A stretch of 64,000 nucleotides of DNA from assembly GCA_034003585.1 (NCBI GenBank), contig JAVEYH010000004.1, positions 16,488 through 80,487 on the forward strand. The letters are read 5' to 3'. The translations under genes and the position numbers were made by a program. This document shows, in pieces, positions 1 through 64,000 of the stretch. The notes under the pieces are model-generated. The model was not told where the DNA came from and ran no database searches. It saw only the letters and a list, made by a program, of their open reading frames with translations. How positions within the stretch are numbered: the stretch's first letter is position 1; every line of letters begins with the position of its first letter. This stretch comes from Kiritimatiellia bacterium (GTDB taxonomy: Bacteria > Verrucomicrobiota > Kiritimatiellia > RFP12 > UBA1067).

Positions 1-462
1 GTGCCGGCGGGCGAGGTTCAGATAGTGTTTGGCGCGTGCGGAGGGTTCGAGACGCAGGGAGGTCTCCAGAAACCGGACGGCCTGAGCGTATTCCCGCAGT
101 TCGTAGTGGCAGACGCCCAGTTCGCGGTTGGGGAAATACCCCTCAACGAAATGCAAACCGTAGGTGCGGGCGCGCCACATGTCGCGGGGGTTCGCGAACT
201 TGGCACCGCGGATCAGGCCCAGGCAGCGTTGGAAATCCGCCTGCGCCTCGGCCGTCCGCCCCTGCTTCAGCAGCGCCGCGCCGCGCGCGTAGTAGTTCCA
301 CCAGTTGTGCCGGTACAGCGTTCCGGTCCCATCCGCGGGCTCAGGTGAGCGGCAGCCGGCAAAAGCCGCCAGCAACAGGATCGCGGCGGCCGCTTGGCTC
401 CGGGAGGCTGCGCGGCGGATGCGTTCCGCTCCGGAAAACCCTCTGCCACGGGCATCCATCAT
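1..462 (-). CDS. TPR-repeat lipoprotein (3' end runs off the window start); last gene of the sigma/anti-sigma operon
   Basis: Manual minus-strand translation, frame with codons ending at 300, 297 and so on. Start MMDARGRGFSGAERIRRAASRSQAAAAILLLAAFAGCRSPEPADG has a lipobox LAAFAGC. It is followed by TPR-like helices (WNYYARGAALLKQGRTAEAQADFQRCL...HYLNLARR). The frame is open to position 1. This gene is absent from the ORF track. Confidence 0.55.
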   Translation of the reverse strand, partial: MMDARGRGFSGAERIRRAASRSQAAAAILLLAAFAGCRSPEPADGTGTLYRHNWWNYYARGAALLKQGRTAEAQADFQRCLGLIRGAKFANPRDMWRARTYGLHFVEGYFPNRELGVCHYELREYAQAVRFLETSLRLEPSARAKHYLNLARRH

Positions 463-476
463 GGGTCACCTCTGCG

Positions 477-1253
477 TTATGCGCCTCCGGCATCCCCTTT
501 GCGCACCAGATCCTGGATCATGTTTTCGGCGGAGGAGCCGGCTTGACGGAGAAAGGCGTCCACGCCGGAGTACTGGCCGGTCCAATCGCCCACCGTACGC
601 GGGCCCGCTTTCGCATGCACGGTCACGGAAAGGGCGCCGCCGCGCAATTCCCGCACGCGCATCGAGAACTCCAGTCCCGCGGGCAGGACATCCGAACGCT
701 GCGCGAGCGCCGTGCGCAGGGCGGCGTTCAGCGCGATCTGGCACCGTTTGACCTCATAGCGGGTGAGGGCCTTGACCCCCGGTTCCCGCTGCTCCGTCCC
801 CCGCAGCACCAGAGGCTCGAACGACGGCCGCGTCCACACGGGCGTGTCCGAATAGCGGAAAGCGGGCAGCAGCAGCACATAGAGGGCCGCGGCCAGACTC
901 CCGACCCCTGCGGCAGCGCGGATCGAAAAGGTCATCCACCCGGTCACACCCCTGCGCCGTGCCGCGCGCGGCGCTTCCGCCTCCCAGGAGCGGACAGCCG
1001 CCGTGACGAGCCGATCCCCCTCCTCCTCTGCCGGAGCCGTCTGACGCAGGGCGACCCGCAGTACCCGTTCCATCCGGCGCGACTCCGCGAGCCGTTTCCG
1101 CAGCTCCGGATCCGCGGCCGCCTCGCGCTCGAACGCCCGCCGCGGCCCGCGTTTCAGTTCCCCGTGCAGAAAGGCCCACAGCCTCTCTTCCCGCGCGGTT
1201 GTGTCTTCCGTATTCACCTTGTGCCCCCCTCTTCCGGCGCCGGCCTGTTCCAC
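477..1253 (-). CDS. Anti-sigma factor, single-pass membrane protein
   Basis: GTG start (revcomp of cac at 1251-1253) with an in-frame stop immediately upstream. N-terminal LWAFLHGEL...FERE...DPELRKRL resembles the anti-sigma N-domain. It has one TM segment (LAAALYVLLLPAF) and a periplasmic C-domain. It lies directly downstream of the ECF sigma gene on the same strand. Confidence 0.55.
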   Translation of the reverse strand: MEQAGAGRGGHKVNTEDTTAREERLWAFLHGELKRGPRRAFEREAAADPELRKRLAESRRMERVLRVALRQTAPAEEEGDRLVTAAVRSWEAEAPRAARRRGVTGWMTFSIRAAAGVGSLAAALYVLLLPAFRYSDTPVWTRPSFEPLVLRGTEQREPGVKALTRYEVKRCQIALNAALRTALAQRSDVLPAGLEFSMRVRELRGGALSVTVHAKAGPRTVGDWTGQYSGVDAFLRQAGSSAENMIQDLVRKGDAGGA

Positions 1254-1362
1254 CGCCTATCCGTACTGTCGCACGACCCCGGCCAAATCTTCCCGAAAAA
1301 AAAGTCCGCGTCCTTCCCCGGAAGAGTCGGAGGAAGGCGCGGCGTCCGGTGCGGGTCTGCCG

Positions 1363-1968
1363 TCACGGCTGCGGCGGGTCATCCGACGCGCTCAGCCGGG
1401 CGCGGAGTTTCTCGAGTCCGCGCGAGAGCCTGCTGCCGACCGTATTGATTGGGATCCGGTGTTTTTCGGAGAGGTCGCGATAAGAAAGCCCTTCGGCATA
1501 AAACTCCCGGATCAGACCGCGGCTGGGGGCATCCAGTTCCGCCAGCGCGCGCCGCACCGCCGCGGCGCGCTCCCCGCGCACCAGTTCGGCAACCGGGTCG
1601 AAGGCCGGTCCCGCGGTTGGCTCGCGCTCTTGCCATTCGCCGTCCTCGTCCCACTCTCCCAGCGGCAGCCACCGGCGTTCCTCCCGGATCCGCCTGCGGA
1701 GCCGGTCAATGCAGTGGTGGAAACAGATCCGCTTCACGAAAGCAGGCAGGGCGCGCTCGTCTTTCAGACGGTCCACCGACCGCGTGATGGCGAGTCGGAT
1801 GCCTTGCGCGACATCCTGGCGGGTGTGGAAATCGAAATGCCATTTCGGCCAGGATACGATGGATACGATCACCGGGTCATAGGCCTCAAAAAAACGTTCC
1901 CACGCCGCGGCGTCATTCCGCAGTAGGGCTTCGGTCAGGGTATTATCCGAAACAAGGTCCGCTTGCAC
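1363..1968 (-). CDS. ECF (sigma-70 family, group IV) RNA polymerase sigma factor
   Basis: Sigma-70 region 2 (ERFFEAYDPVIVSIV...) and region 4 HTH (LSYRDLSEKHRIPINTVGSRLSRGLEKLRARL). The track ORF starts at TTG 2136. Region 2 begins about 10 aa after a GTG at 1968 (VQADLVSDNTLTEALL), which is proposed as the start. The start is uncertain. Confidence 0.75.
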   Translation of the reverse strand: MQADLVSDNTLTEALLRNDAAAWERFFEAYDPVIVSIVSWPKWHFDFHTRQDVAQGIRLAITRSVDRLKDERALPAFVKRICFHHCIDRLRRRIREERRWLPLGEWDEDGEWQEREPTAGPAFDPVAELVRGERAAAVRRALAELDAPSRGLIREFYAEGLSYRDLSEKHRIPINTVGSRLSRGLEKLRARLSASDDPPQP

Positions 1969-2125
1969 ACAGAAAACTCCTTGAAGAACATTGACAACAT
2001 ACCGGTTTTTATGGGAAGAAGGAAGTCCTTTCAAACGACAGTACGCAATGTCGGGGAACCGGGTTTCCCGGCCCGCCGGGAACGGCGGGGCCGTCACGGC
2101 CGGAAACGGCCGGAGGGAACGCGCG

Positions 2126-3916
2126 ATGTGTCGCAATCAGACAATAACCGGACAGGCGGGAACGGCACGGATCGCGGACCGCAAACGCCGCGCGTTTGCG
2201 GCGGCGGCGCTCCTGCTCATCGCGCGGACCGCCCGGCCGGAAAGCTTCACGATCCAGACCCCGGCCGGCCCCATCCCGATCCCCCTCACGCATGTCGGCC
2301 CCGGCGGCACGGCCCTGCGTCCCGCGGCCCCGTCCGTGCCGGCGTTCACCGCGCCGACCATCTTCTCCGCGCCGCTGCCCAGCGGTTCGGGCGCGCGGGC
2401 CCTCGGTCTGGCCGGCGCCTTCACCGCGGTGGCGGACGACGCCACGGCCGCCTCGTGGAACCCCGCCGGACTCACCCAGCTCGAACGACCCGAGTTCTCG
2501 CTCGTCTACCGGCTGGACCGGGAGCACAACCGCCACTGGTCCGGCGATGACGGCTACCGTGTGGGGGACGACGATTTCTACGGCAACGCGCTCAACTACC
2601 TGAGCGCGGTGATACCCTTCCGGATGTTCGAGCGGAACGCGGTCTTCTCCCTCAACCTCCAGGAAGTTTTCGATTTCACCCAGCGGTTCCATGCCGATTT
2701 CTCGCGGCGCTCCTCCAGCGCGGAACGCCGCACGGACAGCGGCTCTTCCAGCGAGACGCTCCACTACCCGTATGATTTCACGGACGAAAACGGGTACGGG
2801 TATCGCCTTGACATCACCGAGTACCTCACGACCCACCGCTTCGCCACGCTCTACCAGCAACTGGCCTCCGGCACGCTGGGACGTCTGCATTTTGACCAGG
2901 AGGGGAGCGTGCAGGCGTTCAGCCCGGCCCTGGCGGTCGAGATCACCCCGCGCTTTTCCCTCGGCATCGCCGTGAACGTCTATCAGGACGCCCTGCTGGG
3001 CGCGGACAAGATCCGCTCGCACACGCGCGCCCGGTATTCGGGCCAGTTGGACAGCCGCGCGCAGATCACGGAGACCCAAACCACCTCGGGCCAATGGGAA
3101 TATTCGGGCGAATACACCAGTCCCAGCCTGTCGATCCCTCTGGACCCGGAGTCCGGCGAGGTACCGCCCTATTCGACCACGGAGACCACGGATGAGCTGA
3201 CCCAACTGCAGTATGAGGGGTATTACGATGTGGCGGACCGCATCGATGATTTCCGCGGCATCAACGCCACCCTCGGCGCGATGTGGCACGCCACCGAGAA
3301 GCTGACCTTCGGCTTCTGCCTCGACCTGCCCTGGACCGCGCGCGCGCGCCAAACCAAAACCGTGCGCGCCGGCGTCCGGGTGCCGGGCCACCCGGAAGCC
3401 GACACCGAGACGTTTTCGCGCATCGCCAAGGATGTCGCGTTCGACTTTCCGCTCTACTGGGCGCTGGGCGCGGCCTGGCACTGGAACAACCGGCTCACGA
3501 CCTCGCTGGACCTCAGCCAGACCCAGTGGTCCCGTTACGCGTTCAAGGCCGACGGCGAACCCCGCACCAACCCGCTGGACGGCTCGCGCCACGGGGACCA
3601 CCCGATCGACGACTGCTGGGCGGTCCACACCGGCACGGAGTATCTTTGGGTGCTCGCCCGCACGGAGATCCCGTTCCGCGCCGGCGTTTTCTGGGAGCAG
3701 CGCCCGGCGATCGGTTCTCCTGACGAGTACTGGGGCTTCAGCCTCGGCTCCGGGTTCTCGATCGGCAAAGGCGAAAACAAGGTGATCTTCGACGTGGCGT
3801 ATCTTTTCTCCTGGGGGAACGACGTGATGGGAACGCTGGTTCCCGGACAGAAGGACACCCTGGGCACGGATGTGCAGCGGCATGAGGTTTTTCTCTCGTG
3901 TATCTACCACTTTTAG
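2126..3916 (+). CDS. FadL/TodX-family outer-membrane beta-barrel channel (hydrophobic-compound transporter family)
   Basis: NPAG motif near the N-terminus (ASWNPAGL) and long beta-rich sequence. C-terminal aromatic residue (…SCIYHF) is typical of OMP barrels. Signal-like N-terminus after ATG 2126 (MCRNQ…RRAFAAAALLLIARTA). Divergent from the ECF sigma gene. Confidence 0.65.
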   Translation: MCRNQTITGQAGTARIADRKRRAFAAAALLLIARTARPESFTIQTPAGPIPIPLTHVGPGGTALRPAAPSVPAFTAPTIFSAPLPSGSGARALGLAGAFTAVADDATAASWNPAGLTQLERPEFSLVYRLDREHNRHWSGDDGYRVGDDDFYGNALNYLSAVIPFRMFERNAVFSLNLQEVFDFTQRFHADFSRRSSSAERRTDSGSSSETLHYPYDFTDENGYGYRLDITEYLTTHRFATLYQQLASGTLGRLHFDQEGSVQAFSPALAVEITPRFSLGIAVNVYQDALLGADKIRSHTRARYSGQLDSRAQITETQTTSGQWEYSGEYTSPSLSIPLDPESGEVPPYSTTETTDELTQLQYEGYYDVADRIDDFRGINATLGAMWHATEKLTFGFCLDLPWTARARQTKTVRAGVRVPGHPEADTETFSRIAKDVAFDFPLYWALGAAWHWNNRLTTSLDLSQTQWSRYAFKADGEPRTNPLDGSRHGDHPIDDCWAVHTGTEYLWVLARTEIPFRAGVFWEQRPAIGSPDEYWGFSLGSGFSIGKGENKVIFDVAYLFSWGNDVMGTLVPGQKDTLGTDVQRHEVFLSCIYHF

Positions 3917-3927
3917 CGGAGTCGCGC

Positions 3928-4524
3928 ATGATGAGACGTCCGGTACAGAGTCGGATCCGGCTGGCCCTCGCCGGGTGCCTGGCGGCGACCGCGTTCGCGG
4001 CGTCCGCGCAGAACGGTGTCCGCGAAAACGGCGAGACGCCGGAGGCGCTCGCGCGCCGCGCCGCCGCCGCGGAGCGGGCCTGCCGGACCAATGAGGCGAT
4101 CTCCCTGTATGAGCGGCTGATCGGACGCGACGCCTCCCGCGAGCCGCTGGCCGTGGCGCGGCTGGCCGAACTCCACGCCGGCCGCGGGGACGCGCGCGAG
4201 GCCCTCGCCTGGGCCGCGCGCGCTGCGGCGCGCCACCCCGCTCCCCAGGCGTATCAGGCGGGCGTGCTGACGCGCCTCGGCCAACTCAGCGAGGCCGACC
4301 TGCTGCTGCGCGAGGCCCTCGCCCGCGAAACCGAACCCCGCCGCCGCGTGCCGCTGCTCTGGCAGCAGGCCGAGGTCCAGGAGCGTCTCGGCCAAACGGC
4401 GGCGGCCCTGTCCACCCTGCGCGCGGCGCGCGGCCTTGTCGAGGACCCCGCGACGCGGGGCGTGACCGACCGACGCCTCGCTGAGCTGGAACGCCGCGCC
4501 GCCGCGCCGGAGAAAAGCCCATGA
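3928..4524 (+). CDS. Secreted TPR-like helical-repeat protein
   Basis: ATG ATG at 3928/3931. Signal peptide MMRRPVQSRIRLALAGCLAATAFAASAQ. Ala/Leu/Arg-rich helical repeats. Its stop overlaps the start of the giant gene (ATGA at 4521-4524). Confidence 0.5.
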   Translation: MMRRPVQSRIRLALAGCLAATAFAASAQNGVRENGETPEALARRAAAAERACRTNEAISLYERLIGRDASREPLAVARLAELHAGRGDAREALAWAARAAARHPAPQAYQAGVLTRLGQLSEADLLLREALARETEPRRRVPLLWQQAEVQERLGQTAAALSTLRAARGLVEDPATRGVTDRRLAELERRAAAPEKSP

Positions 4525-7500
4525 AAACCCACGTCCCCTACACCTTGCCGCAATGCGCCGCCCGAATCTTCGGGATGCTCCGGCTGGCAGCCTGCCTCGC
4601 CGCGGCACCGCGGGCCGGGGCGGTCGATTATTTCGTGAACGATGACCTGATGCCGGACGACCAGTTCTGCACGGCACCGGGCAACGACGGCAACGACGGC
4701 CTGAGCGCCGCCGCGCCGCTGCGCTCCCCCGCCGCGCTGCTGAGCCGCTACACGCCTGTTGTCGGCGACACGCTTTACATCGACTCCGGAACCTATGCGC
4801 TAACCCAGGATCTGGAGCTGCCGAGCACGGGCCCCGGCGACCCCGGCTCCGGTCCCTGGCTCCGCGTGATCGGCACAGGCCAAACGGTCCTGGATCGGCT
4901 GAACCCCGGCGCGGAGAGCTGCTGCGTGCGCGTCCGCCAGGATTGCACCCGCATCGAAGGGCTGATCTGCCGCAAGGCGGGCACCGGCATCCGCATCCAT
5001 CCGGAGACGTGCCGCAACGCCGTTCTGGAACAAAACACCCTGACCGCCAACACGGTTGCGGGCGTGGCGATCGGAGCCGACCCCGGCAGCGAGGGGCATG
5101 ACACGTACACGCTCCGCAACAACCTCTGCCACAACAACCCGACCGGCATCGATGTGCAGGGAGGCGACGGGTTCCATCTGGCCTACGCCACCCTCGAGAA
5201 CAACACGATCGTGGTGTACAACGGCAACGGCGTGGTTTGCGGCGGACGCGCCGGAGGCATGACGCTGCGCAACAACATCATCTCGGTCAAGGGCGACGGC
5301 GCCTGCCTCGCCATCACGCAGGCCGGCGCCATCGGCTCCTCGGATTTCAATAATCTCCACGCATATGGCGAAGGCCGCATCGCGCAGCAACTTGAAGAAA
5401 ACACGCTCCACCTCTTTTCCACGCTCTCCGCCTGGCGCGCCGCGAGCGGTTTCGATTACGCGAGCCTGAACCGCGATCCGCTTTTCGTGCAGCCGGAAAC
5501 CGGAAACTTCCACTTGAGCAGCCGCGAGGGCTCCTGGCGGAAAACAGGCTGGGCCGCGGATCCGGTGACCAGCCCCTGCCTCGACGCGGGCGACCCCTCT
5601 TCGCCGATCGGCGGCGAGCCGGCGCCCAACGGCAACCGCGTCAACCTCGGTGCGTTCGGCGGCACCCCGGAAGCCTCGCTGAGCGAACCCGGCCGGACGC
5701 TCACCCTGCTCGCCCCGCTCGGGGGAGAGTCCTGGAGCGGCGACGGGGTCACGGTGGCGTGGAACGGCACCGGCGCCGGTTGGAGCGCGGAAGATACGGT
5801 ACGCCTCGAGTGGGCCGTTGCCGGCACCGGTTCCTATACCTTCTGGGAGACGCTGCCGGACGCCTCGGCCCTCGCCCCGCAGGGCCGTTACGTCTGGCAT
5901 CCGCCCGCCAACGGCACCGCCAGTTACCTGCTGCGCGTGGTCTGCAATGCGGACGCGGCCGTGTCCGCGATGACCGCGCAGGCGGGCACGGTGGTGCGTC
6001 AGCCCCGCACCTATTACGTCAACGATGCGTCGGTGGAGGGCGACCTCTTCTGCGCCGGGCCGGGCAACGACGGCAACACCGGGCAGTCGACGAACAGCCC
6101 GCTCCCGTCGCTCCAAAAACTGTTGGCGCAGTATACGCTTCAACCCGGCGACACCGTATACGCCGACACCGGGCTGTATAATCTGGACAGCAACGTCGTC
6201 ATCGACGCCCAACACAGCGGTTCGGCGGAACTGCCCGTCACCCTGATCGGCGCGCGCGGCGGCACGCGCCTGATCCGTTCCGCGAACGGCTCGGACCGCT
6301 GTTGCCTCGACGTCAAGGCCGACCACCTCCGCATCGGGGGGTTCGCCTGCGAATCCGCCGAGATCGGCATCCGGATCCAGGCCGACGCGGCGCGGCACGT
6401 CCGTTTGACGGCGAACCGCTGCCGCAGCAACAGCGTCTGCGGCATCCAGATCACACCGATGGCAGGCGGCTACGGCGAGATGTTTCAACTGCTGCAGAAT
6501 GTGGTGACGGATAACGGCGCGGGGTTGTATCTGCAGGGTGACGCCGACGTGTGGGGAGGGCGCGCGCAGTTTTTGATTGAGAACAACACCATCCGCAACA
6601 CGGGGCACGCCGTGTACCTGCTGAACGGCAACCGGGTCGCGCGCCGCATCAATGTGCTGAAGAACAACATCCTCGTCGCCACCGGCGGAGAGAGCGCCTG
6701 CATCGCGGCCTTGATCAAATCGGTGCACTATTCCGATTACAACGTGCTGCGGGCCCCCAACGGCTCGGTCGGACACTTGTTCTACGATCCCGCTGACCCC
6801 GACCCAACCCCCCTGACCGATCTTTCGCTTTGGCGCACCGCCACGGGCGGACAGGATTCGCACAGCCTCTCCGCCGACCCGCTTTTCGTTTCCCCCGCGC
6901 AGGACGATTTCCGGCTGCGTTCCGACTCCCCCTGCGCGGATGCCGGGGTGATCAGTTTCTGGATGGCGGGCTTGACGGACCCCGACGGGCAGCCGCGCGT
7001 TGCGGGCGTCACAGTTGATATCGGCGCGTACGAACTGAATGTCCGGGTCTCGCTGCGCCTGCTGCTGCAAGGCCCGTTCCAAGGATACGGCCCCACGTAT
7101 CTCATGAGCCCCGCGCTCTCCGAAAGCGGCGTTCTGCCGCTGACCTCGCCCTACGCCGATGACCCGCGCCGCGTCACGCAAATTCCCCAGGGAGTCACCG
7201 ATTGGGTCCTGCTCCAGTTCCGCCGCGCACCCGCCGCACCGTCCCTCCTCACAACCAGCGCGTTCCTGCGGCAGGACGGGTGGGTCGTGGGCGAGGATGG
7301 CTCGACCAACCTCGTTCTCAATCTTCCCCGAACCAACACCTATCATGTGGTCGTCAAACACCGCAACCACCTCGCTGCCATGTCGGCCCAAGCCGTCGGC
7401 TTCTCCGACCAAGCATTGGGTTATGACTTCACGACAGGGCCGGGGAAATACTTCGGCGGCGAAAGCGCCTGCGCCGAGGTTTCGGGGTACGCGGGAACTT

Positions 7501-10500
7501 TCTTCGCCCTCCGCGCGGGTGACGTGGACGGCGACGGCAGGGTCGGTGCCGCGGACGAGGCGGTCTGCCTCAGCATGACCGAGGCCACCGCCTCCGCATA
7601 CCGCCGTTCCGATGTGACGCTGGACGGGAGCGTCACCTTCCAGGATGATTGGACCCCCGTCGCCGCCGCCGCGGTTTCAAACTCCGTTTCGCCGGTGCCC
7701 AACCCCGGCACGGCACTGACCGGCGCCCTCTGGGTCAAACCCTCCCGCGCGACCCTCGCCCCCGGAGGTTCGCTCGCCCTCACCTGTCCCGCATATGCCG
7801 TCTCCAACACTTCCGCCGCTGCCGCCGTGCGCGCCGTGACGTTCAATGCGAGCAATGACACCCTTGTCGCCTGGCAGTTCGCGCAGACCAACGGCAATTC
7901 GACCCTGACGGCGTCCGGCGCCGCCGCGGCGCTCTACACCGCCGGCACCGTCACCGGCGTCACCGACGTGGTGACCGCCTGGGACAGCGCGGAGCGGATC
8001 GGCCGCGCCTTCCTGAACGTGGTCGGCACGCAAACCGTGGCCGCCGCGGGGCAGGCGCTGATTCTCGCGGGCCGGACCTCGGAGAGCGACCCCCTCTGGC
8101 CCGCCACCGAGTATCTGGCGGACACCGCCTACACCACGCTGCGTTACCGGGGGTTCTCCAAAGAGACGATCCATTATTTCAGCCCCGAACCGCTTCAGGA
8201 CGTTGACGGCAACGGCGAATGGGATGACATCGACGGCGCCGCCACCCTGGCCGCCGCGGCCCACGCCTTCACCAACACGGTCACCGGCGCCAACCGCCTG
8301 CTCGTCTATCTGGTCGACCACGGCGGGTTCTCCTCCGGCGAGGGTTATTTCCGGCTCAGCAACACCAACACCCTCAGCGCGACCCAGCTCGACGCCTGGC
8401 TGGACGCGCTGCAGGACCGCGACCAGACGCCGGTCACCGTGCTGCTCGACTTCTGTTATGCCGGGAGTTTCCTTCCCGCGCTCACCTACACCGGCACCGC
8501 CGAGCGGATCGTGATCGCGGCCTGCGGCGCTGCGCAGCCCAGTTATTTCGTGTCCGGCGGACTGGTCAGCTATTCGGCCGCCTTTTTCACGGGCGTGATG
8601 CTGGGGTACGATGTGCTGGCCTGCCACGAGATGGCCCAAAACGCCATGGGCACCTATCAGACCGCGATGCTGGACGACGATCACGACGGTGCCGACACCG
8701 AAGGGGACGGGGACGTCGCGCACGTCACGGTCATCGGCCCCACGGGTGTCGCGGCGGGCGACATGCCGCAAATCGGTGAAGCCTGCGGCAACCAGGTGCT
8801 CGCGGACGGCACCTCCGCCACCCTCTGGATCGGCAGCGTCACGGGCCCGCATCCGATCGCCGAGGCCTGGTGCCACATCGTGCCGCCGGGGTATGACCCC
8901 GATCCGGACCAGCCGGTCACGGCCCTGCCGCGGTGCGGCCTCACTTACGATACCGCGAGCGGACACTACACCGTGACCTACGACGGCTTCACCGCCGCAG
9001 GCACGTATCCCATAACCTTTTATGTGCGCGACATCGAAGACAACGTTTCCCCGCCGCGCACCGTGTACATCTCGCAAGTCGGGTTCGACGACCGCGCCAT
9101 CCTGGTCGCGGGGTGCGCCACCAACAGCGCCGACTGGCCCGCGGTGCGTTACCTGACCCAGCTCGCGTACGACACCCTGCGCCTGCGCCTGTTCACCCCC
9201 GACCGGATCCGCGTGCTCGCGCCCGTGGCGGAGTGGGATCTGGACGGCGACGGCACGAACGACGTCGCGGGACTGGCCGGCACCGGCACGTTCCATCAGG
9301 CCATCACCGAGTGGGCCGGGACCCAACCGACGGACCGGCTGACTTTCCTGCTGCTCGGCCAGGGCGTGAGCAACGCGCTGTGCCTCACCGCGGAAGAACG
9401 CCTTTCCGCCAACGCGCTCGCCGACCGGCTCCACGCGTACCAGAGCACCAACCCGATTCCCGTCAACCTGATCCTGGACTTCTCGGGCGCCGGCGCCTTC
9501 ATCCCCGCACTCGCCGACCCCGAACTCGCCGCCAACGCCCCGGAGGCGACCCGCATCGTGATGGCCAGCGCGCATCCGGGACGCGCGGCGCTCTTCGCCA
9601 ACAACGGCACGGTCAGCTTCTCGCAATACCTGCTCTCCGGCGTCATCGCGGGCAAAACGCTCGGCGACGCCTACACCGACGCGCGCCGCGCGATCCGCCG
9701 CATTTCCGGCAACACGCGGCAGCGCGCCCAGATTGACGACAACCTGAACGGCGAGCCCAGCGAGAAAGACACCGACGGCGCGCTGGCCGACGAGACCTAT
9801 CTCGGTTTCGCCTTCGTGACCGGCGCCGACGCGCCGGTCATCGGCTCCGTCACGCCGCGCCTCGTCTGCCCCGGCGGCCCCGTAACCCTCTGGGCCGCGG
9901 GAATCGCGGGCATGCACCCGATCTCCAACGTCTGGTGCGTGATCACCCCGCCCGGCCAGACCGGCACCGGCGACCTGCCCAGCGTCAGCCTGACATGGAA
10001 CGCGCTGTCCGAACGGTACGAGGCGGAGTGGGACGGCATGACGCAACCCGGACTCTACACGCTGACCTTCCTCGCCGCGGACACGGCGGGCCAGGTCTCC
10101 GATCCGGTCCAGTCGGAAGGGATTCTCGCCGACGCCTATGAGCCGGACGACCGGGCGGATCAGGCGGCGCTGTATGACGGAGACCCGCAGATCCGGACTC
10201 TTCATGCCACGGAGGACGAAGACTGGGTCCGCGTGTTTCTGCTCCAGGACTGGATTTACGACATCGAGACCTACCATTTCAGCGAACCGTTCGACACCAT
10301 GCTCGAACTCTACCGGGAAATGCCGGCCGGCTCCCTGGAACGCATCAATCAGGCTGACGAAGAGGGCTCGGACTCGGGCGAGTTTCTGGGAATCGATTAT
10401 CCCGAGACCGGCTGGTATTGGGTGCGGGTCCTGCCTTTCCGTGAGGGCACCAACACCCTCGGCGGATACGAACTGAGCATCGACGTGCCCGCCGCGGACG

Positions 10501-11492
10501 GGGCCGGGGCGCTGATCGTGCTGGCCGTGGACGATGTGACCCTGGGCGCCCTGCCCGCCGGTTCCTACGCCTCGGTCACCGGGCAGGGCGATCTCCCGTT
10601 CAACGGATCCAAAAACATCACCTTCACCGGCCTGCCTTACGGCACCTACCAGGTGACGGTCCCGCTTCCCGCGCACCACATCGCGCGGGAGGACCCGTCC
10701 ACCCCCGGACAGGTGCAGAGCCTGACCAACACCTATTACGCCAATCCGCGCCAGGTGGTGATCTCCGGTTCCTGGCGACTGGCCGGGTTCGAACTGCTCT
10801 CCACGCTCGCCGTCACCTCGGCTGTCGTGCGCGACGCCTACACGCACGCCTTTTTGCCGGAAGTCCGCTTCGCCTTCACGGCGGCCTCCGGCGCGCTGAC
10901 CGGACAGGTGGCGGAGGGCAGCGTCCTGCTGACCGATTACGCCGACGCCTGGCTCAGCGGGGCGGACGGGCGCGCGCCCTCCAACATCGTGCTCGGCGCC
11001 TGCGACTGGGATCTGGCCCTCTCGCTGGCAGGGTACCAGACCTCAACCGTGGCGGCAGCGGTCAGCAACCTGCCGGCCGGCGCCTCCGCCGCGCTCGGCA
11101 CGCTGTATCTGATTCCCGCAGACACCAATGCCAACACCGTGGCGGATGCGTGGGAGGCGCTGCATTTTCCCGACGGGCTCGACAAGGAGGGCGACGCCGA
11201 TGAGGACGGCCTCAGCAATTACGGGGAGTATTTGTGCGGCACCCTCCCCCACGACGCCTCCAGCGTGCTCAGCATCCTCGATGCCGCTGCCGATCCCTCG
11301 GCCGCACACCTCACTTGGGCCGTGACCGCAGGCCGCACCTACACGGTCGAGGCCTTTGAAACGCTGGGAGGCACACCGGTGACGTACGGGCCATGGGAGG
11401 CCACTACCGGCCAGACCCTCATGCAGTGGAACGACCCGGACACGTCACTCTACGCGACCCGTTTCTACCGGGTCCGCCTGCAGGAGCCCTGA
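4521..11492 (+). CDS. Giant secreted multidomain protein (2323 aa): 2 pectate-lyase-fold beta-helix domains + active clan-CD (C11/C13/caspase-like) peptidase domain + degenerate second copy + PPC-like domain + Asp-rich TSP3-like C-terminal region
   Basis: Signal peptide MKTH…LAACLAAAPRAGA. Parallel beta-helix repeats appear twice (NNLCHNNPTGIDVQGG…DPLFVQPETGNFHLSS and NNTIRNTGHAVYLL…DPLFVSPAQDDFRLRS). Clan-CD motifs LLVYLVDHGG (His1267, nt 8319-8321) and VLLDFCYAGSF (Cys1312, nt 8454-8456). The second copy has LLLGQG (Gln1614, nt 9360-9362) and ILDFSGAGAF (Ser1655, nt 9483-9485). PPC-like DEDWVRVFL…YDIETYHF. C-terminal DKEGDADEDGLSNYGEY. Confidence 0.85.
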   Translation: MKTHVPYTLPQCAARIFGMLRLAACLAAAPRAGAVDYFVNDDLMPDDQFCTAPGNDGNDGLSAAAPLRSPAALLSRYTPVVGDTLYIDSGTYALTQDLELPSTGPGDPGSGPWLRVIGTGQTVLDRLNPGAESCCVRVRQDCTRIEGLICRKAGTGIRIHPETCRNAVLEQNTLTANTVAGVAIGADPGSEGHDTYTLRNNLCHNNPTGIDVQGGDGFHLAYATLENNTIVVYNGNGVVCGGRAGGMTLRNNIISVKGDGACLAITQAGAIGSSDFNNLHAYGEGRIAQQLEENTLHLFSTLSAWRAASGFDYASLNRDPLFVQPETGNFHLSSREGSWRKTGWAADPVTSPCLDAGDPSSPIGGEPAPNGNRVNLGAFGGTPEASLSEPGRTLTLLAPLGGESWSGDGVTVAWNGTGAGWSAEDTVRLEWAVAGTGSYTFWETLPDASALAPQGRYVWHPPANGTASYLLRVVCNADAAVSAMTAQAGTVVRQPRTYYVNDASVEGDLFCAGPGNDGNTGQSTNSPLPSLQKLLAQYTLQPGDTVYADTGLYNLDSNVVIDAQHSGSAELPVTLIGARGGTRLIRSANGSDRCCLDVKADHLRIGGFACESAEIGIRIQADAARHVRLTANRCRSNSVCGIQITPMAGGYGEMFQLLQNVVTDNGAGLYLQGDADVWGGRAQFLIENNTIRNTGHAVYLLNGNRVARRINVLKNNILVATGGESACIAALIKSVHYSDYNVLRAPNGSVGHLFYDPADPDPTPLTDLSLWRTATGGQDSHSLSADPLFVSPAQDDFRLRSDSPCADAGVISFWMAGLTDPDGQPRVAGVTVDIGAYELNVRVSLRLLLQGPFQGYGPTYLMSPALSESGVLPLTSPYADDPRRVTQIPQGVTDWVLLQFRRAPAAPSLLTTSAFLRQDGWVVGEDGSTNLVLNLPRTNTYHVVVKHRNHLAAMSAQAVGFSDQALGYDFTTGPGKYFGGESACAEVSGYAGTFFALRAGDVDGDGRVGAADEAVCLSMTEATASAYRRSDVTLDGSVTFQDDWTPVAAAAVSNSVSPVPNPGTALTGALWVKPSRATLAPGGSLALTCPAYAVSNTSAAAAVRAVTFNASNDTLVAWQFAQTNGNSTLTASGAAAALYTAGTVTGVTDVVTAWDSAERIGRAFLNVVGTQTVAAAGQALILAGRTSESDPLWPATEYLADTAYTTLRYRGFSKETIHYFSPEPLQDVDGNGEWDDIDGAATLAAAAHAFTNTVTGANRLLVYLVDHGGFSSGEGYFRLSNTNTLSATQLDAWLDALQDRDQTPVTVLLDFCYAGSFLPALTYTGTAERIVIAACGAAQPSYFVSGGLVSYSAAFFTGVMLGYDVLACHEMAQNAMGTYQTAMLDDDHDGADTEGDGDVAHVTVIGPTGVAAGDMPQIGEACGNQVLADGTSATLWIGSVTGPHPIAEAWCHIVPPGYDPDPDQPVTALPRCGLTYDTASGHYTVTYDGFTAAGTYPITFYVRDIEDNVSPPRTVYISQVGFDDRAILVAGCATNSADWPAVRYLTQLAYDTLRLRLFTPDRIRVLAPVAEWDLDGDGTNDVAGLAGTGTFHQAITEWAGTQPTDRLTFLLLGQGVSNALCLTAEERLSANALADRLHAYQSTNPIPVNLILDFSGAGAFIPALADPELAANAPEATRIVMASAHPGRAALFANNGTVSFSQYLLSGVIAGKTLGDAYTDARRAIRRISGNTRQRAQIDDNLNGEPSEKDTDGALADETYLGFAFVTGADAPVIGSVTPRLVCPGGPVTLWAAGIAGMHPISNVWCVITPPGQTGTGDLPSVSLTWNALSERYEAEWDGMTQPGLYTLTFLAADTAGQVSDPVQSEGILADAYEPDDRADQAALYDGDPQIRTLHATEDEDWVRVFLLQDWIYDIETYHFSEPFDTMLELYREMPAGSLERINQADEEGSDSGEFLGIDYPETGWYWVRVLPFREGTNTLGGYELSIDVPAADGAGALIVLAVDDVTLGALPAGSYASVTGQGDLPFNGSKNITFTGLPYGTYQVTVPLPAHHIAREDPSTPGQVQSLTNTYYANPRQVVISGSWRLAGFELLSTLAVTSAVVRDAYTHAFLPEVRFAFTAASGALTGQVAEGSVLLTDYADAWLSGADGRAPSNIVLGACDWDLALSLAGYQTSTVAAAVSNLPAGASAALGTLYLIPADTNANTVADAWEALHFPDGLDKEGDADEDGLSNYGEYLCGTLPHDASSVLSILDAAADPSAAHLTWAVTAGRTYTVEAFETLGGTPVTYGPWEATTGQTLMQWNDPDTSLYATRFYRVRLQEP

Positions 11493-11520
11493 ACGGAGCG
11501 TTGCGCGTTCAAGTTCCCCT

Positions 11521-12504
11521 TTACCCTGGCCCACCCCAGCGGGCGGCGGGCTTGCCTCTGTCCTGGGCGGAGGTGTTGGCATAACAGTAGGCGCAGAGGT
11601 GGGGGCAGGTGTTATACATGCCGATATCCTTGCTGACGATGCAGCCGCACGCCTTGCGCTGGCCTTTGTCCTTGAGGTGCGGACGCGACGGGGCGGCGAA
11701 CAGATCCGGCCGGTAACCCAGGAACGCCATCAGCGCCGGGTCGTGCGGGAACAGCTCGATCATCAGGCGGTCATCGATGCAGCGGTTGTGCGAGATCCCA
11801 TATGACGCCAGATCCATTTTCTCCGCGCAGGTGGCGAGTTGCAGGCCCCACCCTTTGTTCAGCCCCGCGATCCCCGCCGCGAAGGCCCGCATTTCGTCGG
11901 GCCGGAACTCCCGTGCGCGGATCCCGGCGCGCGCGAGGTTGCGGGCCACCCTGGCATAGGTCAGGATGTCGGCAAAGCTGAACACCAGTTTCTCCGTATA
12001 CGGCGCAAGCGCGTCACCGACGCGCCGACACTTCTCCAGCAGGCCCGGCACAGACAGCGCATCCGTCAGGATCAGAGGGTCGAAGCGCCAGATGACCCGC
12101 CTCTTCCCCAGTCGTTCCGAAAGCGCCTTGAACGTCGCGATCCGTTGTGCCAGCGGCGGGACATGCGGCTCCAGTCCCTCGTTCCCATAGTCGTTGACCG
12201 TATACTGAAAGTAGTAATGGAGCCCCCGCTTCTCGATCTCCGGAAGATGGGGGATCAGGGGTTGCGGGTTCTTGCTCCAGAAGACCATGACGCGGGTTTT
12301 CCGGAAAGAGACCTCTTGCGGCACGCGGGTAAAGGGATTGATCCATTCCACAACGCCGCGTGCCAGACTCTTGACCAACCATTCCGGGAAAAAAGCGGGG
12401 ATGTCCGTGGAACGGCTGGCCGAGACGATCACCGGTTCGACCGCCGGCCGCGCCTTGCCCGTTCTCTTTTGCTGCGCATTCACGTTGCCGGTTGATGCCC
12501 CCAT
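11521..12504 (-). CDS. DUF1848-family protein (conserved C-terminal Cys cluster)
   Basis: VIVSASRSTDIPAFFPEWL near the N-terminus. C-terminal KACGCIVSKDIGMYNTCPHLCAYCYAN matches my recollection of the DUF1848 signature. Start chosen at ATG 12504 (MGASTGN…). The track ORF extends to 12801, probably through non-coding sequence. Start is uncertain. Confidence 0.55.
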   Translation of the reverse strand: MGASTGNVNAQQKRTGKARPAVEPVIVSASRSTDIPAFFPEWLVKSLARGVVEWINPFTRVPQEVSFRKTRVMVFWSKNPQPLIPHLPEIEKRGLHYYFQYTVNDYGNEGLEPHVPPLAQRIATFKALSERLGKRRVIWRFDPLILTDALSVPGLLEKCRRVGDALAPYTEKLVFSFADILTYARVARNLARAGIRAREFRPDEMRAFAAGIAGLNKGWGLQLATCAEKMDLASYGISHNRCIDDRLMIELFPHDPALMAFLGYRPDLFAAPSRPHLKDKGQRKACGCIVSKDIGMYNTCPHLCAYCYANTSAQDRGKPAARWGGPG

Positions 12505-12565
12505 GAAAACACCGGTAGTGTAACCATTCCGTTTCCCGTGGAAAGGACAATATGGCGGAGGCATG

Positions 12566-12594
12566 TTGACGCTCATAAGGTATTCTGGTACCAT
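12566..12594 (+). promoter_or_regulatory. Candidate sigma-70-like promoter upstream of nirBD (TTGACG -17 bp- TACCAT) in an AT-rich divergent intergenic region
   Basis: TTGACG at 12566-12571, 17-nt spacer, TACCAT at 12589-12594. The region is locally AT-rich relative to the ~67% GC background. No experimental support. Confidence 0.2.
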
Positions 12595-12673
12595 AATGCT
12601 TCTTTTGTCCGCAGCGGACAGCGGGTAAACAGGCACAGGACCTCCATTTTTAACGAAAGCACCAAGTAAAACC

Positions 12674-15397
12674 ATGGGGATTAGGCAAAAACTCGTCATC
12701 ATCGGCAGTGGCATGGCCGGCGGCAAACTCGCGGAAGAACTTGTCGCGCGCGCCCCTGAGCGGTTCGATCTCACCGTCATCGGGAACGAACCCCACGGCA
12801 ACTACAACCGGATCAAGCTGGTCGTGAAGCTCAAGGAGCCCGACTTGCCTGACCTGTTCCTGAACACGTCCCGTTGGTACGCCGAGAACGGCATCATCGC
12901 CTGCCTGGGTCATGCCGCGAAGTCCATCGACCGTCAGGCCAAAACGGTCAGCACGGCCGACGGCAGCATCTTTCCCTATGACCGCCTGGTGCTGGCGACC
13001 GGCTCGCACCCGATCATCCCGCCCATGAAAGGGCTGGACCTGCCGGGCGTGTTCGCGCTCCGCCGCCTCGACGATGTCGCGCGCGTCACCGACTATTTGC
13101 GCGACAAGCACGAGGTGACCGTGGTCGGCGGCGGACTGCTGGGACTGGAACTCGCGCTCATGCTGCGCCTGCTCGGCAAACGCGTCACGGTCTCCCACCT
13201 CATGCCGACCCTGATGGAGATGCAGCTTCCGGAAGAGGCGGGCCGCTACCTGCAGCGTCATCTGGAAGGCCTCGGCATCTCGTTCGTCATGGGCACCTAC
13301 ATCACCGAACTGCTTGGCTCAACAGCCGGCGTTGCCGAAGCCCGCTTCAAAGACGGCAGCGCGATCACGACCGACGCCGTTTTCTTCAACTGCGGGATCC
13401 GCCCCAACATCGACCTCGCCCAGGCTGCCGGTCTCCTCTGCAACAAAGGCATCGCGGTCAACGCACGCCTCCAGACCAGCGAGCCTGACATCTACGCCTG
13501 CGGCGAGTGTGTCGAGTTCAAGGGACAGACCTGGGGCCTGGTCGCGCCGGTCTATGAGCAGGCCCGGACACTGGCCGCCGTGCTATGCGGCGAGGACGCC
13601 GTTTACGCGCCCGCGAACACAACGCCCACACGCCTCAAATCCGACATCCCCGTGATCAGCATGGGGACCTTCAAGCCGGACGCGCACGACGAAGTGACGC
13701 TGTTCACCGACCCGGCATCCGCGACCTACAAGCAGTTGATCATCCGCGACAACACGCTCGTCGGCGCGGTGCTTGTCGGCGAAGATCTCAACGCCGACCT
13801 GATCGGCCTGCACTACACCGCAAAAATCCCAGTCCCGTCCCGCCGCGCCGACCTGCTCTTTCCCGGCGCCCGCGCCGGTGACGCCATCGTTGACGGCACC
13901 CTCATTCCCGACGAAGCCCAGGTCTGTGACTGCAACGGCGTCTCCGCCGGCACCATCCGCCGCTCGATCCATCAGGGGCATGACACGCCCTTGAAGGTCA
14001 TGACCAACACCAAAGCCGGCACGGGCTGCGGCAACTGCAAGAACAAGATCAAGGCCTTGCTCATCTCCGAAATCGGGGAACTGCGGGCCGATCCGGCCGA
14101 ACACTATTACGTGCCCGGCATCGCCATGGACCGGCCGGCGCTGACCGCGTTCATCCGCGCGAACGGGCTGCGCGCCGTGTCGCATATCCTGGCCGCAATC
14201 CCCGGAGCAACCGACGACTCGAAAACCCGCATGGGTCTGGATTACCTGCTCAACTACATCTGGCACGCAGAGTATACGGTCGAAAACGACGCCCGTTGCG
14301 CCAATGACCGCTATTCCGGCAACATCCAGAACGACGGCCGCTACAGCGTGATCCCCAGCATCCCCGGCGGCGTCGCCACAGCCGCGCAGCTCCGGGCCAT
14401 CGCCGAAGTGGCTGACCGGTACGGCGCCATGATCAAGGTGACCGGCTCCGACCGCATCGGCCTTTATTCGATCCAGAAAAAAGACCTGCGGGAGGTCTGG
14501 CGCAGCCTGCAGATGAATTCGGGACACGCCTTTACCAAGAGTTTCCGCGCCTGCAAATCGTGTGTGGGTGCCACGCACTGCCGGTTCGGCTTGATGGATT
14601 CGCTCGCGCTGGGACAGCGCCTGGGCAACCGCTACCGCGGCGTGATGGGGCCGGCCAAGGTCAAGCTGGGCGTCTCCGGCTGTCCCCGCAACTGCTCGGA
14701 GGCCACAATCAAAGACTTCGGCGCCGTGGCCGTGGAAGGCGGCTGGGATATCTACATCGGCGGCAACGGCGGCGCACACGTCTACGTCGCCCAAAAGATA
14801 GCGCAGGTCAAGACCGATGACGAGGTCGTCCGCATCTGCGACCGGTTTTACGAATACTTCCGCCGCCACGCGAAATATGGCGAACGCTCGGCGCACTTCG
14901 TGGAACGCCTCGGCCTCAAGACCGTCGCCGATGCCATCTTGAACGCGCCTCCGCAGGAGCTGGAAGAACTCGAAACGCGGTTTCAGCAGACGCTCGACCG
15001 TTACCGCGATCCGTGGCAGGACGAGGTCTCTCTCGACAACGAATCGGTCGGCGCAACCGACCGCGATGCGGAGGGCTTCACCGTGCTTGCCAACAGCTCC
15101 GACATCCCGGTTGGCACCTCCCGACTCTTCCACATCGACGACACACCCGTCGCCGTCTTCCACGGACGCGACGGGAGCTGGGTGGCAGCGCACGGCGTCT
15201 GCCCGCACAAGAGCGGCCCGCTCGTCGACAGCATCTACGGCAATGGCCGGCTGTTCTGCCCACTCCACAGCTATTCGTTCGATGTCGTGACCGGCGCATG
15301 CGACAATCCCGATATCCGACCGGTTCAGATTTACGAAACCGCTGTCAGCGACGGGCGGCTCAAGGTTCGCCTCGTGCCCGGCGACACAGCCCGATAA
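12674..15397 (+). CDS. nirB: Assimilatory NAD(P)H nitrite reductase, large subunit fused to Rieske small subunit (NirB-NirD fusion)
   Basis: N-terminal FAD/NAD Rossmann fold (KLVIIGSGMAGG). BFD-like 2Fe-2S domain (CDCNGVSAGTI…CGNC). Sirohaem/4Fe-4S nitrite-sulfite reductase motifs (CKSCVGATHC, GCPRNC). C-terminal Rieske NirD motifs (CPHKSGPL…CPLHSYSF). Confidence 0.9.
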   Translation: MGIRQKLVIIGSGMAGGKLAEELVARAPERFDLTVIGNEPHGNYNRIKLVVKLKEPDLPDLFLNTSRWYAENGIIACLGHAAKSIDRQAKTVSTADGSIFPYDRLVLATGSHPIIPPMKGLDLPGVFALRRLDDVARVTDYLRDKHEVTVVGGGLLGLELALMLRLLGKRVTVSHLMPTLMEMQLPEEAGRYLQRHLEGLGISFVMGTYITELLGSTAGVAEARFKDGSAITTDAVFFNCGIRPNIDLAQAAGLLCNKGIAVNARLQTSEPDIYACGECVEFKGQTWGLVAPVYEQARTLAAVLCGEDAVYAPANTTPTRLKSDIPVISMGTFKPDAHDEVTLFTDPASATYKQLIIRDNTLVGAVLVGEDLNADLIGLHYTAKIPVPSRRADLLFPGARAGDAIVDGTLIPDEAQVCDCNGVSAGTIRRSIHQGHDTPLKVMTNTKAGTGCGNCKNKIKALLISEIGELRADPAEHYYVPGIAMDRPALTAFIRANGLRAVSHILAAIPGATDDSKTRMGLDYLLNYIWHAEYTVENDARCANDRYSGNIQNDGRYSVIPSIPGGVATAAQLRAIAEVADRYGAMIKVTGSDRIGLYSIQKKDLREVWRSLQMNSGHAFTKSFRACKSCVGATHCRFGLMDSLALGQRLGNRYRGVMGPAKVKLGVSGCPRNCSEATIKDFGAVAVEGGWDIYIGGNGGAHVYVAQKIAQVKTDDEVVRICDRFYEYFRRHAKYGERSAHFVERLGLKTVADAILNAPPQELEELETRFQQTLDRYRDPWQDEVSLDNESVGATDRDAEGFTVLANSSDIPVGTSRLFHIDDTPVAVFHGRDGSWVAAHGVCPHKSGPLVDSIYGNGRLFCPLHSYSFDVVTGACDNPDIRPVQIYETAVSDGRLKVRLVPGDTAR

Positions 15398-15405
15398 GGA
15401 TCGCG

Positions 15406-16068
15406 ATGCACTCCTCTTCCCGCTCCGAAAACCCATCCGCCTCCGCCTGGCAAATCACGGTTTGCCGCGGCGCGGAATCGTGCACGGCAGGACTGGTCCG
15501 GCTCTCCGTGCTCGCGATCGAGCTGGAGCAGGCGGTGCGGTATGCGGGCTGGGCCGACCATTTGCGGCGCGCGTATCCGGACGGGTTCCGGCCGCACCAC
15601 CGGCTCCGCATCGCGGTGGCGGCCTGCCCCAACGGCTGCTCGCAACCGCAGATCTGCGACCTTGGGCTGATCGCGTGGTCCGCGCCGCTTGTCGACGCGC
15701 AGGCCTGCACCGGTTGCGGCACCTGTCTGCCCGCCTGCCGCGAAAGCGCGCTGGCCCTCACACAACAGCGGATCACGTTCGCGCCGCCGCGTTGCGTGGG
15801 ATGCGCGGCCTGTTCACGCGTTTGCGGCGCTGGCGCGTTGCGCAAGGGGCCGCTTTCGTTCCGTCTGCTGCTCGGAGGCCACCTCGGACGCCATCCCGCC
15901 TGGGCGGAGGAACTTCCTCCCCGGCTCCTCCCGCACCAGATCGGGCCTGCCGTGGAGCGGGTCATCCGCCTGCTCATCCTGCAAATCCGACCGAATGAAC
16001 GGGTCGGTCAAACGGTCCGGCGTCTGGGACTCGCCGCCTTTGCAGAGGCACATGCGTCGGAAACATAG
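15406..16068 (+). CDS. 4Fe-4S dicluster ferredoxin-domain protein downstream of nirBD (possible electron-transfer partner)
   Basis: ATG at 15406 with AAGGA RBS, 9 nt after the nirBD stop. Cys motifs CPNGC, CTGCGTCLPAC and CVGCAACSRVC. Confidence 0.55.
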   Translation: MHSSSRSENPSASAWQITVCRGAESCTAGLVRLSVLAIELEQAVRYAGWADHLRRAYPDGFRPHHRLRIAVAACPNGCSQPQICDLGLIAWSAPLVDAQACTGCGTCLPACRESALALTQQRITFAPPRCVGCAACSRVCGAGALRKGPLSFRLLLGGHLGRHPAWAEELPPRLLPHQIGPAVERVIRLLILQIRPNERVGQTVRRLGLAAFAEAHASET

Positions 16069-16090
16069 ATCCGGTTGGGACATCCCCGCG

Positions 16091-16125
16091 TGCAGAGGCC
16101 GCAGTTGGCACAGGCCCGTTTTTTT
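16091..16125 (+). terminator. Weak hairpin + T7 tract after the nirBD-fdx operon
   Basis: GGCCgcagttggcacaGGCCcg followed by ttttttt (16119-16125). The stem is short. Confidence 0.3.
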
Positions 16126-16141
16126 CTCAGGTATCGTGCGG

Positions 16142-18352
16142 TCACTCCCATTGCACAACCGCGAGCAGATAGGTCTTTAGGCGCGGCACGGTCACCTCGA
16201 ACCTCTGCCCCGTCCTCCGCCCCTGCGTCGGCGCGTGCGGTGTCGCCTCATCGGGCGTGAGGAACTCAACCGACTTCACCCGTTTCCCTGCCGGGATCTC
16301 GAGCGTGAGGCCGATGCCGTCCACCTGGGGATGTTCGCGCACGCTGTAGTTCACGAAATGCGCGAGCAGCCGGCCGGCCTCCGGCTGTCTGACACACGAG
16401 AGCGCCACATAGGGCGGGGCCTCCTCCACTGTGACGGGCATCGGCCGACCCGCTGCCCAACGGACCGCCTCCAGCAACTCCTCCCGGTTCGCGGGGCTTT
16501 TCCAGTAGGAACTGGAGGGCTCGGCGCCCCCGGGTTTCTTGAGACCGGGACGGATCTGCGGCAGATACACCGCCCGCCCCTTGCCGTACCGGCTCCGGAC
16601 CGGCACGCCCGCCCCTTCCCCGGTAAAACCCTCCAGTTCCCGGACCAGGCTGCTGTGGCGGTACCATTTGGAATCGACCGACCAGGGGCGCTGGCTGATC
16701 TTCACGCCGGGCGGATAGGGCAGGTCCGCATCGAACAGATCGCGCAGGGCCAGCCGGTGGCGGCGGCGGCGCCAGCCGTCGTAGAGCGACGTCGCTCCCG
16801 TGATCACCACCCCTCCCCCGGCCGCGACATACGCGCGGATCTCTTCGGCCTGCCCGTCGCTCAGGCACTCCTGGTCCGCGAGAACCAGCACCCCGACTTG
16901 GGCGAGAGCGCCGGCCGTCAGATGTCGGTCGAACCGAATGTCGAACGGGATCTTCCCCTCAATCAGCGCCTGTTCGAACAGCAGGGTGCCGTACCGGGTG
17001 TCCGCGGCGCCGTACGCCATGGTGGCAAAGGTTCGGAGCACCGCCACCGGCGCCACGGGCTCAGTCCGCAGATAATACTGCGAGTGGTCATGGAAGAACC
17101 GGACGTAGCGGCGCGTCTCCTCCTCCCAATATCGGGGCGAGAGCAGCGCGCCGACATACCCCAGGCAGTTCCGGTTGTAAGCCAGGGTTTCCGCCATCAT
17201 GAGCCGGTCATGGCCCACCTGCGCAAAGGCGAGATTGCCCAGGGAGCGGCCGATCAGATACGACCGGATGCGGCTGGACATGGCGCCGTTGGGCTGCATG
17301 CCGGGTTCCGGCAGCCCCTCCGCCCAAACGGCCTCGGTCGGCGCGAGAATCCGCGGCCAGTCCACGCCTTTGGTCCACGCCTGGTTCTCCCCCTTCTCCC
17401 CGTGCGGGTTGCTCTCCACCACCACCTCGGGGTTAAGGCGCTTGATCGTCTGCCGCATCTCCTCCAGATATTCGCCGACCGCCTGACAGCGGAAGTCCGT
17501 CCACTCCTGAAACAGCGGATCCCGCATCGGATGCGACGTCAGCTCGACAGCGGGCGGCACGACATGGCGCACGTCACGGAATCCGAAACGGTCCTCCAAC
17601 TGCTCCGGCGAGTATTTGTTCCGGAGGAACGCGCGGAAGTCCCGGATCGCCAGCGGATGATGGAAGTTCTCCGGCCTGCCGTAGTTCACCGAGTTGTCAA
17701 AATGAATCAGGTCCACCTTCGCTTCCAGCACGGCCTTTTTCAGCACGCGCCGGATATAGGCCCGGTATCCGGGATGCCCGATATAGGGAATCCTGCGGAA
17801 GGTCTGCGTTCCATGATACGTGACCGGCTTCCCGAGATAATCCGGCACCAGCCACTCTGCGGCCCGGGGCTCTTCCAGCAGCAGCGATTCGTAACAGAGC
17901 GTGTTGCCGATGTACGCGCCGACGCGCAGGCCGTGCTTGCGGCAACAGGCCGCGAACGCGCGCGCGCGCTCCATGTACGGCCCCTCGCCTTTGAGGCCGT
18001 GGCCCTTGAAGTAGTGCGTGATCACCAGGGTGACGCCCGCCTCCTTGAGCCGCCGGACCGTGTCCTCGGACATGCGCTCCTCATACGCGTCGAGATAGTC
18101 GACCGCCAATTCGCCCCAGCGGCGCTGCGTGGGGGGCTCGCAATCCCAGCCGCCCGCCACAACCAGTGGCGTCGCATCCAGCCAGTTCGGCCGCTGTGCG
18201 GCGCGCGCGGATTCGGTCTCGCGCAGCGCGCGGCCGGACGTGTCCGTCCCGTGCGCCTGCGCCGCGCCCTGCGGCAGTCGCGCGCAGGAGGTCAGCAGCA
18301 GCGCGCACAGCGCGGGGACGCCACGGAAAACAAAGCCGGTTGCATCACGCAT
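16142..18352 (-). CDS. Secreted putative glycoside hydrolase (TIM-barrel, GH42-like) with C-terminal class-I glutamine-amidotransferase-like domain
   Basis: ATG 18352 with AAGGAG SD. Signal peptide MRDATGFVFRGVPALCALLLTSCA. GATase1-like segment GVLVLADQECLSDGQAEEIRAYVAAGGGVVITG, as in beta-galactosidase trimerisation domains. Family assignment is tentative. Confidence 0.5.
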   Translation of the reverse strand: MRDATGFVFRGVPALCALLLTSCARLPQGAAQAHGTDTSGRALRETESARAAQRPNWLDATPLVVAGGWDCEPPTQRRWGELAVDYLDAYEERMSEDTVRRLKEAGVTLVITHYFKGHGLKGEGPYMERARAFAACCRKHGLRVGAYIGNTLCYESLLLEEPRAAEWLVPDYLGKPVTYHGTQTFRRIPYIGHPGYRAYIRRVLKKAVLEAKVDLIHFDNSVNYGRPENFHHPLAIRDFRAFLRNKYSPEQLEDRFGFRDVRHVVPPAVELTSHPMRDPLFQEWTDFRCQAVGEYLEEMRQTIKRLNPEVVVESNPHGEKGENQAWTKGVDWPRILAPTEAVWAEGLPEPGMQPNGAMSSRIRSYLIGRSLGNLAFAQVGHDRLMMAETLAYNRNCLGYVGALLSPRYWEEETRRYVRFFHDHSQYYLRTEPVAPVAVLRTFATMAYGAADTRYGTLLFEQALIEGKIPFDIRFDRHLTAGALAQVGVLVLADQECLSDGQAEEIRAYVAAGGGVVITGATSLYDGWRRRRHRLALRDLFDADLPYPPGVKISQRPWSVDSKWYRHSSLVRELEGFTGEGAGVPVRSRYGKGRAVYLPQIRPGLKKPGGAEPSSSYWKSPANREELLEAVRWAAGRPMPVTVEEAPPYVALSCVRQPEAGRLLAHFVNYSVREHPQVDGIGLTLEIPAGKRVKSVEFLTPDEATPHAPTQGRRTGQRFEVTVPRLKTYLLAVVQWE

Positions 18353-18368
18353 CGCGTTGCTCCTTCTG

Positions 18369-19670
18369 TCAGGGTGTCGGGGGCATATACAGGAACAGAT
18401 GCGACCGCCGCTCGCTCTCGCCCAGATAGAGCGTGCCGTCATCCCCCACGGTCATGGCGTCAAACTGCTGTCCGCGCCAGTAATAGTGCGGGCTGCGGTC
18501 CGCGATCAGAAGCCCGAGGTCCGTAAATCCGCCTGTGACGGGGTCAAAGCAATAGAACTGGCACGGCCGGGAGGCGGAGCGTTCGCCCGCCATCAGATAG
18601 ACCCGCCCGTCCCGTCCGACGGCCAGGCAGCGGATGCGGCGCGACGCGCGCGGCTTGCCGTGGTTGATCACCTGCAGGGTCGCGGGGTTTAGCGCAAAGA
18701 GGTAGCCGTCGGAACTCCCGCCGTAGATCAGGCCCGAGGGGGCTTGCGCGAACATCTCCGCCACCGCGTAATCTGTATAGAATTGCAGATGGTAATCGTC
18801 CCCCGGAATCCGTGCCTGGGCTTCCGCCATTTGCTTGCCCTTCGGGCAGTAATACCGGAGCCGGCCGCCGGTGGAGGAGAAAAAGACCCGCCCCGTGCCC
18901 GGATCGCAGATCAGCGCGCGCGGCAGGCTCCGCCAGTGCCGCTCGGGGCCGCGGAACACGATTTGGCTGTCGACTTCCCCCAGATCCCTCACGCGCCCCC
19001 GGCGGAGGTCATAGACGAAAAAATGGCCGTCGGGATAGGTCAGCCCGTACACCTCCTCACCCGCCGCGTCCGAGGTCAGCGCATAAATCGCGTTGCGCGC
19101 GACCGGAATCCCCAGATCCTCCGTCTCGCACAGCATGTCGGGCAGTCTCACCCGGCCGTTGCTCTGCTGCGGGCGGTAGCGGTAGAGATGGCCGCCGGCA
19201 TACCCGCTGTAGTGGCGCCGGATGTCCTGCCACAAAATCTTGTCCGCTTCGTTTCCCCTGCCGATGCCGCCCTCGGAGAGGGGAATCTCGCGGAACAGGT
19301 CGCGCCCGGTGCCGAGATAGAGGTTGCCCTCGCGATCCTCCGCGAGCGCGTGATGGACCCCCTCCTCCGCCGCGATCCGCCCCAGATGGCGCACCTTGTT
19401 GAGGGCGGGATCGAACAGGAAAAGATAGGCGGATTCCCCTGAGGTCGCCCCGTAAATCAACCCGTCGCGCGCAGTCAGCAGCGAGGTGATCGCGCTGCTG
19501 TTCGCCGGAATCTCATTGACCCCGGCGTACCCGAGTTCGCGCAGGTCGATCCGCTGCCGGTGGCGGATGTTGACCTGCGCCCAATCCTGCGCCCTCCCCG
19601 AAAACGCGCAGACCGTCAGCGCCAGCCAGAGCGCGGAAAGCAACGCCGCCCGGTTTCGCTTCTCCCTCAT
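18369..19670 (-). CDS. Secreted beta-propeller-like protein of unknown function (paralogue of the upstream gene)
   Basis: ATG 19670 with GGGGAGAG SD and a 4-nt ATGA overlap with the upstream gene. Signal peptide MREKRNRAALLSALWLALTVCAFSG. Repeated GxLY/GxxYxL and D-L-G blade-like motifs. Confidence 0.55.
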   Translation of the reverse strand: MREKRNRAALLSALWLALTVCAFSGRAQDWAQVNIRHRQRIDLRELGYAGVNEIPANSSAITSLLTARDGLIYGATSGESAYLFLFDPALNKVRHLGRIAAEEGVHHALAEDREGNLYLGTGRDLFREIPLSEGGIGRGNEADKILWQDIRRHYSGYAGGHLYRYRPQQSNGRVRLPDMLCETEDLGIPVARNAIYALTSDAAGEEVYGLTYPDGHFFVYDLRRGRVRDLGEVDSQIVFRGPERHWRSLPRALICDPGTGRVFFSSTGGRLRYYCPKGKQMAEAQARIPGDDYHLQFYTDYAVAEMFAQAPSGLIYGGSSDGYLFALNPATLQVINHGKPRASRRIRCLAVGRDGRVYLMAGERSASRPCQFYCFDPVTGGFTDLGLLIADRSPHYYWRGQQFDAMTVGDDGTLYLGESERRSHLFLYMPPTP

Positions 19671-20971
19671 GACTCTCCCCCCTCCTGCGGGCGGAAAAGG
19701 ATCAACTGCAGCGCGACCGGCACCTCGCCGACCTGCGCCGTGGCCTCTTTCGGATCGCGCACCTCGACCTCCCCGCACAGGTAGAGCGTGCCGTCCGGCC
19801 CGACCGATGCCGCCTCACAGCCGAACACCCGGCGGCCGTCGCGGGTTTGCAACATCCCCCGGTCGATCCGCTTCCCCTTGCGGAGATCGTATTCGATCAG
19901 GTGATGCCGCCGGGCGTTGCCGAAGGTTTCGACATAGCCGCCGAGCGTGTATTCGCGCGCCGAGGGGGCGAAGAAGATCCGTTGCCGTTCGCTGTCCAGG
20001 GCAAAGGCCAGTGTGGAGTACGGGGCATCGCGGCGGTCGAGAAACGCACCGTGACACAGTTTGGCCAGCGGGGTGACCTCCCCCTCCCGGCCGGCGTGCG
20101 GATCGTAGCGGAACAGGATGGAGCCGCTGCCGCAGGTCACGCCGTATGCGACCTTACGGACCGGATCCCATTCGATGGCCCGCCAGTCATAGGTCCGGTC
20201 AAGCATCGGATTCCCGAGCTGGGCCGGGAAGGCGGTCGGATCATGGGGCAACCGGACCGCGAGATCAACCACTTGCTCGCTCTCCGCGTCGTACTTCCAG
20301 ACGCGCCCGACCGGAAAACAGCCGTAGACGTTTCCGCGGTCATCGCAAAAAATATCGCGGCACACGTCCCAGTTGGCCACGCGCCCGAAATTCCTCGTGA
20401 CCCGCGTTTTGAGATCGAACCGGTAGAAGTATCCGGTGAACCCCACGCCGAACAGGTACCCGCGTTTCGGATCAAGGGTCAGCGGGTAACAACCGATCCC
20501 CTGATCCACCAGACCCATTTTCTCCAGCCTGCCGCTGCGCGGATCGAACTTCATCCAGTGGCCGCCCTCCCAACTGGTGTAGTCGATACTGCGCGGACCC
20601 GCGCCGTTGTTCATGGGCACGAAGTAGAGATTGCCCTCGTCATCCTCGACCGGCCGGTGATGGATCTTGCTGGCCGTGCGGACCCCCTTGCCCCGTTCGC
20701 CCAAAAAGGCCGCCAGATCGAACAGCAGCGTGTTGCGCCGCTCCTCCGGCCGGTAGACATAGAAACTGGAGGTGATCCCCTCCGTGATCAGCCCGGTGTA
20801 CACCGCGCCGTTGCGGGCGGCGTACAGGCCGTCCCACATGTAGTAGTCTTTGCCCGGATACGCGACCGCCTCCACCAGGCAGAGGTCCGATTCCCCGGCC
20901 GGCGCCGCGCACACCGCGGCGAGGAGAAACGCGAAGCCAAGCCGTTTCGTCATCCTGTTCACTCTCCGCAT
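19667..20971 (-). CDS. Secreted beta-propeller-like protein of unknown function
   Basis: Signal peptide MRRVNRMTKRLGFAFLLAAVCAAPAG. Alternative start at 20953. Repeated blade-like motifs (GNLYFVP, GNVYGCF, GTLYLCGE). Confidence 0.55.
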   Translation of the reverse strand: MRRVNRMTKRLGFAFLLAAVCAAPAGESDLCLVEAVAYPGKDYYMWDGLYAARNGAVYTGLITEGITSSFYVYRPEERRNTLLFDLAAFLGERGKGVRTASKIHHRPVEDDEGNLYFVPMNNGAGPRSIDYTSWEGGHWMKFDPRSGRLEKMGLVDQGIGCYPLTLDPKRGYLFGVGFTGYFYRFDLKTRVTRNFGRVANWDVCRDIFCDDRGNVYGCFPVGRVWKYDAESEQVVDLAVRLPHDPTAFPAQLGNPMLDRTYDWRAIEWDPVRKVAYGVTCGSGSILFRYDPHAGREGEVTPLAKLCHGAFLDRRDAPYSTLAFALDSERQRIFFAPSAREYTLGGYVETFGNARRHHLIEYDLRKGKRIDRGMLQTRDGRRVFGCEAASVGPDGTLYLCGEVEVRDPKEATAQVGEVPVALQLILFRPQEGGES

Positions 20972-22986
20972 CTTTCCGCCTCCCGCAGCAAATCGCCTGT
21001 CGTGTACTTCCCCAGCGCACCGAAAACCACATCGGAAAAGCGGTGCCGCAGGCCTTTCGCAACCACCGTTTCCCAAGCCGGCGGCGCGTCGGTCAGCCGC
21101 ACCGCACCGAACCGCGCGGGCTCTGCGACTGCGGCATGCAGCGCGGGGGTCACGGCCCAGGATGACGCGTGCAGCGCGACCGGCCCGTTCCCGCACGTCT
21201 CCCCCAGATAGCGCGCGGCGGCCAGCAGATCCTCCGTCCGGATGCCGACCAGCGAACGCCCCAACAGATAGGCCATCATGGCCGGCCCCTCATCCCACGT
21301 GATGCCGGCCGACCAGACGCCGTACCGCTCGCCTTCCGTCTCGCCCACGCCGGAGAGATCCAGTGCCAGCACCGCCCGTCCCTCCGCGCGCGCCAGCCTC
21401 GCCGCCTCCGCTGCCGCCTGCCCCTTGCCCTGCCCGTGGGCCAACAGTACCGGTGTTCCGCGCGCCGGTCCCGAAGGCCGCAAGAACACGGCGGGCAGGG
21501 GGTAACGCGCATCGCGCCACAGCACCAGCCGGCTGATCCGGACCCCGTGCTCCGTTTCGCCGGTTTCGCGTTCGCAAACCCGCAAGGCGGGGATATCGGC
21601 GAGACGGCGCACGCCCGCCTTGCGCCGAACGGCCTCCGCCAGCGCGCTTCCGGTCAGACGGACCCGCGCGGCCGCGGCCTCCGCGGCCCGCGCGCGCATG
21701 AGATCGTAAACCGATTTCGCGCCGGGCAGCGTCAGCACCGCGCCCGTTTCCGTGACCTGCGCCTCCCGGACGCTCAGATGCGTATCCGGGCACATCGCGA
21801 ACCGCGCGCCGGGAGAAAGCCACCGCACCATCCAACGCACCGCCGCCTCACGCAAAGGCGGCGCCCAGGTGTGCGGTCCCGCGTACTCTTCGAGCGTGAT
21901 GCGCTCCGCCGCGCCGAGCGCGGCGTACACGGCGCAGACCTGTCCCACCGTCTCGCGCGTCACGTGGATCGGGTTGAAATCCTGTTGCGCGGCGCAGACA
22001 CAGGTGGGCCGGACCGCGCGCATCAGCAGCCAGCCCGCGTGTTCCAGACCGAAGGCCATCTGGCCGTACAGGTTCTGCTCCGCATCCGGCGGACCGAAGC
22101 CGAGATTCGGCCCGTCCGGCGGACCGCGGCGCTCCAGCAGCGCCTGCATGGACGTGATATAGCAACTGGGTGAAGCCGCCGTGATGCGCTCGTCCAGTGC
22201 CGCGAGAAAAGTCGTGAGGGTGCCGCCGCCGCTGTTGCCCATGCACCCCAGGCGCGTTTTGTCCACCTCCGGACGCGAGGCCAGATAATCCAGGGCGCGC
22301 ATGCCGTCCCACACCATGAACCGCGCCGTACTCCATCCGAGCAGCGTCGCGGGAACATGGATATGATTGTGGCCCCGCCCGAGGTTGGCGACCGAACCCT
22401 GCAGCCGCTCGCCCTGCTCCAGCGGATCATAGACCAGCGCCGCCATGCCGTTGGCCGCGGCCAGCGCGGCCCCGTTCTGATATTTGACGGCGGCCTTGCC
22501 CTCCTTGCTGTGCCCGCAAGGCACCAGCACCCCGGGATAGGGCGGCGCGTGGCGCTCGGGCAGCGGCAGGAAGAGCAGCGCGGTCACATGCAACCCGGGC
22601 TGGCTTTCAAACACCACCTTTTCCACCCGGCACACCCCGGTCCGGATTTCGCCTGTCACGCGCGCGTTCAGCGGCGTGCGTCCGGGATAACCTCCGAGAG
22701 CCCCGGAACACGCCGCGCGCATTTGCTCCCGCCACGCCCCGAAGGTCCGGCGATCGCCGAGGGCCGCGTAGTTCTCTCGGCTTCGCCGCGCCGCCCGCGC
22801 CATGTCGTTGGACAGCGCGTAATATAGCGCCAGCCGGTGCGGTCCGCCCGCCTCCGTCTCACGGAGGACGGGCCTGCGCAACGCGTCGGCAATCGCGCTG
22901 CCAGCCGAAACGTCCGCCGCGACGATCAGGGGAAGCACGGCACCCAACACGCCCGCGACGCCCTTGCGGACCCGGCCGCGCATCAT
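20959..22986 (-). CDS. Secreted tandem alpha/beta-hydrolase (acetyl-xylan-esterase / dienelactone-hydrolase-like)
   Basis: ATG ATG at 22986/22983. Signal peptide MMRGRVRKGVAGVLGAVLPLIVAADVSA. Nucleophile elbow GNSGGG in the first domain. The second half is also alpha/beta-hydrolase-like (LHASSWA). Confidence 0.65.
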   Translation of the reverse strand: MMRGRVRKGVAGVLGAVLPLIVAADVSAGSAIADALRRPVLRETEAGGPHRLALYYALSNDMARAARRSRENYAALGDRRTFGAWREQMRAACSGALGGYPGRTPLNARVTGEIRTGVCRVEKVVFESQPGLHVTALLFLPLPERHAPPYPGVLVPCGHSKEGKAAVKYQNGAALAAANGMAALVYDPLEQGERLQGSVANLGRGHNHIHVPATLLGWSTARFMVWDGMRALDYLASRPEVDKTRLGCMGNSGGGTLTTFLAALDERITAASPSCYITSMQALLERRGPPDGPNLGFGPPDAEQNLYGQMAFGLEHAGWLLMRAVRPTCVCAAQQDFNPIHVTRETVGQVCAVYAALGAAERITLEEYAGPHTWAPPLREAAVRWMVRWLSPGARFAMCPDTHLSVREAQVTETGAVLTLPGAKSVYDLMRARAAEAAAARVRLTGSALAEAVRRKAGVRRLADIPALRVCERETGETEHGVRISRLVLWRDARYPLPAVFLRPSGPARGTPVLLAHGQGKGQAAAEAARLARAEGRAVLALDLSGVGETEGERYGVWSAGITWDEGPAMMAYLLGRSLVGIRTEDLLAAARYLGETCGNGPVALHASSWAVTPALHAAVAEPARFGAVRLTDAPPAWETVVAKGLRHRFSDVVFGALGKYTTGDLLREAERCGE

Positions 22987-23150
22987 TGGAAGGATTCTTT
23001 CATGACACACTCTTCCCCGTCGTGCCCTTTGTGGCCTTCGTGTGAGAAACAACTTGTTTTTTATTGCTGTTGTGGGTTGGTAAGGCACCAACCTCATCGG
23101 GGTGCCCGCGGCGGGCTCGGGAAAAACCGCCCTGCCCGAGTCTCCCCGAA

Positions 23151-25811
23151 TCAGTTGAGCGAGATCACCGTGCCCGGCGGGATGACGGCCAGATACCCCT
23201 GCCCGTCCAACCGGAACCGCTTGCCGCCGTACTGGATCGCGGCAAGTTGCTCCGGCGTCAGGCCGGCCGCGTCCGTGCCGAAACGCAGCGTTTGCGCACC
23301 AAGCGTACCGGTCAGCGTCAGCGTGCCGGTCCAGGTCTTGTCGTTGCTGTCGGCAAAGCTGACCGCCGCGCTGCCGTCGCCCAGCGCGATCACGCTGTCA
23401 GCCAGCAGTTCGAGCGCCGCGAAGGCGTTGGTGTTCCCGCCCGCATCCAACACCGCCCCGCGCAGCACCAGCTCGTTCTTGCCGTCCGTGTAAAGGTTGT
23501 CCGCGCCCAGCCGCAACCCGCCGCCGATCACCGACACGCTGCCGCGGTAAGTCTGCGGCCCGGTGAGCTCCAGAACCCCGTCGCCGCTCTTCACCAGACT
23601 GCCGCCGATGCTGTCACTGCTGATCGTGCCGGTCAGCCGGGCGTCCACCGCCGCGGACCCGTTCCGCACGCGGAACTCGCGCGGATAGAGATACAGGTCC
23701 AGATCGTTCTCGAAGATCAGCGTGGCGTCGGCATACGGCGAACTCAGCACAAAGGGTTTCCCGTCCGGGACGAAATAGGAGAGGCCCCACGTCAGTTTGG
23801 CGCCCGCCCCGCCCAGATTCACGGTCCGGTCTTGGCCGTACGCGCTGAACCCGCCGCCACCGAAGAAATTGACGCTGTCGCTCGAATTGTTGCTGACCAG
23901 GCGCGAGTAGTCGCCCGGCGTTTCGCCGTTCACGTCCGCGCCCAACTCCAGCACCGCCTCGCCCGCGATGTAATGGCGGCCCGATGTCCAGGTGTAGTTC
24001 CCCATCGCGCGGATCGTGCCGCCGACCATGTACAGGGTGGAGGCGATCGGATTCACCATCTCGATCAGCCCGCTGCCCCCCAGCGTGAAGACTTTGGACC
24101 CCGTCACCGCCCAGGTGAATTTTTCCGTGCCGTAATGAAAGAGGTAACTCGAAGCCTGACTTCCGTGCGTGCCGTTCGTGATGGTGACCGGGTGTGCGCC
24201 GTATGCCAGAATGCCTCTTCCGACAGCGGTATTGTCGGTCTGGATCAGCTTTCCGCCCAGGTCCAGCGTGACCGGGTTGTCCGTCGCGTTCAGCGTCAGG
24301 GTCGAAAAACTGAGATTGGCCGTACGCGTGAGGTCGCCGTCCAGGATCAGGTGGTCGCCGTTATAACTGGACGCGTTCGCTTCCGTGAGCGCCACGGCGT
24401 TGGTGTTCCGCACGATGCGGTTTTCCGCATCCTGGGCCGGGAACCCGACATGCCCCGTCGCGTCCCGGATCATCAGGTAGGCGTCCCCGCCGTCACGGGA
24501 GAGGAGAACCCCGTTGACATTCCGGACGGCGCCCGCATCCGGGAGCAGGGCGTTCGTGGTGCGCAACGCGGCGTTTCCCGCCAACTCAAAGAAGACATGG
24601 GCGGTCGAACCCGTCACCACCAGCCCGTCCAGGATCACCTCCGTGCCGTCCCCTCCGTTGCCGTCGATCCGCAGCCGGTTCGCCCCGAATAGGATTGAGG
24701 AGCAGATTCCGAACTGTTGGACTGTCGTGTTCCCGGAGCCCGACTTGCCGAGGATTTCCAGCGCGCCGTTATCAAGGTTCAGCGTCCGCCCCGCCGCAAA
24801 CAGGCGGTTGCTGCCCGCGCCTTCGCTGTCGCGGGAGAAATCCGCGATCAGGGTCCCGCCCTTGACACGGATGTCCGGATTCACCCCGGCCGGCTGGCCG
24901 GGGAAGGTGTTGTGGCCGGTCAGCCGCCAGATGCCCGAGCCCTCTTTTTCAAAACGCGTCACATCGTCGGCCAGATCCCCGTCAATGCGCCCCTCGCCCT
25001 CCGAGATGCCGCCGAACCAGTATTTGCCGTTGCTGCCCCCATCACTCGACGAAACCGCGCCGGTGAGGCGCAGCCCGCCGCACGCGCTGTCGTTCCGCAG
25101 GATCGGGCTGGCGTCGCGCCGGGTAAGATAGGTCCGGTCCGAAACCGCGTCCCGCGTGCCGATATAGCTGTAATACTCCTGATAGCGCCCGCCGAATTGG
25201 GTTCCGGTCCCGAAGGCGCACGGTTCGCCGCCGTCAGCCAGGGAGGTGAAGAACATCCGCCAGTAACTGCCGCTCGCGTAGACAATCCCCGTGAAGGCGT
25301 TGTCCGGATGGCTCAGCCGGACCGTCGGTTTGCCGTAGACCGTCGAGAGGTACAGGTTGACGTCGCCCGTCATCCGCGCGTCCACCGCCATTTGGCCGAA
25401 CCCCGAAAGGTAGCGCGTCCCCGTGCCGGCGAAGGCGAGGGTCAGCCCGCGGGCGAAGGTCACCCAACTGGCCGCGTTCTGCGGGCCGATGATGAACGAG
25501 CCGTTGAGCGTGACCGTGGCGCTACCCTCCACCCTCACCTGGTGTGTCACGCCGGCGGCGGTCCCGAAGTTCAGGTCGGCGTTTGCGGTGTAGTCCTCCG
25601 TAAACGTCAGGGTCACGCTCTCCGTGATCCCGCTGAAATCATCATCGATCACCCCGCCGTCCCAGTTGGCGGAATTATTGATGTCCGTGCCCGCGGTTCC
25701 GCCCGGCACGCCCGCACCCTTCCATCCGGCCCATGCCGATGCCTGCGCCAACAGCAGCAGCAGCGAAAAACAACACACACGCATTCTTTTCATTCTGTTT
25801 TCCCGTCTCAT
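23151..25811 (-). CDS. Secreted autotransporter-associated beta-strand-repeat protein (PATR-repeat surface protein)
   Basis: Start at ATG 25811 with AAGGAGG SD 7 nt upstream. Signal peptide MRRENRMKRMRVCCFSLLLLLAQASAWA. Many Gly/Thr/Ser-rich beta-strand repeats (GGTLxLxG…, ELTGPQTYRGSVSVIGGGLRLGADN). Confidence 0.7.
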   Translation of the reverse strand: MRRENRMKRMRVCCFSLLLLLAQASAWAGWKGAGVPGGTAGTDINNSANWDGGVIDDDFSGITESVTLTFTEDYTANADLNFGTAAGVTHQVRVEGSATVTLNGSFIIGPQNAASWVTFARGLTLAFAGTGTRYLSGFGQMAVDARMTGDVNLYLSTVYGKPTVRLSHPDNAFTGIVYASGSYWRMFFTSLADGGEPCAFGTGTQFGGRYQEYYSYIGTRDAVSDRTYLTRRDASPILRNDSACGGLRLTGAVSSSDGGSNGKYWFGGISEGEGRIDGDLADDVTRFEKEGSGIWRLTGHNTFPGQPAGVNPDIRVKGGTLIADFSRDSEGAGSNRLFAAGRTLNLDNGALEILGKSGSGNTTVQQFGICSSILFGANRLRIDGNGGDGTEVILDGLVVTGSTAHVFFELAGNAALRTTNALLPDAGAVRNVNGVLLSRDGGDAYLMIRDATGHVGFPAQDAENRIVRNTNAVALTEANASSYNGDHLILDGDLTRTANLSFSTLTLNATDNPVTLDLGGKLIQTDNTAVGRGILAYGAHPVTITNGTHGSQASSYLFHYGTEKFTWAVTGSKVFTLGGSGLIEMVNPIASTLYMVGGTIRAMGNYTWTSGRHYIAGEAVLELGADVNGETPGDYSRLVSNNSSDSVNFFGGGGFSAYGQDRTVNLGGAGAKLTWGLSYFVPDGKPFVLSSPYADATLIFENDLDLYLYPREFRVRNGSAAVDARLTGTISSDSIGGSLVKSGDGVLELTGPQTYRGSVSVIGGGLRLGADNLYTDGKNELVLRGAVLDAGGNTNAFAALELLADSVIALGDGSAAVSFADSNDKTWTGTLTLTGTLGAQTLRFGTDAAGLTPEQLAAIQYGGKRFRLDGQGYLAVIPPGTVISLN

Positions 25812-25869
25812 GCCGACCTCCTTTTTATCATTTCCCACCCCTCTGCGATCACGCCCCGCACAAACTCTT

Positions 25870-28620
25870 TCAATGCCGTCCCGGCAACCCCTGTTCGCGC
25901 ACGCCCGGCGCCTCGGTCACCGGCCACGTGGCGCGCAGCCGGTCCTGATATAAGCCGATCCGCTCCACCGGGATCGGCTTGAAGCCGAGTTTGAAGGCGG
26001 GCGACTCCGGCCTGAGCCGGTAGTCGTCCCGGTCCGGATCGACAAACAGCGGATCCGCGAGGATCGAGCGGGTGTCGAATCCCGCGGCCTGCCACCCCGA
26101 CCACTCATCCATCAACTCCGCCTCCCGCAGCTCGGCCCCGTCCAGCCAGACCGGGCCTTTGCCGTTAAAGGCCGTCACCCGCAGACAGAGCGTCTTCAGC
26201 GCCGGGTCGTATCCCGGTTCGCCCGCGCCGGGCAGGCGGAAACAGAACGTGTGGCACGCCCACTCCGGACCGGCGGGAACATGCTTTTCGTGGACATGCC
26301 AGGAGCGGTTGGTCCCGCGCGCCCGGTCGGTTTCCGCCATCAGCCGCACCGGGGTGTCGCGCCGCAGCGCCCGCGTTTGGATCCGGCATTGGTACGCGGC
26401 GCCGGCCCTCACCGGCACCGGAGCGCTCGACAGGGTGACCCATCCCCGTGTGCGTTGAATCCCGCCGGTGGGCGCGAGGGCGGTGAGGCACACGGCGCGC
26501 GCGCCCGCCGCGCGCGTCCCGCTCGTCAGGGCCGCGCCGCCCCCGAAGGGCATGAGGCCGCTGACCTCCCATCCCTGCGGCGCGCCGTTCGTGCCGGCCG
26601 CCTCGAATCCGGGATTCGTAAGCAGATTCGGCCCGCGCACGGATGCGGCCTGCAGCCAGCCGGTCCGGGGCGTGTGTCCGCCGTGCCAGATGAGATTGCG
26701 GTCGAACACGTTCTCCTGCGGAAAGTCGTTCCGGCTCAACCGGTACAGCGCGGACGCCGGGTCCCGATAGGCGATGATGTTGCGTTCAAACCGGTTGCCC
26801 GACATGCGCCAGGCGGTTTCCAGCTCCATCTTGCCGATTTCCGGAATCTTCGCGTAGGCGGGCAGGCCGCGAAACCGCGCGAAGGTCTGCAGATGGCGCG
26901 TGACCACGTCCGAAGACGGGTCATGGCCGGAGAAGGTGACCTGCCGCAAGCCGTGTTCGACGAGGATGTTGTTTTCGATACGGTTATCGCGTCCGGCATG
27001 GACAAACACGCCGCCGAGCGCCGAACGCGCCAAAATGTTGCCGTACACCCGCGTGCCGCTGTGATCATCGTCCAGATAGATGCAGCACGAACTGTGCGGC
27101 CAGCCCCAGGTGCCGTCCGCATGCCGACCGTACCCCATCACGTCATGAATGAAATTGTGGCGGATGACCTGCCCCCGGATGTGCCAGTTGCCGCCGTTGT
27201 AGTAGCCGCCGGTATCTTCGGTCTCCAGATTCGTGTGCCGGATGTGGTTGTACTCGACCAGGCAGTCATTGCCGCCGCCGTAGATGCCGCTGCGCGTGGT
27301 GTCGTGAATCAGGTTGTGCGAAACGCGCAGCCCGACACCCCGCATCACCACTCCCGCGGCATGGCCGTTCAGGGCGCCGACATGATGGATGTAGTTGTTG
27401 TCCACGACATGCCCAGCCGGCGCGAGGGTCTCCGGGTCGCCCCCGGCGATCACAATTCCCTGGCCGCAGGTGTCCCACACGTCATTGCCGATTACCGCGC
27501 AGGCCTTTCCTTCCTCGATCCGGACAGCGGCGTACCCGCCGATCCCGTGAATGCGGTTGCCGGCGATCAGGCAGTTGGTCGCGGCCGTGACCGTGACGCC
27601 ATACCCGTCACATTCGGCGATCTCGAAACCGCGCAGGGTGATCCACGCCGCGCCGGGGTTGATCCGGATCAGATCCCCGATGACCGGCACGCGGATCTCG
27701 GCGCCGTCCAAGGGGCCGGGGGGCCAGAAATAAAGCCGGTTGGCCGCCGCATCGTGGTACCACTCGCCCGGCGCGTCCAACTCCTCGAACAGGCCGCGCA
27801 CATAATAGCGGTCGCCCGGCCGGATCGTTTGCGACGCCTGCGAAACAATATCGCGTGTCAGCGTGATCTGCCGCCGCGCCGCATCAACCGACCGGATCGG
27901 CACCCGGCCGCTGCGCCAGTTGTAGCGGGGGAAGAGAATTACCTCTCCCTCCTGGGGCCGGGCCCAGCTCCGCCAGTCCCCGGGTTTGCAGGTGACCACG
28001 CGCCGCGTCTCATTCGGGAGGGTCGCGGACTTGCGCACGGGGTCGCCCGCCACATACGCGAACCCGCCGCCGTGCGGGTTGGCGGGATCGGCATTCGGAT
28101 AGCGGGCGAGCGGTTGCCGCGTCCCGCAGAAAAAGAGCTGGCTGAGCCGCGCGCCCGCGGGCAACGGCAGCGTCAGCGGGGCCTGCAGGACTTTTCCCGC
28201 ATGCGGCTCGAACCCCGTCACCCGGCGGGCGCCCGAGAGCAGGGGCCGTTCACCCGTTTCGGCGCGGTACACCACCGGCGCCTCCGCCGTGCCGCCATCC
28301 TCTGCCGACAGCTCGAAGGTTTGCGACAGCGCAAAACACCCGCCGCGCACAATGACCGCCGCACCGCCCGCGGGCAGGCCGCCCGCGATCCGCGCCGCGC
28401 GGATCGCGTCCCGCGCGCGCTCCAAGGATGCGAAGGGGCGCACCCGGGTTCCCGGATTGGCGTCCGAACCGTCCGGCGCCACATAAAAACAGAGCGCGGG
28501 CTCGGGGGCCTCCGCAACCGCGGCGGCGTCCTGCGGGGAATGCCGGCAGCCCGCCACCATCAGACACGCCAGAAAACCGGCACCGACACCCGGACAGAGA
28601 AAGCCTGGCTTCCGCAGCAT
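25870..28620 (-). CDS. Right-handed beta-helix lipoprotein (pectate-lyase fold) with internal CBM4/9-like module
   Basis: ATG 28620 with GGGAGG SD. Lipobox LMVAGC. PbH1 repeats (NCLIAGNRIHG, NDVWDTCGQGIVIAGG, SHNLIHDT). Mid-section NPGFEAAGTNGAPQGWEV. C-terminal DPLFVDPDRDDYRLRPESPAFKLGFKPIPVERIGLY is shared with 46622..48766. Confidence 0.75.
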   Translation of the reverse strand: MLRKPGFLCPGVGAGFLACLMVAGCRHSPQDAAAVAEAPEPALCFYVAPDGSDANPGTRVRPFASLERARDAIRAARIAGGLPAGGAAVIVRGGCFALSQTFELSAEDGGTAEAPVVYRAETGERPLLSGARRVTGFEPHAGKVLQAPLTLPLPAGARLSQLFFCGTRQPLARYPNADPANPHGGGFAYVAGDPVRKSATLPNETRRVVTCKPGDWRSWARPQEGEVILFPRYNWRSGRVPIRSVDAARRQITLTRDIVSQASQTIRPGDRYYVRGLFEELDAPGEWYHDAAANRLYFWPPGPLDGAEIRVPVIGDLIRINPGAAWITLRGFEIAECDGYGVTVTAATNCLIAGNRIHGIGGYAAVRIEEGKACAVIGNDVWDTCGQGIVIAGGDPETLAPAGHVVDNNYIHHVGALNGHAAGVVMRGVGLRVSHNLIHDTTRSGIYGGGNDCLVEYNHIRHTNLETEDTGGYYNGGNWHIRGQVIRHNFIHDVMGYGRHADGTWGWPHSSCCIYLDDDHSGTRVYGNILARSALGGVFVHAGRDNRIENNILVEHGLRQVTFSGHDPSSDVVTRHLQTFARFRGLPAYAKIPEIGKMELETAWRMSGNRFERNIIAYRDPASALYRLSRNDFPQENVFDRNLIWHGGHTPRTGWLQAASVRGPNLLTNPGFEAAGTNGAPQGWEVSGLMPFGGGAALTSGTRAAGARAVCLTALAPTGGIQRTRGWVTLSSAPVPVRAGAAYQCRIQTRALRRDTPVRLMAETDRARGTNRSWHVHEKHVPAGPEWACHTFCFRLPGAGEPGYDPALKTLCLRVTAFNGKGPVWLDGAELREAELMDEWSGWQAAGFDTRSILADPLFVDPDRDDYRLRPESPAFKLGFKPIPVERIGLYQDRLRATWPVTEAPGVREQGLPGRH

Positions 28621-28633
28621 ACACGCCTCCCGT

Positions 28634-30031
28634 TCAGACCGCGAGCGACCAGGGTTTGCGGTAGGCCACCCCCAGCAGACGATCCGCCTCCGGATCGTTC
28701 AGGAACCGTTCCGCAACCGGATCCCATTTGAGGGTCTTGCGCCCGAGACGCAGTCCGATGTTCGCCAGGTGCGCGATGGTGATCGTGCGGTGGCCGGTCT
28801 CGCACGGCGAGATCACCGGTTTGCCGGTCAGGATCCCCTCGATGAAATTCCGCTCGTGGTTGCCGCTCACGTAGAGCTTCACCTCGTCATCGCGGATTTT
28901 CTCGCGGATCATCTCGGCCGGCGTGGTCTCCAATTTCCCGGCGCACACATACAGCTTCCGGTCGTTCTCGCCGTGGAATCGGAGAAAGCGGTTCTGCTTC
29001 TCGCCGAACTCCGTGGAGGCGTGGACGCGCGTGCCGTCGGCATACACGATCTCAAAGCTGTATCGGGGCGCGACATTGTAGAGGCTCTCCGGCCGGTCCA
29101 GCTCGCCCCAGAGGTTCTCGATCGCGACCGGCCCGGTCTCATCCGTTCCCAAAGCCCATTGGAGCACATCGATGAAGTGCGCCCCGTGATCGGTCAGCAT
29201 GCCGCCGCCGTAGTCGAAGTTGTTGCGCCACTGCATCGGCAGATGCAGCTTCGGAATGTACGGGCGGACCGGCGCGGGGCCGAGCCAGAGGTCGAAATCC
29301 ACATAGGGCGGCGGCTGGGGCCAGGGCGTTTCGCTGAGCTGCGCCTCGGTTTTGCCGAAGGTCCGCAACGTGCCCGGAAGCCCCAGTTCGATCTTGTGCA
29401 GCCTGCCGAGACGACGGTTGCGGATGAACTCCGCCGCGATCCGGCGGTACGGGTCGCTCGAACGGCCCTGCGAGCCGGTCTGGAACACGACCCCGTGCTT
29501 CCGGACCGCCTCGCACAGGGCCCGCCCCTCCGCCACACTGTTCGCCAGCGGCTTCTGCCCGTAGATGTGCTTGCCTTTGCGCGCCGCCCAGATTCCGATC
29601 AGCGCGTGCCAGTGGTCCGGAGTGGTCACGCACACCGCGTCCAGTCCGCGGTCATCGAGCATCTCCCGGAAATCCGCGAACGCGCGGCAGCCGTTGTAGC
29701 CGGCCTTGCCCTCTCGCTCCGCGTAAAACGCATTCACCTGGCGCCGTCCCGGTTCGCGCCCGCCGGGCATTTCCGCCTTGTATCCGTAACACGGGCCTTC
29801 CGACACCGGATCGCAGACTGAGACCACCTGCACGTTGTCCAGGTTCAGGAAATTCTTGAGGTTGGCGTTCAGCCCCATCACGCCGCACCCGATCAGACCG
29901 AGCGTGACGCGGCCGGACGGCACGGGCCGTTTGGCCGCGCGTCCTTTGTAGGCGACGCACCCCGACGGAATCACAACCGGCGCCGCCAGCGCCCAACCCG
30001 TTCCGGCCTTGAGAAATGCCCGACGCCTCAT
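28634..30031 (-). CDS. TAT-secreted Gfo/Idh/MocA-family oxidoreductase
   Basis: ATG 30031 with AAGGGGA SD. Twin-arginine signal MRRRAFLKAGTGWALAA. Rossmann fold LGLIGCGVMG. Typical Gfo/Idh/MocA C-domain. Confidence 0.85.
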   Translation of the reverse strand: MRRRAFLKAGTGWALAAPVVIPSGCVAYKGRAAKRPVPSGRVTLGLIGCGVMGLNANLKNFLNLDNVQVVSVCDPVSEGPCYGYKAEMPGGREPGRRQVNAFYAEREGKAGYNGCRAFADFREMLDDRGLDAVCVTTPDHWHALIGIWAARKGKHIYGQKPLANSVAEGRALCEAVRKHGVVFQTGSQGRSSDPYRRIAAEFIRNRRLGRLHKIELGLPGTLRTFGKTEAQLSETPWPQPPPYVDFDLWLGPAPVRPYIPKLHLPMQWRNNFDYGGGMLTDHGAHFIDVLQWALGTDETGPVAIENLWGELDRPESLYNVAPRYSFEIVYADGTRVHASTEFGEKQNRFLRFHGENDRKLYVCAGKLETTPAEMIREKIRDDEVKLYVSGNHERNFIEGILTGKPVISPCETGHRTITIAHLANIGLRLGRKTLKWDPVAERFLNDPEADRLLGVAYRKPWSLAV

Positions 30032-30213
30032 CGTCCGTCCCCTTTCATTCAAATTACGTTCATGCGTCACCCCCCCGTTCGGGAGGTCCCTTTGACAACC
30101 AATAAGCACTGTACCGGAGAGGAGGGAAAGCCGCAATTTCTAAAAACCGCGTTTGACTTATGTTTTCGCGACATCTTTTTTTTGCGCTTGCAATCAACCC
30201 CGAATCCGGGAAA

Positions 30214-31443
30214 ATGGCCTTTGTGATTAAAACCATCCGCATCACCGTGCCGCAGGTGGCCGTACTGCTGGAAACGTCACACGGCGTTTCCCGCATGGAG
30301 TTGCAGGGCATTCTGAAATACGCGCGGGTGCACGGGCCGTGGAGCATCCATAACACGCTGGGGGGCACCCGCGACCTGAAGGTGCCGGACCTGCGCCATT
30401 GGAAAGGCGACGGCATCATCGGCCGCGTCACGACCGGCGCCATCGCGCGCGACATCCTCGCCTCGCGACTGCCGGCCGTGCTGTTCAACCCGGGCGAACC
30501 GTTCCTGAACCGCGCGCACCCGCTCTCGAAATGCAGCCGCACCCGCAGCGACAATGTGGCGATCGGACGGTTGGCGGCCGAATATTTCATGCGGCGCGGC
30601 TTCGCGCAGTACGCCTACGTCGGCGAGCCGGGAGGCATCAGTTGGTCCGTATGGCGCCAGGAGGCGTATGCGGCCCGGCTGGAGGAGGCGGGGCATTGCT
30701 GCCTCGCCTATCCCCTGCCGCCGAGAACCCGAAAGGCCTGGGACATCGAGCGAACGCTCCTCTGCGCCTGGCTGCGGCGGCTGCCGAAACCGGTGGCGGT
30801 TTTCGCGGCCAACGACCGCCGCGCGCAGCAGGTGCTCGACGCGTGCCTTGTCTCGGATATCGCGGTCCCGTACGAGGCGGCCGTGCTGGGCGTCACCAAC
30901 GACCTGCTGATCTGCGAGACCTCGATCCCGCCGCTCTCCAGCATCGCCCTCGATACCGAGCGGGCGGGATATGAGGCGGCCCGCATGCTGGACGAGCGGA
31001 TGCACAACCCGCGCATTCCCCGTGAGGTCTTCACTTACGGGCCGACCGGTGTGGTCACGCGCGCGTCGACCGAAGACCTGCGCGTGTCGGACAAACTGGT
31101 GATCCGCGCCCTGGAGTTCATCCGCGTCAACGGCGGACTGATGATCCGCGTCCCGGATGTCGCCGACCAACTGGGCGTCACCTGCCGCTGCCTCGAGCGC
31201 CGCTTCGCGCGAACGGTCGGGCAGTCGGTCCACGAGACGATCCAGCACGCCCGGCTCACCTCGGTCTGCGCGATGCTGACGGAAACCGACCTGCCGCTTG
31301 CCGCGATCTCGAAGCGCTGCGGCTTCACCCTGCCGAACCACCTCTGCACCCTGTTCAAAACCCGGTTCGGCCTGACCATGCGCGAGTACCGCAAGCGCGA
31401 GCAGGCGCGGGCCGCCAACCACCCCCCCCTGCCCAGCACATGA
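30214..31443 (+). CDS. XylR-like transcriptional regulator (periplasmic-binding-protein-like sugar-sensing domain + AraC-type HTH)
   Basis: ATG 30214 (MAFVIKTIRITVPQ…). C-terminal AraC HTH (IRVPDVADQLGVTCRCLERRFARTVGQSVHETIQHARLTSVCAMLTETDLPLAAISKRCGF). Divergent from the oxidoreductase gene. Confidence 0.8.
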   Translation: MAFVIKTIRITVPQVAVLLETSHGVSRMELQGILKYARVHGPWSIHNTLGGTRDLKVPDLRHWKGDGIIGRVTTGAIARDILASRLPAVLFNPGEPFLNRAHPLSKCSRTRSDNVAIGRLAAEYFMRRGFAQYAYVGEPGGISWSVWRQEAYAARLEEAGHCCLAYPLPPRTRKAWDIERTLLCAWLRRLPKPVAVFAANDRRAQQVLDACLVSDIAVPYEAAVLGVTNDLLICETSIPPLSSIALDTERAGYEAARMLDERMHNPRIPREVFTYGPTGVVTRASTEDLRVSDKLVIRALEFIRVNGGLMIRVPDVADQLGVTCRCLERRFARTVGQSVHETIQHARLTSVCAMLTETDLPLAAISKRCGFTLPNHLCTLFKTRFGLTMREYRKREQARAANHPPLPST

Positions 31444-31641
31444 CGGCTCGGCAAACCGTTGCCGCCCCTTCCCGCAGGGTGTCACAACTCCTCATTCCTC
31501 CTTCCTCGTTCCCGGTTTCCGTTCACGTACAGCAATTCTCATTATGGCCTTTTCCCCGGAATCGCTATCGGGATCGAAATCGATGAACCCCGCCTGGAAC
31601 ACCGGCTTCCCCAGATCCCGCGCGTTTGCTATGATGCGGCC

Positions 31642-33243
31642 ATGTTGCGTTCCTTCCTGGCTGGCGCCGCGTTCCTGCTGACGTGCCTTTCCGCGTCCGG
31701 AGCGGCGGCGCGGTTCACGCCCCCCCGGAACTACCCGAACATCGGGCTGGAATTGCCGGGCCTCGATGCGGCGCGGGCCGATCCCGTGCCGATGCCGCAG
31801 GCGCAGACCTTTCTGTTCGCCGGCGACGGCACGCTGTCGCGCGAAGACCGCTTTCAGCCGTTCGAACTCTGGTACGGAGCGCAGTGTTGCGCGCGGTGGC
31901 GTGATGCGGCGGGCAACCGGCTCGTCCTCGGACGCGCCACCCGCCGGTTGCCGGCTTTTGCCGAAGAGACCGTTTCGCGTGAACGCTTCGAACAGGCACT
32001 GCGGGCCGGGGCCGGCAGCGGGGAAATCCGCGACCGCGAGACGCTCAACGAATGGGTCGCGACCTTCGCGGACACCCCGGTTTACGAGCCCGAGCCTTTG
32101 CGGCTGAACGCCTTCGCGCTGGACGAGGTCCTGTTCTATCCCTGCGGGGAGGCGGAGAAACTCGTCTACGCCTTCCTTCCCCGCCGCCGGGGCGCTGCCG
32201 CCCGGCCCGACTGGTTCTGCGTCACGTTCCACGCGCCCGGCGCGACTGACCCCAACGCGCTGCGCGAGCACTTCGAGGCGGCGTTCCTCTGTTCAATCAG
32301 CCAGCCCTCGCGCGCGGAGGCGGACCAGGGGCCACAGGCGGAAGAACTGGAGATCCGCGGCCCCGAGGGCGCGCGCCTCCCTGACCTGACGGACCATCCC
32401 GTGCGCCGCGAGGCGCGCAAGAGCGTGGAGAATTACGGCGACTGGTGGTTCGCGGAGACCGGGGACGCCATGATCCTGTCCGATGCCGACACCGATCTCG
32501 GCAAGCGCCTGATCCAGACGCTGCAGGAGACGCTCCCCCCGCTGCGGCAGGCGTTCGCCCAACTGGTGCCGCCCCTCACGCGCGACCGCGACATCGCCCT
32601 GCTGCGCCTCTTCCAGCGGCGTCCCGACTACGCGCACTACACCGGTCCGGCGTACGCGTGGACCGGCGGCATGTGGATGCCCGGACGGCGCGAGCTGGTG
32701 TTGCCGCTGGACGCCGACCCCCAAGCCATCCTGCGCACGGTGCGGCACGAGTCCTTTCACCAGTACCTCTCGTTCGCCTACGGCATGGTGCCCGCCGCGC
32801 CCTGGTTCAATGAGGGCCACGCCTGTTTTTTCGAGAACGCCCGCACGGATGCGGAGGGGCGCGTGATCCTCGATGAGGACACCGACCGCGTCTTCCTGCT
32901 GCTGGACCATCTCGATACGGCGCTCACCCTCCTGCCCCACCTGCTGCACGCCTCCTACGAGGAGTTCTACGCCGGTCTCAGCACCGGCCGCCGCCTGAAG
33001 TACGCCATGGCGTGGGCTCTGGTCTACTACCTGCAGAAGGGCGCGCCGACCGAACGCAACACGCCCTTTCAGCAGATCCTGCCGGCGTATGCCGACGCGC
33101 TGGCGCGCGAGCTGGACGGCGCGAAGGCCACCGAGGCGGCTTTCGCCGGAGTGGATATGGCCGTTTTCCTCGACACCTTCCGCGAGTTCTGGTTGAAACG
33201 GCGCGGCACCGCCATGCGCTACGACCCGCTGCAACAACGTTGA
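31642..33243 (+). CDS. Secreted putative gluzincin metallopeptidase (HExxH…NEG motif, M1-like minimal core)
   Basis: ATG 31642. Signal peptide MLRSFLAGAAFLLTCLSASGAAA. HESFHQYLSFAYGMVPAAPWFNEGHA has the same spacing as the M1 HExxH-(x)18-E signature (HELAHQWFGN…WLNEGFA). Confidence 0.5.
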   Translation: MLRSFLAGAAFLLTCLSASGAAARFTPPRNYPNIGLELPGLDAARADPVPMPQAQTFLFAGDGTLSREDRFQPFELWYGAQCCARWRDAAGNRLVLGRATRRLPAFAEETVSRERFEQALRAGAGSGEIRDRETLNEWVATFADTPVYEPEPLRLNAFALDEVLFYPCGEAEKLVYAFLPRRRGAAARPDWFCVTFHAPGATDPNALREHFEAAFLCSISQPSRAEADQGPQAEELEIRGPEGARLPDLTDHPVRREARKSVENYGDWWFAETGDAMILSDADTDLGKRLIQTLQETLPPLRQAFAQLVPPLTRDRDIALLRLFQRRPDYAHYTGPAYAWTGGMWMPGRRELVLPLDADPQAILRTVRHESFHQYLSFAYGMVPAAPWFNEGHACFFENARTDAEGRVILDEDTDRVFLLLDHLDTALTLLPHLLHASYEEFYAGLSTGRRLKYAMAWALVYYLQKGAPTERNTPFQQILPAYADALARELDGAKATEAAFAGVDMAVFLDTFREFWLKRRGTAMRYDPLQQR

Positions 33244-33362
33244 GATTTTCATTTGCGCGGCCCGGCGGCCATCCGCTATCATACCCCCATTCATCAACGG
33301 TTCCGGCGTGACGGCCGCCCGCATGCGCGCGGGATCCGGCACGGCCACCCAAGGAGGACATC

Positions 33363-33533
33363 ATGGCTTATCAGATCACAGACAAGTGCGTGGCGTGCGG
33401 ACTCTGCAAAGACGCGTGCCCGGTGGAGGCGATCAGCGAAGGCGCCCCGATCTACACGATCGACGCCGACAAGTGCATCGACTGCGGCGCCTGCGCGGGC
33501 GAGTGCCCGAACGAGGCGATCATCGCGGGCTGA
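33363..33533 (+). CDS. 2[4Fe-4S] ferredoxin, 56 aa (not in ORF track)
   Basis: AAGGAGGA SD 6 nt before ATG 33363. Translation MAYQITDKCVACGLCKDACPVEAISEGAPIYTIDADKCIDCGACAGECPNEAIIAG has two CxxCxxCxxxCP motifs. TGA at 33531-33533. Confidence 0.8.
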   Translation: MAYQITDKCVACGLCKDACPVEAISEGAPIYTIDADKCIDCGACAGECPNEAIIAG

Positions 33534-33565
33534 TTTCCGCGCGGATTGGGTCGGACAACAAGGGC

Positions 33566-33600
33566 GGCAGGTCTATCCTGCCGTCTTTTTTTTCGTTTTT
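33566..33600 (+). terminator. Rho-independent terminator after the ferredoxin gene
   Basis: Stem CGGCAGG(33566-33572)/CCTGCCG(33578-33584), loop TCTAT, followed by tcttttttttcgttttt. Confidence 0.6.
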
Positions 33601-33677
33601 TCCGGGGTTCCTCCGCGGGGTTTCCCCTTGAACCGGAGGGAACGACACGCTACGCTATCGGCCATCGGGTCTTCGTT

Positions 33678-35165
33678 ATGCGGTACGCGATCGTTTCCGA
33701 CATCCACGCGAATTTCACGGCCTGGCGGACCGTGCTGGCCGACATCGCCGACATCCGGGCGGATCAGATCATCTGCCTCGGCGACGTGGTGGGGTATGGC
33801 CCGCAGCCTGTGGCCGTGCTGGAGTCGGTTTACCGGACCGTGCATGTGACGCTGATGGGCAACCACGACGCGGCGGTCTGCGGCCGGCTGGATCCCGGGC
33901 TGTTCCAGCCGCATGCCCGCGCCGCCGTGCTGCGCCACCGCGCGCAACTTTCCGCCGCGGGCATCGCGTGGCTCGAACGGCTCCCGCTGGTCCTGACCGC
34001 GCCGGAGTTCCGTTGCGCGCATGGGGACTTCTCCAACCCGCCCGCCTTTTACTACATCCTCGACGAGCAGGACGCGTGCCCGTCGTGGCAGGCCACGCGG
34101 GAACCGCTGCTCTTCGCGGGACACACCCATCTGCCGGGCATCCATGTCAGCGGACCGAGCGGGCGGGCCCATTTTTTGGAACCCCGCGACTTCACGCTCG
34201 AACCGGGAAAACGGTATATCGTCAATCCGGGCAGTGTGGGGTATCCGCGAACAGGGCCGTTCCGTTCCTCCTACTGCCTGTACGACGATCAGGCCGGGAC
34301 CGTCGTGTTCCGCCAGCTCCCGTTCGACGATGAGGCCTACCGCGCGGCCCTGCGCGAGGCGGGCCTGGAAGGCGCGCCATGGCTGGAGCGGTTGGCGTTG
34401 CGCCGTCACCGTCCCGCGGTCCGCGCGCGGCTCTCCTTCGCGAACCCGGTCACGGCGAGCCAATCGGGGCGACTGTCCGCGTGCCGTCGCGGTGCGGCGG
34501 CACGGGCCGCGCGCCGCCTCGCGTTCGGTCTTCTGGTGTTCGGGGCCGCGGGAACCGGGGGCCGCCTCGCCTTCCGTGCCGGACACTCCGCGGCCGAAGC
34601 CCCCCCCATGATGCCGGACTTCGAGCTGCCGGTACGGGCCGCCGAGCCCCTGATGTTCTCCGGAGAGAACCTGCTGCCGCCGTTGCCGGAGTCCATCGCC
34701 CCGGACCGACGGCTCGACGGGTGGCGCTACGCCTTGGAGGAGCGCGGCCGGCAGACGCTTGCCCTCGGACTGCGCGACGGCGGGCTCACGCTGGTGGTGC
34801 GGCATGACGGCACCCGGCGTTTCCAGTTGGAATCCCCGCTGATCGATCTGGCGGGGACCCGGATCACGGCTGTGCGCCTGGCCGCGCGCGTGCGGAAACC
34901 CGGGCCGTTCGCGGGGTCCGCCACCGTCCAACTGGTCACCTACACCCGTCTGCCGCATGACCTGCTGCAGCGGGGCCGCACCGAACAGTACGAGTTGCGC
35001 ACCGCGCGGCGCCGACTCGCGCCGCCCGGGGCCGAACGCAATGTGCGGATCCGGCTCGGCCGCGCCGTCACACATGTGCGTTTCCGTGTGGAGGCCACCT
35101 TCGACGGGGTTCTGGAAATCGAACAGCCCTCCCTTCGCGCGGAACCGGAAGGACACACACCATGA
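33678..35165 (+). CDS. PPP-family (ApaH/PrpE-like) metallophosphoesterase with C-terminal TM segment and ~250-aa domain of unknown function
   Basis: ATG 33678. Motifs SDIHAN, GDVVGYGPQP and GNHD, in the same order as the ApaH GDxHG/GDxVxRG/GNHD(E) motifs. Hydrophobic segment LAFGLLVFGAAGTGG. The beta-rich C-terminal region has no recognisable motif. Confidence 0.65.
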   Translation: MRYAIVSDIHANFTAWRTVLADIADIRADQIICLGDVVGYGPQPVAVLESVYRTVHVTLMGNHDAAVCGRLDPGLFQPHARAAVLRHRAQLSAAGIAWLERLPLVLTAPEFRCAHGDFSNPPAFYYILDEQDACPSWQATREPLLFAGHTHLPGIHVSGPSGRAHFLEPRDFTLEPGKRYIVNPGSVGYPRTGPFRSSYCLYDDQAGTVVFRQLPFDDEAYRAALREAGLEGAPWLERLALRRHRPAVRARLSFANPVTASQSGRLSACRRGAAARAARRLAFGLLVFGAAGTGGRLAFRAGHSAAEAPPMMPDFELPVRAAEPLMFSGENLLPPLPESIAPDRRLDGWRYALEERGRQTLALGLRDGGLTLVVRHDGTRRFQLESPLIDLAGTRITAVRLAARVRKPGPFAGSATVQLVTYTRLPHDLLQRGRTEQYELRTARRRLAPPGAERNVRIRLGRAVTHVRFRVEATFDGVLEIEQPSLRAEPEGHTP

Positions 35166-36025
35166 TTGAACGCATTCCCGACGAAGTCTGGGCCTTTGAC
35201 TGTGAATGGGTGCCGGATCTGCAGGCGGGCCGCCTGCTGTACCGCCTGCCGGAGGAGCTGCCCTCCCGGGAAGTGCTGCGCGTCATGTGGGAACAGGGCG
35301 GCGCGACAGCGGAAAATCCGACCCCGTTTCTGAAAACGATCCTCTGCCGCGTGGTTTCGGTGGCCACGGTGATCCGGCGCGTATCCCGCAAGGGCGAGGT
35401 GCGGCTCTTTCTGCAGGCCCTGCCCGAAGCGCCCGATGATCCGGCGCAAGATGAGGCCCACATCCTGCGGCGGTTTCTGGTGGACGGCGTGGCGGCGCGC
35501 AATCCGCAACTGGTGGGCTTCAATTCGCGCAACGCCGACCTGCGCATTCTCACGCAGCGCGCGTTCGTCCACGGTCTGCCCCAACCGGCACTCTGCGGCC
35601 GTCTGGCGGCGAAGCCGTGGGAGAGCCTGGATGTGGACCTCATGGAGCGGATCAGCGGATTCGGCAAGACCTATGCGGTCTCGCTGAACGAACTGGCCAC
35701 GCTGTCCGGCATTCCGGGCAAGCTGGACACCTGCGGCGATGACGTGTGCGGCCTCTGGTACAGCGGCCAGCGGAAAAGAATCGTGGAGTACAATTGCCTC
35801 GACGCCCTCACCACCTATCTGGTGTGGCTGCGCATGGCCTATTTCTCGGGGTGTTTCGACGCCGAAGGCTACCGCGCCGAACAAAGCCGCCTGCACGCGC
35901 TGATCCGGGAACGCCTGCTCAACCCGGAAGACGCCTACCTGCGCGCGTACCTCGACGCGTGGCGCGATCTGAAACGCCGCACCGGCCAGTTGGACGACGG
36001 CGTCTTCCCGCCCGACGATCAGTGA
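35162..36025 (+). CDS. DEDDy-type 3'-5' exonuclease (RNase-H-like, PolB-exonuclease-related)
   Basis: ATGA overlap with the upstream gene. Exo I motif WAFDCEWVPD, Exo II GFNSRNADLRIL, Exo III YNCLDALTTYLVWL (YxxxD). Confidence 0.6.
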   Translation: MIERIPDEVWAFDCEWVPDLQAGRLLYRLPEELPSREVLRVMWEQGGATAENPTPFLKTILCRVVSVATVIRRVSRKGEVRLFLQALPEAPDDPAQDEAHILRRFLVDGVAARNPQLVGFNSRNADLRILTQRAFVHGLPQPALCGRLAAKPWESLDVDLMERISGFGKTYAVSLNELATLSGIPGKLDTCGDDVCGLWYSGQRKRIVEYNCLDALTTYLVWLRMAYFSGCFDAEGYRAEQSRLHALIRERLLNPEDAYLRAYLDAWRDLKRRTGQLDDGVFPPDDQ

Positions 36026-36798
36026 ACGCCGCGTTTGCTGGCCTGGAAGAACTCGACCAGCGTCCGGATCTCCGGCAGATCCGTTACCTCATATTTGATC
36101 CGCTCCAGCGCCTGACTGCGGTTGAGGCCCTCACGGTAGAGCAGCTTGTACGCCTCTTTCAGCGCGGCACGCACCTCGGCCGGAAAGCCCCGGCGCTGCA
36201 ACCCCACGATGTTCGGGCCGATTACGCGCACCTCAGCGCCCACATTGTCCGTCACCATGAACGGCGGGCAGTCCTGGCGGATTTTGGTGGCGCCGCCGAT
36301 CATGGCGTGCGTGCCGATGCGGCAGAACTGATGAATCCCGGTCATCCCGGAGATGACCGCGAAATCTTCCACCGTCACCTCGCCGGCCAGCGTCGCGACA
36401 TTGGACATGATCACGTGATGCCCCACGACGCAGCCGTGCGCGATATGGCAGTAGGCCATGATCAGGCAGTGACTGCCGATCCGCGTCACCTCGCCCGGTT
36501 TGGTCCCGAGATGCACGGTCGAGAATTCACGCAACACCGTTCCGTCGCCCACCTCAACGTAGGTGACATCCCCCTCCTGGTACTTCAGATCCTGCGTTTT
36601 CATGCCGACGCAGGCGAAGGGGAAGATTTGGCAGCCCTTGCCCAGCGTGGTGTGCCCCACCACATGCGCGTGCGCCTGCAGCACCGTGCCGGCCCCGATC
36701 CGGACATCCGGCCCCACCATCGCATAGGGTCCGACCTCCACATCGCTGTCGAGTTCGGCCCGGGGGTCCACAATCGCTGTCGGGTGAATGTTCGCCAT
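36019..36798 (-). CDS. lpxA: Acyl-[ACP]--UDP-N-acetylglucosamine O-acyltransferase
   Basis: ATG 36798 with GGAGGAA SD. Hexapeptide-repeat left-handed beta-helix (MANIHPTAIVDP…IGAGTVLQAHAHVVGHTTLG…). C-terminal helical domain typical of LpxA. Confidence 0.9.
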   Translation of the reverse strand: MANIHPTAIVDPRAELDSDVEVGPYAMVGPDVRIGAGTVLQAHAHVVGHTTLGKGCQIFPFACVGMKTQDLKYQEGDVTYVEVGDGTVLREFSTVHLGTKPGEVTRIGSHCLIMAYCHIAHGCVVGHHVIMSNVATLAGEVTVEDFAVISGMTGIHQFCRIGTHAMIGGATKIRQDCPPFMVTDNVGAEVRVIGPNIVGLQRRGFPAEVRAALKEAYKLLYREGLNRSQALERIKYEVTDLPEIRTLVEFFQASKRGVH

Positions 36799-36824
36799 AC
36801 GTTCTTCCTCCGTTGCTTCGGATA

Positions 36825-37916
36825 CTACAGGTTTTTGGAAAGGAGCCAGGCCGCGAGAGCCAGACAGACGCCGACCGGCAGCCACAGCAGCGCGTACGGC
36901 TGCAGCGCCGGGTACTTGTCCAGCGACTGCAGCAGGATCACGCAAAGATAGTAGGCCATCGCCACAACCAGGCTGACCGCCATGCCGACGGTGGATTCCT
37001 TGCGCTGGGTGCGGATACCGAGCGGCACGCCGATCATGACGAAACACAGCGACGCGAACGCGTACACGTAGCGCATGTGGTATTCGGTGCGGTAGATGCT
37101 GAGCAGCCGGCGCATCGCCCCGCGCGACAGACCCCGGACGTTACCGCGCACCCCGCGGATTGCCCGCCGCAATTCGCCGAAATGGAAATCCTTCTCTTTG
37201 CGGACATAACCGCGCCGTTTCAGCGCTTCGGGGATCACGTGCCGGAACCGGTCCGCGGAGGCCACTCCGGGGCGGTTGAACTCGATCGGGTCGACCCGCA
37301 CCTTGTACATCTCCAGCACGATATCGGCCCCGTTGGTGGTGACCAGCGCCTTCTCCGCACGGATCTCGCGGGTGAGGCCCTCCTGACTGTGATCAAACAC
37401 GATGAGGTCCTGAATCCAGTTGCCCTTCTTGCGCGCGAACCAGAGGGTCATCCGGGGAAAGTCGGTGATGAAGCGGCCCGACTCCAACAGATCCAATCCC
37501 ACATCCACACTGATCAGCGAACGCAGGTTACGGCGCACCTCGTGGCTGCGCGGCACGATCTCATGGTTGATGTACAAACCGATCAGCGTGCAGAACACCC
37601 CCACCAGCAGAGGCCATTTCATAATGGCGAGCAGATTCACCCCGCAGGCCCGCATGGCCGAGATCTCACTGTCGGCCGAGAGGCGGCTGAACACCAGCAG
37701 CGCGCTGACCAGCAGCGCGAGCGGCAGGGTGAGCCGGAGGGTTTCGGGGAACCCCACAAGCAGGAAGAGCCCGACCGCGCGGGGCGGCAGGCCTTCGATC
37801 ATGAGCTGCGTGATCCGGACCAGCAAACCGATCGTCATCACAAACGACAGGATCAGCCAGGCCAGCACAAACGCGCCCAGAAAGGCCTGCAACACATATC
37901 GCTCCAGAATCTTCAT
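36825..37916 (-). CDS. LptF/LptG-family LPS export permease (YjgP/YjgQ)
   Basis: ATG 37916 (MKILERYVLQAFLGAFVLAWLILSFVMTIGLLV…). Six predicted TM helices plus a periplasmic beta-jellyroll-like insert. A TATAAT sequence lies 7 nt upstream of the ATG, suggesting a possible leaderless transcript. Confidence 0.85.
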   Translation of the reverse strand: MKILERYVLQAFLGAFVLAWLILSFVMTIGLLVRITQLMIEGLPPRAVGLFLLVGFPETLRLTLPLALLVSALLVFSRLSADSEISAMRACGVNLLAIMKWPLLVGVFCTLIGLYINHEIVPRSHEVRRNLRSLISVDVGLDLLESGRFITDFPRMTLWFARKKGNWIQDLIVFDHSQEGLTREIRAEKALVTTNGADIVLEMYKVRVDPIEFNRPGVASADRFRHVIPEALKRRGYVRKEKDFHFGELRRAIRGVRGNVRGLSRGAMRRLLSIYRTEYHMRYVYAFASLCFVMIGVPLGIRTQRKESTVGMAVSLVVAMAYYLCVILLQSLDKYPALQPYALLWLPVGVCLALAAWLLSKNL

Positions 37917-37938
37917 GCCCGCTATTATATAGCACAAA

Positions 37939-37977
37939 AGGCCGCAGAAGAAACGGCTGTTTCTTTGCGGCCTTCCG
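37939..37977 (-). terminator. Rho-independent terminator of OmpA-like gene A
   Basis: On the minus strand, GGCCGCAAAGAAAC-agcc-GTTTCTTCTGCGGCC followed by TTTTGTG. Immediately precedes the lptF/G start. Confidence 0.5.
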
Positions 37978-38007
37978 ATCGCATCGCCCCCGCGGACGGC
38001 GGAAGCG

Positions 38008-39279
38008 TTACGGGTTCACATACTTGACCTTGTCGGCGTTGGTGCCCGCGCCGCGGATGTAGATCTCCACGCGACGGTTCTCGGGATTCCCGTTGACCAG
38101 GTCGGGCTGGACCTTGGGCCGGCTGTAGCCGTACCCCACGGCGCTCAGGCGCGACGCGGTCACGCCCTTGCCCGCCATATAGGACTGCACCGCCTGGGCC
38201 CGGCGCTCGGAGAGATCCTGATTGTACTTCTCGCTCGAACGCGTCCGGCGGTCCGCATGGCCCTCGATCACCGCCGTGGCCTGCGGGTTACGCTGCAACA
38301 CGCGCACGACCTGATCGATGTCCTTGAAGTATTCGGGCTTGATCACCGTGGTGTCATAATCGAACTGGATGTAGACCTCGAACAGCATCAGGTCATCGGA
38401 GGGATCCAACGGGTTGGTCTTGTCCTCGATCACCTCGTGCCCGTCCGCCACGCCGCCCTTGTCGGTGTCGCGGTCCAGCGGGCTGGTCTTGTGGGTGAAC
38501 ACCTCGGCCCCGTCCTTGAGCCCGTCGAAATCGGTGTCCGGATTGAGCGGGTTGGTTTTGTAGACCTTGACCTCATCGCCGTCCGTCAGCCCGTCGCCGT
38601 CGGTGTCTTTGTTGAAGGGGTCGGTCCCGAGCTTCGCCTCCTCTTCGTCGGTCAGCCCGTCGCCGTCCGAATCCTTGGGCAGGGCCGCAACCGCCGCCGC
38701 GCCCTCGCTGACACGGCTGTCGCGGCTACCGCCGAAACGGTAAACCACCCCGGCATCCACCGTGTACTGCATCTCATGCCGCTTATCGACCGACATCAGT
38801 GCCCGGCTGTCAGCCCGGAGAGAGAAGTTGTCGGTCAGATGATACATGGCACCCAGGCCAATCCGCGGCCCCGTCAGAGTAGAGCGGTCCCCCTCTTCAA
38901 ACACATTGCGGTCCGCCATATACACGGCCCAACCTGCCGAAAGGAACGGGTCGAATCGGCTGTACCGGTCGAAATGATACAGCGCATCAACCCCCAACCC
39001 GTACATGCGCTGCTTTTTCTGCGTCCAGCGCTCGTTGTTGGTCATGTTGGGCGCGAAAGACGCCTCCGTCTCCACCGACCAGTGGTCGGTGAGATCGTAA
39101 CCGAGACGCAGGTTGAGATTCAACCCCTCGTCAATCGCCTGATTCCCCTCAGGGAAAATCATTCCGATCCCGGGATTGACATACCAGCGGGGCGCATCGA
39201 CCAGCTCATCGGCCTTCACCTGCGAACACAAGATCCCAGCGGCCGCAACCGCTGAAAGTATCAGTCTTGATGTGCTCAT
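38008..39279 (-). CDS. OmpA-family outer-membrane protein with N-terminal beta-barrel, thrombospondin-type-3 Ca-binding repeats and C-terminal OmpA peptidoglycan-binding domain (copy A)
   Basis: AAGGAGGAATCGG SD. Signal peptide MSTSRLILSAVAAAGILCSQVKA. TSP3 repeats DSDGDGLTDEEEAKLGTDPFNKDTDGDGLTDGDEV…NPDTDFDGLKDGAEV. OmpA domain …EGHADRRTRSSEKYNQDLSERRAQAV…. Confidence 0.85.
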   Translation of the reverse strand: MSTSRLILSAVAAAGILCSQVKADELVDAPRWYVNPGIGMIFPEGNQAIDEGLNLNLRLGYDLTDHWSVETEASFAPNMTNNERWTQKKQRMYGLGVDALYHFDRYSRFDPFLSAGWAVYMADRNVFEEGDRSTLTGPRIGLGAMYHLTDNFSLRADSRALMSVDKRHEMQYTVDAGVVYRFGGSRDSRVSEGAAAVAALPKDSDGDGLTDEEEAKLGTDPFNKDTDGDGLTDGDEVKVYKTNPLNPDTDFDGLKDGAEVFTHKTSPLDRDTDKGGVADGHEVIEDKTNPLDPSDDLMLFEVYIQFDYDTTVIKPEYFKDIDQVVRVLQRNPQATAVIEGHADRRTRSSEKYNQDLSERRAQAVQSYMAGKGVTASRLSAVGYGYSRPKVQPDLVNGNPENRRVEIYIRGAGTNADKVKYVNP

Positions 39280-39366
39280 CCGATTCCTCCTTATAGTCCA
39301 AAGTTGAAATGAGTTTACCGGAAGCGGGAGCGTGACGCAACAAGAATCGGATTACATGACATTCTT

Positions 39367-39429
39367 TTAAGATTGCGCCCATGCCGCGTCCACAACGGCC
39401 TGCACCACACATCGCTCCAGAATCTTCAT
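39367..39429 (-). pseudogene. Truncated, diverged 5' fragment of lptF/G carried along in the tandem duplication
   Basis: 20 codons. The first 6 aa are identical to the intact lptF/G N-terminus, then mismatches and a TAA stop. Confidence 0.6.
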
Positions 39430-40990
39430 GGGCGCTGTTATATAACAAAAAGGGCCGCAGAAGAAACGGCGGTTTCTCTGCGGCCTTCCGATCGCGACGT
39501 TCCCGCGTGCGGCGGAAGCGTTACGGGGTCACATACTTGACCTTGTCCGCGTTGGTGCCCGCGCCGCGGATGTAGATCTCCACACGGCGGTTCTCGGGGT
39601 TCCCGTTGACCAGATCGGGCTGGACCTTGGGACGGCTGTAGCCGTACCCCACCGCGCTCAGGCGCGACGGGGTCACGCCCTTGCCCGCCATGTAGGACTG
39701 CACCGCCTGGGCCCGGCGCTCGGAGAGATCCTGATTGTACTTCTCGCTCGAACGCGTCCGGCGGTCCGCATGGCCCTCGATCACCGCCGTGGCCTGCGGG
39801 TTGCGCTGCAGCACGCGCACGACCTGGTCGATGTCCTTGAAGTATTCGGGCTTGACCACCGTGGTGTCATAATCGAACTGGATGTAGACCTCGAACAGCA
39901 TCAGGTCGTCGGAGGGGTCCAGCGGGTTGGTCTTGTCCTCGATCACCTCGTGCCCGTCCGCCACGCCGCCCTTGTCGGTGTCGCGGTCCAGCGGGTTGGT
40001 CTTGTAGGTGAACACCTCGGCCCCGTCCTTGAGCCCGTCGAAATCGGTGTCCGGATTGAGCGGGTTGGTCTTGTAGACGTTGACCTCATCGCCATCCGTC
40101 AACCCGTCGCCGTCGGTGTCCTTGTTGAAGGGGTCGGTCCCCCGTTTCGCCTCCTCGTCGTCGGTCAGCCCGTCGCCGTCCGAGTCCTTGGGCAGGGCCG
40201 CCACCGCCGCGGCGCTCGCCGCCGCCGCACCCGCCGCGCCGCCGCCGAAGCGGTAAGCGACGCCGGCATCCGCCGTGTAGATGAATTCGCAGGTCTGATC
40301 CAGCGCCATGAAGGCCCGCGTATCCGCACGCAGCGACCAGCGGTCATTCAGGTGATACATGAGGCCCGCGCCCAGGCGCGGGCCGACCACGCTGTACTCG
40401 CTGCCTTCGCAGAACACATTGTCATTCGCGCGATAATAACCGAAACCGGCGGCCAGATAGGGGTCGAGCCGGTTATACCGGTCGAAGTGGTACAGCCCGT
40501 CCACAAACAGGCCGCGCACACTCTGTCCGCCGAGCCCGTCCTCCGAACCGGAGGAACCCACGCCGGGCCACCAGCATCCGTCTCTGCATCCTCCGTCCCA
40601 ACCGCCTCCCGCGCCGCCGTCATCCCGTCCGTCCCGCCCGTTGCTGGTGATGTTGGGCGCCCAGGAGACCCCGCCTTCAACCGACCAGTGCTCGGACAGA
40701 TCATACCCCAACCGCAACAGCAGGTTCAGACCCTCATCCACCGGCTGGTTGCCCTCGAAGAACATCATGCCGACACCCGGGCTCACATACCAGCGGGGCG
40801 CATCGGTCCACTCCTCGGCCTTCCCCTGTGAACACGCGATCCCAACGGCCGCAACCGTTGAAAGCATCCGTCTTGCTTTGCTCATCCGATTCCTCCTTCA
40901 TGTTCTAAGGTCATGGCTACTTTACCGGAATCGGAAGCGCGACGCAACAAGAACCGGATTACATGACATTTTTTTAAGATTGCGCCCATG
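39385..40990. repeat. Tandem duplication unit B (paralogous copy; contains a decayed lptF/G 5' fragment at 39367..39429 on the minus strand)
   Basis: Minus-strand fragment ATGAAGATTCTGGAGCGATGTGTG…TAA encodes MKILERCVVQAVVDAAWAQS*, against MKILERYVLQAFLGAFVLAW in the intact gene. The terminator hairpin copy is at 39447..39490. Confidence 0.7.
39521..40885 (-). CDS. OmpA-family outer-membrane protein with TSP3 repeats (copy B; carries an extra Gly/Asp-rich insertion)
   Basis: Signal peptide MSKARRMLSTVAAVGIACSQGKA. Insertion NITSNGRDGRDDGGAGGGWDGGCRDGCWWPGVGSSGSEDGLGG is absent from copy A. The TSP3 and OmpA domains are near-identical to copy A. Confidence 0.85.
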   Translation of the reverse strand: MSKARRMLSTVAAVGIACSQGKAEEWTDAPRWYVSPGVGMMFFEGNQPVDEGLNLLLRLGYDLSEHWSVEGGVSWAPNITSNGRDGRDDGGAGGGWDGGCRDGCWWPGVGSSGSEDGLGGQSVRGLFVDGLYHFDRYNRLDPYLAAGFGYYRANDNVFCEGSEYSVVGPRLGAGLMYHLNDRWSLRADTRAFMALDQTCEFIYTADAGVAYRFGGGAAGAAAASAAAVAALPKDSDGDGLTDDEEAKRGTDPFNKDTDGDGLTDGDEVNVYKTNPLNPDTDFDGLKDGAEVFTYKTNPLDRDTDKGGVADGHEVIEDKTNPLDPSDDLMLFEVYIQFDYDTTVVKPEYFKDIDQVVRVLQRNPQATAVIEGHADRRTRSSEKYNQDLSERRAQAVQSYMAGKGVTPSRLSAVGYGYSRPKVQPDLVNGNPENRRVEIYIRGAGTNADKVKYVTP

Positions 40991-41010
40991 CCGCGACGCA
41001 AACGGGATTC

Positions 41011-41055
41011 CCGGAAAAAAATACGGCCCGCCACGTTCCCCCGTGGCGGGCCCGC
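41011..41055 (-). terminator. Rho-independent terminator (perfect 12-bp stem + U7) ending the lnt operon
   Basis: + strand aaaaaaatac-GGCCCGCCACG-ttccc-CCGTGGCGGGCCC. On the minus strand the hairpin is followed by UAUUUUUUU. Confidence 0.6.
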
Positions 41056-41230
41056 ATCCTTGCGGACACAAGCCCCGCATGAGTCTGCGTGCTTCTGTAC
41101 GCACCCCGAATGTCCGAACCTGGCGTTCTCTAGCGCGGGAAAGGGCTGCTTTCCGGCGTCGGAACACTGGGCGAGCGTAGCGCATGCCCAGTTCGCGTTC
41201 TATTATGCAACCCTCATGCCAACCGGCGCG

Positions 41231-42940
41231 TCAGAAGTCCCAAACCCGTTCGGCGGGCTTTTTCGCAGACGCGAAGGCACAGACGGCCCGACCTCCGGCG
41301 CTCAGAACGGCCTGCCCGTCTCCCGTGGTCAGACGCAGGGGGCCGCACCCCCGGTGGCGCAGCACAGCAGCCGTCAACAGTGCCTTTTCCAACCCGTCCC
41401 CGCGCCGGTAGTTCCACACCTCATCGGGTTGCGCGAGCCGCGCGGCCCCGTCGTAGATGGAGTCCCCGGGCCAGGCGGCGAGCCGCGCGACCAGTTCGCT
41501 TTCCGACAGTCCTGCGGCACCCGTCAGGCTCACCGGGTTCCGCTCCAGCGCGGCCTTGACAAACGGGGCGTACGGCGTGCGGGTCAGGTCGCGCCAGACG
41601 TAAAAGGCCAGATCGGCGGCGGGGTTGACCTCCCGCAAAGCCTCCACCCGCGCAATCACCTCCCCGCGCGTCAGATCCACCGGCAGCAGAACCGGCGGCG
41701 GGCCGTTCTCAAACGTCACGCCCGCGGCATCCGGCAACCGCGGCGCCGTGTGGCAAAAACGCTTCAACTGCTCGACCATGTCGGCCGCGCTCATGCAGGC
41801 GTCGCCGATGGCGTCGCGCAGCGCCTGCAGGTCTTCGGGCCGGTCCAGATCGATGGCGCGCTCGCGCACAAACGCCTCGATGTCGTTCAGCACGATCTTA
41901 CACGGGCAGCACGAGGCCGCAAAGGTCTCCATCGGGATCATGGCCAGCAATTTATCGCGCGTGGCGTCCGTGACCTTGTACGGGCACTCCTGCTCAAACC
42001 GGAAGGCCTGCTCCAGCGCCAGATAGCGATTCACCCCGTGAACCGGCCAGCGCACCACGAAACACTGCCGGCACTGCGGATCCTGCCGCAGGAAATTACC
42101 CAGAATCTCCGGCGTGAGCGGAGTCTTCAGATACGCGCGCAACCCGGCGGCGAACCGCCCGTACGCTTCGGACGCGATCGTGGCGCGCGGGTAGAGCATG
42201 TGGATCCAGCCCGTGGAGTGCGAGACGATCGTCACCCGTTCGTTCTCCAGCGCCCGGCGCGCCTGGCCCGAAATCTGGGTGCCGTTGAACCACATCGCTT
42301 TGGTCACCAGCCGCCGGTTGTTGATGAGCACGCCGTCGTCCACCTCCACGAAATTCTGGGAGTGCAGGGGCGTGGCCATCAGAAACACCTTCTCCAGCGG
42401 CAGGCCCGCCACCACATACAGCGCCGCGGCGTAGAGCGCGGCCAGCGAGACACACTCGCCCGCACCGGTGGCGTACCCCTCACGGTACCGGAACGCGTCC
42501 ATGGCCTCGATCGTCTCGGTCTTCCAGTAGGGGATCACCTCCGAGGCGTATTTGTCCAGGCCGAAATGGGTGCGGATGTCGATGTCGAAGTAGTAGGTGT
42601 CGCCCTGATAGCCGAACAGCGCGTTGGACTGCGCGATCACCTCGGGCGCGAGGAACCCGGCGAACCGATCGAGCTCGCGGCGCTGATCGGTCAGCCCCCA
42701 CGTCTCCAAATCCAGATTGAACACGTAGTGGTCCATGATGTACTGCTTCAGGCGCAGCAGCCTGCGGTAGGGCTTCATCTTGCGGATCCCCTTGAACCAA
42801 GGATCCTCGCGCCACTGCCAGAGGCGCGGCGACATGATGTTCGCCAGCACCAGGCTGTACATCAGCTCCGGAAAAACGAAAATCTCCATGTCGGACAACG
42901 TGACGGCCGACGAATACCGCTCCAGTTCCTCCCGGGTCAT
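41231..42940 (-). CDS. Hypothetical protein co-transcribed with lnt (possible transglutaminase-like/papain-fold Cys-His-Asp hydrolase; tentative)
   Basis: ATG 42940 (MTREELERYSSAVTL…) overlaps the lnt stop (ATGA). Motif YATGAGECVSLAALYAAALYVVAG. No signal peptide. The track ORF start at 43279 lies in the Gly/Arg-rich antisense of lnt and is rejected. Confidence 0.5.
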   Translation of the reverse strand: MTREELERYSSAVTLSDMEIFVFPELMYSLVLANIMSPRLWQWREDPWFKGIRKMKPYRRLLRLKQYIMDHYVFNLDLETWGLTDQRRELDRFAGFLAPEVIAQSNALFGYQGDTYYFDIDIRTHFGLDKYASEVIPYWKTETIEAMDAFRYREGYATGAGECVSLAALYAAALYVVAGLPLEKVFLMATPLHSQNFVEVDDGVLINNRRLVTKAMWFNGTQISGQARRALENERVTIVSHSTGWIHMLYPRATIASEAYGRFAAGLRAYLKTPLTPEILGNFLRQDPQCRQCFVVRWPVHGVNRYLALEQAFRFEQECPYKVTDATRDKLLAMIPMETFAASCCPCKIVLNDIEAFVRERAIDLDRPEDLQALRDAIGDACMSAADMVEQLKRFCHTAPRLPDAAGVTFENGPPPVLLPVDLTRGEVIARVEALREVNPAADLAFYVWRDLTRTPYAPFVKAALERNPVSLTGAAGLSESELVARLAAWPGDSIYDGAARLAQPDEVWNYRRGDGLEKALLTAAVLRHRGCGPLRLTTGDGQAVLSAGGRAVCAFASAKKPAERVWDF

Positions 42941-44637
42941 CCCGCATCCCCCTCTCCCCGGCGCGCGCGCCGGTCCCGCACGGCCCCGGCCGCGAGCAGC
43001 ATCGCGAACACGGCCGCGCCGGGCATCCCCAACATCCAATCCCCCCACACCGTATAGGGCGCGCGCAACGGAACCTCCGGCACCGTCACGGGCGTCACCA
43101 GGAACCCGTCGAAATCCGCGACCGCGCCGCCGGATTCCAGCCGTTTGACGCGCCCCACCGCATCCACCGCGCACGACACGCCGGAATTCGCGGCCCGCAC
43201 CAGCGGCACCCCGTTCTCCACGGCGCGGAACACCGCCTGCTGCTGGTGCTGCAACGGCTCGACCGACCCGCTGAACCACGCGTCGTTGGTCATCAGCACC
43301 AGCAGCCGCGCGCCCGCGCGCACCGCCTCCCGGCTCAACGAGGGAACCGTGTCCTCAAAACAGATCAGCGGGCCCAGACTCAGGGTCCGGCCCGCGGCCC
43401 GCGCCACATGCAGGGGCCCCGGCCCGCGGCCCGGCGTGCAGCTCACGCCGGTCGGCGCGAAACGCTGCAGCCACGGGACGAACTTATCGCCGGGGATATA
43501 TTCGCCGAACGGAACCAGATGCCGCTTGCGGTAACGCCCCAACGTCTCGCCGGTCGCGGAAACAAGCCAAGCGGCGTTATAATAGCGGCATCCTTCAGGC
43601 GCCACGCGCGAAACCTTGACGTGCTCGATCTCCAGCGCGCCGGTCAGCAGCGGGGCGCCGGCCGCCGCCGCACCCTCCCGGATCACACGCATCGTATCGG
43701 CGTCGTAAGGCACGGAGCCCATGACCGCGGTCTCGGGCCAGACCACCAGATCCGGCTTGGCCGCGCCCACGAGGCGGGACTGGCTGACCAGCCGTTCCCA
43801 CTGCGTCCGCACCGTTTCGTCGTTGACCGTAAAAATGCAGGGCGCGTTCGGCTGGATCAGCGCGATCCGGCACACGCCGCTTTGCCGCGCCTCCCGGTCC
43901 CACGCGCGGACCCGCCCCATGCCCCAGAACCACACGGCGAGCACCGCAACCAGCGGCAGGAAGGTCTCGGCCGAACGCGCCAGCCTCCCCGCCCAACCGC
44001 ACACCGGACCGGCCGTCGGCGGAAGCGGACGGCACCGCGCGATGAACGGTTCCGCCACCCGTTCCAGCAGGCTCGCCACCGCGCCGTTACCCATCACGAG
44101 CAGCGCGGATACTCCGTAGACGCCCGTGACCGACGCCACCTGGATCAGGGCCGTGTTGTCCACCTGGCTGACCCCCAGAAAGTTCCAGGCGAAGCCGGAG
44201 AGCAACCGTCCCCGCGCAACCTCGGCCCCGACCCACAACAGGGGATCGAGCACCGCCACCGCCGCCACGCGCCGCCATCCCGGAATCTGCCCTGCCCAAC
44301 CCCAGACGCGGGCCGAGGCCGATCCGGTCACAGCCAGGAACAGCGCGCACCAGGCCGCCAGCGCCCCCTGTCCCAGCAGCACCAGAAACCACGGGCCGTT
44401 GTTGCGGATGATCGCCGGGAACCAACTCAACGTCAGAAGCCAGAAGAGCATCCCGCACAGCCACGACCAGCCGAACGCCTCACGCGGCCGGCTCCGACGG
44501 ATCACCAGAAACAGCGGGGCCAGCGCCATCCACATGCCTTCCGCCTGCGCCTGCGGCGGAAACGCCGCCCACATCAGCAGGCCGCTCGTGCCCGCCGCCG
44601 CCCCCTTGACCCACCCCGTCCTCAATCGTGCTGTCAC
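42937..44637 (-). CDS. lnt: Apolipoprotein N-acyltransferase
   Basis: GTG start at 44637. N-terminal membrane helices (…AFPPQAQAEGMWMALAPLFLV…) align with the E. coli Lnt N-terminus. C-terminal CN-hydrolase domain with WPE, RKRHLVPFGEYIP and ICFE motifs. Confidence 0.85.
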   Translation of the reverse strand: MTARLRTGWVKGAAAGTSGLLMWAAFPPQAQAEGMWMALAPLFLVIRRSRPREAFGWSWLCGMLFWLLTLSWFPAIIRNNGPWFLVLLGQGALAAWCALFLAVTGSASARVWGWAGQIPGWRRVAAVAVLDPLLWVGAEVARGRLLSGFAWNFLGVSQVDNTALIQVASVTGVYGVSALLVMGNGAVASLLERVAEPFIARCRPLPPTAGPVCGWAGRLARSAETFLPLVAVLAVWFWGMGRVRAWDREARQSGVCRIALIQPNAPCIFTVNDETVRTQWERLVSQSRLVGAAKPDLVVWPETAVMGSVPYDADTMRVIREGAAAAGAPLLTGALEIEHVKVSRVAPEGCRYYNAAWLVSATGETLGRYRKRHLVPFGEYIPGDKFVPWLQRFAPTGVSCTPGRGPGPLHVARAAGRTLSLGPLICFEDTVPSLSREAVRAGARLLVLMTNDAWFSGSVEPLQHQQQAVFRAVENGVPLVRAANSGVSCAVDAVGRVKRLESGGAVADFDGFLVTPVTVPEVPLRAPYTVWGDWMLGMPGAAVFAMLLAAGAVRDRRARRGEGDAG

Positions 44638-44646
44638 CCTCAGTCC

Positions 44647-45171
44647 CTACACCTTCTTGTACGCGCACCAGACAAACGACACGATCGCCGCGCCCCAGAG
44701 CACCGCGACACAGTACCACGGCGACAGGCCCGTCACCTGCGGCAGGGTCAGCGGCCCGCGATCAAACCACGCCAGCACGCTCGCCCTGAGCCAGGGCTCG
44801 GCCTCGGCATAGAGCGCCGCGCCCGCGAGCATGCCCGCGAGCACAAACAGCGCGTGCCACCGCCCCTCCGCCACCGCGCCCACCGCGGTACCCGGGCAGA
44901 GCCCCGCATACGCCCACCCCGCGCCGAACAACAGCCCCCCGACGATCACGCCCGCGTGCAGCGGCCGGGGACTCATCGTGATCCGCCCCGCCTCCGCCAA
45001 CAGTTGCAGCCCCACGCTGCCCACCAGAATCGCCGAGAACAGGAATTTCACGACCGTCATGTCACGAAACAGCAGGGCGCCGACCTGCCTGTCGAAGCGC
45101 AGCACCCCGGCCTTCTGCATCAGGAAGCCGAACAGGCACCCGGTCACCAGCCCCAAAAGCGGCTCACTCAT
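44647..45171 (-). CDS. YeeE/YedE-family (putative sulfur-compound/thiosulfate transporter) membrane protein, half-size subunit
   Basis: Four TM helices. Conserved Cys motif AYAGLCPG. 8-nt overlap with the upstream half gene. Confidence 0.65.
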   Translation of the reverse strand: MSEPLLGLVTGCLFGFLMQKAGVLRFDRQVGALLFRDMTVVKFLFSAILVGSVGLQLLAEAGRITMSPRPLHAGVIVGGLLFGAGWAYAGLCPGTAVGAVAEGRWHALFVLAGMLAGAALYAEAEPWLRASVLAWFDRGPLTLPQVTGLSPWYCVAVLWGAAIVSFVWCAYKKV

Positions 45172-45712
45172 ACACATCCCCCCGCTTGCCGATCGACCGG
45201 GCGAGCACCGCCCCGCCCATGAAAAAACAGGCCATCCCGACCAGACCGCTCACCGAAAGCTGCATCACCCCGCTGAGCCCGAGCCCGCTCGGGCACCCCC
45301 CGGCCAGCCGCGCCCCGAACAAAGCCACCGCCCCGCCCAGAAACCCGCCCGCCGCGCGCTTCGCCACATTCGGTCCGAAACGCTTGCGCCAGCGTTCCGG
45401 CACCCATTCGGATTCGAAGGTGCGGCCGCCCAACGCCGCGATCAGGGCACCCAGGGCGATCCCGCACACCAAACCGGCCTGCCAGTCCCAGACGCCTTTG
45501 TGCTTTTTCAGGTAATCGTTCCGGGCCGCGTGCTCCGGGATGATCCGCCGCTCGATTTCCGCCGCGGCCCGCACAACCGTGGTGGAGGTTCCGAAATATA
45601 CGGTGCGTCCCGTGACTCGTGTCGTGGCGTACGCCGACGCGATCGCGAGCAGGCCGGTCAGCGCGCCCGTCAGATAGGGATTCCAGCGGCGCTCCCGTTT
45701 TTTGCCGATCAT
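45164..45712 (-). CDS. YeeE/YedE-family membrane protein, half-size subunit
   Basis: ATG 45712 with GGGAAAGGAG SD (MIGKKRERRWNPYLTGALTGLLAIASAYA…). Conserved Cys motif LAGGCPSG. The track ORF start at 46063 is rejected because it reads through the divergent panD promoter region. Confidence 0.6.
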   Translation of the reverse strand: MIGKKRERRWNPYLTGALTGLLAIASAYATTRVTGRTVYFGTSTTVVRAAAEIERRIIPEHAARNDYLKKHKGVWDWQAGLVCGIALGALIAALGGRTFESEWVPERWRKRFGPNVAKRAAGGFLGGAVALFGARLAGGCPSGLGLSGVMQLSVSGLVGMACFFMGGAVLARSIGKRGDVYE

Positions 45713-45848
45713 TCCGTCTCCTTTCCCGCGTCCGGACTGCACGAAGTTAAGCATAACACGCCCCGGGAGACGGGTCAACGGCGCGCGAATCCGCACTTGC
45801 ATAATCCGGTACGCCCGCTTATCCTGTGCCGCGCTTGAAGGGAATCCC

Positions 45849-46208
45849 ATGTACTGCACGCTGCTGAAAGCCAAACTGCACCACCTCCGGGTGACGCAGG
45901 CGGATAAGGAGTACGAGGGCAGCCTGACGATCGACGAGGATCTGATGGACGCCGTCGGCATCCTGAATTTCGAAAAACTGCTGGTCGCCAATCTCGACAA
46001 CGGCGAGCGGTTCGAGACGTATGCCATCCGCGGCCCGCGCGGCAGCGGCGTGGCATGCCTCAACGGCGCGGCTTCCTATAAGGGCCAGATCGGCGACCGC
46101 CTGATCGTGATGGTGTGGTGCCTGCTGGACGACGCCGGGCGCGCGGCGCACCACCCCCGGATCGTGCGCCTCGACGAACGCAACCGCATCGTGGCCGCCG
46201 CCGTCTGA
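45849..46208 (+). CDS. panD: Aspartate 1-decarboxylase
   Basis: MYCTLLKAKLHHLRVTQADKEYEGSLTIDEDLMDAVGILNFEKLLVANLDNGERFETYAI… is collinear with E. coli PanD, including the G-S pro-enzyme cleavage site region (YEGSLTID). Confidence 0.9.
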   Translation: MYCTLLKAKLHHLRVTQADKEYEGSLTIDEDLMDAVGILNFEKLLVANLDNGERFETYAIRGPRGSGVACLNGAASYKGQIGDRLIVMVWCLLDDAGRAAHHPRIVRLDERNRIVAAAV

Positions 46209-46301
46209 TCGCGGCCATCCAAATCTTTTCTTCTGCGCGGTTGACATCCGCACCCGGGGATGGTTAAATACCCCGACTTTTTCGCACAGAAAAGGGCCTG
46301 T

Positions 46302-46377
46302 GGGGGTATAGCTCAGTTGGTAGAGCGCTTGAATGGCATTCAAGAGGTCGGGGGTTCGACTCCCCCTACCTCCACCA
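46302..46377 (+). tRNA. tRNA-Ala (anticodon GGC), CCA encoded
   Basis: Cloverleaf folded by hand. Acceptor GGGGGTA/TACCTCC with G3:U70. Anticodon loop ATGGCAT. T-arm GGGGGTTCGACTCCCCC. 3' ACCA. Confidence 0.9.
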
Positions 46378-46621
46378 CGTATCAGCCCGGCCGCTGGGGC
46401 CGGCACTCTGCGAGTTGAACGCTGCGCGTTCACGCCGCCCTCCCGTTCCTGACCCCAACCTGTCTAAGACGGCACTCCGCTTTCGCCGCTTGAACCCCGC
46501 GGTTTCGTTGTGTACTATCGGGTTCGATGAATCGTGTTCCGTTTTCCCTTCGTCCGGGTACGGCAAATCGCGGCCGCGCGGCTGACGGCGGGATCGGATG
46601 CGATCAGGGGGAGGAAATCGT

Positions 46622-48766
46622 ATGAATCGGGCTTGGGGATGCGTTGTTCCGCTTTCGATCGGCTTGTTGCTGAGCGGCTGTTCCGGCATCGGCGTGACAC
46701 AGAAGGGGACGGTGCTGCACGTCGCGCCGGACGGGAACGACGCCTGGAGCGGACGGCTGGAGCGGGCCGCAAACCATGACGGCCCCCTGGCGACGCCGGA
46801 CGGCGCGCGCCGGGCGGTGCGCGCCTTGCGGGCATCCGGCGCCTTGCCGCCGGGGCCGGTGACGGTTCTTTTCGCGCCAGGCGTCTACCGGCAAGCCGCG
46901 CCGCTGTATTTCACGGGACAGGACGCGGGAACCGCGGAGTCGCCGGTCCGATATGTGGCGCGGCCCGGAACGGATGTGGTTTTTTCGGGCGGCATCGCGG
47001 TCCCTCCCGCTTGGGAAATCCAGGACGACGTGGCGGCAGCCCGGCTGGAGGCAGCGGCACGGCCGCATGTCCGGATCTATGATATCGGGAACGGCCGACT
47101 GCCGGAAATCCCCGAGCCGGGCAAGAATGCCTGGTTCGCCCCGCTCTGGTCATCGGAAAACAAAATCCCGCTGACCGCCGCCCGCTGGCCGAACGCGGGT
47201 TTCGCGAAAATCGCGGACGCCAAGCGTACGAAAAAAGGTGTGGCCCCTTCGCCGGAGGAGAACGGATTCACCTATGCGGGTGACCGCCCGGACCGGTGGG
47301 CCGGGGAGGCGGACCCGCGCGTCTCCGGTTTTCTGGGAAACGACTGGGCCGCGGCGAACGTGCGCGTCGCCTCGATCGATCCCGCCCGCAAGCGCATCAC
47401 GCAGGGCAAGCCTTCCAGCGCGTACGGATTCCGGAAAGGCGGCCGCTGGTTCGGCTACAATCTTTTGTGCGAGTTGGACGCGCCCGGGGAGGTTTACGCC
47501 GACCTGAAGGCCAAACGCCTGTTCCTGTGGCCAAGGGCGGAAAAGAAAAACGCGGAACTTGAGGTCGCCGGGTGCCGGACGCTCCTGATTCTTCGGGAAA
47601 CCGCCCATCTCGCGTTCGAGGGGATCACCTTCACCTCCGGACTGGAGTCCGGTGTCGAAGTCGGACAGAGCGAAGACCTGGCGTTCGTGCGTTGTCAGTT
47701 CCGCTCCATCGCGGGAACGGGGCTGCGCATGGATGCCGTGCGCCGCGTGCGGGTGGCCGGGTGCGAGTTCACCCATTTGGGGGCGGGCGGAATCTCCGCC
47801 TCGTCGGGCGACGCCCTGCAATTGACGCCCGGCGGGCTGGTCATCGACAACAATCATTTCGCGTTTTTCGGCCTCACCTCCCTCAGTTATGCGCCGGCCC
47901 TCCAGCTTAGCGGCTGTGGCGCGCGGGTGACGCACAACCTGTTTCATGACGGCCCCCATGCGGCAATCCTGTTCGGAGGCCGTGAACACCACATCGTCCA
48001 CAATGAGATTCACAGCGTCTGTCTGGTGGCCGGAGAAATGGGCGCGATCTATACCGGACGGGACTGGACCCTGGTCGGCAACGTGATCGAGGGAAATTTC
48101 ATCCACGACATCTACCGCCCGTGCCCGCAGCCCACCCGGGGCATCATGCTGGATGACGGCGCGGGTGGTCTGACCATACGGAACAACCTTTTTGTGCGCT
48201 GCGCCGAGGGCCTCTGCCTGTCCGCGATCGGCAACGTGGTCTCCAACAACGTGTTCGTCGCGTGCTTCCCATCGATCGGGGCCTGGCGGAACTGGACCGC
48301 TCCGGAAGAGTTCGACCTGTCCCTCCGGAACAACGACACGCGGCTCGCGCGGCTGGCGAAGGTGCCGGTGGATGAAGCGCCGTGGAAGGAGCGCTACCCG
48401 GAATTGGCGATGCTTCGCGACGCCATCCGGGACCGGAAACCGCGCCCTGCGGCGACCTACAGCCGGATTGTCTCCAACGTGGCCTGGCAGGGCGGGGACG
48501 AGTGGATCCACAACCACTACAAGACCTTCGGCGGATGGGTGATCGAAAACAACTCGGTAGCGGAAGATCCGCTGTTCGTCTCGCCCGAACGGGACGATTA
48601 CCGTCTCCGGCCCCAGTCGCCCGCGCTCAAAATGGGGTTCCGTCCTCTGCCCATCGGAAAAATGGGGCTGTATGCCAGTTCCGAGCGGGCGGTATGGCCG
48701 GTTCCGCATCCGGTCTCCACCGGATGCGGCAACCTGAAGTATGTTCCGGAATCCGGCAAACCATGA
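46622..48766 (+). CDS. Right-handed beta-helix lipoprotein (paralogue of 25870..28620)
   Basis: GGGGGAGGAAATCGT SD before ATG 46622. Lipobox LLLSGCSG. PbH1 repeats. C-terminal DPLFVSPERDDYRLRPQSPALKMGFRPLPIGKMGLY. Confidence 0.75.
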   Translation: MNRAWGCVVPLSIGLLLSGCSGIGVTQKGTVLHVAPDGNDAWSGRLERAANHDGPLATPDGARRAVRALRASGALPPGPVTVLFAPGVYRQAAPLYFTGQDAGTAESPVRYVARPGTDVVFSGGIAVPPAWEIQDDVAAARLEAAARPHVRIYDIGNGRLPEIPEPGKNAWFAPLWSSENKIPLTAARWPNAGFAKIADAKRTKKGVAPSPEENGFTYAGDRPDRWAGEADPRVSGFLGNDWAAANVRVASIDPARKRITQGKPSSAYGFRKGGRWFGYNLLCELDAPGEVYADLKAKRLFLWPRAEKKNAELEVAGCRTLLILRETAHLAFEGITFTSGLESGVEVGQSEDLAFVRCQFRSIAGTGLRMDAVRRVRVAGCEFTHLGAGGISASSGDALQLTPGGLVIDNNHFAFFGLTSLSYAPALQLSGCGARVTHNLFHDGPHAAILFGGREHHIVHNEIHSVCLVAGEMGAIYTGRDWTLVGNVIEGNFIHDIYRPCPQPTRGIMLDDGAGGLTIRNNLFVRCAEGLCLSAIGNVVSNNVFVACFPSIGAWRNWTAPEEFDLSLRNNDTRLARLAKVPVDEAPWKERYPELAMLRDAIRDRKPRPAATYSRIVSNVAWQGGDEWIHNHYKTFGGWVIENNSVAEDPLFVSPERDDYRLRPQSPALKMGFRPLPIGKMGLYASSERAVWPVPHPVSTGCGNLKYVPESGKP

Positions 48767-48779
48767 GACGGCGCCCGCC

Positions 48780-50195
48780 TCACTTTTCCACGGTCAGCGC
48801 CACATAAGCCAATTCCGCGTCCGGCAGGCCCGCACACCCTTTCACCTCGATAACCGCGTGGGTCGCCTTGTCCGGCGCCACGGCTTCGAGCCGGGATTCC
48901 GGATGGCCCAGCGCATGTTCCGCAAGCGCTTTCCCCTCGCGCGCGTGCGTGGCGAAGCGCAGCACGGCCTCGGCTCCCGGACGTTTCCACTCGACTTGCA
49001 CGCGGCAGACCTGCCCCGGCCTGACGGGCACCGCCTCGGTTCGCCAACCCCGGTCCCGCCCGCGCCGGTACCACATGTCCCGATGGTCAGGCGAGGTCCA
49101 CCGCAAGGCGAAGGCCGGATTGCGCAGCAAATTTCCGGGTGCCCGGGCAGGCGGCAAGGCGAGGTCGCACACGGTCTCCGCGCCGGAGATTGTGACCGGG
49201 CCTTCGAACAGCTCGCTGCCGGGACGCACCGCCAGCAGACGATACGCGCCGGGCGGGAGATTGCGGAACCGGTACACGCCCTGGGCGTCCGCCAGCGTCG
49301 AATACGAGGTGCCGGCGAGCATCACTTTGGCCGGCAGGACCCCCAACGGGCCCGGCACGGTCTCGCCGGTGACGCGCCCCTGCAGCACCCCGCCGCCGGG
49401 AGCGGCGGCAAGCAAGGCGCCGAGCGTGGCGCACAGGTCGGCGGCATTGCGGGCCGAAGCGTTGGCGCACGCGAGGATCAGCGGTTCGGCGGCCGCGCGG
49501 TCTCCGGCCGCGACCAACGGCTTGATGCGGTTGGCGATTTCAACCGTCTCGGCGTTCAACCGCTCCTGATTCGCCCAGTAGGCTTCAAAAGCGGAAGCGT
49601 CGTCGCTTCCCAGCACACGGGGAACATACCCCGCAATGCTGATCTGCTTGCCGTTCACCCAGTTTTCCATCGGCCCGTGCAGCGGGCCGTGTTCGAGTAT
49701 CGCGTGGGGCGGCGCGCCGGTATCCTCCGTGAAATGCAGCAGCGCCCCCACCCAGCGCGCGGCGTTCTGCGCGTTTTCCGTACGCAGCGCCTGCAGCGCG
49801 CGGCGGAAGTAGTGGCGGAACAGCACTTTGCTGTGTGCGCCGTACTTGCCGCTCTCGCACAGGAAAGCGTGCGACGTTTGAAGATGCGTGGGGCGCTCGG
49901 GCGAGAACAGATAGTCGTCGTAATAATAGGCCCCGCTCCACTCCATCCAAAGATCCGGCACCCAGCACGTGCTGCGGAGCTGCGCCGTTTCCGGGCCCAG
50001 CGCGCGGGCCAGCGGCGCGTCCGGCCCGATGGCGGCGACCGCATTCTGGGTGATGTCCGGATGGGGGCCCCACGCGAACAGGCTGCCCGCAACCAGAAGG
50101 CCGGCCAGGGCCAGCCCTTTTCTCAACCCGTCACAACCGCATACAGACGCGGGCCGCCCACCCGGGCGTAAAGGCAAAACAATATCCTTTTTCAT
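48780..50195 (-). CDS. Secreted zinc-dependent phospholipase C / S1-P1 nuclease-superfamily protein with carboxypeptidase-regulatory-like beta-sandwich domain
   Basis: Signal peptide …LVAGSLFA is followed by W-G-P-H, the N-terminal Trp as in S1/P1 nuclease and Zn-PLC. HFTEDTGAPPH resembles HFxGDxxQPxH. CarboxypepD_reg-like segment GRVTGETVPGPLGVLPAKVMLAG…YRFRNLPPGAYRL. Confidence 0.5.
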   Translation of the reverse strand: MKKDIVLPLRPGGRPASVCGCDGLRKGLALAGLLVAGSLFAWGPHPDITQNAVAAIGPDAPLARALGPETAQLRSTCWVPDLWMEWSGAYYYDDYLFSPERPTHLQTSHAFLCESGKYGAHSKVLFRHYFRRALQALRTENAQNAARWVGALLHFTEDTGAPPHAILEHGPLHGPMENWVNGKQISIAGYVPRVLGSDDASAFEAYWANQERLNAETVEIANRIKPLVAAGDRAAAEPLILACANASARNAADLCATLGALLAAAPGGGVLQGRVTGETVPGPLGVLPAKVMLAGTSYSTLADAQGVYRFRNLPPGAYRLLAVRPGSELFEGPVTISGAETVCDLALPPARAPGNLLRNPAFALRWTSPDHRDMWYRRGRDRGWRTEAVPVRPGQVCRVQVEWKRPGAEAVLRFATHAREGKALAEHALGHPESRLEAVAPDKATHAVIEVKGCAGLPDAELAYVALTVEK

Positions 50196-50247
50196 GCTGA
50201 CAGCATGCGGGATCTGCCCGGGTCTGTCAAGCCGCACCCAAAGGCGG

Positions 50248-51285
50248 TCACCCCTCCGCCAGCCGGGCGAGCAGCGTATCGGTCTGACCGTCCGTGCCGA
50301 TGGTGATCCGGAGATACTCGCCGGTCGCCGGGCCGGGGAAGTAACGCACCACGATCTTCGCCGCCTTGAGCGCGTCGAAGACCCTTTTCGCTTTCCCGTC
50401 CGGCGGGCGCGCGAAGAGGAAATTGGTTTGCGAATCGCAGACGCGCCAGCCCCGGCCGCGCAGTTCGCGCGTCAGGCGCTCGCGCGTCGCGCGGATTTTC
50501 CGGACGTTCTCACGCATGTGGGGCAGGTCGTTCAGCGCGGCCAGACCCACCGTCTGCGTAATCATGTCGAGATTGTAGGAATCCTTGATCTTGTACAGCG
50601 CGGCGATCAGCGGTTCCGGGCCGACGACGTACCCGAGGCGGAGCCCGGCCAGCGAGAAGGATTTGGAGAGGGTGCGCATGACCAGCGTGTTGGCCTGGCC
50701 CGCCTCCAGGGCGAGATCCATGCAGGACGTGTCAGCGAAATCGCCGTACGCCTCGTCAATCAGCACCACGCCGTCGAACGCGCGGCAGAACGCGGTCACC
50801 ACCGGCTTTTCATACAGCATGCTGGTGGGCGCGTTCGGGTTGGTCATCAGAAACAGCGAGGCCCGGTACTCCGCCGGCATGCGCCAGCGGAAATCCGGCG
50901 TCAGCGCCACCGGCCGTTTTTCCACGTTCCGGATCTCCGCCAGCACCGGATAGAGCGAATACGAGGGCACAAAGTAGCCGATGCCGCCGTCGTTCTCCAC
51001 AAAGGCGTAGGTGCTGAGCGCGAGGATCTCATCCGAGCCGTTGCCGATGAAGATCTGGCGGTCCGAACAGCCGTGGATCTCCGCGAGGCGCTGACGCAGC
51101 GCGTGGAAGAGCGGATCGGGGTAGAGGCGCAACCGGGAGCAGTCGAACGCGGCCAGTGCCTCCGCCACGCGGGGGCTGGGCGGATAGGGGTTCTCGTTGG
51201 TGTTGAGCTTGATGATCCCCGGATCGCGCGGCTGTTCGCCGGGGGTGTAGGCCTGCAGGGTCGCAATGTTCTGGCGGATGTACAT
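50248..51285 (-). CDS. hisC: Histidinol-phosphate aminotransferase
   Basis: ATG 51285 (MYIRQNIATLQAYTPGEQ…). Motifs IKLNTNENPYPPSP and MRTLSKSFSLAGLRLGY (PLP-binding Lys) are typical of HisC. Confidence 0.85.
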   Translation of the reverse strand: MYIRQNIATLQAYTPGEQPRDPGIIKLNTNENPYPPSPRVAEALAAFDCSRLRLYPDPLFHALRQRLAEIHGCSDRQIFIGNGSDEILALSTYAFVENDGGIGYFVPSYSLYPVLAEIRNVEKRPVALTPDFRWRMPAEYRASLFLMTNPNAPTSMLYEKPVVTAFCRAFDGVVLIDEAYGDFADTSCMDLALEAGQANTLVMRTLSKSFSLAGLRLGYVVGPEPLIAALYKIKDSYNLDMITQTVGLAALNDLPHMRENVRKIRATRERLTRELRGRGWRVCDSQTNFLFARPPDGKAKRVFDALKAAKIVVRYFPGPATGEYLRITIGTDGQTDTLLARLAEG

Positions 51286-51496
51286 GATCGGATAGTGTAT
51301 CAGATTCCGCGCGGCGGGCAACGGAATCGGTTGGCGAACGAGGCAGTGCGAACGGGGCGCGTGTTCTGCTCGTGGCCTGGCCGGGAACGCGGGTGCCCCC
51401 ACTCACAATTGGGTTTCAGGTTCCGGGTTTCTGGTTTCAGGTTGCGCGATGAAACGTTCCGTGATTCCGCGCGAGACTTTTTGCGCGAAACGTGGT

Positions 51497-51514
51497 GGCG
51501 GGCGGGGACGCCCG
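51497..51514. repeat. REP-like GC hairpin GCGGGCG-GGGA-CGCCCGC (second copy at 63403..63420)
   Basis: An identical 29-nt block GCGGGCGGGGACGCCCGCGCTCCCGACTC occurs in two intergenic regions. Confidence 0.4.
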
Positions 51515-51597
51515 CGCTCCCGACTCGCCCGTCCACCTTTTCACCGGAAACGCGTGACCTTCGCCCCTCCGCGGTCACGAACCGGTTCCGCGCCTCC

Positions 51598-52530
51598 TTA
51601 CCGGAGGCGTTCGACCGCAATGGTGTAGCGGAAGCGCGCGGACGCGTTGGGGGCGAGCGCGAGCGGCTCGTGGAAGATCATGGCGGGGCCCGCGACATAG
51701 TAGCCGCGGCCCCGGTGCGCCGTGACACTGTGCCGCGCGAACCAGGGCGAGGGATGGCGCGGGTTTTCGGGATGATCGCGAAAAGTGATGCGGGCGCGGG
51801 CGCCGGACGCGGCCGCAACCGCGACGACTTCCATGCGCGCGGCCGGCTCGCCACAGGTCATGGCGTTTGTCCGCCCCGCCTCCTGGGTGTACGTGTAGGT
51901 AAAGCCCGGACTGTCGGCAAAGCGCCACATCAGCCCCGCGTACCCGCCGGTGGCCCACACGCCCTGCCCGTCGCGCTTCGCGGGCGTGGCGGAGAAAACC
52001 GCGCCCTCCTCCCGCGCAAAGAAGGTGCTGTCCCACTCGATCGTGTAATTCCCGTCCGGCGCGGTTTCCACCCGTACGGCGCGTTGCTCGCGCACCAGGG
52101 TCCGGCCGCCCGCCGCGTAGTCGATCATGGCTTCGGCGCGGAAGGTCAGGTCCGGCGCGGGCGTGACGGTTTGCGCGACCACCCGCGTGACCCCACCCTT
52201 GGGGTCGGGCTCCCAGAAGTTCTTGCCGTTGATCATCTTCCAGGAAAACCAGAAGCCGAGGTGCCAGGCGTGGTCCGCGGGACGGAAGTTTGTGAGCACG
52301 TCATCCGTGCCCGGGATCGCGAGCGGGTGAAAATACGGTTTGCCCTCTTCGCTTTGCGGCACGTAGGTCCAGCAGGTCCGGTCGCCGAGGCGCATCGAAA
52401 CCGCGCCGGTGGTGGGGTCCGTGACGAACCGCCGCGCCTCCTGAGCGCGCAGAAGGGGCCCCCGGCCGAGAGCCCCCAGCGCGAAGACCAAAGCGACACG
52501 GCACCCGAAACGCGTTCCCTTCAAACCCAA
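51598..52530 (-). CDS. DUF6807 (PmoA-like) family secreted protein
   Basis: TTG start at 52530 supported by a strong GGAAGGAGGGG SD. Signal peptide MGLKGTRFGCRVALVFALGALG. This family is commonly paired with Gfo/Idh/MocA oxidoreductases in PVC bacteria (recollection, not searched). Confidence 0.55.
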   Translation of the reverse strand: MGLKGTRFGCRVALVFALGALGRGPLLRAQEARRFVTDPTTGAVSMRLGDRTCWTYVPQSEEGKPYFHPLAIPGTDDVLTNFRPADHAWHLGFWFSWKMINGKNFWEPDPKGGVTRVVAQTVTPAPDLTFRAEAMIDYAAGGRTLVREQRAVRVETAPDGNYTIEWDSTFFAREEGAVFSATPAKRDGQGVWATGGYAGLMWRFADSPGFTYTYTQEAGRTNAMTCGEPAARMEVVAVAAASGARARITFRDHPENPRHPSPWFARHSVTAHRGRGYYVAGPAMIFHEPLALAPNASARFRYTIAVERLR

Positions 52531-52679
52531 GAGCCCCTCCTTCCGGCGTCACCGCCACTGCGCGCCGTCGAACGTTTTCAGCACACCGCCCACTTTGACG
52601 GAATCGCCGGTTCTCGGCGTCAGGCCCGCCAACAACAGCGCACACCATCCCGCTTTCATCCGGACTCCCCCGCTTTCCC

Positions 52680-53936
52680 TCACAAGAGTTCCTCACACTT
52701 TTTCCGCAACGCCTCGGCGATCAGTTGGTAGGCCTCGCCCGACCAGTGGTACTGGTCCCCGGCGGCGAGATCCAGGCGGTCCTGCAGTAGCGCGTAGAGA
52801 TCGACCCGCTCGATCTTCTCTTCCCGCACGACCTGATCCGCCAGCGTGTTGATCCGGAGGACAACGGGGTTCAACTCGCCCAGCCCGGTGACCGGACGCC
52901 CTCTCGCGGTGTGCGGTGTGGTCGCGGCCCAAACCAGCTTGGCCTTCGGGGCGCCTTTGCGGAACGCCCGGATCATGTTGCGCACCACTTCCCGGATCTG
53001 CTCGTCGGTCACCTTGTCCGGCGTCCACTGCAGCGAATGCAGCCCGTTGTTGAACACGATGATGTCGAACGGCGCGACCGACGCCGCGGCCTCGAACGCG
53101 GCGGCCGGGAAGTGGCCGACCCCGCCGACAAAGTGGCACCAGTGGTAGCAATGGGCCTTGTCTTTCAGGAGCGCGGTGAAGCGGTCGCCGTATCCCATCG
53201 AGATCGAATCACCGTAGTACAGGATGCGCGGCAGCGGCCTGTCGGGCCTGACCGGCAGGCGCACCAGCCACCCCTTGCCGCCGACGTAGCCGTTCTTCAT
53301 CGTGTCCGCCGACTCACCGGGCAGATAATACTTCCGGTCCGGGCCGTACACCTTCAGTGAGAGGACCTCATAGTTCGCGATGCGCGCCTGGCCCTTCCGG
53401 GGCGGCGTGCGGCCGACCCATACGGGCGCGAGGTTCGGCGTGACGCGCAGCAGATACTGCGGCCCGGCCGCGCCATTCTGATAAACGGCCACCGCACCGT
53501 CGCGAACAGCGAACACCAGCCGCCAGACCTGGTTGCTGGAAGCGCGGAAACTGTTGCGCGCGTAGGCGATGCCGTTGACTGTGGCGGTCAGCGGGCTGCC
53601 CACGCGCCCCCATTTCAGCGCCTCCAGGGCGAACCCGGTGTCCGAAACGCGCTGATCGAGCAAACACAGGGCACCCGGCTCCTCCAGTTCGTTGAAGCGG
53701 ACCGCCATCTCGATGGTGAAACAGGAGGGATCCGGGATGGCGCGGTTGGGGATGGCGAAGGCACTCGCGCCATCCATCCGCACCCGTCCCTCGACACGCT
53801 CAATTCGTCCGGTTGTCGCGGCGAACGGCGAGGCCGCCAGATCCCACAGCGGAACCGGCGCGCGGTCCGGTTGCGCAAAAACGGTCCCTGTCAGCGCGGC
53901 CAGCACCGCGCCCGCCCCAAGCATCCCTCTTTTCAT
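52680..53936 (-). CDS. Secreted SGNH/GDSL-family hydrolase with N-terminal LamG/concanavalin-like domain
   Basis: ATG 53936. Signal peptide MKRGMLGAGAVLAALTGTVFA. GDSIS block (YYGDSISMGYG). C-terminal D-x-x-H-region motif (DQYHWSGEAYQ). Confidence 0.65.
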   Translation of the reverse strand: MKRGMLGAGAVLAALTGTVFAQPDRAPVPLWDLAASPFAATTGRIERVEGRVRMDGASAFAIPNRAIPDPSCFTIEMAVRFNELEEPGALCLLDQRVSDTGFALEALKWGRVGSPLTATVNGIAYARNSFRASSNQVWRLVFAVRDGAVAVYQNGAAGPQYLLRVTPNLAPVWVGRTPPRKGQARIANYEVLSLKVYGPDRKYYLPGESADTMKNGYVGGKGWLVRLPVRPDRPLPRILYYGDSISMGYGDRFTALLKDKAHCYHWCHFVGGVGHFPAAAFEAAASVAPFDIIVFNNGLHSLQWTPDKVTDEQIREVVRNMIRAFRKGAPKAKLVWAATTPHTARGRPVTGLGELNPVVLRINTLADQVVREEKIERVDLYALLQDRLDLAAGDQYHWSGEAYQLIAEALRKKCEELL

Positions 53937-54042
53937 AACGCTATCCCCGTTCCGGGCATGCGTCCGCATGCGCCGGAGATGAATGAAAGATATTGAATCA
54001 ACGATACTACAGCCTCCGGCAGCGCACAAGGGAAGAAACCGT

Positions 54043-55449
54043 TCATGAAACCGGGACTTCCGCGGAACCCAAGTCCAACGGCGCGTTGGTTTGCCATGCG
54101 CCGCGGGTGAAATCAGGAATCTCGGCGGCTGCCGAGCGGTGAGACACGGAATACTCGCTCAGCGGCGCGATGCAGCTCCACGAGGCGGCGTCATAGACAT
54201 CCTGGTCGAGGGGCCGGCCGTTACGCAGACAATCGATCAGCCGCCAGTCCATGAGAAAATCCATGCCGCCGTGTCCGCCCACCTGTTTGGCGAGCGCACC
54301 CACTTTTTTGACGAGTTCAGGGGTATACCGCTCCTCCAGTTTCTGCATCTCCTCCGGTTTCAGCCAATGATGCCCGCCCAGCGCGATGCGCGGCGGCAAC
54401 GGCCATTTCATGGCAACCGCCTTGGTGCCCTGCACCAGGTGCGTGCGGGAGTAGGGACGGGGCGTGGTGACATCGTGCTGCGACAGGATGGTCCTTCCTT
54501 TGACCGTATGCACCATTGTGTTATTCATGTTGCCCCGGTATGACTTGCCGGCAAACGGCTTGTAAAACGCATCCGTGGCAGCCAGCTCATCAATCATGCG
54601 CGCCATCACGAAATCGGCGGACTGCATGGACACCAGATAGTCCATCCGGTCGCCGCGATTGATGTTCATGATCTGGCAGATCGGCCCCATGCCATGGGTC
54701 GGATAGAGGTTCCCGTTGCGCGCCTCTTCCTTAAGCCGCCACATCTCCGCATAGTACGTCTTGTCCAGATAGAGCGGCCGATTGAAATGCAGATAACTGC
54801 CTTCCCCGTGAATGATCTCGCCAAACAGCCCCTGCCGCGCCATATTCAGCGTCAGCAGTTCGAAGAAGTCGTAGCAACAGTTTTCCAGCATCATGCAGTG
54901 CTTGCGGGTGCGTTCCGAGACCTCAACCAACTGCCAGCACTCCTCCACCGTTTTTCCCGCGGGCACCTCCACGGCCACGTGCTTGCCGCACTTCATGGCA
55001 TAGACCGCCATCGGCGTGTGCAGGGCCCAGGGCGTACAGAAATAAACCAGGTCGATGTCGGGCGACTCGCAAACCGCCTTCCATCGCTCGCTGCTGCCCG
55101 CGTAGCCTTTGGCCGGAGGGAATCCTTTTTTGGAGATGATCTGCTGGCAAGCGTCGACCCGGTCTTGATACAGGTCACTGAACGCCGCGAATTTCACGCC
55201 CTCCAGAAAGGTGAAGCGCTCCACCGCGCCGACGCCGCGCCCGCCGAATCCGCCGCCGCGCGCGCCCACGCCGATGAAGCCGATCCGGATCTGGCCGATC
55301 TTCGGCGCGGCGTAGCCGCACATGTTGAAGGGTTGCGTTTGCGGCGGTTGCGGCGGTTGCCTGCGCATGCCGGCCCGCAGTTCGCCAGCCGCAAACATCC
55401 CCGTGCCGCACATCGCCGTTTTCAAAAAGGACCGCCGTTTCTGCTTCAT
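54043..55449 (-). CDS. TAT-secreted Gfo/Idh/MocA-family oxidoreductase
   Basis: GGGAGGAAAGT SD. Twin-arginine signal MKQKRRSFLKTAMCGTGMFAAG. Rossmann fold IRIGFIGVGARGG. Confidence 0.85.
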   Translation of the reverse strand: MKQKRRSFLKTAMCGTGMFAAGELRAGMRRQPPQPPQTQPFNMCGYAAPKIGQIRIGFIGVGARGGGFGGRGVGAVERFTFLEGVKFAAFSDLYQDRVDACQQIISKKGFPPAKGYAGSSERWKAVCESPDIDLVYFCTPWALHTPMAVYAMKCGKHVAVEVPAGKTVEECWQLVEVSERTRKHCMMLENCCYDFFELLTLNMARQGLFGEIIHGEGSYLHFNRPLYLDKTYYAEMWRLKEEARNGNLYPTHGMGPICQIMNINRGDRMDYLVSMQSADFVMARMIDELAATDAFYKPFAGKSYRGNMNNTMVHTVKGRTILSQHDVTTPRPYSRTHLVQGTKAVAMKWPLPPRIALGGHHWLKPEEMQKLEERYTPELVKKVGALAKQVGGHGGMDFLMDWRLIDCLRNGRPLDQDVYDAASWSCIAPLSEYSVSHRSAAAEIPDFTRGAWQTNAPLDLGSAEVPVS

Positions 55450-55585
55450 ACTTTCCTCCCTTGTTCACATCATATCATTTCCCCGTTTCCTATAAAAAGC
55501 CGGATTCACGCAGAACAACTATCAGAAAAACAAACTTGCGCGTTTCGCCAAGACGCCGTTTATGCGCTATAGACCCGGCGCGTAA

Positions 55586-55688
55586 GGAATAAGGGCAGGA
55601 AACGCCGGGGTCGGCATCGGAACCGGTATCGGCAGCCAAAGGGGTTTTCGACCCCGATTCCGATACCGGCCCCGAACCGTTCCAAGAC
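55586..55688 (+). repeat. Hairpin-forming intergenic repeat, copy R1 (family shared with 59714..59812 and 63313..63396)
   Basis: GGGGTCGGCATCGGAACCGGTATCGG-CAGCCAAAGGGGTTTTCGA-CCCCGATTCCGATACCGGCCCCG…TTCCAAGAC. The arms are an imperfect inverted repeat. Confidence 0.55.
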
Positions 55689-55819
55689 CCGTTGGTGACC
55701 CGCGCGATGACCTTTGCCATCCTGCGCACATGAACCTGACAGGCGGCAGCGACGTTTGATATTCTGGACCAACGGAATCCTTCCGGCGGTCCGGGCGGTT
55801 TCCTCGAAAGGAGCACATC

Positions 55820-56935
55820 ATGAGAAAGCGGTTGGTTTCGTTTCTGGCGATGATGACGGGGTTGGCGGCGTGGGCCGGAGCGCAACCGCTCGGTCCGGAG
55901 CGGATGACGGAGGTGAGGGCTTCGGTCCGCAAAGGACTCGGCTGGCTCGCGGCGCAGCAGAAACCCGGCGGATTCTGGTCGGACGACAAGATGCCGGCCC
56001 TGACCGCGCTGCCGCTATGGGCGATCGCCGGCGCCGGCGAGAGCGCGTTCCGGGAGGAGGCCGACCGCGCGGTGGCCTACCTGTTGTCCAAACAGCAGCC
56101 GGACGGCGGCATTTACACCCCCATGCCCGGGCGGAAAGGCGGCGGACTCGGCAATTACAACACCTCCATCTGCGTGGCGGCGCTGCACGCCACCGGGCGG
56201 CGCGAGGTCATGCCCGCGGTCCTGAAGGCCCGTACCTACATCGCGTCCTCGCAGCACACGGGCGACGACTGGCATGCGGGCGGGTTCGGGTACGACAAAG
56301 ACGCGGGGCGGCGCTATTCCGATCTGAACAATACCCATTTCTCCCTCGACGCCATGCGGCGCACCCAGAGCGCCGAGGAGTTCCGTCCCGCGGGCGTGAA
56401 GCGCGCGGACATCAACTGGGACGCGGCCCTCCGCTATGCCCTTCAGTTGCAGAACACCGAGGGCGAGACCGCTGGCGGGTTCGCCTACAACACGCAGGAT
56501 CCGAAAGGCGGCGTTTCCACCAACGCCGCGGGCCGCGTGATGCTGCGCGCGTACGGCAGCATGTCGTACGCGGGGCTGCTCTCGCTGATCCACGCGCAAC
56601 TCGACAAACAGGATCCGCGCGTGCGTTCGGTCGTGGCGTACGGCTCGCGCTTCTGGACCCTGGAGGAGAATCCCGGCCAGGGTCAACAGGGGCTGTATTT
56701 CTACTACAACGTCGTCTCGCGCGCGCTCAGCGCCGCAGGTCTCGACGCGCTGCCGAAACACGCCGCGCCGGGCGAGATCCGCTGGCGCGAGGATCTCGTC
56801 CGCAAGCTGATGGCCCTGCAGCGGCCCGACGGCTCCTGGGTCAATGAGAACAACCGCTGGTGGGAGAACGACCCGGTGCTGGCCACCGCCTACTCGTTGC
56901 TGGCTTTGGAATTCGCCTCGGGCCTGACACGGTGA
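55820..56935 (+). CDS. Secreted prenyltransferase/squalene-oxidase-repeat (terpenoid-cyclase-like alpha/alpha toroid) protein
   Basis: AAAGGAGCA SD. Signal peptide MRKRLVSFLAMMTGLAAWAGA. Repeated QxxDGGW/F motifs (QQKPGGFW, QQPDGGIY, QRPDGSW). Confidence 0.65.
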   Translation: MRKRLVSFLAMMTGLAAWAGAQPLGPERMTEVRASVRKGLGWLAAQQKPGGFWSDDKMPALTALPLWAIAGAGESAFREEADRAVAYLLSKQQPDGGIYTPMPGRKGGGLGNYNTSICVAALHATGRREVMPAVLKARTYIASSQHTGDDWHAGGFGYDKDAGRRYSDLNNTHFSLDAMRRTQSAEEFRPAGVKRADINWDAALRYALQLQNTEGETAGGFAYNTQDPKGGVSTNAAGRVMLRAYGSMSYAGLLSLIHAQLDKQDPRVRSVVAYGSRFWTLEENPGQGQQGLYFYYNVVSRALSAAGLDALPKHAAPGEIRWREDLVRKLMALQRPDGSWVNENNRWWENDPVLATAYSLLALEFASGLTR

Positions 56936-56959
56936 CGCGGCGGCGGGCGCCGCGCGGCC

Positions 56960-59143
56960 TCACGCCTTGAGGCGCGCGGTCAGCGTGGTCCGGCGCTCGC
57001 GGACCTGGTTGGCCTTGATCGCGATGGCGACGGCGCGGGAGGAGCCGACCACCAGCACCAGCCGTTTGCCGCGCGTGATGGCGGTGTAGAGCAGGTTGCG
57101 CTGCAGCAGCTTGTAATGTTGCGTGTGCATCAGAACGATCACCGCCGGGTACTCGCTGCCCTGCGACTTATGGATCGAGCAGGCGTAGGCGAGGACCAGC
57201 TCGTCGAGTTCGCTTTGCGCATAGGCCACGGGCCGGCCGTCGAACAGCACGGTCAGCGAACGGTCCTCCGCGTCCACCTCGCGGATGAAGCCGATGTCGC
57301 CGTTGAACACTTCTTTGTCGTAATTGTTGCGGAGCTGCATCACGCGGTCGCCGCGGCGGAAGCCCGAGGCCCCGCGCATCAAAGTGGGCCCGTCGGGATT
57401 GAGCGCCGCCTGGATCACCTCGTTCAGGTTTTCGGTGCCGAGCAGATTCCTGCGCATGGGGGTCAGGACCTGCACTTCGGTCAGCGGATCGAACCCGAAC
57501 TTGCGGGGGATCCGTTGCGTCATGAGCTCGAGCGTGCGCGCGATGATCCGGTCCGGTTCGCTGGTTTCGACAAAATAGAAGTCGCTCTCGCCGCCGCGGG
57601 TCTCGAACGGTTCGCCGCGGTTGACACGGTGCGCGTTGCGCACGATCAGTCCGGAGGTGTCCTGACGGAAGATCGTGTCCAGCCGGCAGAAGGGGATCAT
57701 GCCGGAAGCGATCAGATCGCGCAGGACATTGCCGGGACCGACGCTCGGCAACTGGTCGGTATCGCCCACCAGAATCAGGGTGACGGCATGCGGCAGGGCC
57801 TGCAAAAACTGATCCATCAGGCGGATGTCGATCATCGAGGTCTCGTCCAGAATGAAGCAGTCGCCCGTCATGGGGTTCTCGTCGTTGAACTCGAACCGGC
57901 CCTGACTCGGGTTGAACTTCATCAGGCGGTGGAGGGTCTGGGCCTCGCGGCCGGTGGCCTCGGACATACGTTTGGCGGCGCGGCCGGTCGGCGCGGCCAG
58001 GCGCACATCGAGTTTGCGCGCCCCGAAGATCTCGGTGAGGGCGCGGATGATCGTGGTCTTGCCGACGCCCGGGCCGCCGGTGATGATCGAGACCTTCGCG
58101 TTCAGGGCGTTGCACAGGGCCTCGCGCTGGAGCGGCGCGAGGCGGATCCCCATTTTGTTTTCCGCCCACGCCAGCGCCTTGCCGGTATCGATCGGCCTGA
58201 AGGGCCGCGGCGCGTCGAGAAGCAGACGCAGTTTGGCGGCCACCCGGGTTTCGGCCCGGCAGAGATCCCGCAGATAGACGCGGTTCTCCTCTTTCACCAG
58301 TGAGCCCTTCTCGTATTCCTGCGCCAGGGCCCCGGCGAGGATCTCCACCGAGATGTCCAGCATCTCCTGGGCGTGCAGCAGCAGGTCGGCGTCCACCGTG
58401 AAACAGTGACCGCCGTCTTCGGCCTCCGTGCGCAGGGTATGGATCAGGCCCGCGCACGCGCGCAGCTCGGAATCGTGCGGGATGCCCACGCTGAGCGCGA
58501 TGGCGTCCGCGCTTTTGAACCCGATGCCCCAGACATCCTCGCAGAGCCGGTAGGGGTTGCGCTTGACGACGGCGATGGAATCGGCGCCGTACTGCCGGTA
58601 GATGCGGGAGGCCTTGGCCGTGCCGATGCCGTGGGACTGCAGGAAGATCATGATTTCGCGCACGCCGCGTTGCTCGGTCCACGATTCCTTGATGAGCTTG
58701 CGCCGGCCTTCGCCGATGCCTTCCACCTCACGCAGGCGGCCGGATTCGCGGTCAATGACATCCAGCGTCTGCTCGCCAAACCGGTCCACGATGCGTTTGG
58801 CGAAGGTGGGGCCGATCCCCTTGATCATGCCGCTCGCCAGATAGCGGCGCAACCCCTCGACCGAGGTGGGCGTGATGCAGGTGATGACGCGCGCCTGAAA
58901 CTGTTGGCCGTGGGATTTGTGGCGGACCCACACGCCTTCGGCGTGCAGTTCCTCTCCCTCCCAGACCGCGGCACAGGTCCCGACCACGGTCACGAGTTCG
59001 TCGCGGCCCCGCAGACGCGACTGCGGCCGGATATGACAGACCGTATACCCGTTCTCGTCATTGCGGTAGACGATGGACTCCACGGTGCCGGTCACGCTCT
59101 CTTCCGCTGCGGATTCTTGAGGGTTCTGTGTCGGGACAGTCAT
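56960..59143 (-). CDS. recD2: ATP-dependent RecD-like DNA helicase (RecD2 type)
   Basis: N-terminal domain + helix-hairpin-helix. Walker A GGPGVGKTT. SF1 motifs (LILVGDTDQLPSVGPG, …SIHKSQGSEYPAVIV). Length ~727 aa, as in RecD2. Confidence 0.85.
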   Translation of the reverse strand: MTVPTQNPQESAAEESVTGTVESIVYRNDENGYTVCHIRPQSRLRGRDELVTVVGTCAAVWEGEELHAEGVWVRHKSHGQQFQARVITCITPTSVEGLRRYLASGMIKGIGPTFAKRIVDRFGEQTLDVIDRESGRLREVEGIGEGRRKLIKESWTEQRGVREIMIFLQSHGIGTAKASRIYRQYGADSIAVVKRNPYRLCEDVWGIGFKSADAIALSVGIPHDSELRACAGLIHTLRTEAEDGGHCFTVDADLLLHAQEMLDISVEILAGALAQEYEKGSLVKEENRVYLRDLCRAETRVAAKLRLLLDAPRPFRPIDTGKALAWAENKMGIRLAPLQREALCNALNAKVSIITGGPGVGKTTIIRALTEIFGARKLDVRLAAPTGRAAKRMSEATGREAQTLHRLMKFNPSQGRFEFNDENPMTGDCFILDETSMIDIRLMDQFLQALPHAVTLILVGDTDQLPSVGPGNVLRDLIASGMIPFCRLDTIFRQDTSGLIVRNAHRVNRGEPFETRGGESDFYFVETSEPDRIIARTLELMTQRIPRKFGFDPLTEVQVLTPMRRNLLGTENLNEVIQAALNPDGPTLMRGASGFRRGDRVMQLRNNYDKEVFNGDIGFIREVDAEDRSLTVLFDGRPVAYAQSELDELVLAYACSIHKSQGSEYPAVIVLMHTQHYKLLQRNLLYTAITRGKRLVLVVGSSRAVAIAIKANQVRERRTTLTARLKA

Positions 59144-59161
59144 GGAAAACCCACCACGGAA

Positions 59162-59512
59162 TCAGGCGTACGGGAGGATCACGGCGGCGAGGACCAGCGG
59201 CGCGGCGCCGGGGTTCTCCACACCGTGCTCGCCGCCCTTGCCGGTGAGCACGGCGTCGCCCGCGGCGACCGGGATGGCACGGCCGTTTTCCAGAATCAGC
59301 CCCTGTCCGGAGAGCACGAGGTAAATCTCATCCTCCGCCTCGTGCCGATGGGTGCCGATCGAACCGCCCGGCGGGATCACCAGGCGCGCGCAGAGGCGCG
59401 CCTTGGCGCCGAACGCCTCCGGCCGGAACCAGTGCTCGACCTGCACGGTGCCGGTGCCGCCGCGCATGTTCTCGCGCCGTTCCACCTCCCGCTCTTGATC
59501 GCGTGTGATCAT
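59162..59512 (-). CDS. Cupin-domain protein
   Basis: ATG 59512 with GGAAAAGGGGG SD. His-containing cupin motifs (GGSIGTHRHEAEDEIYLVLSG…GGEHGVEN). Confidence 0.65.
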   Translation of the reverse strand: MITRDQEREVERRENMRGGTGTVQVEHWFRPEAFGAKARLCARLVIPPGGSIGTHRHEAEDEIYLVLSGQGLILENGRAIPVAAGDAVLTGKGGEHGVENPGAAPLVLAAVILPYA

Positions 59513-59643
59513 CCTTGCCCCCTTTTCCGCGCGTGTCCGCACTTCGCGGCACTGCGGGGCCTGACCCCGCCTGCCGTGATCCGGAATATACCATAACCCC
59601 GCAAACGGTCAACCGGCCCATTCCGCATCCGCGGCGAAGGGGT

Positions 59644-59926
59644 GCATCCCCGTTTCCCTGACTCCCGTCAACGAGTCGCGCGGGGATGCAGCCATTCACA
59701 TAATGCGGCGATTGGCCTCTCGGGTTCGGCGTCGGGTTCGGCATCGGGACCGAAAACCCTTTGGCTGATGAACCCGATTCCGAACCCGACCCCGACGCCG
59801 ACGCCGAGGGTTCCGTCATCAGCAGGATTGCCGGCATGGATGGCCGCGAGACCGCACCCGTTCACAGCGAAGCGGCACACGTTCCCGTACACGGGGAACC
59901 GGGCGGAGTCAGGGAAACGGGGATGC
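59644..59926. mobile_element. MITE-like non-autonomous element (~283 bp): perfect 22-bp terminal inverted repeats flanking a copy (R2, reverse orientation) of the hairpin repeat
   Basis: The TIR GCATCCCCGTTTCCCTGACTCC at 59644..59665 is exactly reverse-complemented at 59905..59926. The internal core 59714..59812 is homologous to R1 and R3. No transposase gene is present. Confidence 0.4.
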
Positions 59927-60069
59927 GCCTGAATCTGACTTGCAGGATCACGATTGTTTGATATATAAACGAACGGTCTCACAAAATTCTAAAAAAAGCC
60001 GGAAGGGGAAATCTGCATCTCCGGTTGGATGGGGGGAACAAGAAAGTGGCATCTGAGAAACTGAGGCGT

Positions 60070-63000
60070 ATGTCTCTACTCTGCGCGAGACGTAAAGAAA
60101 TTGTGTTCGCAACCGTAGTCGCTGCGGTGTGGTCGAATTTCGCGGCGACGATTGAGGTCAAGCCTGGCGACGGGACGATCGCCGCGGCGGTGGAGAAACT
60201 GCGCGTGCTCCGCGCCGGGCAACCTGATGAGCCGGTTACGGTCCGACTCGCCGGCGGCGTCTATGAACTCGCGGGCACGATCCGGCTCACGGCGAAGGAC
60301 GCGACCGCTCCGGTCCTTTTTACGGCGGCGGACGGTGCGGAGGTCCTCGTGTCCGGCGGACGGTGTTTGAAGGGCGGGCGTGTCGATGGCGGCGTCGTCA
60401 AATTTCCGGTGCCGGAATGGAAAAACGGCTCGTGGAAGATCGAGCAGCTCTATATCAACGGACGGCGCGCGCTCCGTCCCTCTGTGCCAGAGAATCAGTA
60501 CTTCTATCCTGAGGGGCGTATCGACGATCCGGAGGACGCCGAGAAGGCGAAGGCCGACGCTGCGAAGGGCAATCCGCGCAAAGTCAAAGCCGCGTACGAC
60601 CGCTTCATCGCCGCGCCGGGACAGATCCCGGAGGAATGGAAAGGTGTCGAGGTGATCGTGCCGCACGGCTGGGTGATCACTCGCGCGCGGATCAAAAGCT
60701 ACAATCCGGCCACGCGCGAGACCGTCATCGACGGCGGACGCCCCGGCTATATGCACGACATCACGACCGACCGGCACTATCGCCTCGAGAATGTGAAGGC
60801 GGCGTTCGGCAAGCCCGGCGAGTGGTACGCCGACACCGGGTCCGGCGAGATTTTCTACACGCCGCTCAAGACGGAGAAGGCGGATTCGCTCGAAGTCGTC
60901 GCGCCGCGGCTCCACACACTGTTCGTGGTCGAGGGAGACCCCGCCTCGAACCGTAAGGCCGGCAACATCACCTTCGAGAAGATCACCTTTGCCCACACCG
61001 CGTTCGTGCTGCCTGACGGCGGCTGCGCCGATCACCAGGCGAGTCTTGACCACGCCGGGGCAATCGTCGCGCGCTTCGCGGACAATGTCGTTGTTCAGGA
61101 CTGCGACATCCGTCGTACCGGCGGCTGGGGCGTGAAGTTCGAAGGCGGCTGTACAGGATGCGCCGTGCGCGACTCGCGGCTTTTCGACCTCGGCGCGGGC
61201 GGTGTCGAGATCGGTTCGCCGAAACGCGGCATCCGGAAAAACAACCGCGCGGAATACACGGAGCGCTGCGCGGTGGAGCGGTGCTTCATTGAGTGCGGCG
61301 GACGCGTCCATCCGGCGGCGATCGGCGTCGCCGTGACGCTCGCGGGGCACAACCTCGTCTCGCACAACACGATCCGCGACTTTTATTACAGCGCGGTCAG
61401 CGTCGGGCACGACTGGGGCGACGGCAATCCCGCCGCGGCCGGCAATATCGTCGAGTGGAACCACATCTACGACATCGGCCAGCGTGTCCTCTCCGACCTC
61501 GCCGCGGTTTACACGCTCGGCGAGCAGCCCGGCACCGAGATCCGGAACAACCTGATCCACGACGTCTGGACGGCCCGTTATGGCGCGCAGGGCGTCTATC
61601 TCGACCAGGGATCGAAATACATCACCGTCTCGAACAACGTCATCGTCCGTGCGCTGGAGGCGTCGTTCTCCAGCGCGGCCGGCGCGTGCGGACACAACCT
61701 TTTCGCGAACAACATCTTCATGTTCCCGCGCCGCTACGCCGCGTGGCTCTATTCCGAGAAGGATTACGGGAATTGGATGCCGAAACACAGGCACAGCCCC
61801 GGCCACCAGCTCTTCATCGAGCGCAACATCTTCCTCGGCGACGAGAATCTCAAGGGCATGTTCCCCGCGGAAGGGCGCCAGCCGCTTTCCGACCGCATCC
61901 ACTTCAAGGGCAACACGTGGTGGAACATTGGCTGGCCGGAGGATTTCAAGTTCAGTTCGTGGACGAAGGGGACCAACGTCCTTGACGTCGTCACCGAGGA
62001 CGATCCCCCGGAAGCGTTCTACCAGTCGCCGAAACAGTGGCGCGACCGTCTGCGGCTGAAGGTTCCGTCAGAGGACGTGGCGAACTTCCTTGCGAAGACA
62101 GACGGCGATGTCGTGGCCGATCCGCTTCTCGCGATGCCGTATGGCAGCGAGGCGTTCCTCTTCCCCGCGCCGGACTCGCCGGCCGTCAAAAACGGGTTCG
62201 TTCCGTTCGACCTTTCGCGCGAGGTCGGTGCCGGGAAGCCGCACGCGAAGGGCAAGCCGCGCATGACGCGGCCGGAGAACGCGACACAGACCTTCCCTCG
62301 CGCGCCCCTCAGTCCGTCCGCCCAGAGAACGCTCGCGAAAGCGGAGTCTGCGGCAAAAGACACGCTCCGGCTGATCGTCTTCAAACAACGGTTCACCGGC
62401 GGCGGTGCCGGATTCGCGCTTCTCTTCCGCACGCCAAACGGGAAGAACTATCTCTTCGACGCCGGCAACGGAGGCAACTGCGTTGTGCCGTTCAGTTGCG
62501 GCCGCGACGAGATCGACCATTATCTATACGAGCACGACATCCGCAAGCTGGACGGCGTGATCGTCTCGCATTCGCACGGGGACCATTTCGGCGGCCTCAT
62601 CTGGCTCGCTGACAAATACAAGGCGGACAAGTTCTGGGATTCGGGCTACACCTTCCCGGGATCGGACGGCGCGGGCGAGGATGGCTGGGCGAAGATTCTT
62701 CGCGAGAAGATGCTCCGCTTCCATCCGGACATGGCTTGTATCAAGGTCCGCCGCGGGGACAAGATGGACTGGGACGCCGATTTGGACGTAACCGTCATCA
62801 ATCCGCCGCCGGGCGCCGGCATCCCCGTTCTGGATAACGACAAGCGCCCAAAGAACGACACCCCGGGCCACCACCTGCTCAACGCGAACGCGATCGGGAT
62901 TCGCGTCAAGTTCAAGGACGTCGTGTTCCAGGTGAACGGTGATATCCAGGAGGACTACGCCCACGAGCACCTCTTCCCGTTTATCAGGGAGGCGTACGCC

Positions 63001-63318
63001 GAGAACGACCGCAAGGTGGACGTGCTGGTGGCCCTCAGCCACGGCATCCACGCGACGCGCGAGGAGGCGGAGTTGTCCCGTCCGAAAATCGCGCTCGGCA
63101 GCATCTATTTCGACGGCGCGCCCAAGAACTGGTGCCGGCAGTGGGCGCGGGAGCGCGGGGTTCTCAACCGCGAATTCGAGGCCGTCGGCGCGAAATGCTT
63201 CGATTCGGGTGTGTGGGGAACGGTTGCCGTGACGAGCGATGGCAAAACCTGCTACGCCGAGACCGAGTTCAAGAAACCCCGCAAGGGCGTTTCCGAATAC
63301 AAACAACACGGAAAATAA
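60070..63318 (+). CDS. Right-handed beta-helix protein fused to a C-terminal metallo-beta-lactamase-fold hydrolase domain
   Basis: Start ATG 60070 (MSLLCARRKEIVFATVVAAVWSNFAATIEV). GTG 60025 is an alternative start. PbH1 repeats (VQDCDIRRTGGWGVKFEGGCTGCAVRDS…, SHNTIRDFYYSAVSVGHDWG). C-terminal MBL motif VIVSHSHGDHFGGLIWL. Confidence 0.7.
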   Translation: MSLLCARRKEIVFATVVAAVWSNFAATIEVKPGDGTIAAAVEKLRVLRAGQPDEPVTVRLAGGVYELAGTIRLTAKDATAPVLFTAADGAEVLVSGGRCLKGGRVDGGVVKFPVPEWKNGSWKIEQLYINGRRALRPSVPENQYFYPEGRIDDPEDAEKAKADAAKGNPRKVKAAYDRFIAAPGQIPEEWKGVEVIVPHGWVITRARIKSYNPATRETVIDGGRPGYMHDITTDRHYRLENVKAAFGKPGEWYADTGSGEIFYTPLKTEKADSLEVVAPRLHTLFVVEGDPASNRKAGNITFEKITFAHTAFVLPDGGCADHQASLDHAGAIVARFADNVVVQDCDIRRTGGWGVKFEGGCTGCAVRDSRLFDLGAGGVEIGSPKRGIRKNNRAEYTERCAVERCFIECGGRVHPAAIGVAVTLAGHNLVSHNTIRDFYYSAVSVGHDWGDGNPAAAGNIVEWNHIYDIGQRVLSDLAAVYTLGEQPGTEIRNNLIHDVWTARYGAQGVYLDQGSKYITVSNNVIVRALEASFSSAAGACGHNLFANNIFMFPRRYAAWLYSEKDYGNWMPKHRHSPGHQLFIERNIFLGDENLKGMFPAEGRQPLSDRIHFKGNTWWNIGWPEDFKFSSWTKGTNVLDVVTEDDPPEAFYQSPKQWRDRLRLKVPSEDVANFLAKTDGDVVADPLLAMPYGSEAFLFPAPDSPAVKNGFVPFDLSREVGAGKPHAKGKPRMTRPENATQTFPRAPLSPSAQRTLAKAESAAKDTLRLIVFKQRFTGGGAGFALLFRTPNGKNYLFDAGNGGNCVVPFSCGRDEIDHYLYEHDIRKLDGVIVSHSHGDHFGGLIWLADKYKADKFWDSGYTFPGSDGAGEDGWAKILREKMLRFHPDMACIKVRRGDKMDWDADLDVTVINPPPGAGIPVLDNDKRPKNDTPGHHLLNANAIGIRVKFKDVVFQVNGDIQEDYAHEHLFPFIREAYAENDRKVDVLVALSHGIHATREEAELSRPKIALGSIYFDGAPKNWCRQWARERGVLNREFEAVGAKCFDSGVWGTVAVTSDGKTCYAETEFKKPRKGVSEYKQHGK

Positions 63319-63396
63319 GCATTGGCTTCGGGGGCGGCATCGGAATCGGGTCCGTCAGCCAAGGGGGGGGGGTCGGCCCCGATGCTTTTCCAAGAC
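63313..63396 (+). repeat. Hairpin-forming intergenic repeat, copy R3 (shortened), containing an 11-G homopolymer
   Basis: …AATAAGcattggcttcGGGGGCGGCATCGGAATCGGgtccgtCAGCCAAGGGGGGGGGGGTCGGCCCCGATgcTTTTCCAAGAC. Followed by REP hairpin 63403..63420. Confidence 0.5.
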
Positions 63397-63402
63397 GTTG
63401 TT

Positions 63403-63420
63403 GCGGGCGGGGACGCCCGC
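63403..63420. repeat. REP-like GC hairpin GCGGGCG-GGGA-CGCCCGC (copy 2)
   Basis: Identical to 51497..51514. Confidence 0.4.
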
Positions 63421-63543
63421 GCTCCCGACTCCGCGTACTTCAGCGTTACGCGTTGGACGTTGCGCGTTGAACGTTTCGATCCTTCTTCCCCGTTCCCTGT
63501 CCCGCGACTGCGGCACCTCAACGGTAACGCGCACCCGCGCGGC

Positions 63544-64000
63544 TCACTCTGCCGCCGGTTTGCGCAGGCGGAGCTGGCCGCAGGCGGCGTCCGCGTCCCG
63601 GCCGCGCGACTGGCGCAGCGTGGTCGCGAGCCCGGCCCGGAGCAACCGGTCCAGAAACGCGAGGCAGATGCGGTCCCCGGGGCGTTCGCCGTCAAACCCC
63701 TCGACCGGCGAGAGCGGAATGAGGTTGACTTTGCAGGGCATGCCGCGCAACAGGCGGACCAGGGCATCGGCATGCTGCGGCGCGTCGTTGAGGCCTTTGA
63801 CCAGCGTGTACTCAAAGGTGACGACGCGTCCGGTCTTCTCAAAATAAGCGCGGCAGGCCGCGATCACTTCCGCCACGGGCCAGCGCCGGTTGACCGGCAT
63901 CAGCCGGCTGCGCAGCGCGTCATCCGGCGCGTGCAGCGAAACCGAGAGTTCAAACTGGATGCCCTCTTCGGCCAGGCGCCGGATGCCGGGCACGACGCCG
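63544..64000 (-). CDS. rlmN: Radical-SAM 23S rRNA/tRNA adenine-C2 methyltransferase RlmN family, C-terminal part (5' end beyond window)
   Basis: …LRGMPCKVNLIPLSPVEGFDGERPGDRICLAFLDRLLRAGLATTLRQSRGRDADAACGQL matches the RlmN/Cfr C-terminal region, including the catalytic-Cys GQL motif. Confidence 0.75.
   Translation of the reverse strand, partial: GVVPGIRRLAEEGIQFELSVSLHAPDDALRSRLMPVNRRWPVAEVIAACRAYFEKTGRVVTFEYTLVKGLNDAPQHADALVRLLRGMPCKVNLIPLSPVEGFDGERPGDRICLAFLDRLLRAGLATTLRQSRGRDADAACGQLRLRKPAAE

Follow-up and report, generated by a model that had tools for sequence, protein, structure and literature searches.

The 289-bp sequence at 59641..59929 (minus strand) of the analysed window, a 64-kb stretch of DNA from a Kiritimatiellia bacterium, is the only member bounded by inverted repeats of a family of dispersed repeats, and may well be, with chances that we regard as about even, the copy best preserved in a lineage-specific family of non-coding, MITE-like repeats of this bacterium and its close relatives. 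Perfect 22-bp terminal inverted repeats had been claimed in a first-pass annotation and were confirmed: the 22-nt sequence GCATCCCCGTTTCCCTGACTCC at 59644-59665 has its exact reverse complement at 59905-59926, and no further match to it was found in the 64-kb window with up to three mismatches allowed (0.00 expected from shuffles). The repeat stretches to 25 nt with one mismatch (59641-59665 / 59905-59929; 24/25 complementary, 96%; chance expectation 0) and is the sole inverted repeat of such quality within 400 nt across the window, the others being at most 82% complementary. The left arm, GGTGCATCCCCGTTTCCCTGACTCC, lies at 59641..59665 and the right arm, GGAGTCAGGGAAACGGGGATGCGCC, at 59905..59929 (both given on the plus strand), with 239 nt enclosed between them; the right arm forms the 5' terminus of the unit. 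The family orientation is that of the minus strand, pointing to a cupin gene, and the nhmmer family profile matches the element at 59637-59934 (E 1.5e-78). The GC content of the element is 65.4%, compared to 66.1% for the window, 67% for the left flank and 44% for the right flank.

Read 5' to 3' on the minus strand, the proposed unit would consist of the 25-nt terminus, a subterminal hairpin, a conserved spacer of ~70 nt, an 80-90-nt TCGGNN palindrome and a short 3' module, to which this copy alone would add a near-perfect inverted copy of the 5' terminus. The small subterminal hairpin, GTTCCCCGTGTACGGGAAC on the minus strand, is at 59881..59899 and is kept in the copies found on two other metagenome contigs, L141 and L171. 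The conserved 5' module, running from the inverted repeat to the palindrome, covers 59809..59904, and the 3' module, from the palindrome to the left inverted repeat, 59666..59718 (both on the minus strand), the latter with a weak likeness to L171:10157-10215 and to window positions 31503-31560. This 3'-module similarity is, for the present copy (copy 2), a judgement by eye; otherwise the family alignment and nhmmer were used. A hairpin at the 3' end (59644-59690) is unrelated in sequence to the subterminal hairpin at 59881-59899.

The interior of the element is dominated by a long imperfect palindrome of ~90 nt at 59719..59808 (minus strand), with the loop CAGCCAAAGGG and with arms of 29-34 nt that are 79-86% complementary. 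Arrays of TCGGNN hexamers make up these arms, with the mirror image NNCCGA across a conserved loop, CAGCCAA(A/G)GGG. The pattern TCGGNNTCGGNNTCGG had 17 matches against 1.8 expected, 15 of them inside the three copies of the palindrome known from the first-pass annotation. That annotation had taken the palindrome to be homologous to two other sites and inverted relative to them, and both points were borne out (55603-55690 and 63319-63396; nhmmer E 1e-13 to 1e-14). Its description of a core common to all three copies was too broad: the tail TTCCAAGAC is present in copies 1 and 3 only and absent from copy 2, which also has GGGTTCGGAATCGG in place of the core letters GGCATCGGAA. Three base pairs stay paired through two-sided changes among copy 1, copy 2 and the L171 copy; the palindrome keeps its pairing despite sequence divergence. 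When folding was checked, the 311-nt region of the element folded far beyond shuffles on both strands (z -6.6 and -5.7) and copy 1 also gave a positive result (z -3.2), whereas copy 3 did not exceed shuffles (z = -0.25).

The family profile detected four sites in the window and two on other contigs, and none besides. The repeat family claimed at the outset is thus larger than described, by one more fragment in the window, the fourth member there, and by two copies at unrelated loci elsewhere; one intact and three partial copies are seen in 64 kb, and the two further ones are on contigs not assigned to a species. Copy 1, at 55598..55692 (plus strand; nhmmer E 1.3e-13), consists of the palindrome only and sits between the divergent genes for a GH109-like protein (54043-55449, minus strand) and a prenyltransferase-like protein (55820-56935, plus strand), bracketed by predicted promoters at 55496..55469(-) and 55736..55763(+). 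Copy 3, at 63319..63398 (plus strand; nhmmer E 1.8e-14), is a degenerate palindrome-only copy that has lost most of its right arm; it begins directly past the stop codon of the gene for a GH141-like / beta-helix / metallo-beta-lactamase protein (60070-63318, plus strand) and is followed by TTTT. The placement originally given, with two copies in divergent and one in convergent intergenic regions, is correct. The fourth, partial member, at 31503..31596 (minus strand; nhmmer E 1.4e-14), comprises the right palindrome arm and the 3' module, with 80% identity over 76 nt to L171:10132-10207. It lies between a gene for an AraC-type regulator and one for a secreted protein, the start of which was placed at 31642 and not at the ORF start, 31459.

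The other contigs reaching copy 1 agree with the window as far as they go (7/7, five of them covering the whole copy), and the 31503-31596 member is identical in contig L173; every contig that reaches these two sites matches the window, so that no presence/absence polymorphism was found at either. As a side observation, the loop of copy 3 contains a G10 homopolymer (63363-63372) that is possibly prone to slippage; it is identical in L011, the sole other contig covering it.

The copies on L141 and L171 were found by a protein-database search with a spurious minus-strand ORF crossing the element; the same search also recovered the same locus from other samples (P0001). L141 is a 585-bp ENA contig and L171 a 26-kb JGI contig, in which a sugar-phosphate-isomerase-like gene and a GH31 gene flank the unit. 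Both are unrelated intergenic loci with flanking genes that differ from those of the window. Common to the window, L141 and L171 are the 25-nt terminal sequence, the subterminal hairpin, the spacer of ~70 nt and the left hexamer array; a 155-nt window match spanning the 5' module is 83% identical to L171, and segments of L141 are 87-89% identical to L171. As L141 and L171 may be from other species, this 83-89% similarity could also reflect a conserved functional element. The L171 copy has a complete palindrome, followed by T7 and then by the 3' module, and its right arm and 3' module recur at window 31503-31596 on the minus strand. No second inverted repeat was recognisable in L141 or L171, the 3' ends of which have, by eye, only a GAAAC-containing core in common with the inverted repeat.

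These copies also bear on the limits of the element, as both outer edges of the inverted repeat act as true limits of it. On the right side this is confirmed by the homology to L141 and L171, which begins at 59929-59931, no more than 2 nt from the outer edge of the repeat. On the left side it is confirmed by two contigs from other samples, L007 and L010, in which all similarity to the window is lost from 59641 on, where the 25-nt repeat begins. This boundary evidence suggests mobility. Thirteen contigs from other samples carry an identical cupin gene or the element, and 10 of these 13, from nine samples, agree with the window over the parts of the element that they cover; among the contigs, L143 is an exact substring that includes the whole element and both flanks, and L009 ends before the element, at 59634. 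L007 and L010 match the 128 nt at 59513-59640, the former identically and the latter with one single-base deletion, and L007 is identical over 1125 nt more, through the cupin gene and into the start of RecD2. Beyond 59641, local alignments of the L007 variant sequence to the element or to its 3' module were no better than those of shuffles, and the variant sequence of both contigs ends in another dispersed repeat. The right flank of the window is absent from L007 and L010, so these contigs do not represent a clean empty site; they show a rearrangement breakpoint at the end of the element, not an insertion as such.

Two side observations concern these contigs. The element breaks short-read assemblies at its locus: the contig ends of L001-L006, L008 and L011 map to 59770-59906, and around the loop of the small hairpin three contigs stop at 59885 and one begins at 59893, which suggests either sequence common to other genomic copies or a variable hairpin loop. 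In L007, positions 57-137, absent from the window, hold a 26-codon ORF, MKKPFGLQRLMVGVYPRSFAADAEWAG, with AGGAGG before it; it lies upstream of the cupin promoter and runs over the breakpoint into the shared sequence.

Prokaryotic MITEs are typically shorter than 500 bp, with inverted repeats of about 4-30 bp, and the typical ones are AT-rich and lie in AT-rich DNA (PMC10969869). The element, at 289 bp and with a 25-nt inverted repeat, is within these limits of size and repeat length, and it is non-coding and carries no transposase; L141 and L171 lack the repeat pair. Flanking direct repeats, which young copies at least should have, were not found, and with 65.4% GC the element departs from the AT-richness that is typical, although not obligatory, of MITEs. 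It resembles QMITE2 of Coxiella burnetii and prokaryotic MITEs in being below 500 bp, non-coding and intergenic, in its very stable predicted stem-loop, in the variable completeness of its copies and in the length of its terminal repeats, 23-29 nt in the former (PMC10969869); it differs from them by the missing direct repeats, its GC-rich composition and the single two-ended copy seen. With the BrickBuilt MITE of Porphyromonas gingivalis it shares a species-restricted, strictly intergenic distribution, a small size, a short-repeat interior between leader and tail modules and small inverted-repeat ends (PMC4596501). BrickBuilt, present in 19 copies per genome and with demonstrated promoter activity, sets a precedent for MITEs that contain an array of short repeats, although that array is a direct 23-nt minisatellite, whereas the element has 6-nt units in two inverted arrays that form one long palindrome (PMC4596501).

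The first-pass annotation had left the choice between a mobile non-autonomous element and a structured RNA or REP family. The family, its boundaries and the MITE-range size and repeat length speak for the mobile element; no target-site duplication, no transposase in the window and no second inverted repeat elsewhere in the family were found. The target-site duplication that had been proposed as a check is absent, as the flanks (GCGGCGAAGG | element | TGAATCTGAC) have no bases in common at the junctions. The search for a cognate transposase was likewise negative in the 64-kb window: transposase, integrase, RAYT and Y1 domains were not found in its ~37 ORFs. We infer transposition, its enzyme and any effect on transcription as follows. 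A transposase with its gene at another site would have recognised the terminal repeats and mobilised the unit in trans, and the insertion, here between two divergent promoters, would have been into intergenic DNA where it was tolerated. With time, the older copies would have decayed to the one-ended units of L141 and L171 and to the palindrome-only or 3'-only remnants at 55.6, 63.3 and 31.5 kb. Judged by analogy, such a set of intact, one-ended and remnant copies would have the look of decaying mobile repeats. The internal palindrome may form a hairpin or cruciform, and in at least the L171 copy, with its T7 run, it may work like a terminator hairpin.

REP and BIME sequences are imperfect palindromes of ~20-40 nt with very high copy number and an associated RAYT gene. 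It is possible, though we consider it rather unlikely, that the present family is a palindromic one of REP or SPRITE type that does not depend on inverted repeats, with the hexamer palindrome as its primary unit and the 25-nt repeat as a local secondary inverted duplication. The hairpin would then serve as a terminator, insulator or recombination site, and would spread through a Y1/HUH enzyme acting on single-stranded hairpins, through recombination or through gene conversion. Such an origin would agree with the lack of both inverted-repeat arms in three of the four window copies and of a second inverted repeat in L141 and L171, with the absence of a target-site duplication, as HUH-type elements would give, with the compensatory changes that hold the pairing of the palindrome and with the presence of a second REP-like family in the same genome (see below). 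As in dispersed hairpin repeats, there are palindrome-only copies, and T-runs follow two of the hairpins, T7 in L171 and TTTT in copy 3, which sits right after a stop codon; no T-run follows copies 1 and 2, however, so that it is missing in two of four hairpins. The empty result of a terminator scan is explained by hairpin loops that exceed the limit of the scan. The palindrome, with 80-90 nt, far exceeds classical REPs, and no RAYT or TnpA gene and no Y1 transposase domain are present in the window. In addition, full units have a conserved 5' module of ~120 nt, unlike REPs, and this module and the terminal sequence are conserved along with the palindrome at three independent loci; therefore, the unit is larger than the hairpin. 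Finally, both outer edges of the repeat coincide with independent boundaries, which a random local duplication would not predict.

Correia elements of Neisseria and ERIC/IRU elements of enterobacteria are intergenic, ~100-150 bp long, have inverted ends or a long imperfect palindrome and can alter the transcription of neighbouring genes; the TA target of Correia elements is duplicated and their copies number in the hundreds. The element has no known sequence similarity to them, and it is larger and has a hexamer-built core. In palindrome-associated elements derived from IS200/IS605, similar hairpins lie near each of the two ends, and both inverted repeats and a duplication are lacking; the element has no duplication and has a 5' subterminal hairpin, but its 3'-end hairpin is unrelated and inverted ends are present. 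Integron attC sites are imperfect palindromes bounded by RYYYAAC and GTTRRRY core sites, and the post-hairpin sequences GTTGGTG and GTTGTTG do not, by inspection, fit GTTRRRY; no integrase was found in the window.

The element is located in a 557-nt divergent region between the cupin gene (59162-59512, minus strand) and the GH141-like gene. A sigma-70-type promoter of the cupin gene and the RecD2 gene behind it (56960-59143, minus strand) was predicted at 59585..59612 (minus strand), between the element and the cupin gene, as a TTGACC-16-TATATT arrangement with TG (10/12, by consensus match only), and a candidate promoter of the GH141-like gene lies just beyond the other end of the element. 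The position of copies 1 and 2 between predicted divergent promoters, along with the strong hexamer periodicity, might fit a DNA-level regulatory module in which the TCGG arrays and the paired 25-nt sites bind a regulator, for example by looping between the two inverted sites. We regard this as very improbable. The 6-nt period is off the helical repeat of DNA, the genes on either side have no functional relation, neither copy 3 nor the 31.5-kb fragment lies in a promoter region, the sites have no associated regulator, and the L007 and L010 variants, without the element, keep the predicted cupin promoter.

The fold of the family admits a further reading as a structured RNA, a sRNA of ~200-290 nt or a transcription-attenuating leader that would be made from the minus strand toward the downstream gene. 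The 5' terminus would pair with the left hexamer arm as an anti-terminator or, here, with the distal inverted repeat, freeing or blocking the big hairpin. We consider this unlikely. The three 5' modules have a consensus fold that joins the terminus to the left hexamer arm (35 pairs, pairing in 95% of cells, two compensatory changes), and controls slid by 1-3 columns pair just 24-48%; the covariation is not significant, though, as 62 of 500 shuffles equal it with n=3 sequences. In L171 the big hairpin, which would compete with this pairing, has T7 (U7) behind it, and the two together have the geometry of an anti-terminator and terminator; no T-run follows the hairpin in copies 1 and 2, and the fold of the L171 unit exceeds shuffles by a small margin only (z -1.9). 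According to our reading of the alignment, two C-to-T changes in the subterminal hairpin of L171 would preserve G.U pairs, on the minus strand only. Blocks are 83-89% conserved at unrelated loci, and all three full units (3/3) point toward a downstream gene, which is automatic within a divergent intergenic region. These downstream genes are unrelated (cupin-RecD2, GH31 and a secreted protein), and the fragmentary copies at 31.5 kb and 63.3 kb do not resemble functional RNA genes. The best predicted promoters in the window and L171 lie between the unit and its downstream gene, with none upstream of the unit or inside it.

The comparison with Rfam points in the same direction. At gathering score, no family matched the element and a tRNA was the only match in the window; at E<=10, the hairpins gave weak microRNA-precursor-like matches of 20-30 bits, against thresholds of 48-197. 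A match of the core to a known riboswitch or sRNA, named in the first-pass annotation as a refuting result, was thus not found. Also unlikely, and by our estimate marginally more so than the structured RNA, is an RNA switch carried on a dispersed repeat, as an undescribed class of Kiritimatiellia attenuator or sRNA, or else a transposon moving via hairpin DNA intermediates without target duplication.

The MITE-like reading requires the element to be non-coding, and this was supported by its substitutions. Between the window and L171, 26 substitutions in 155 nt fall 8/10/8 on the codon positions whichever of the six frames is taken, and stop codons occur in several frames of the element; given this even spread and the stops, the element is non-coding. 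The ORFs called by gene finders over the element on other contigs (P0001-P0003) vary like non-coding DNA. A small protein translated from the hexamers, as Gly-X and Pro-X / Asp-X peptides, was considered separately and rejected, as there is no codon-position bias, stops are present and no start codon or RBS was found.

Searches outside the window were consistent with a narrow distribution. In six related genomes of the Kiritimatiellia group (L012-L016, L031), the RecD2-linked loci of 7-22 kb contained no site detected by the family profile and no TCGGNN arrays either. The exact hairpin-core pattern had no matches in GTDB species genomes, where the source species is not represented, and a slightly looser hairpin pattern gave 49 matches in metagenome contigs, which likewise lack the source organism, all in unrelated coding sequence of other bacteria, and missed the known JGI contig. 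Among viral contigs the inverted repeat had no matches and the hexamer pattern met only simple coding dipeptide repeats, and BLAST against plasmid and phage records returned nothing meaningful.

The RecD2 protein has its best matches, 80-84% identical, in Kiritimatiellia / 'Verrucomicrobia' MAGs, which assigns the window to Kiritimatiellia. In the window, RecD2 is separated from a radical SAM gene (63544 to beyond the window, minus strand) by ~4.4 kb (59162-63543) that contain the cupin gene, the element, the GH141-like/MBL gene, copy 3 and a REP-like repeat. In the related genome L013 (9552-10001) the radical-SAM gene directly abuts RecD2, and in L012 a different stretch of ~4.5 kb lies between them; the interval is a variable locus. 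The block of cupin gene, element and GH141-like gene is lineage-specific, since RecD2 and the radical-SAM gene abut in L013.

Small non-autonomous repeats have hardly been described so far in Kiritimatiellota, and a full-text literature search pairing the phylum name with 'inverted repeat' returned nothing. The family is an incremental, lineage-specific addition to the well-known class of small intergenic inverted-repeat and palindromic elements and reveals no new mechanism. It is usable as a marker of strain-level rearrangement in this population, and the expression of carbohydrate-active and DNA-repair genes could be changed by the element, which lies between their divergent promoters.

A second dispersed repeat, GCGGGCGGGGACGCCCGCGCTCCCGACTC, was noticed in the same genome. 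It forms a 7-bp GC stem with a GGGA loop and is found in intergenic DNA after gene ends, at window 51498-51527 and 63403-63431 (plus strand), and elsewhere at L013:5012-5040, 7374-7422 and 7544-7566, in the first 28 nt of L007 and L010 and in the final 21 nt of L011. A related Kiritimatiellia species has it too, and it forms the end of short-read contigs from several samples; by its appearance it is a family of REP-like or terminator-like type, with wider conservation than the hexamer family. Phage genes were not found among the ~37 window ORFs scanned. The remaining features observed in the window were two tandem OmpA-family genes with bacterial TSP3 repeats (38008-39279 and 39521-40885, minus strand), a gene for a 2323-aa beta-helix protein (4521-11492, plus strand) and a tRNA-Ala(GGC) at 46302-46377 (plus strand).
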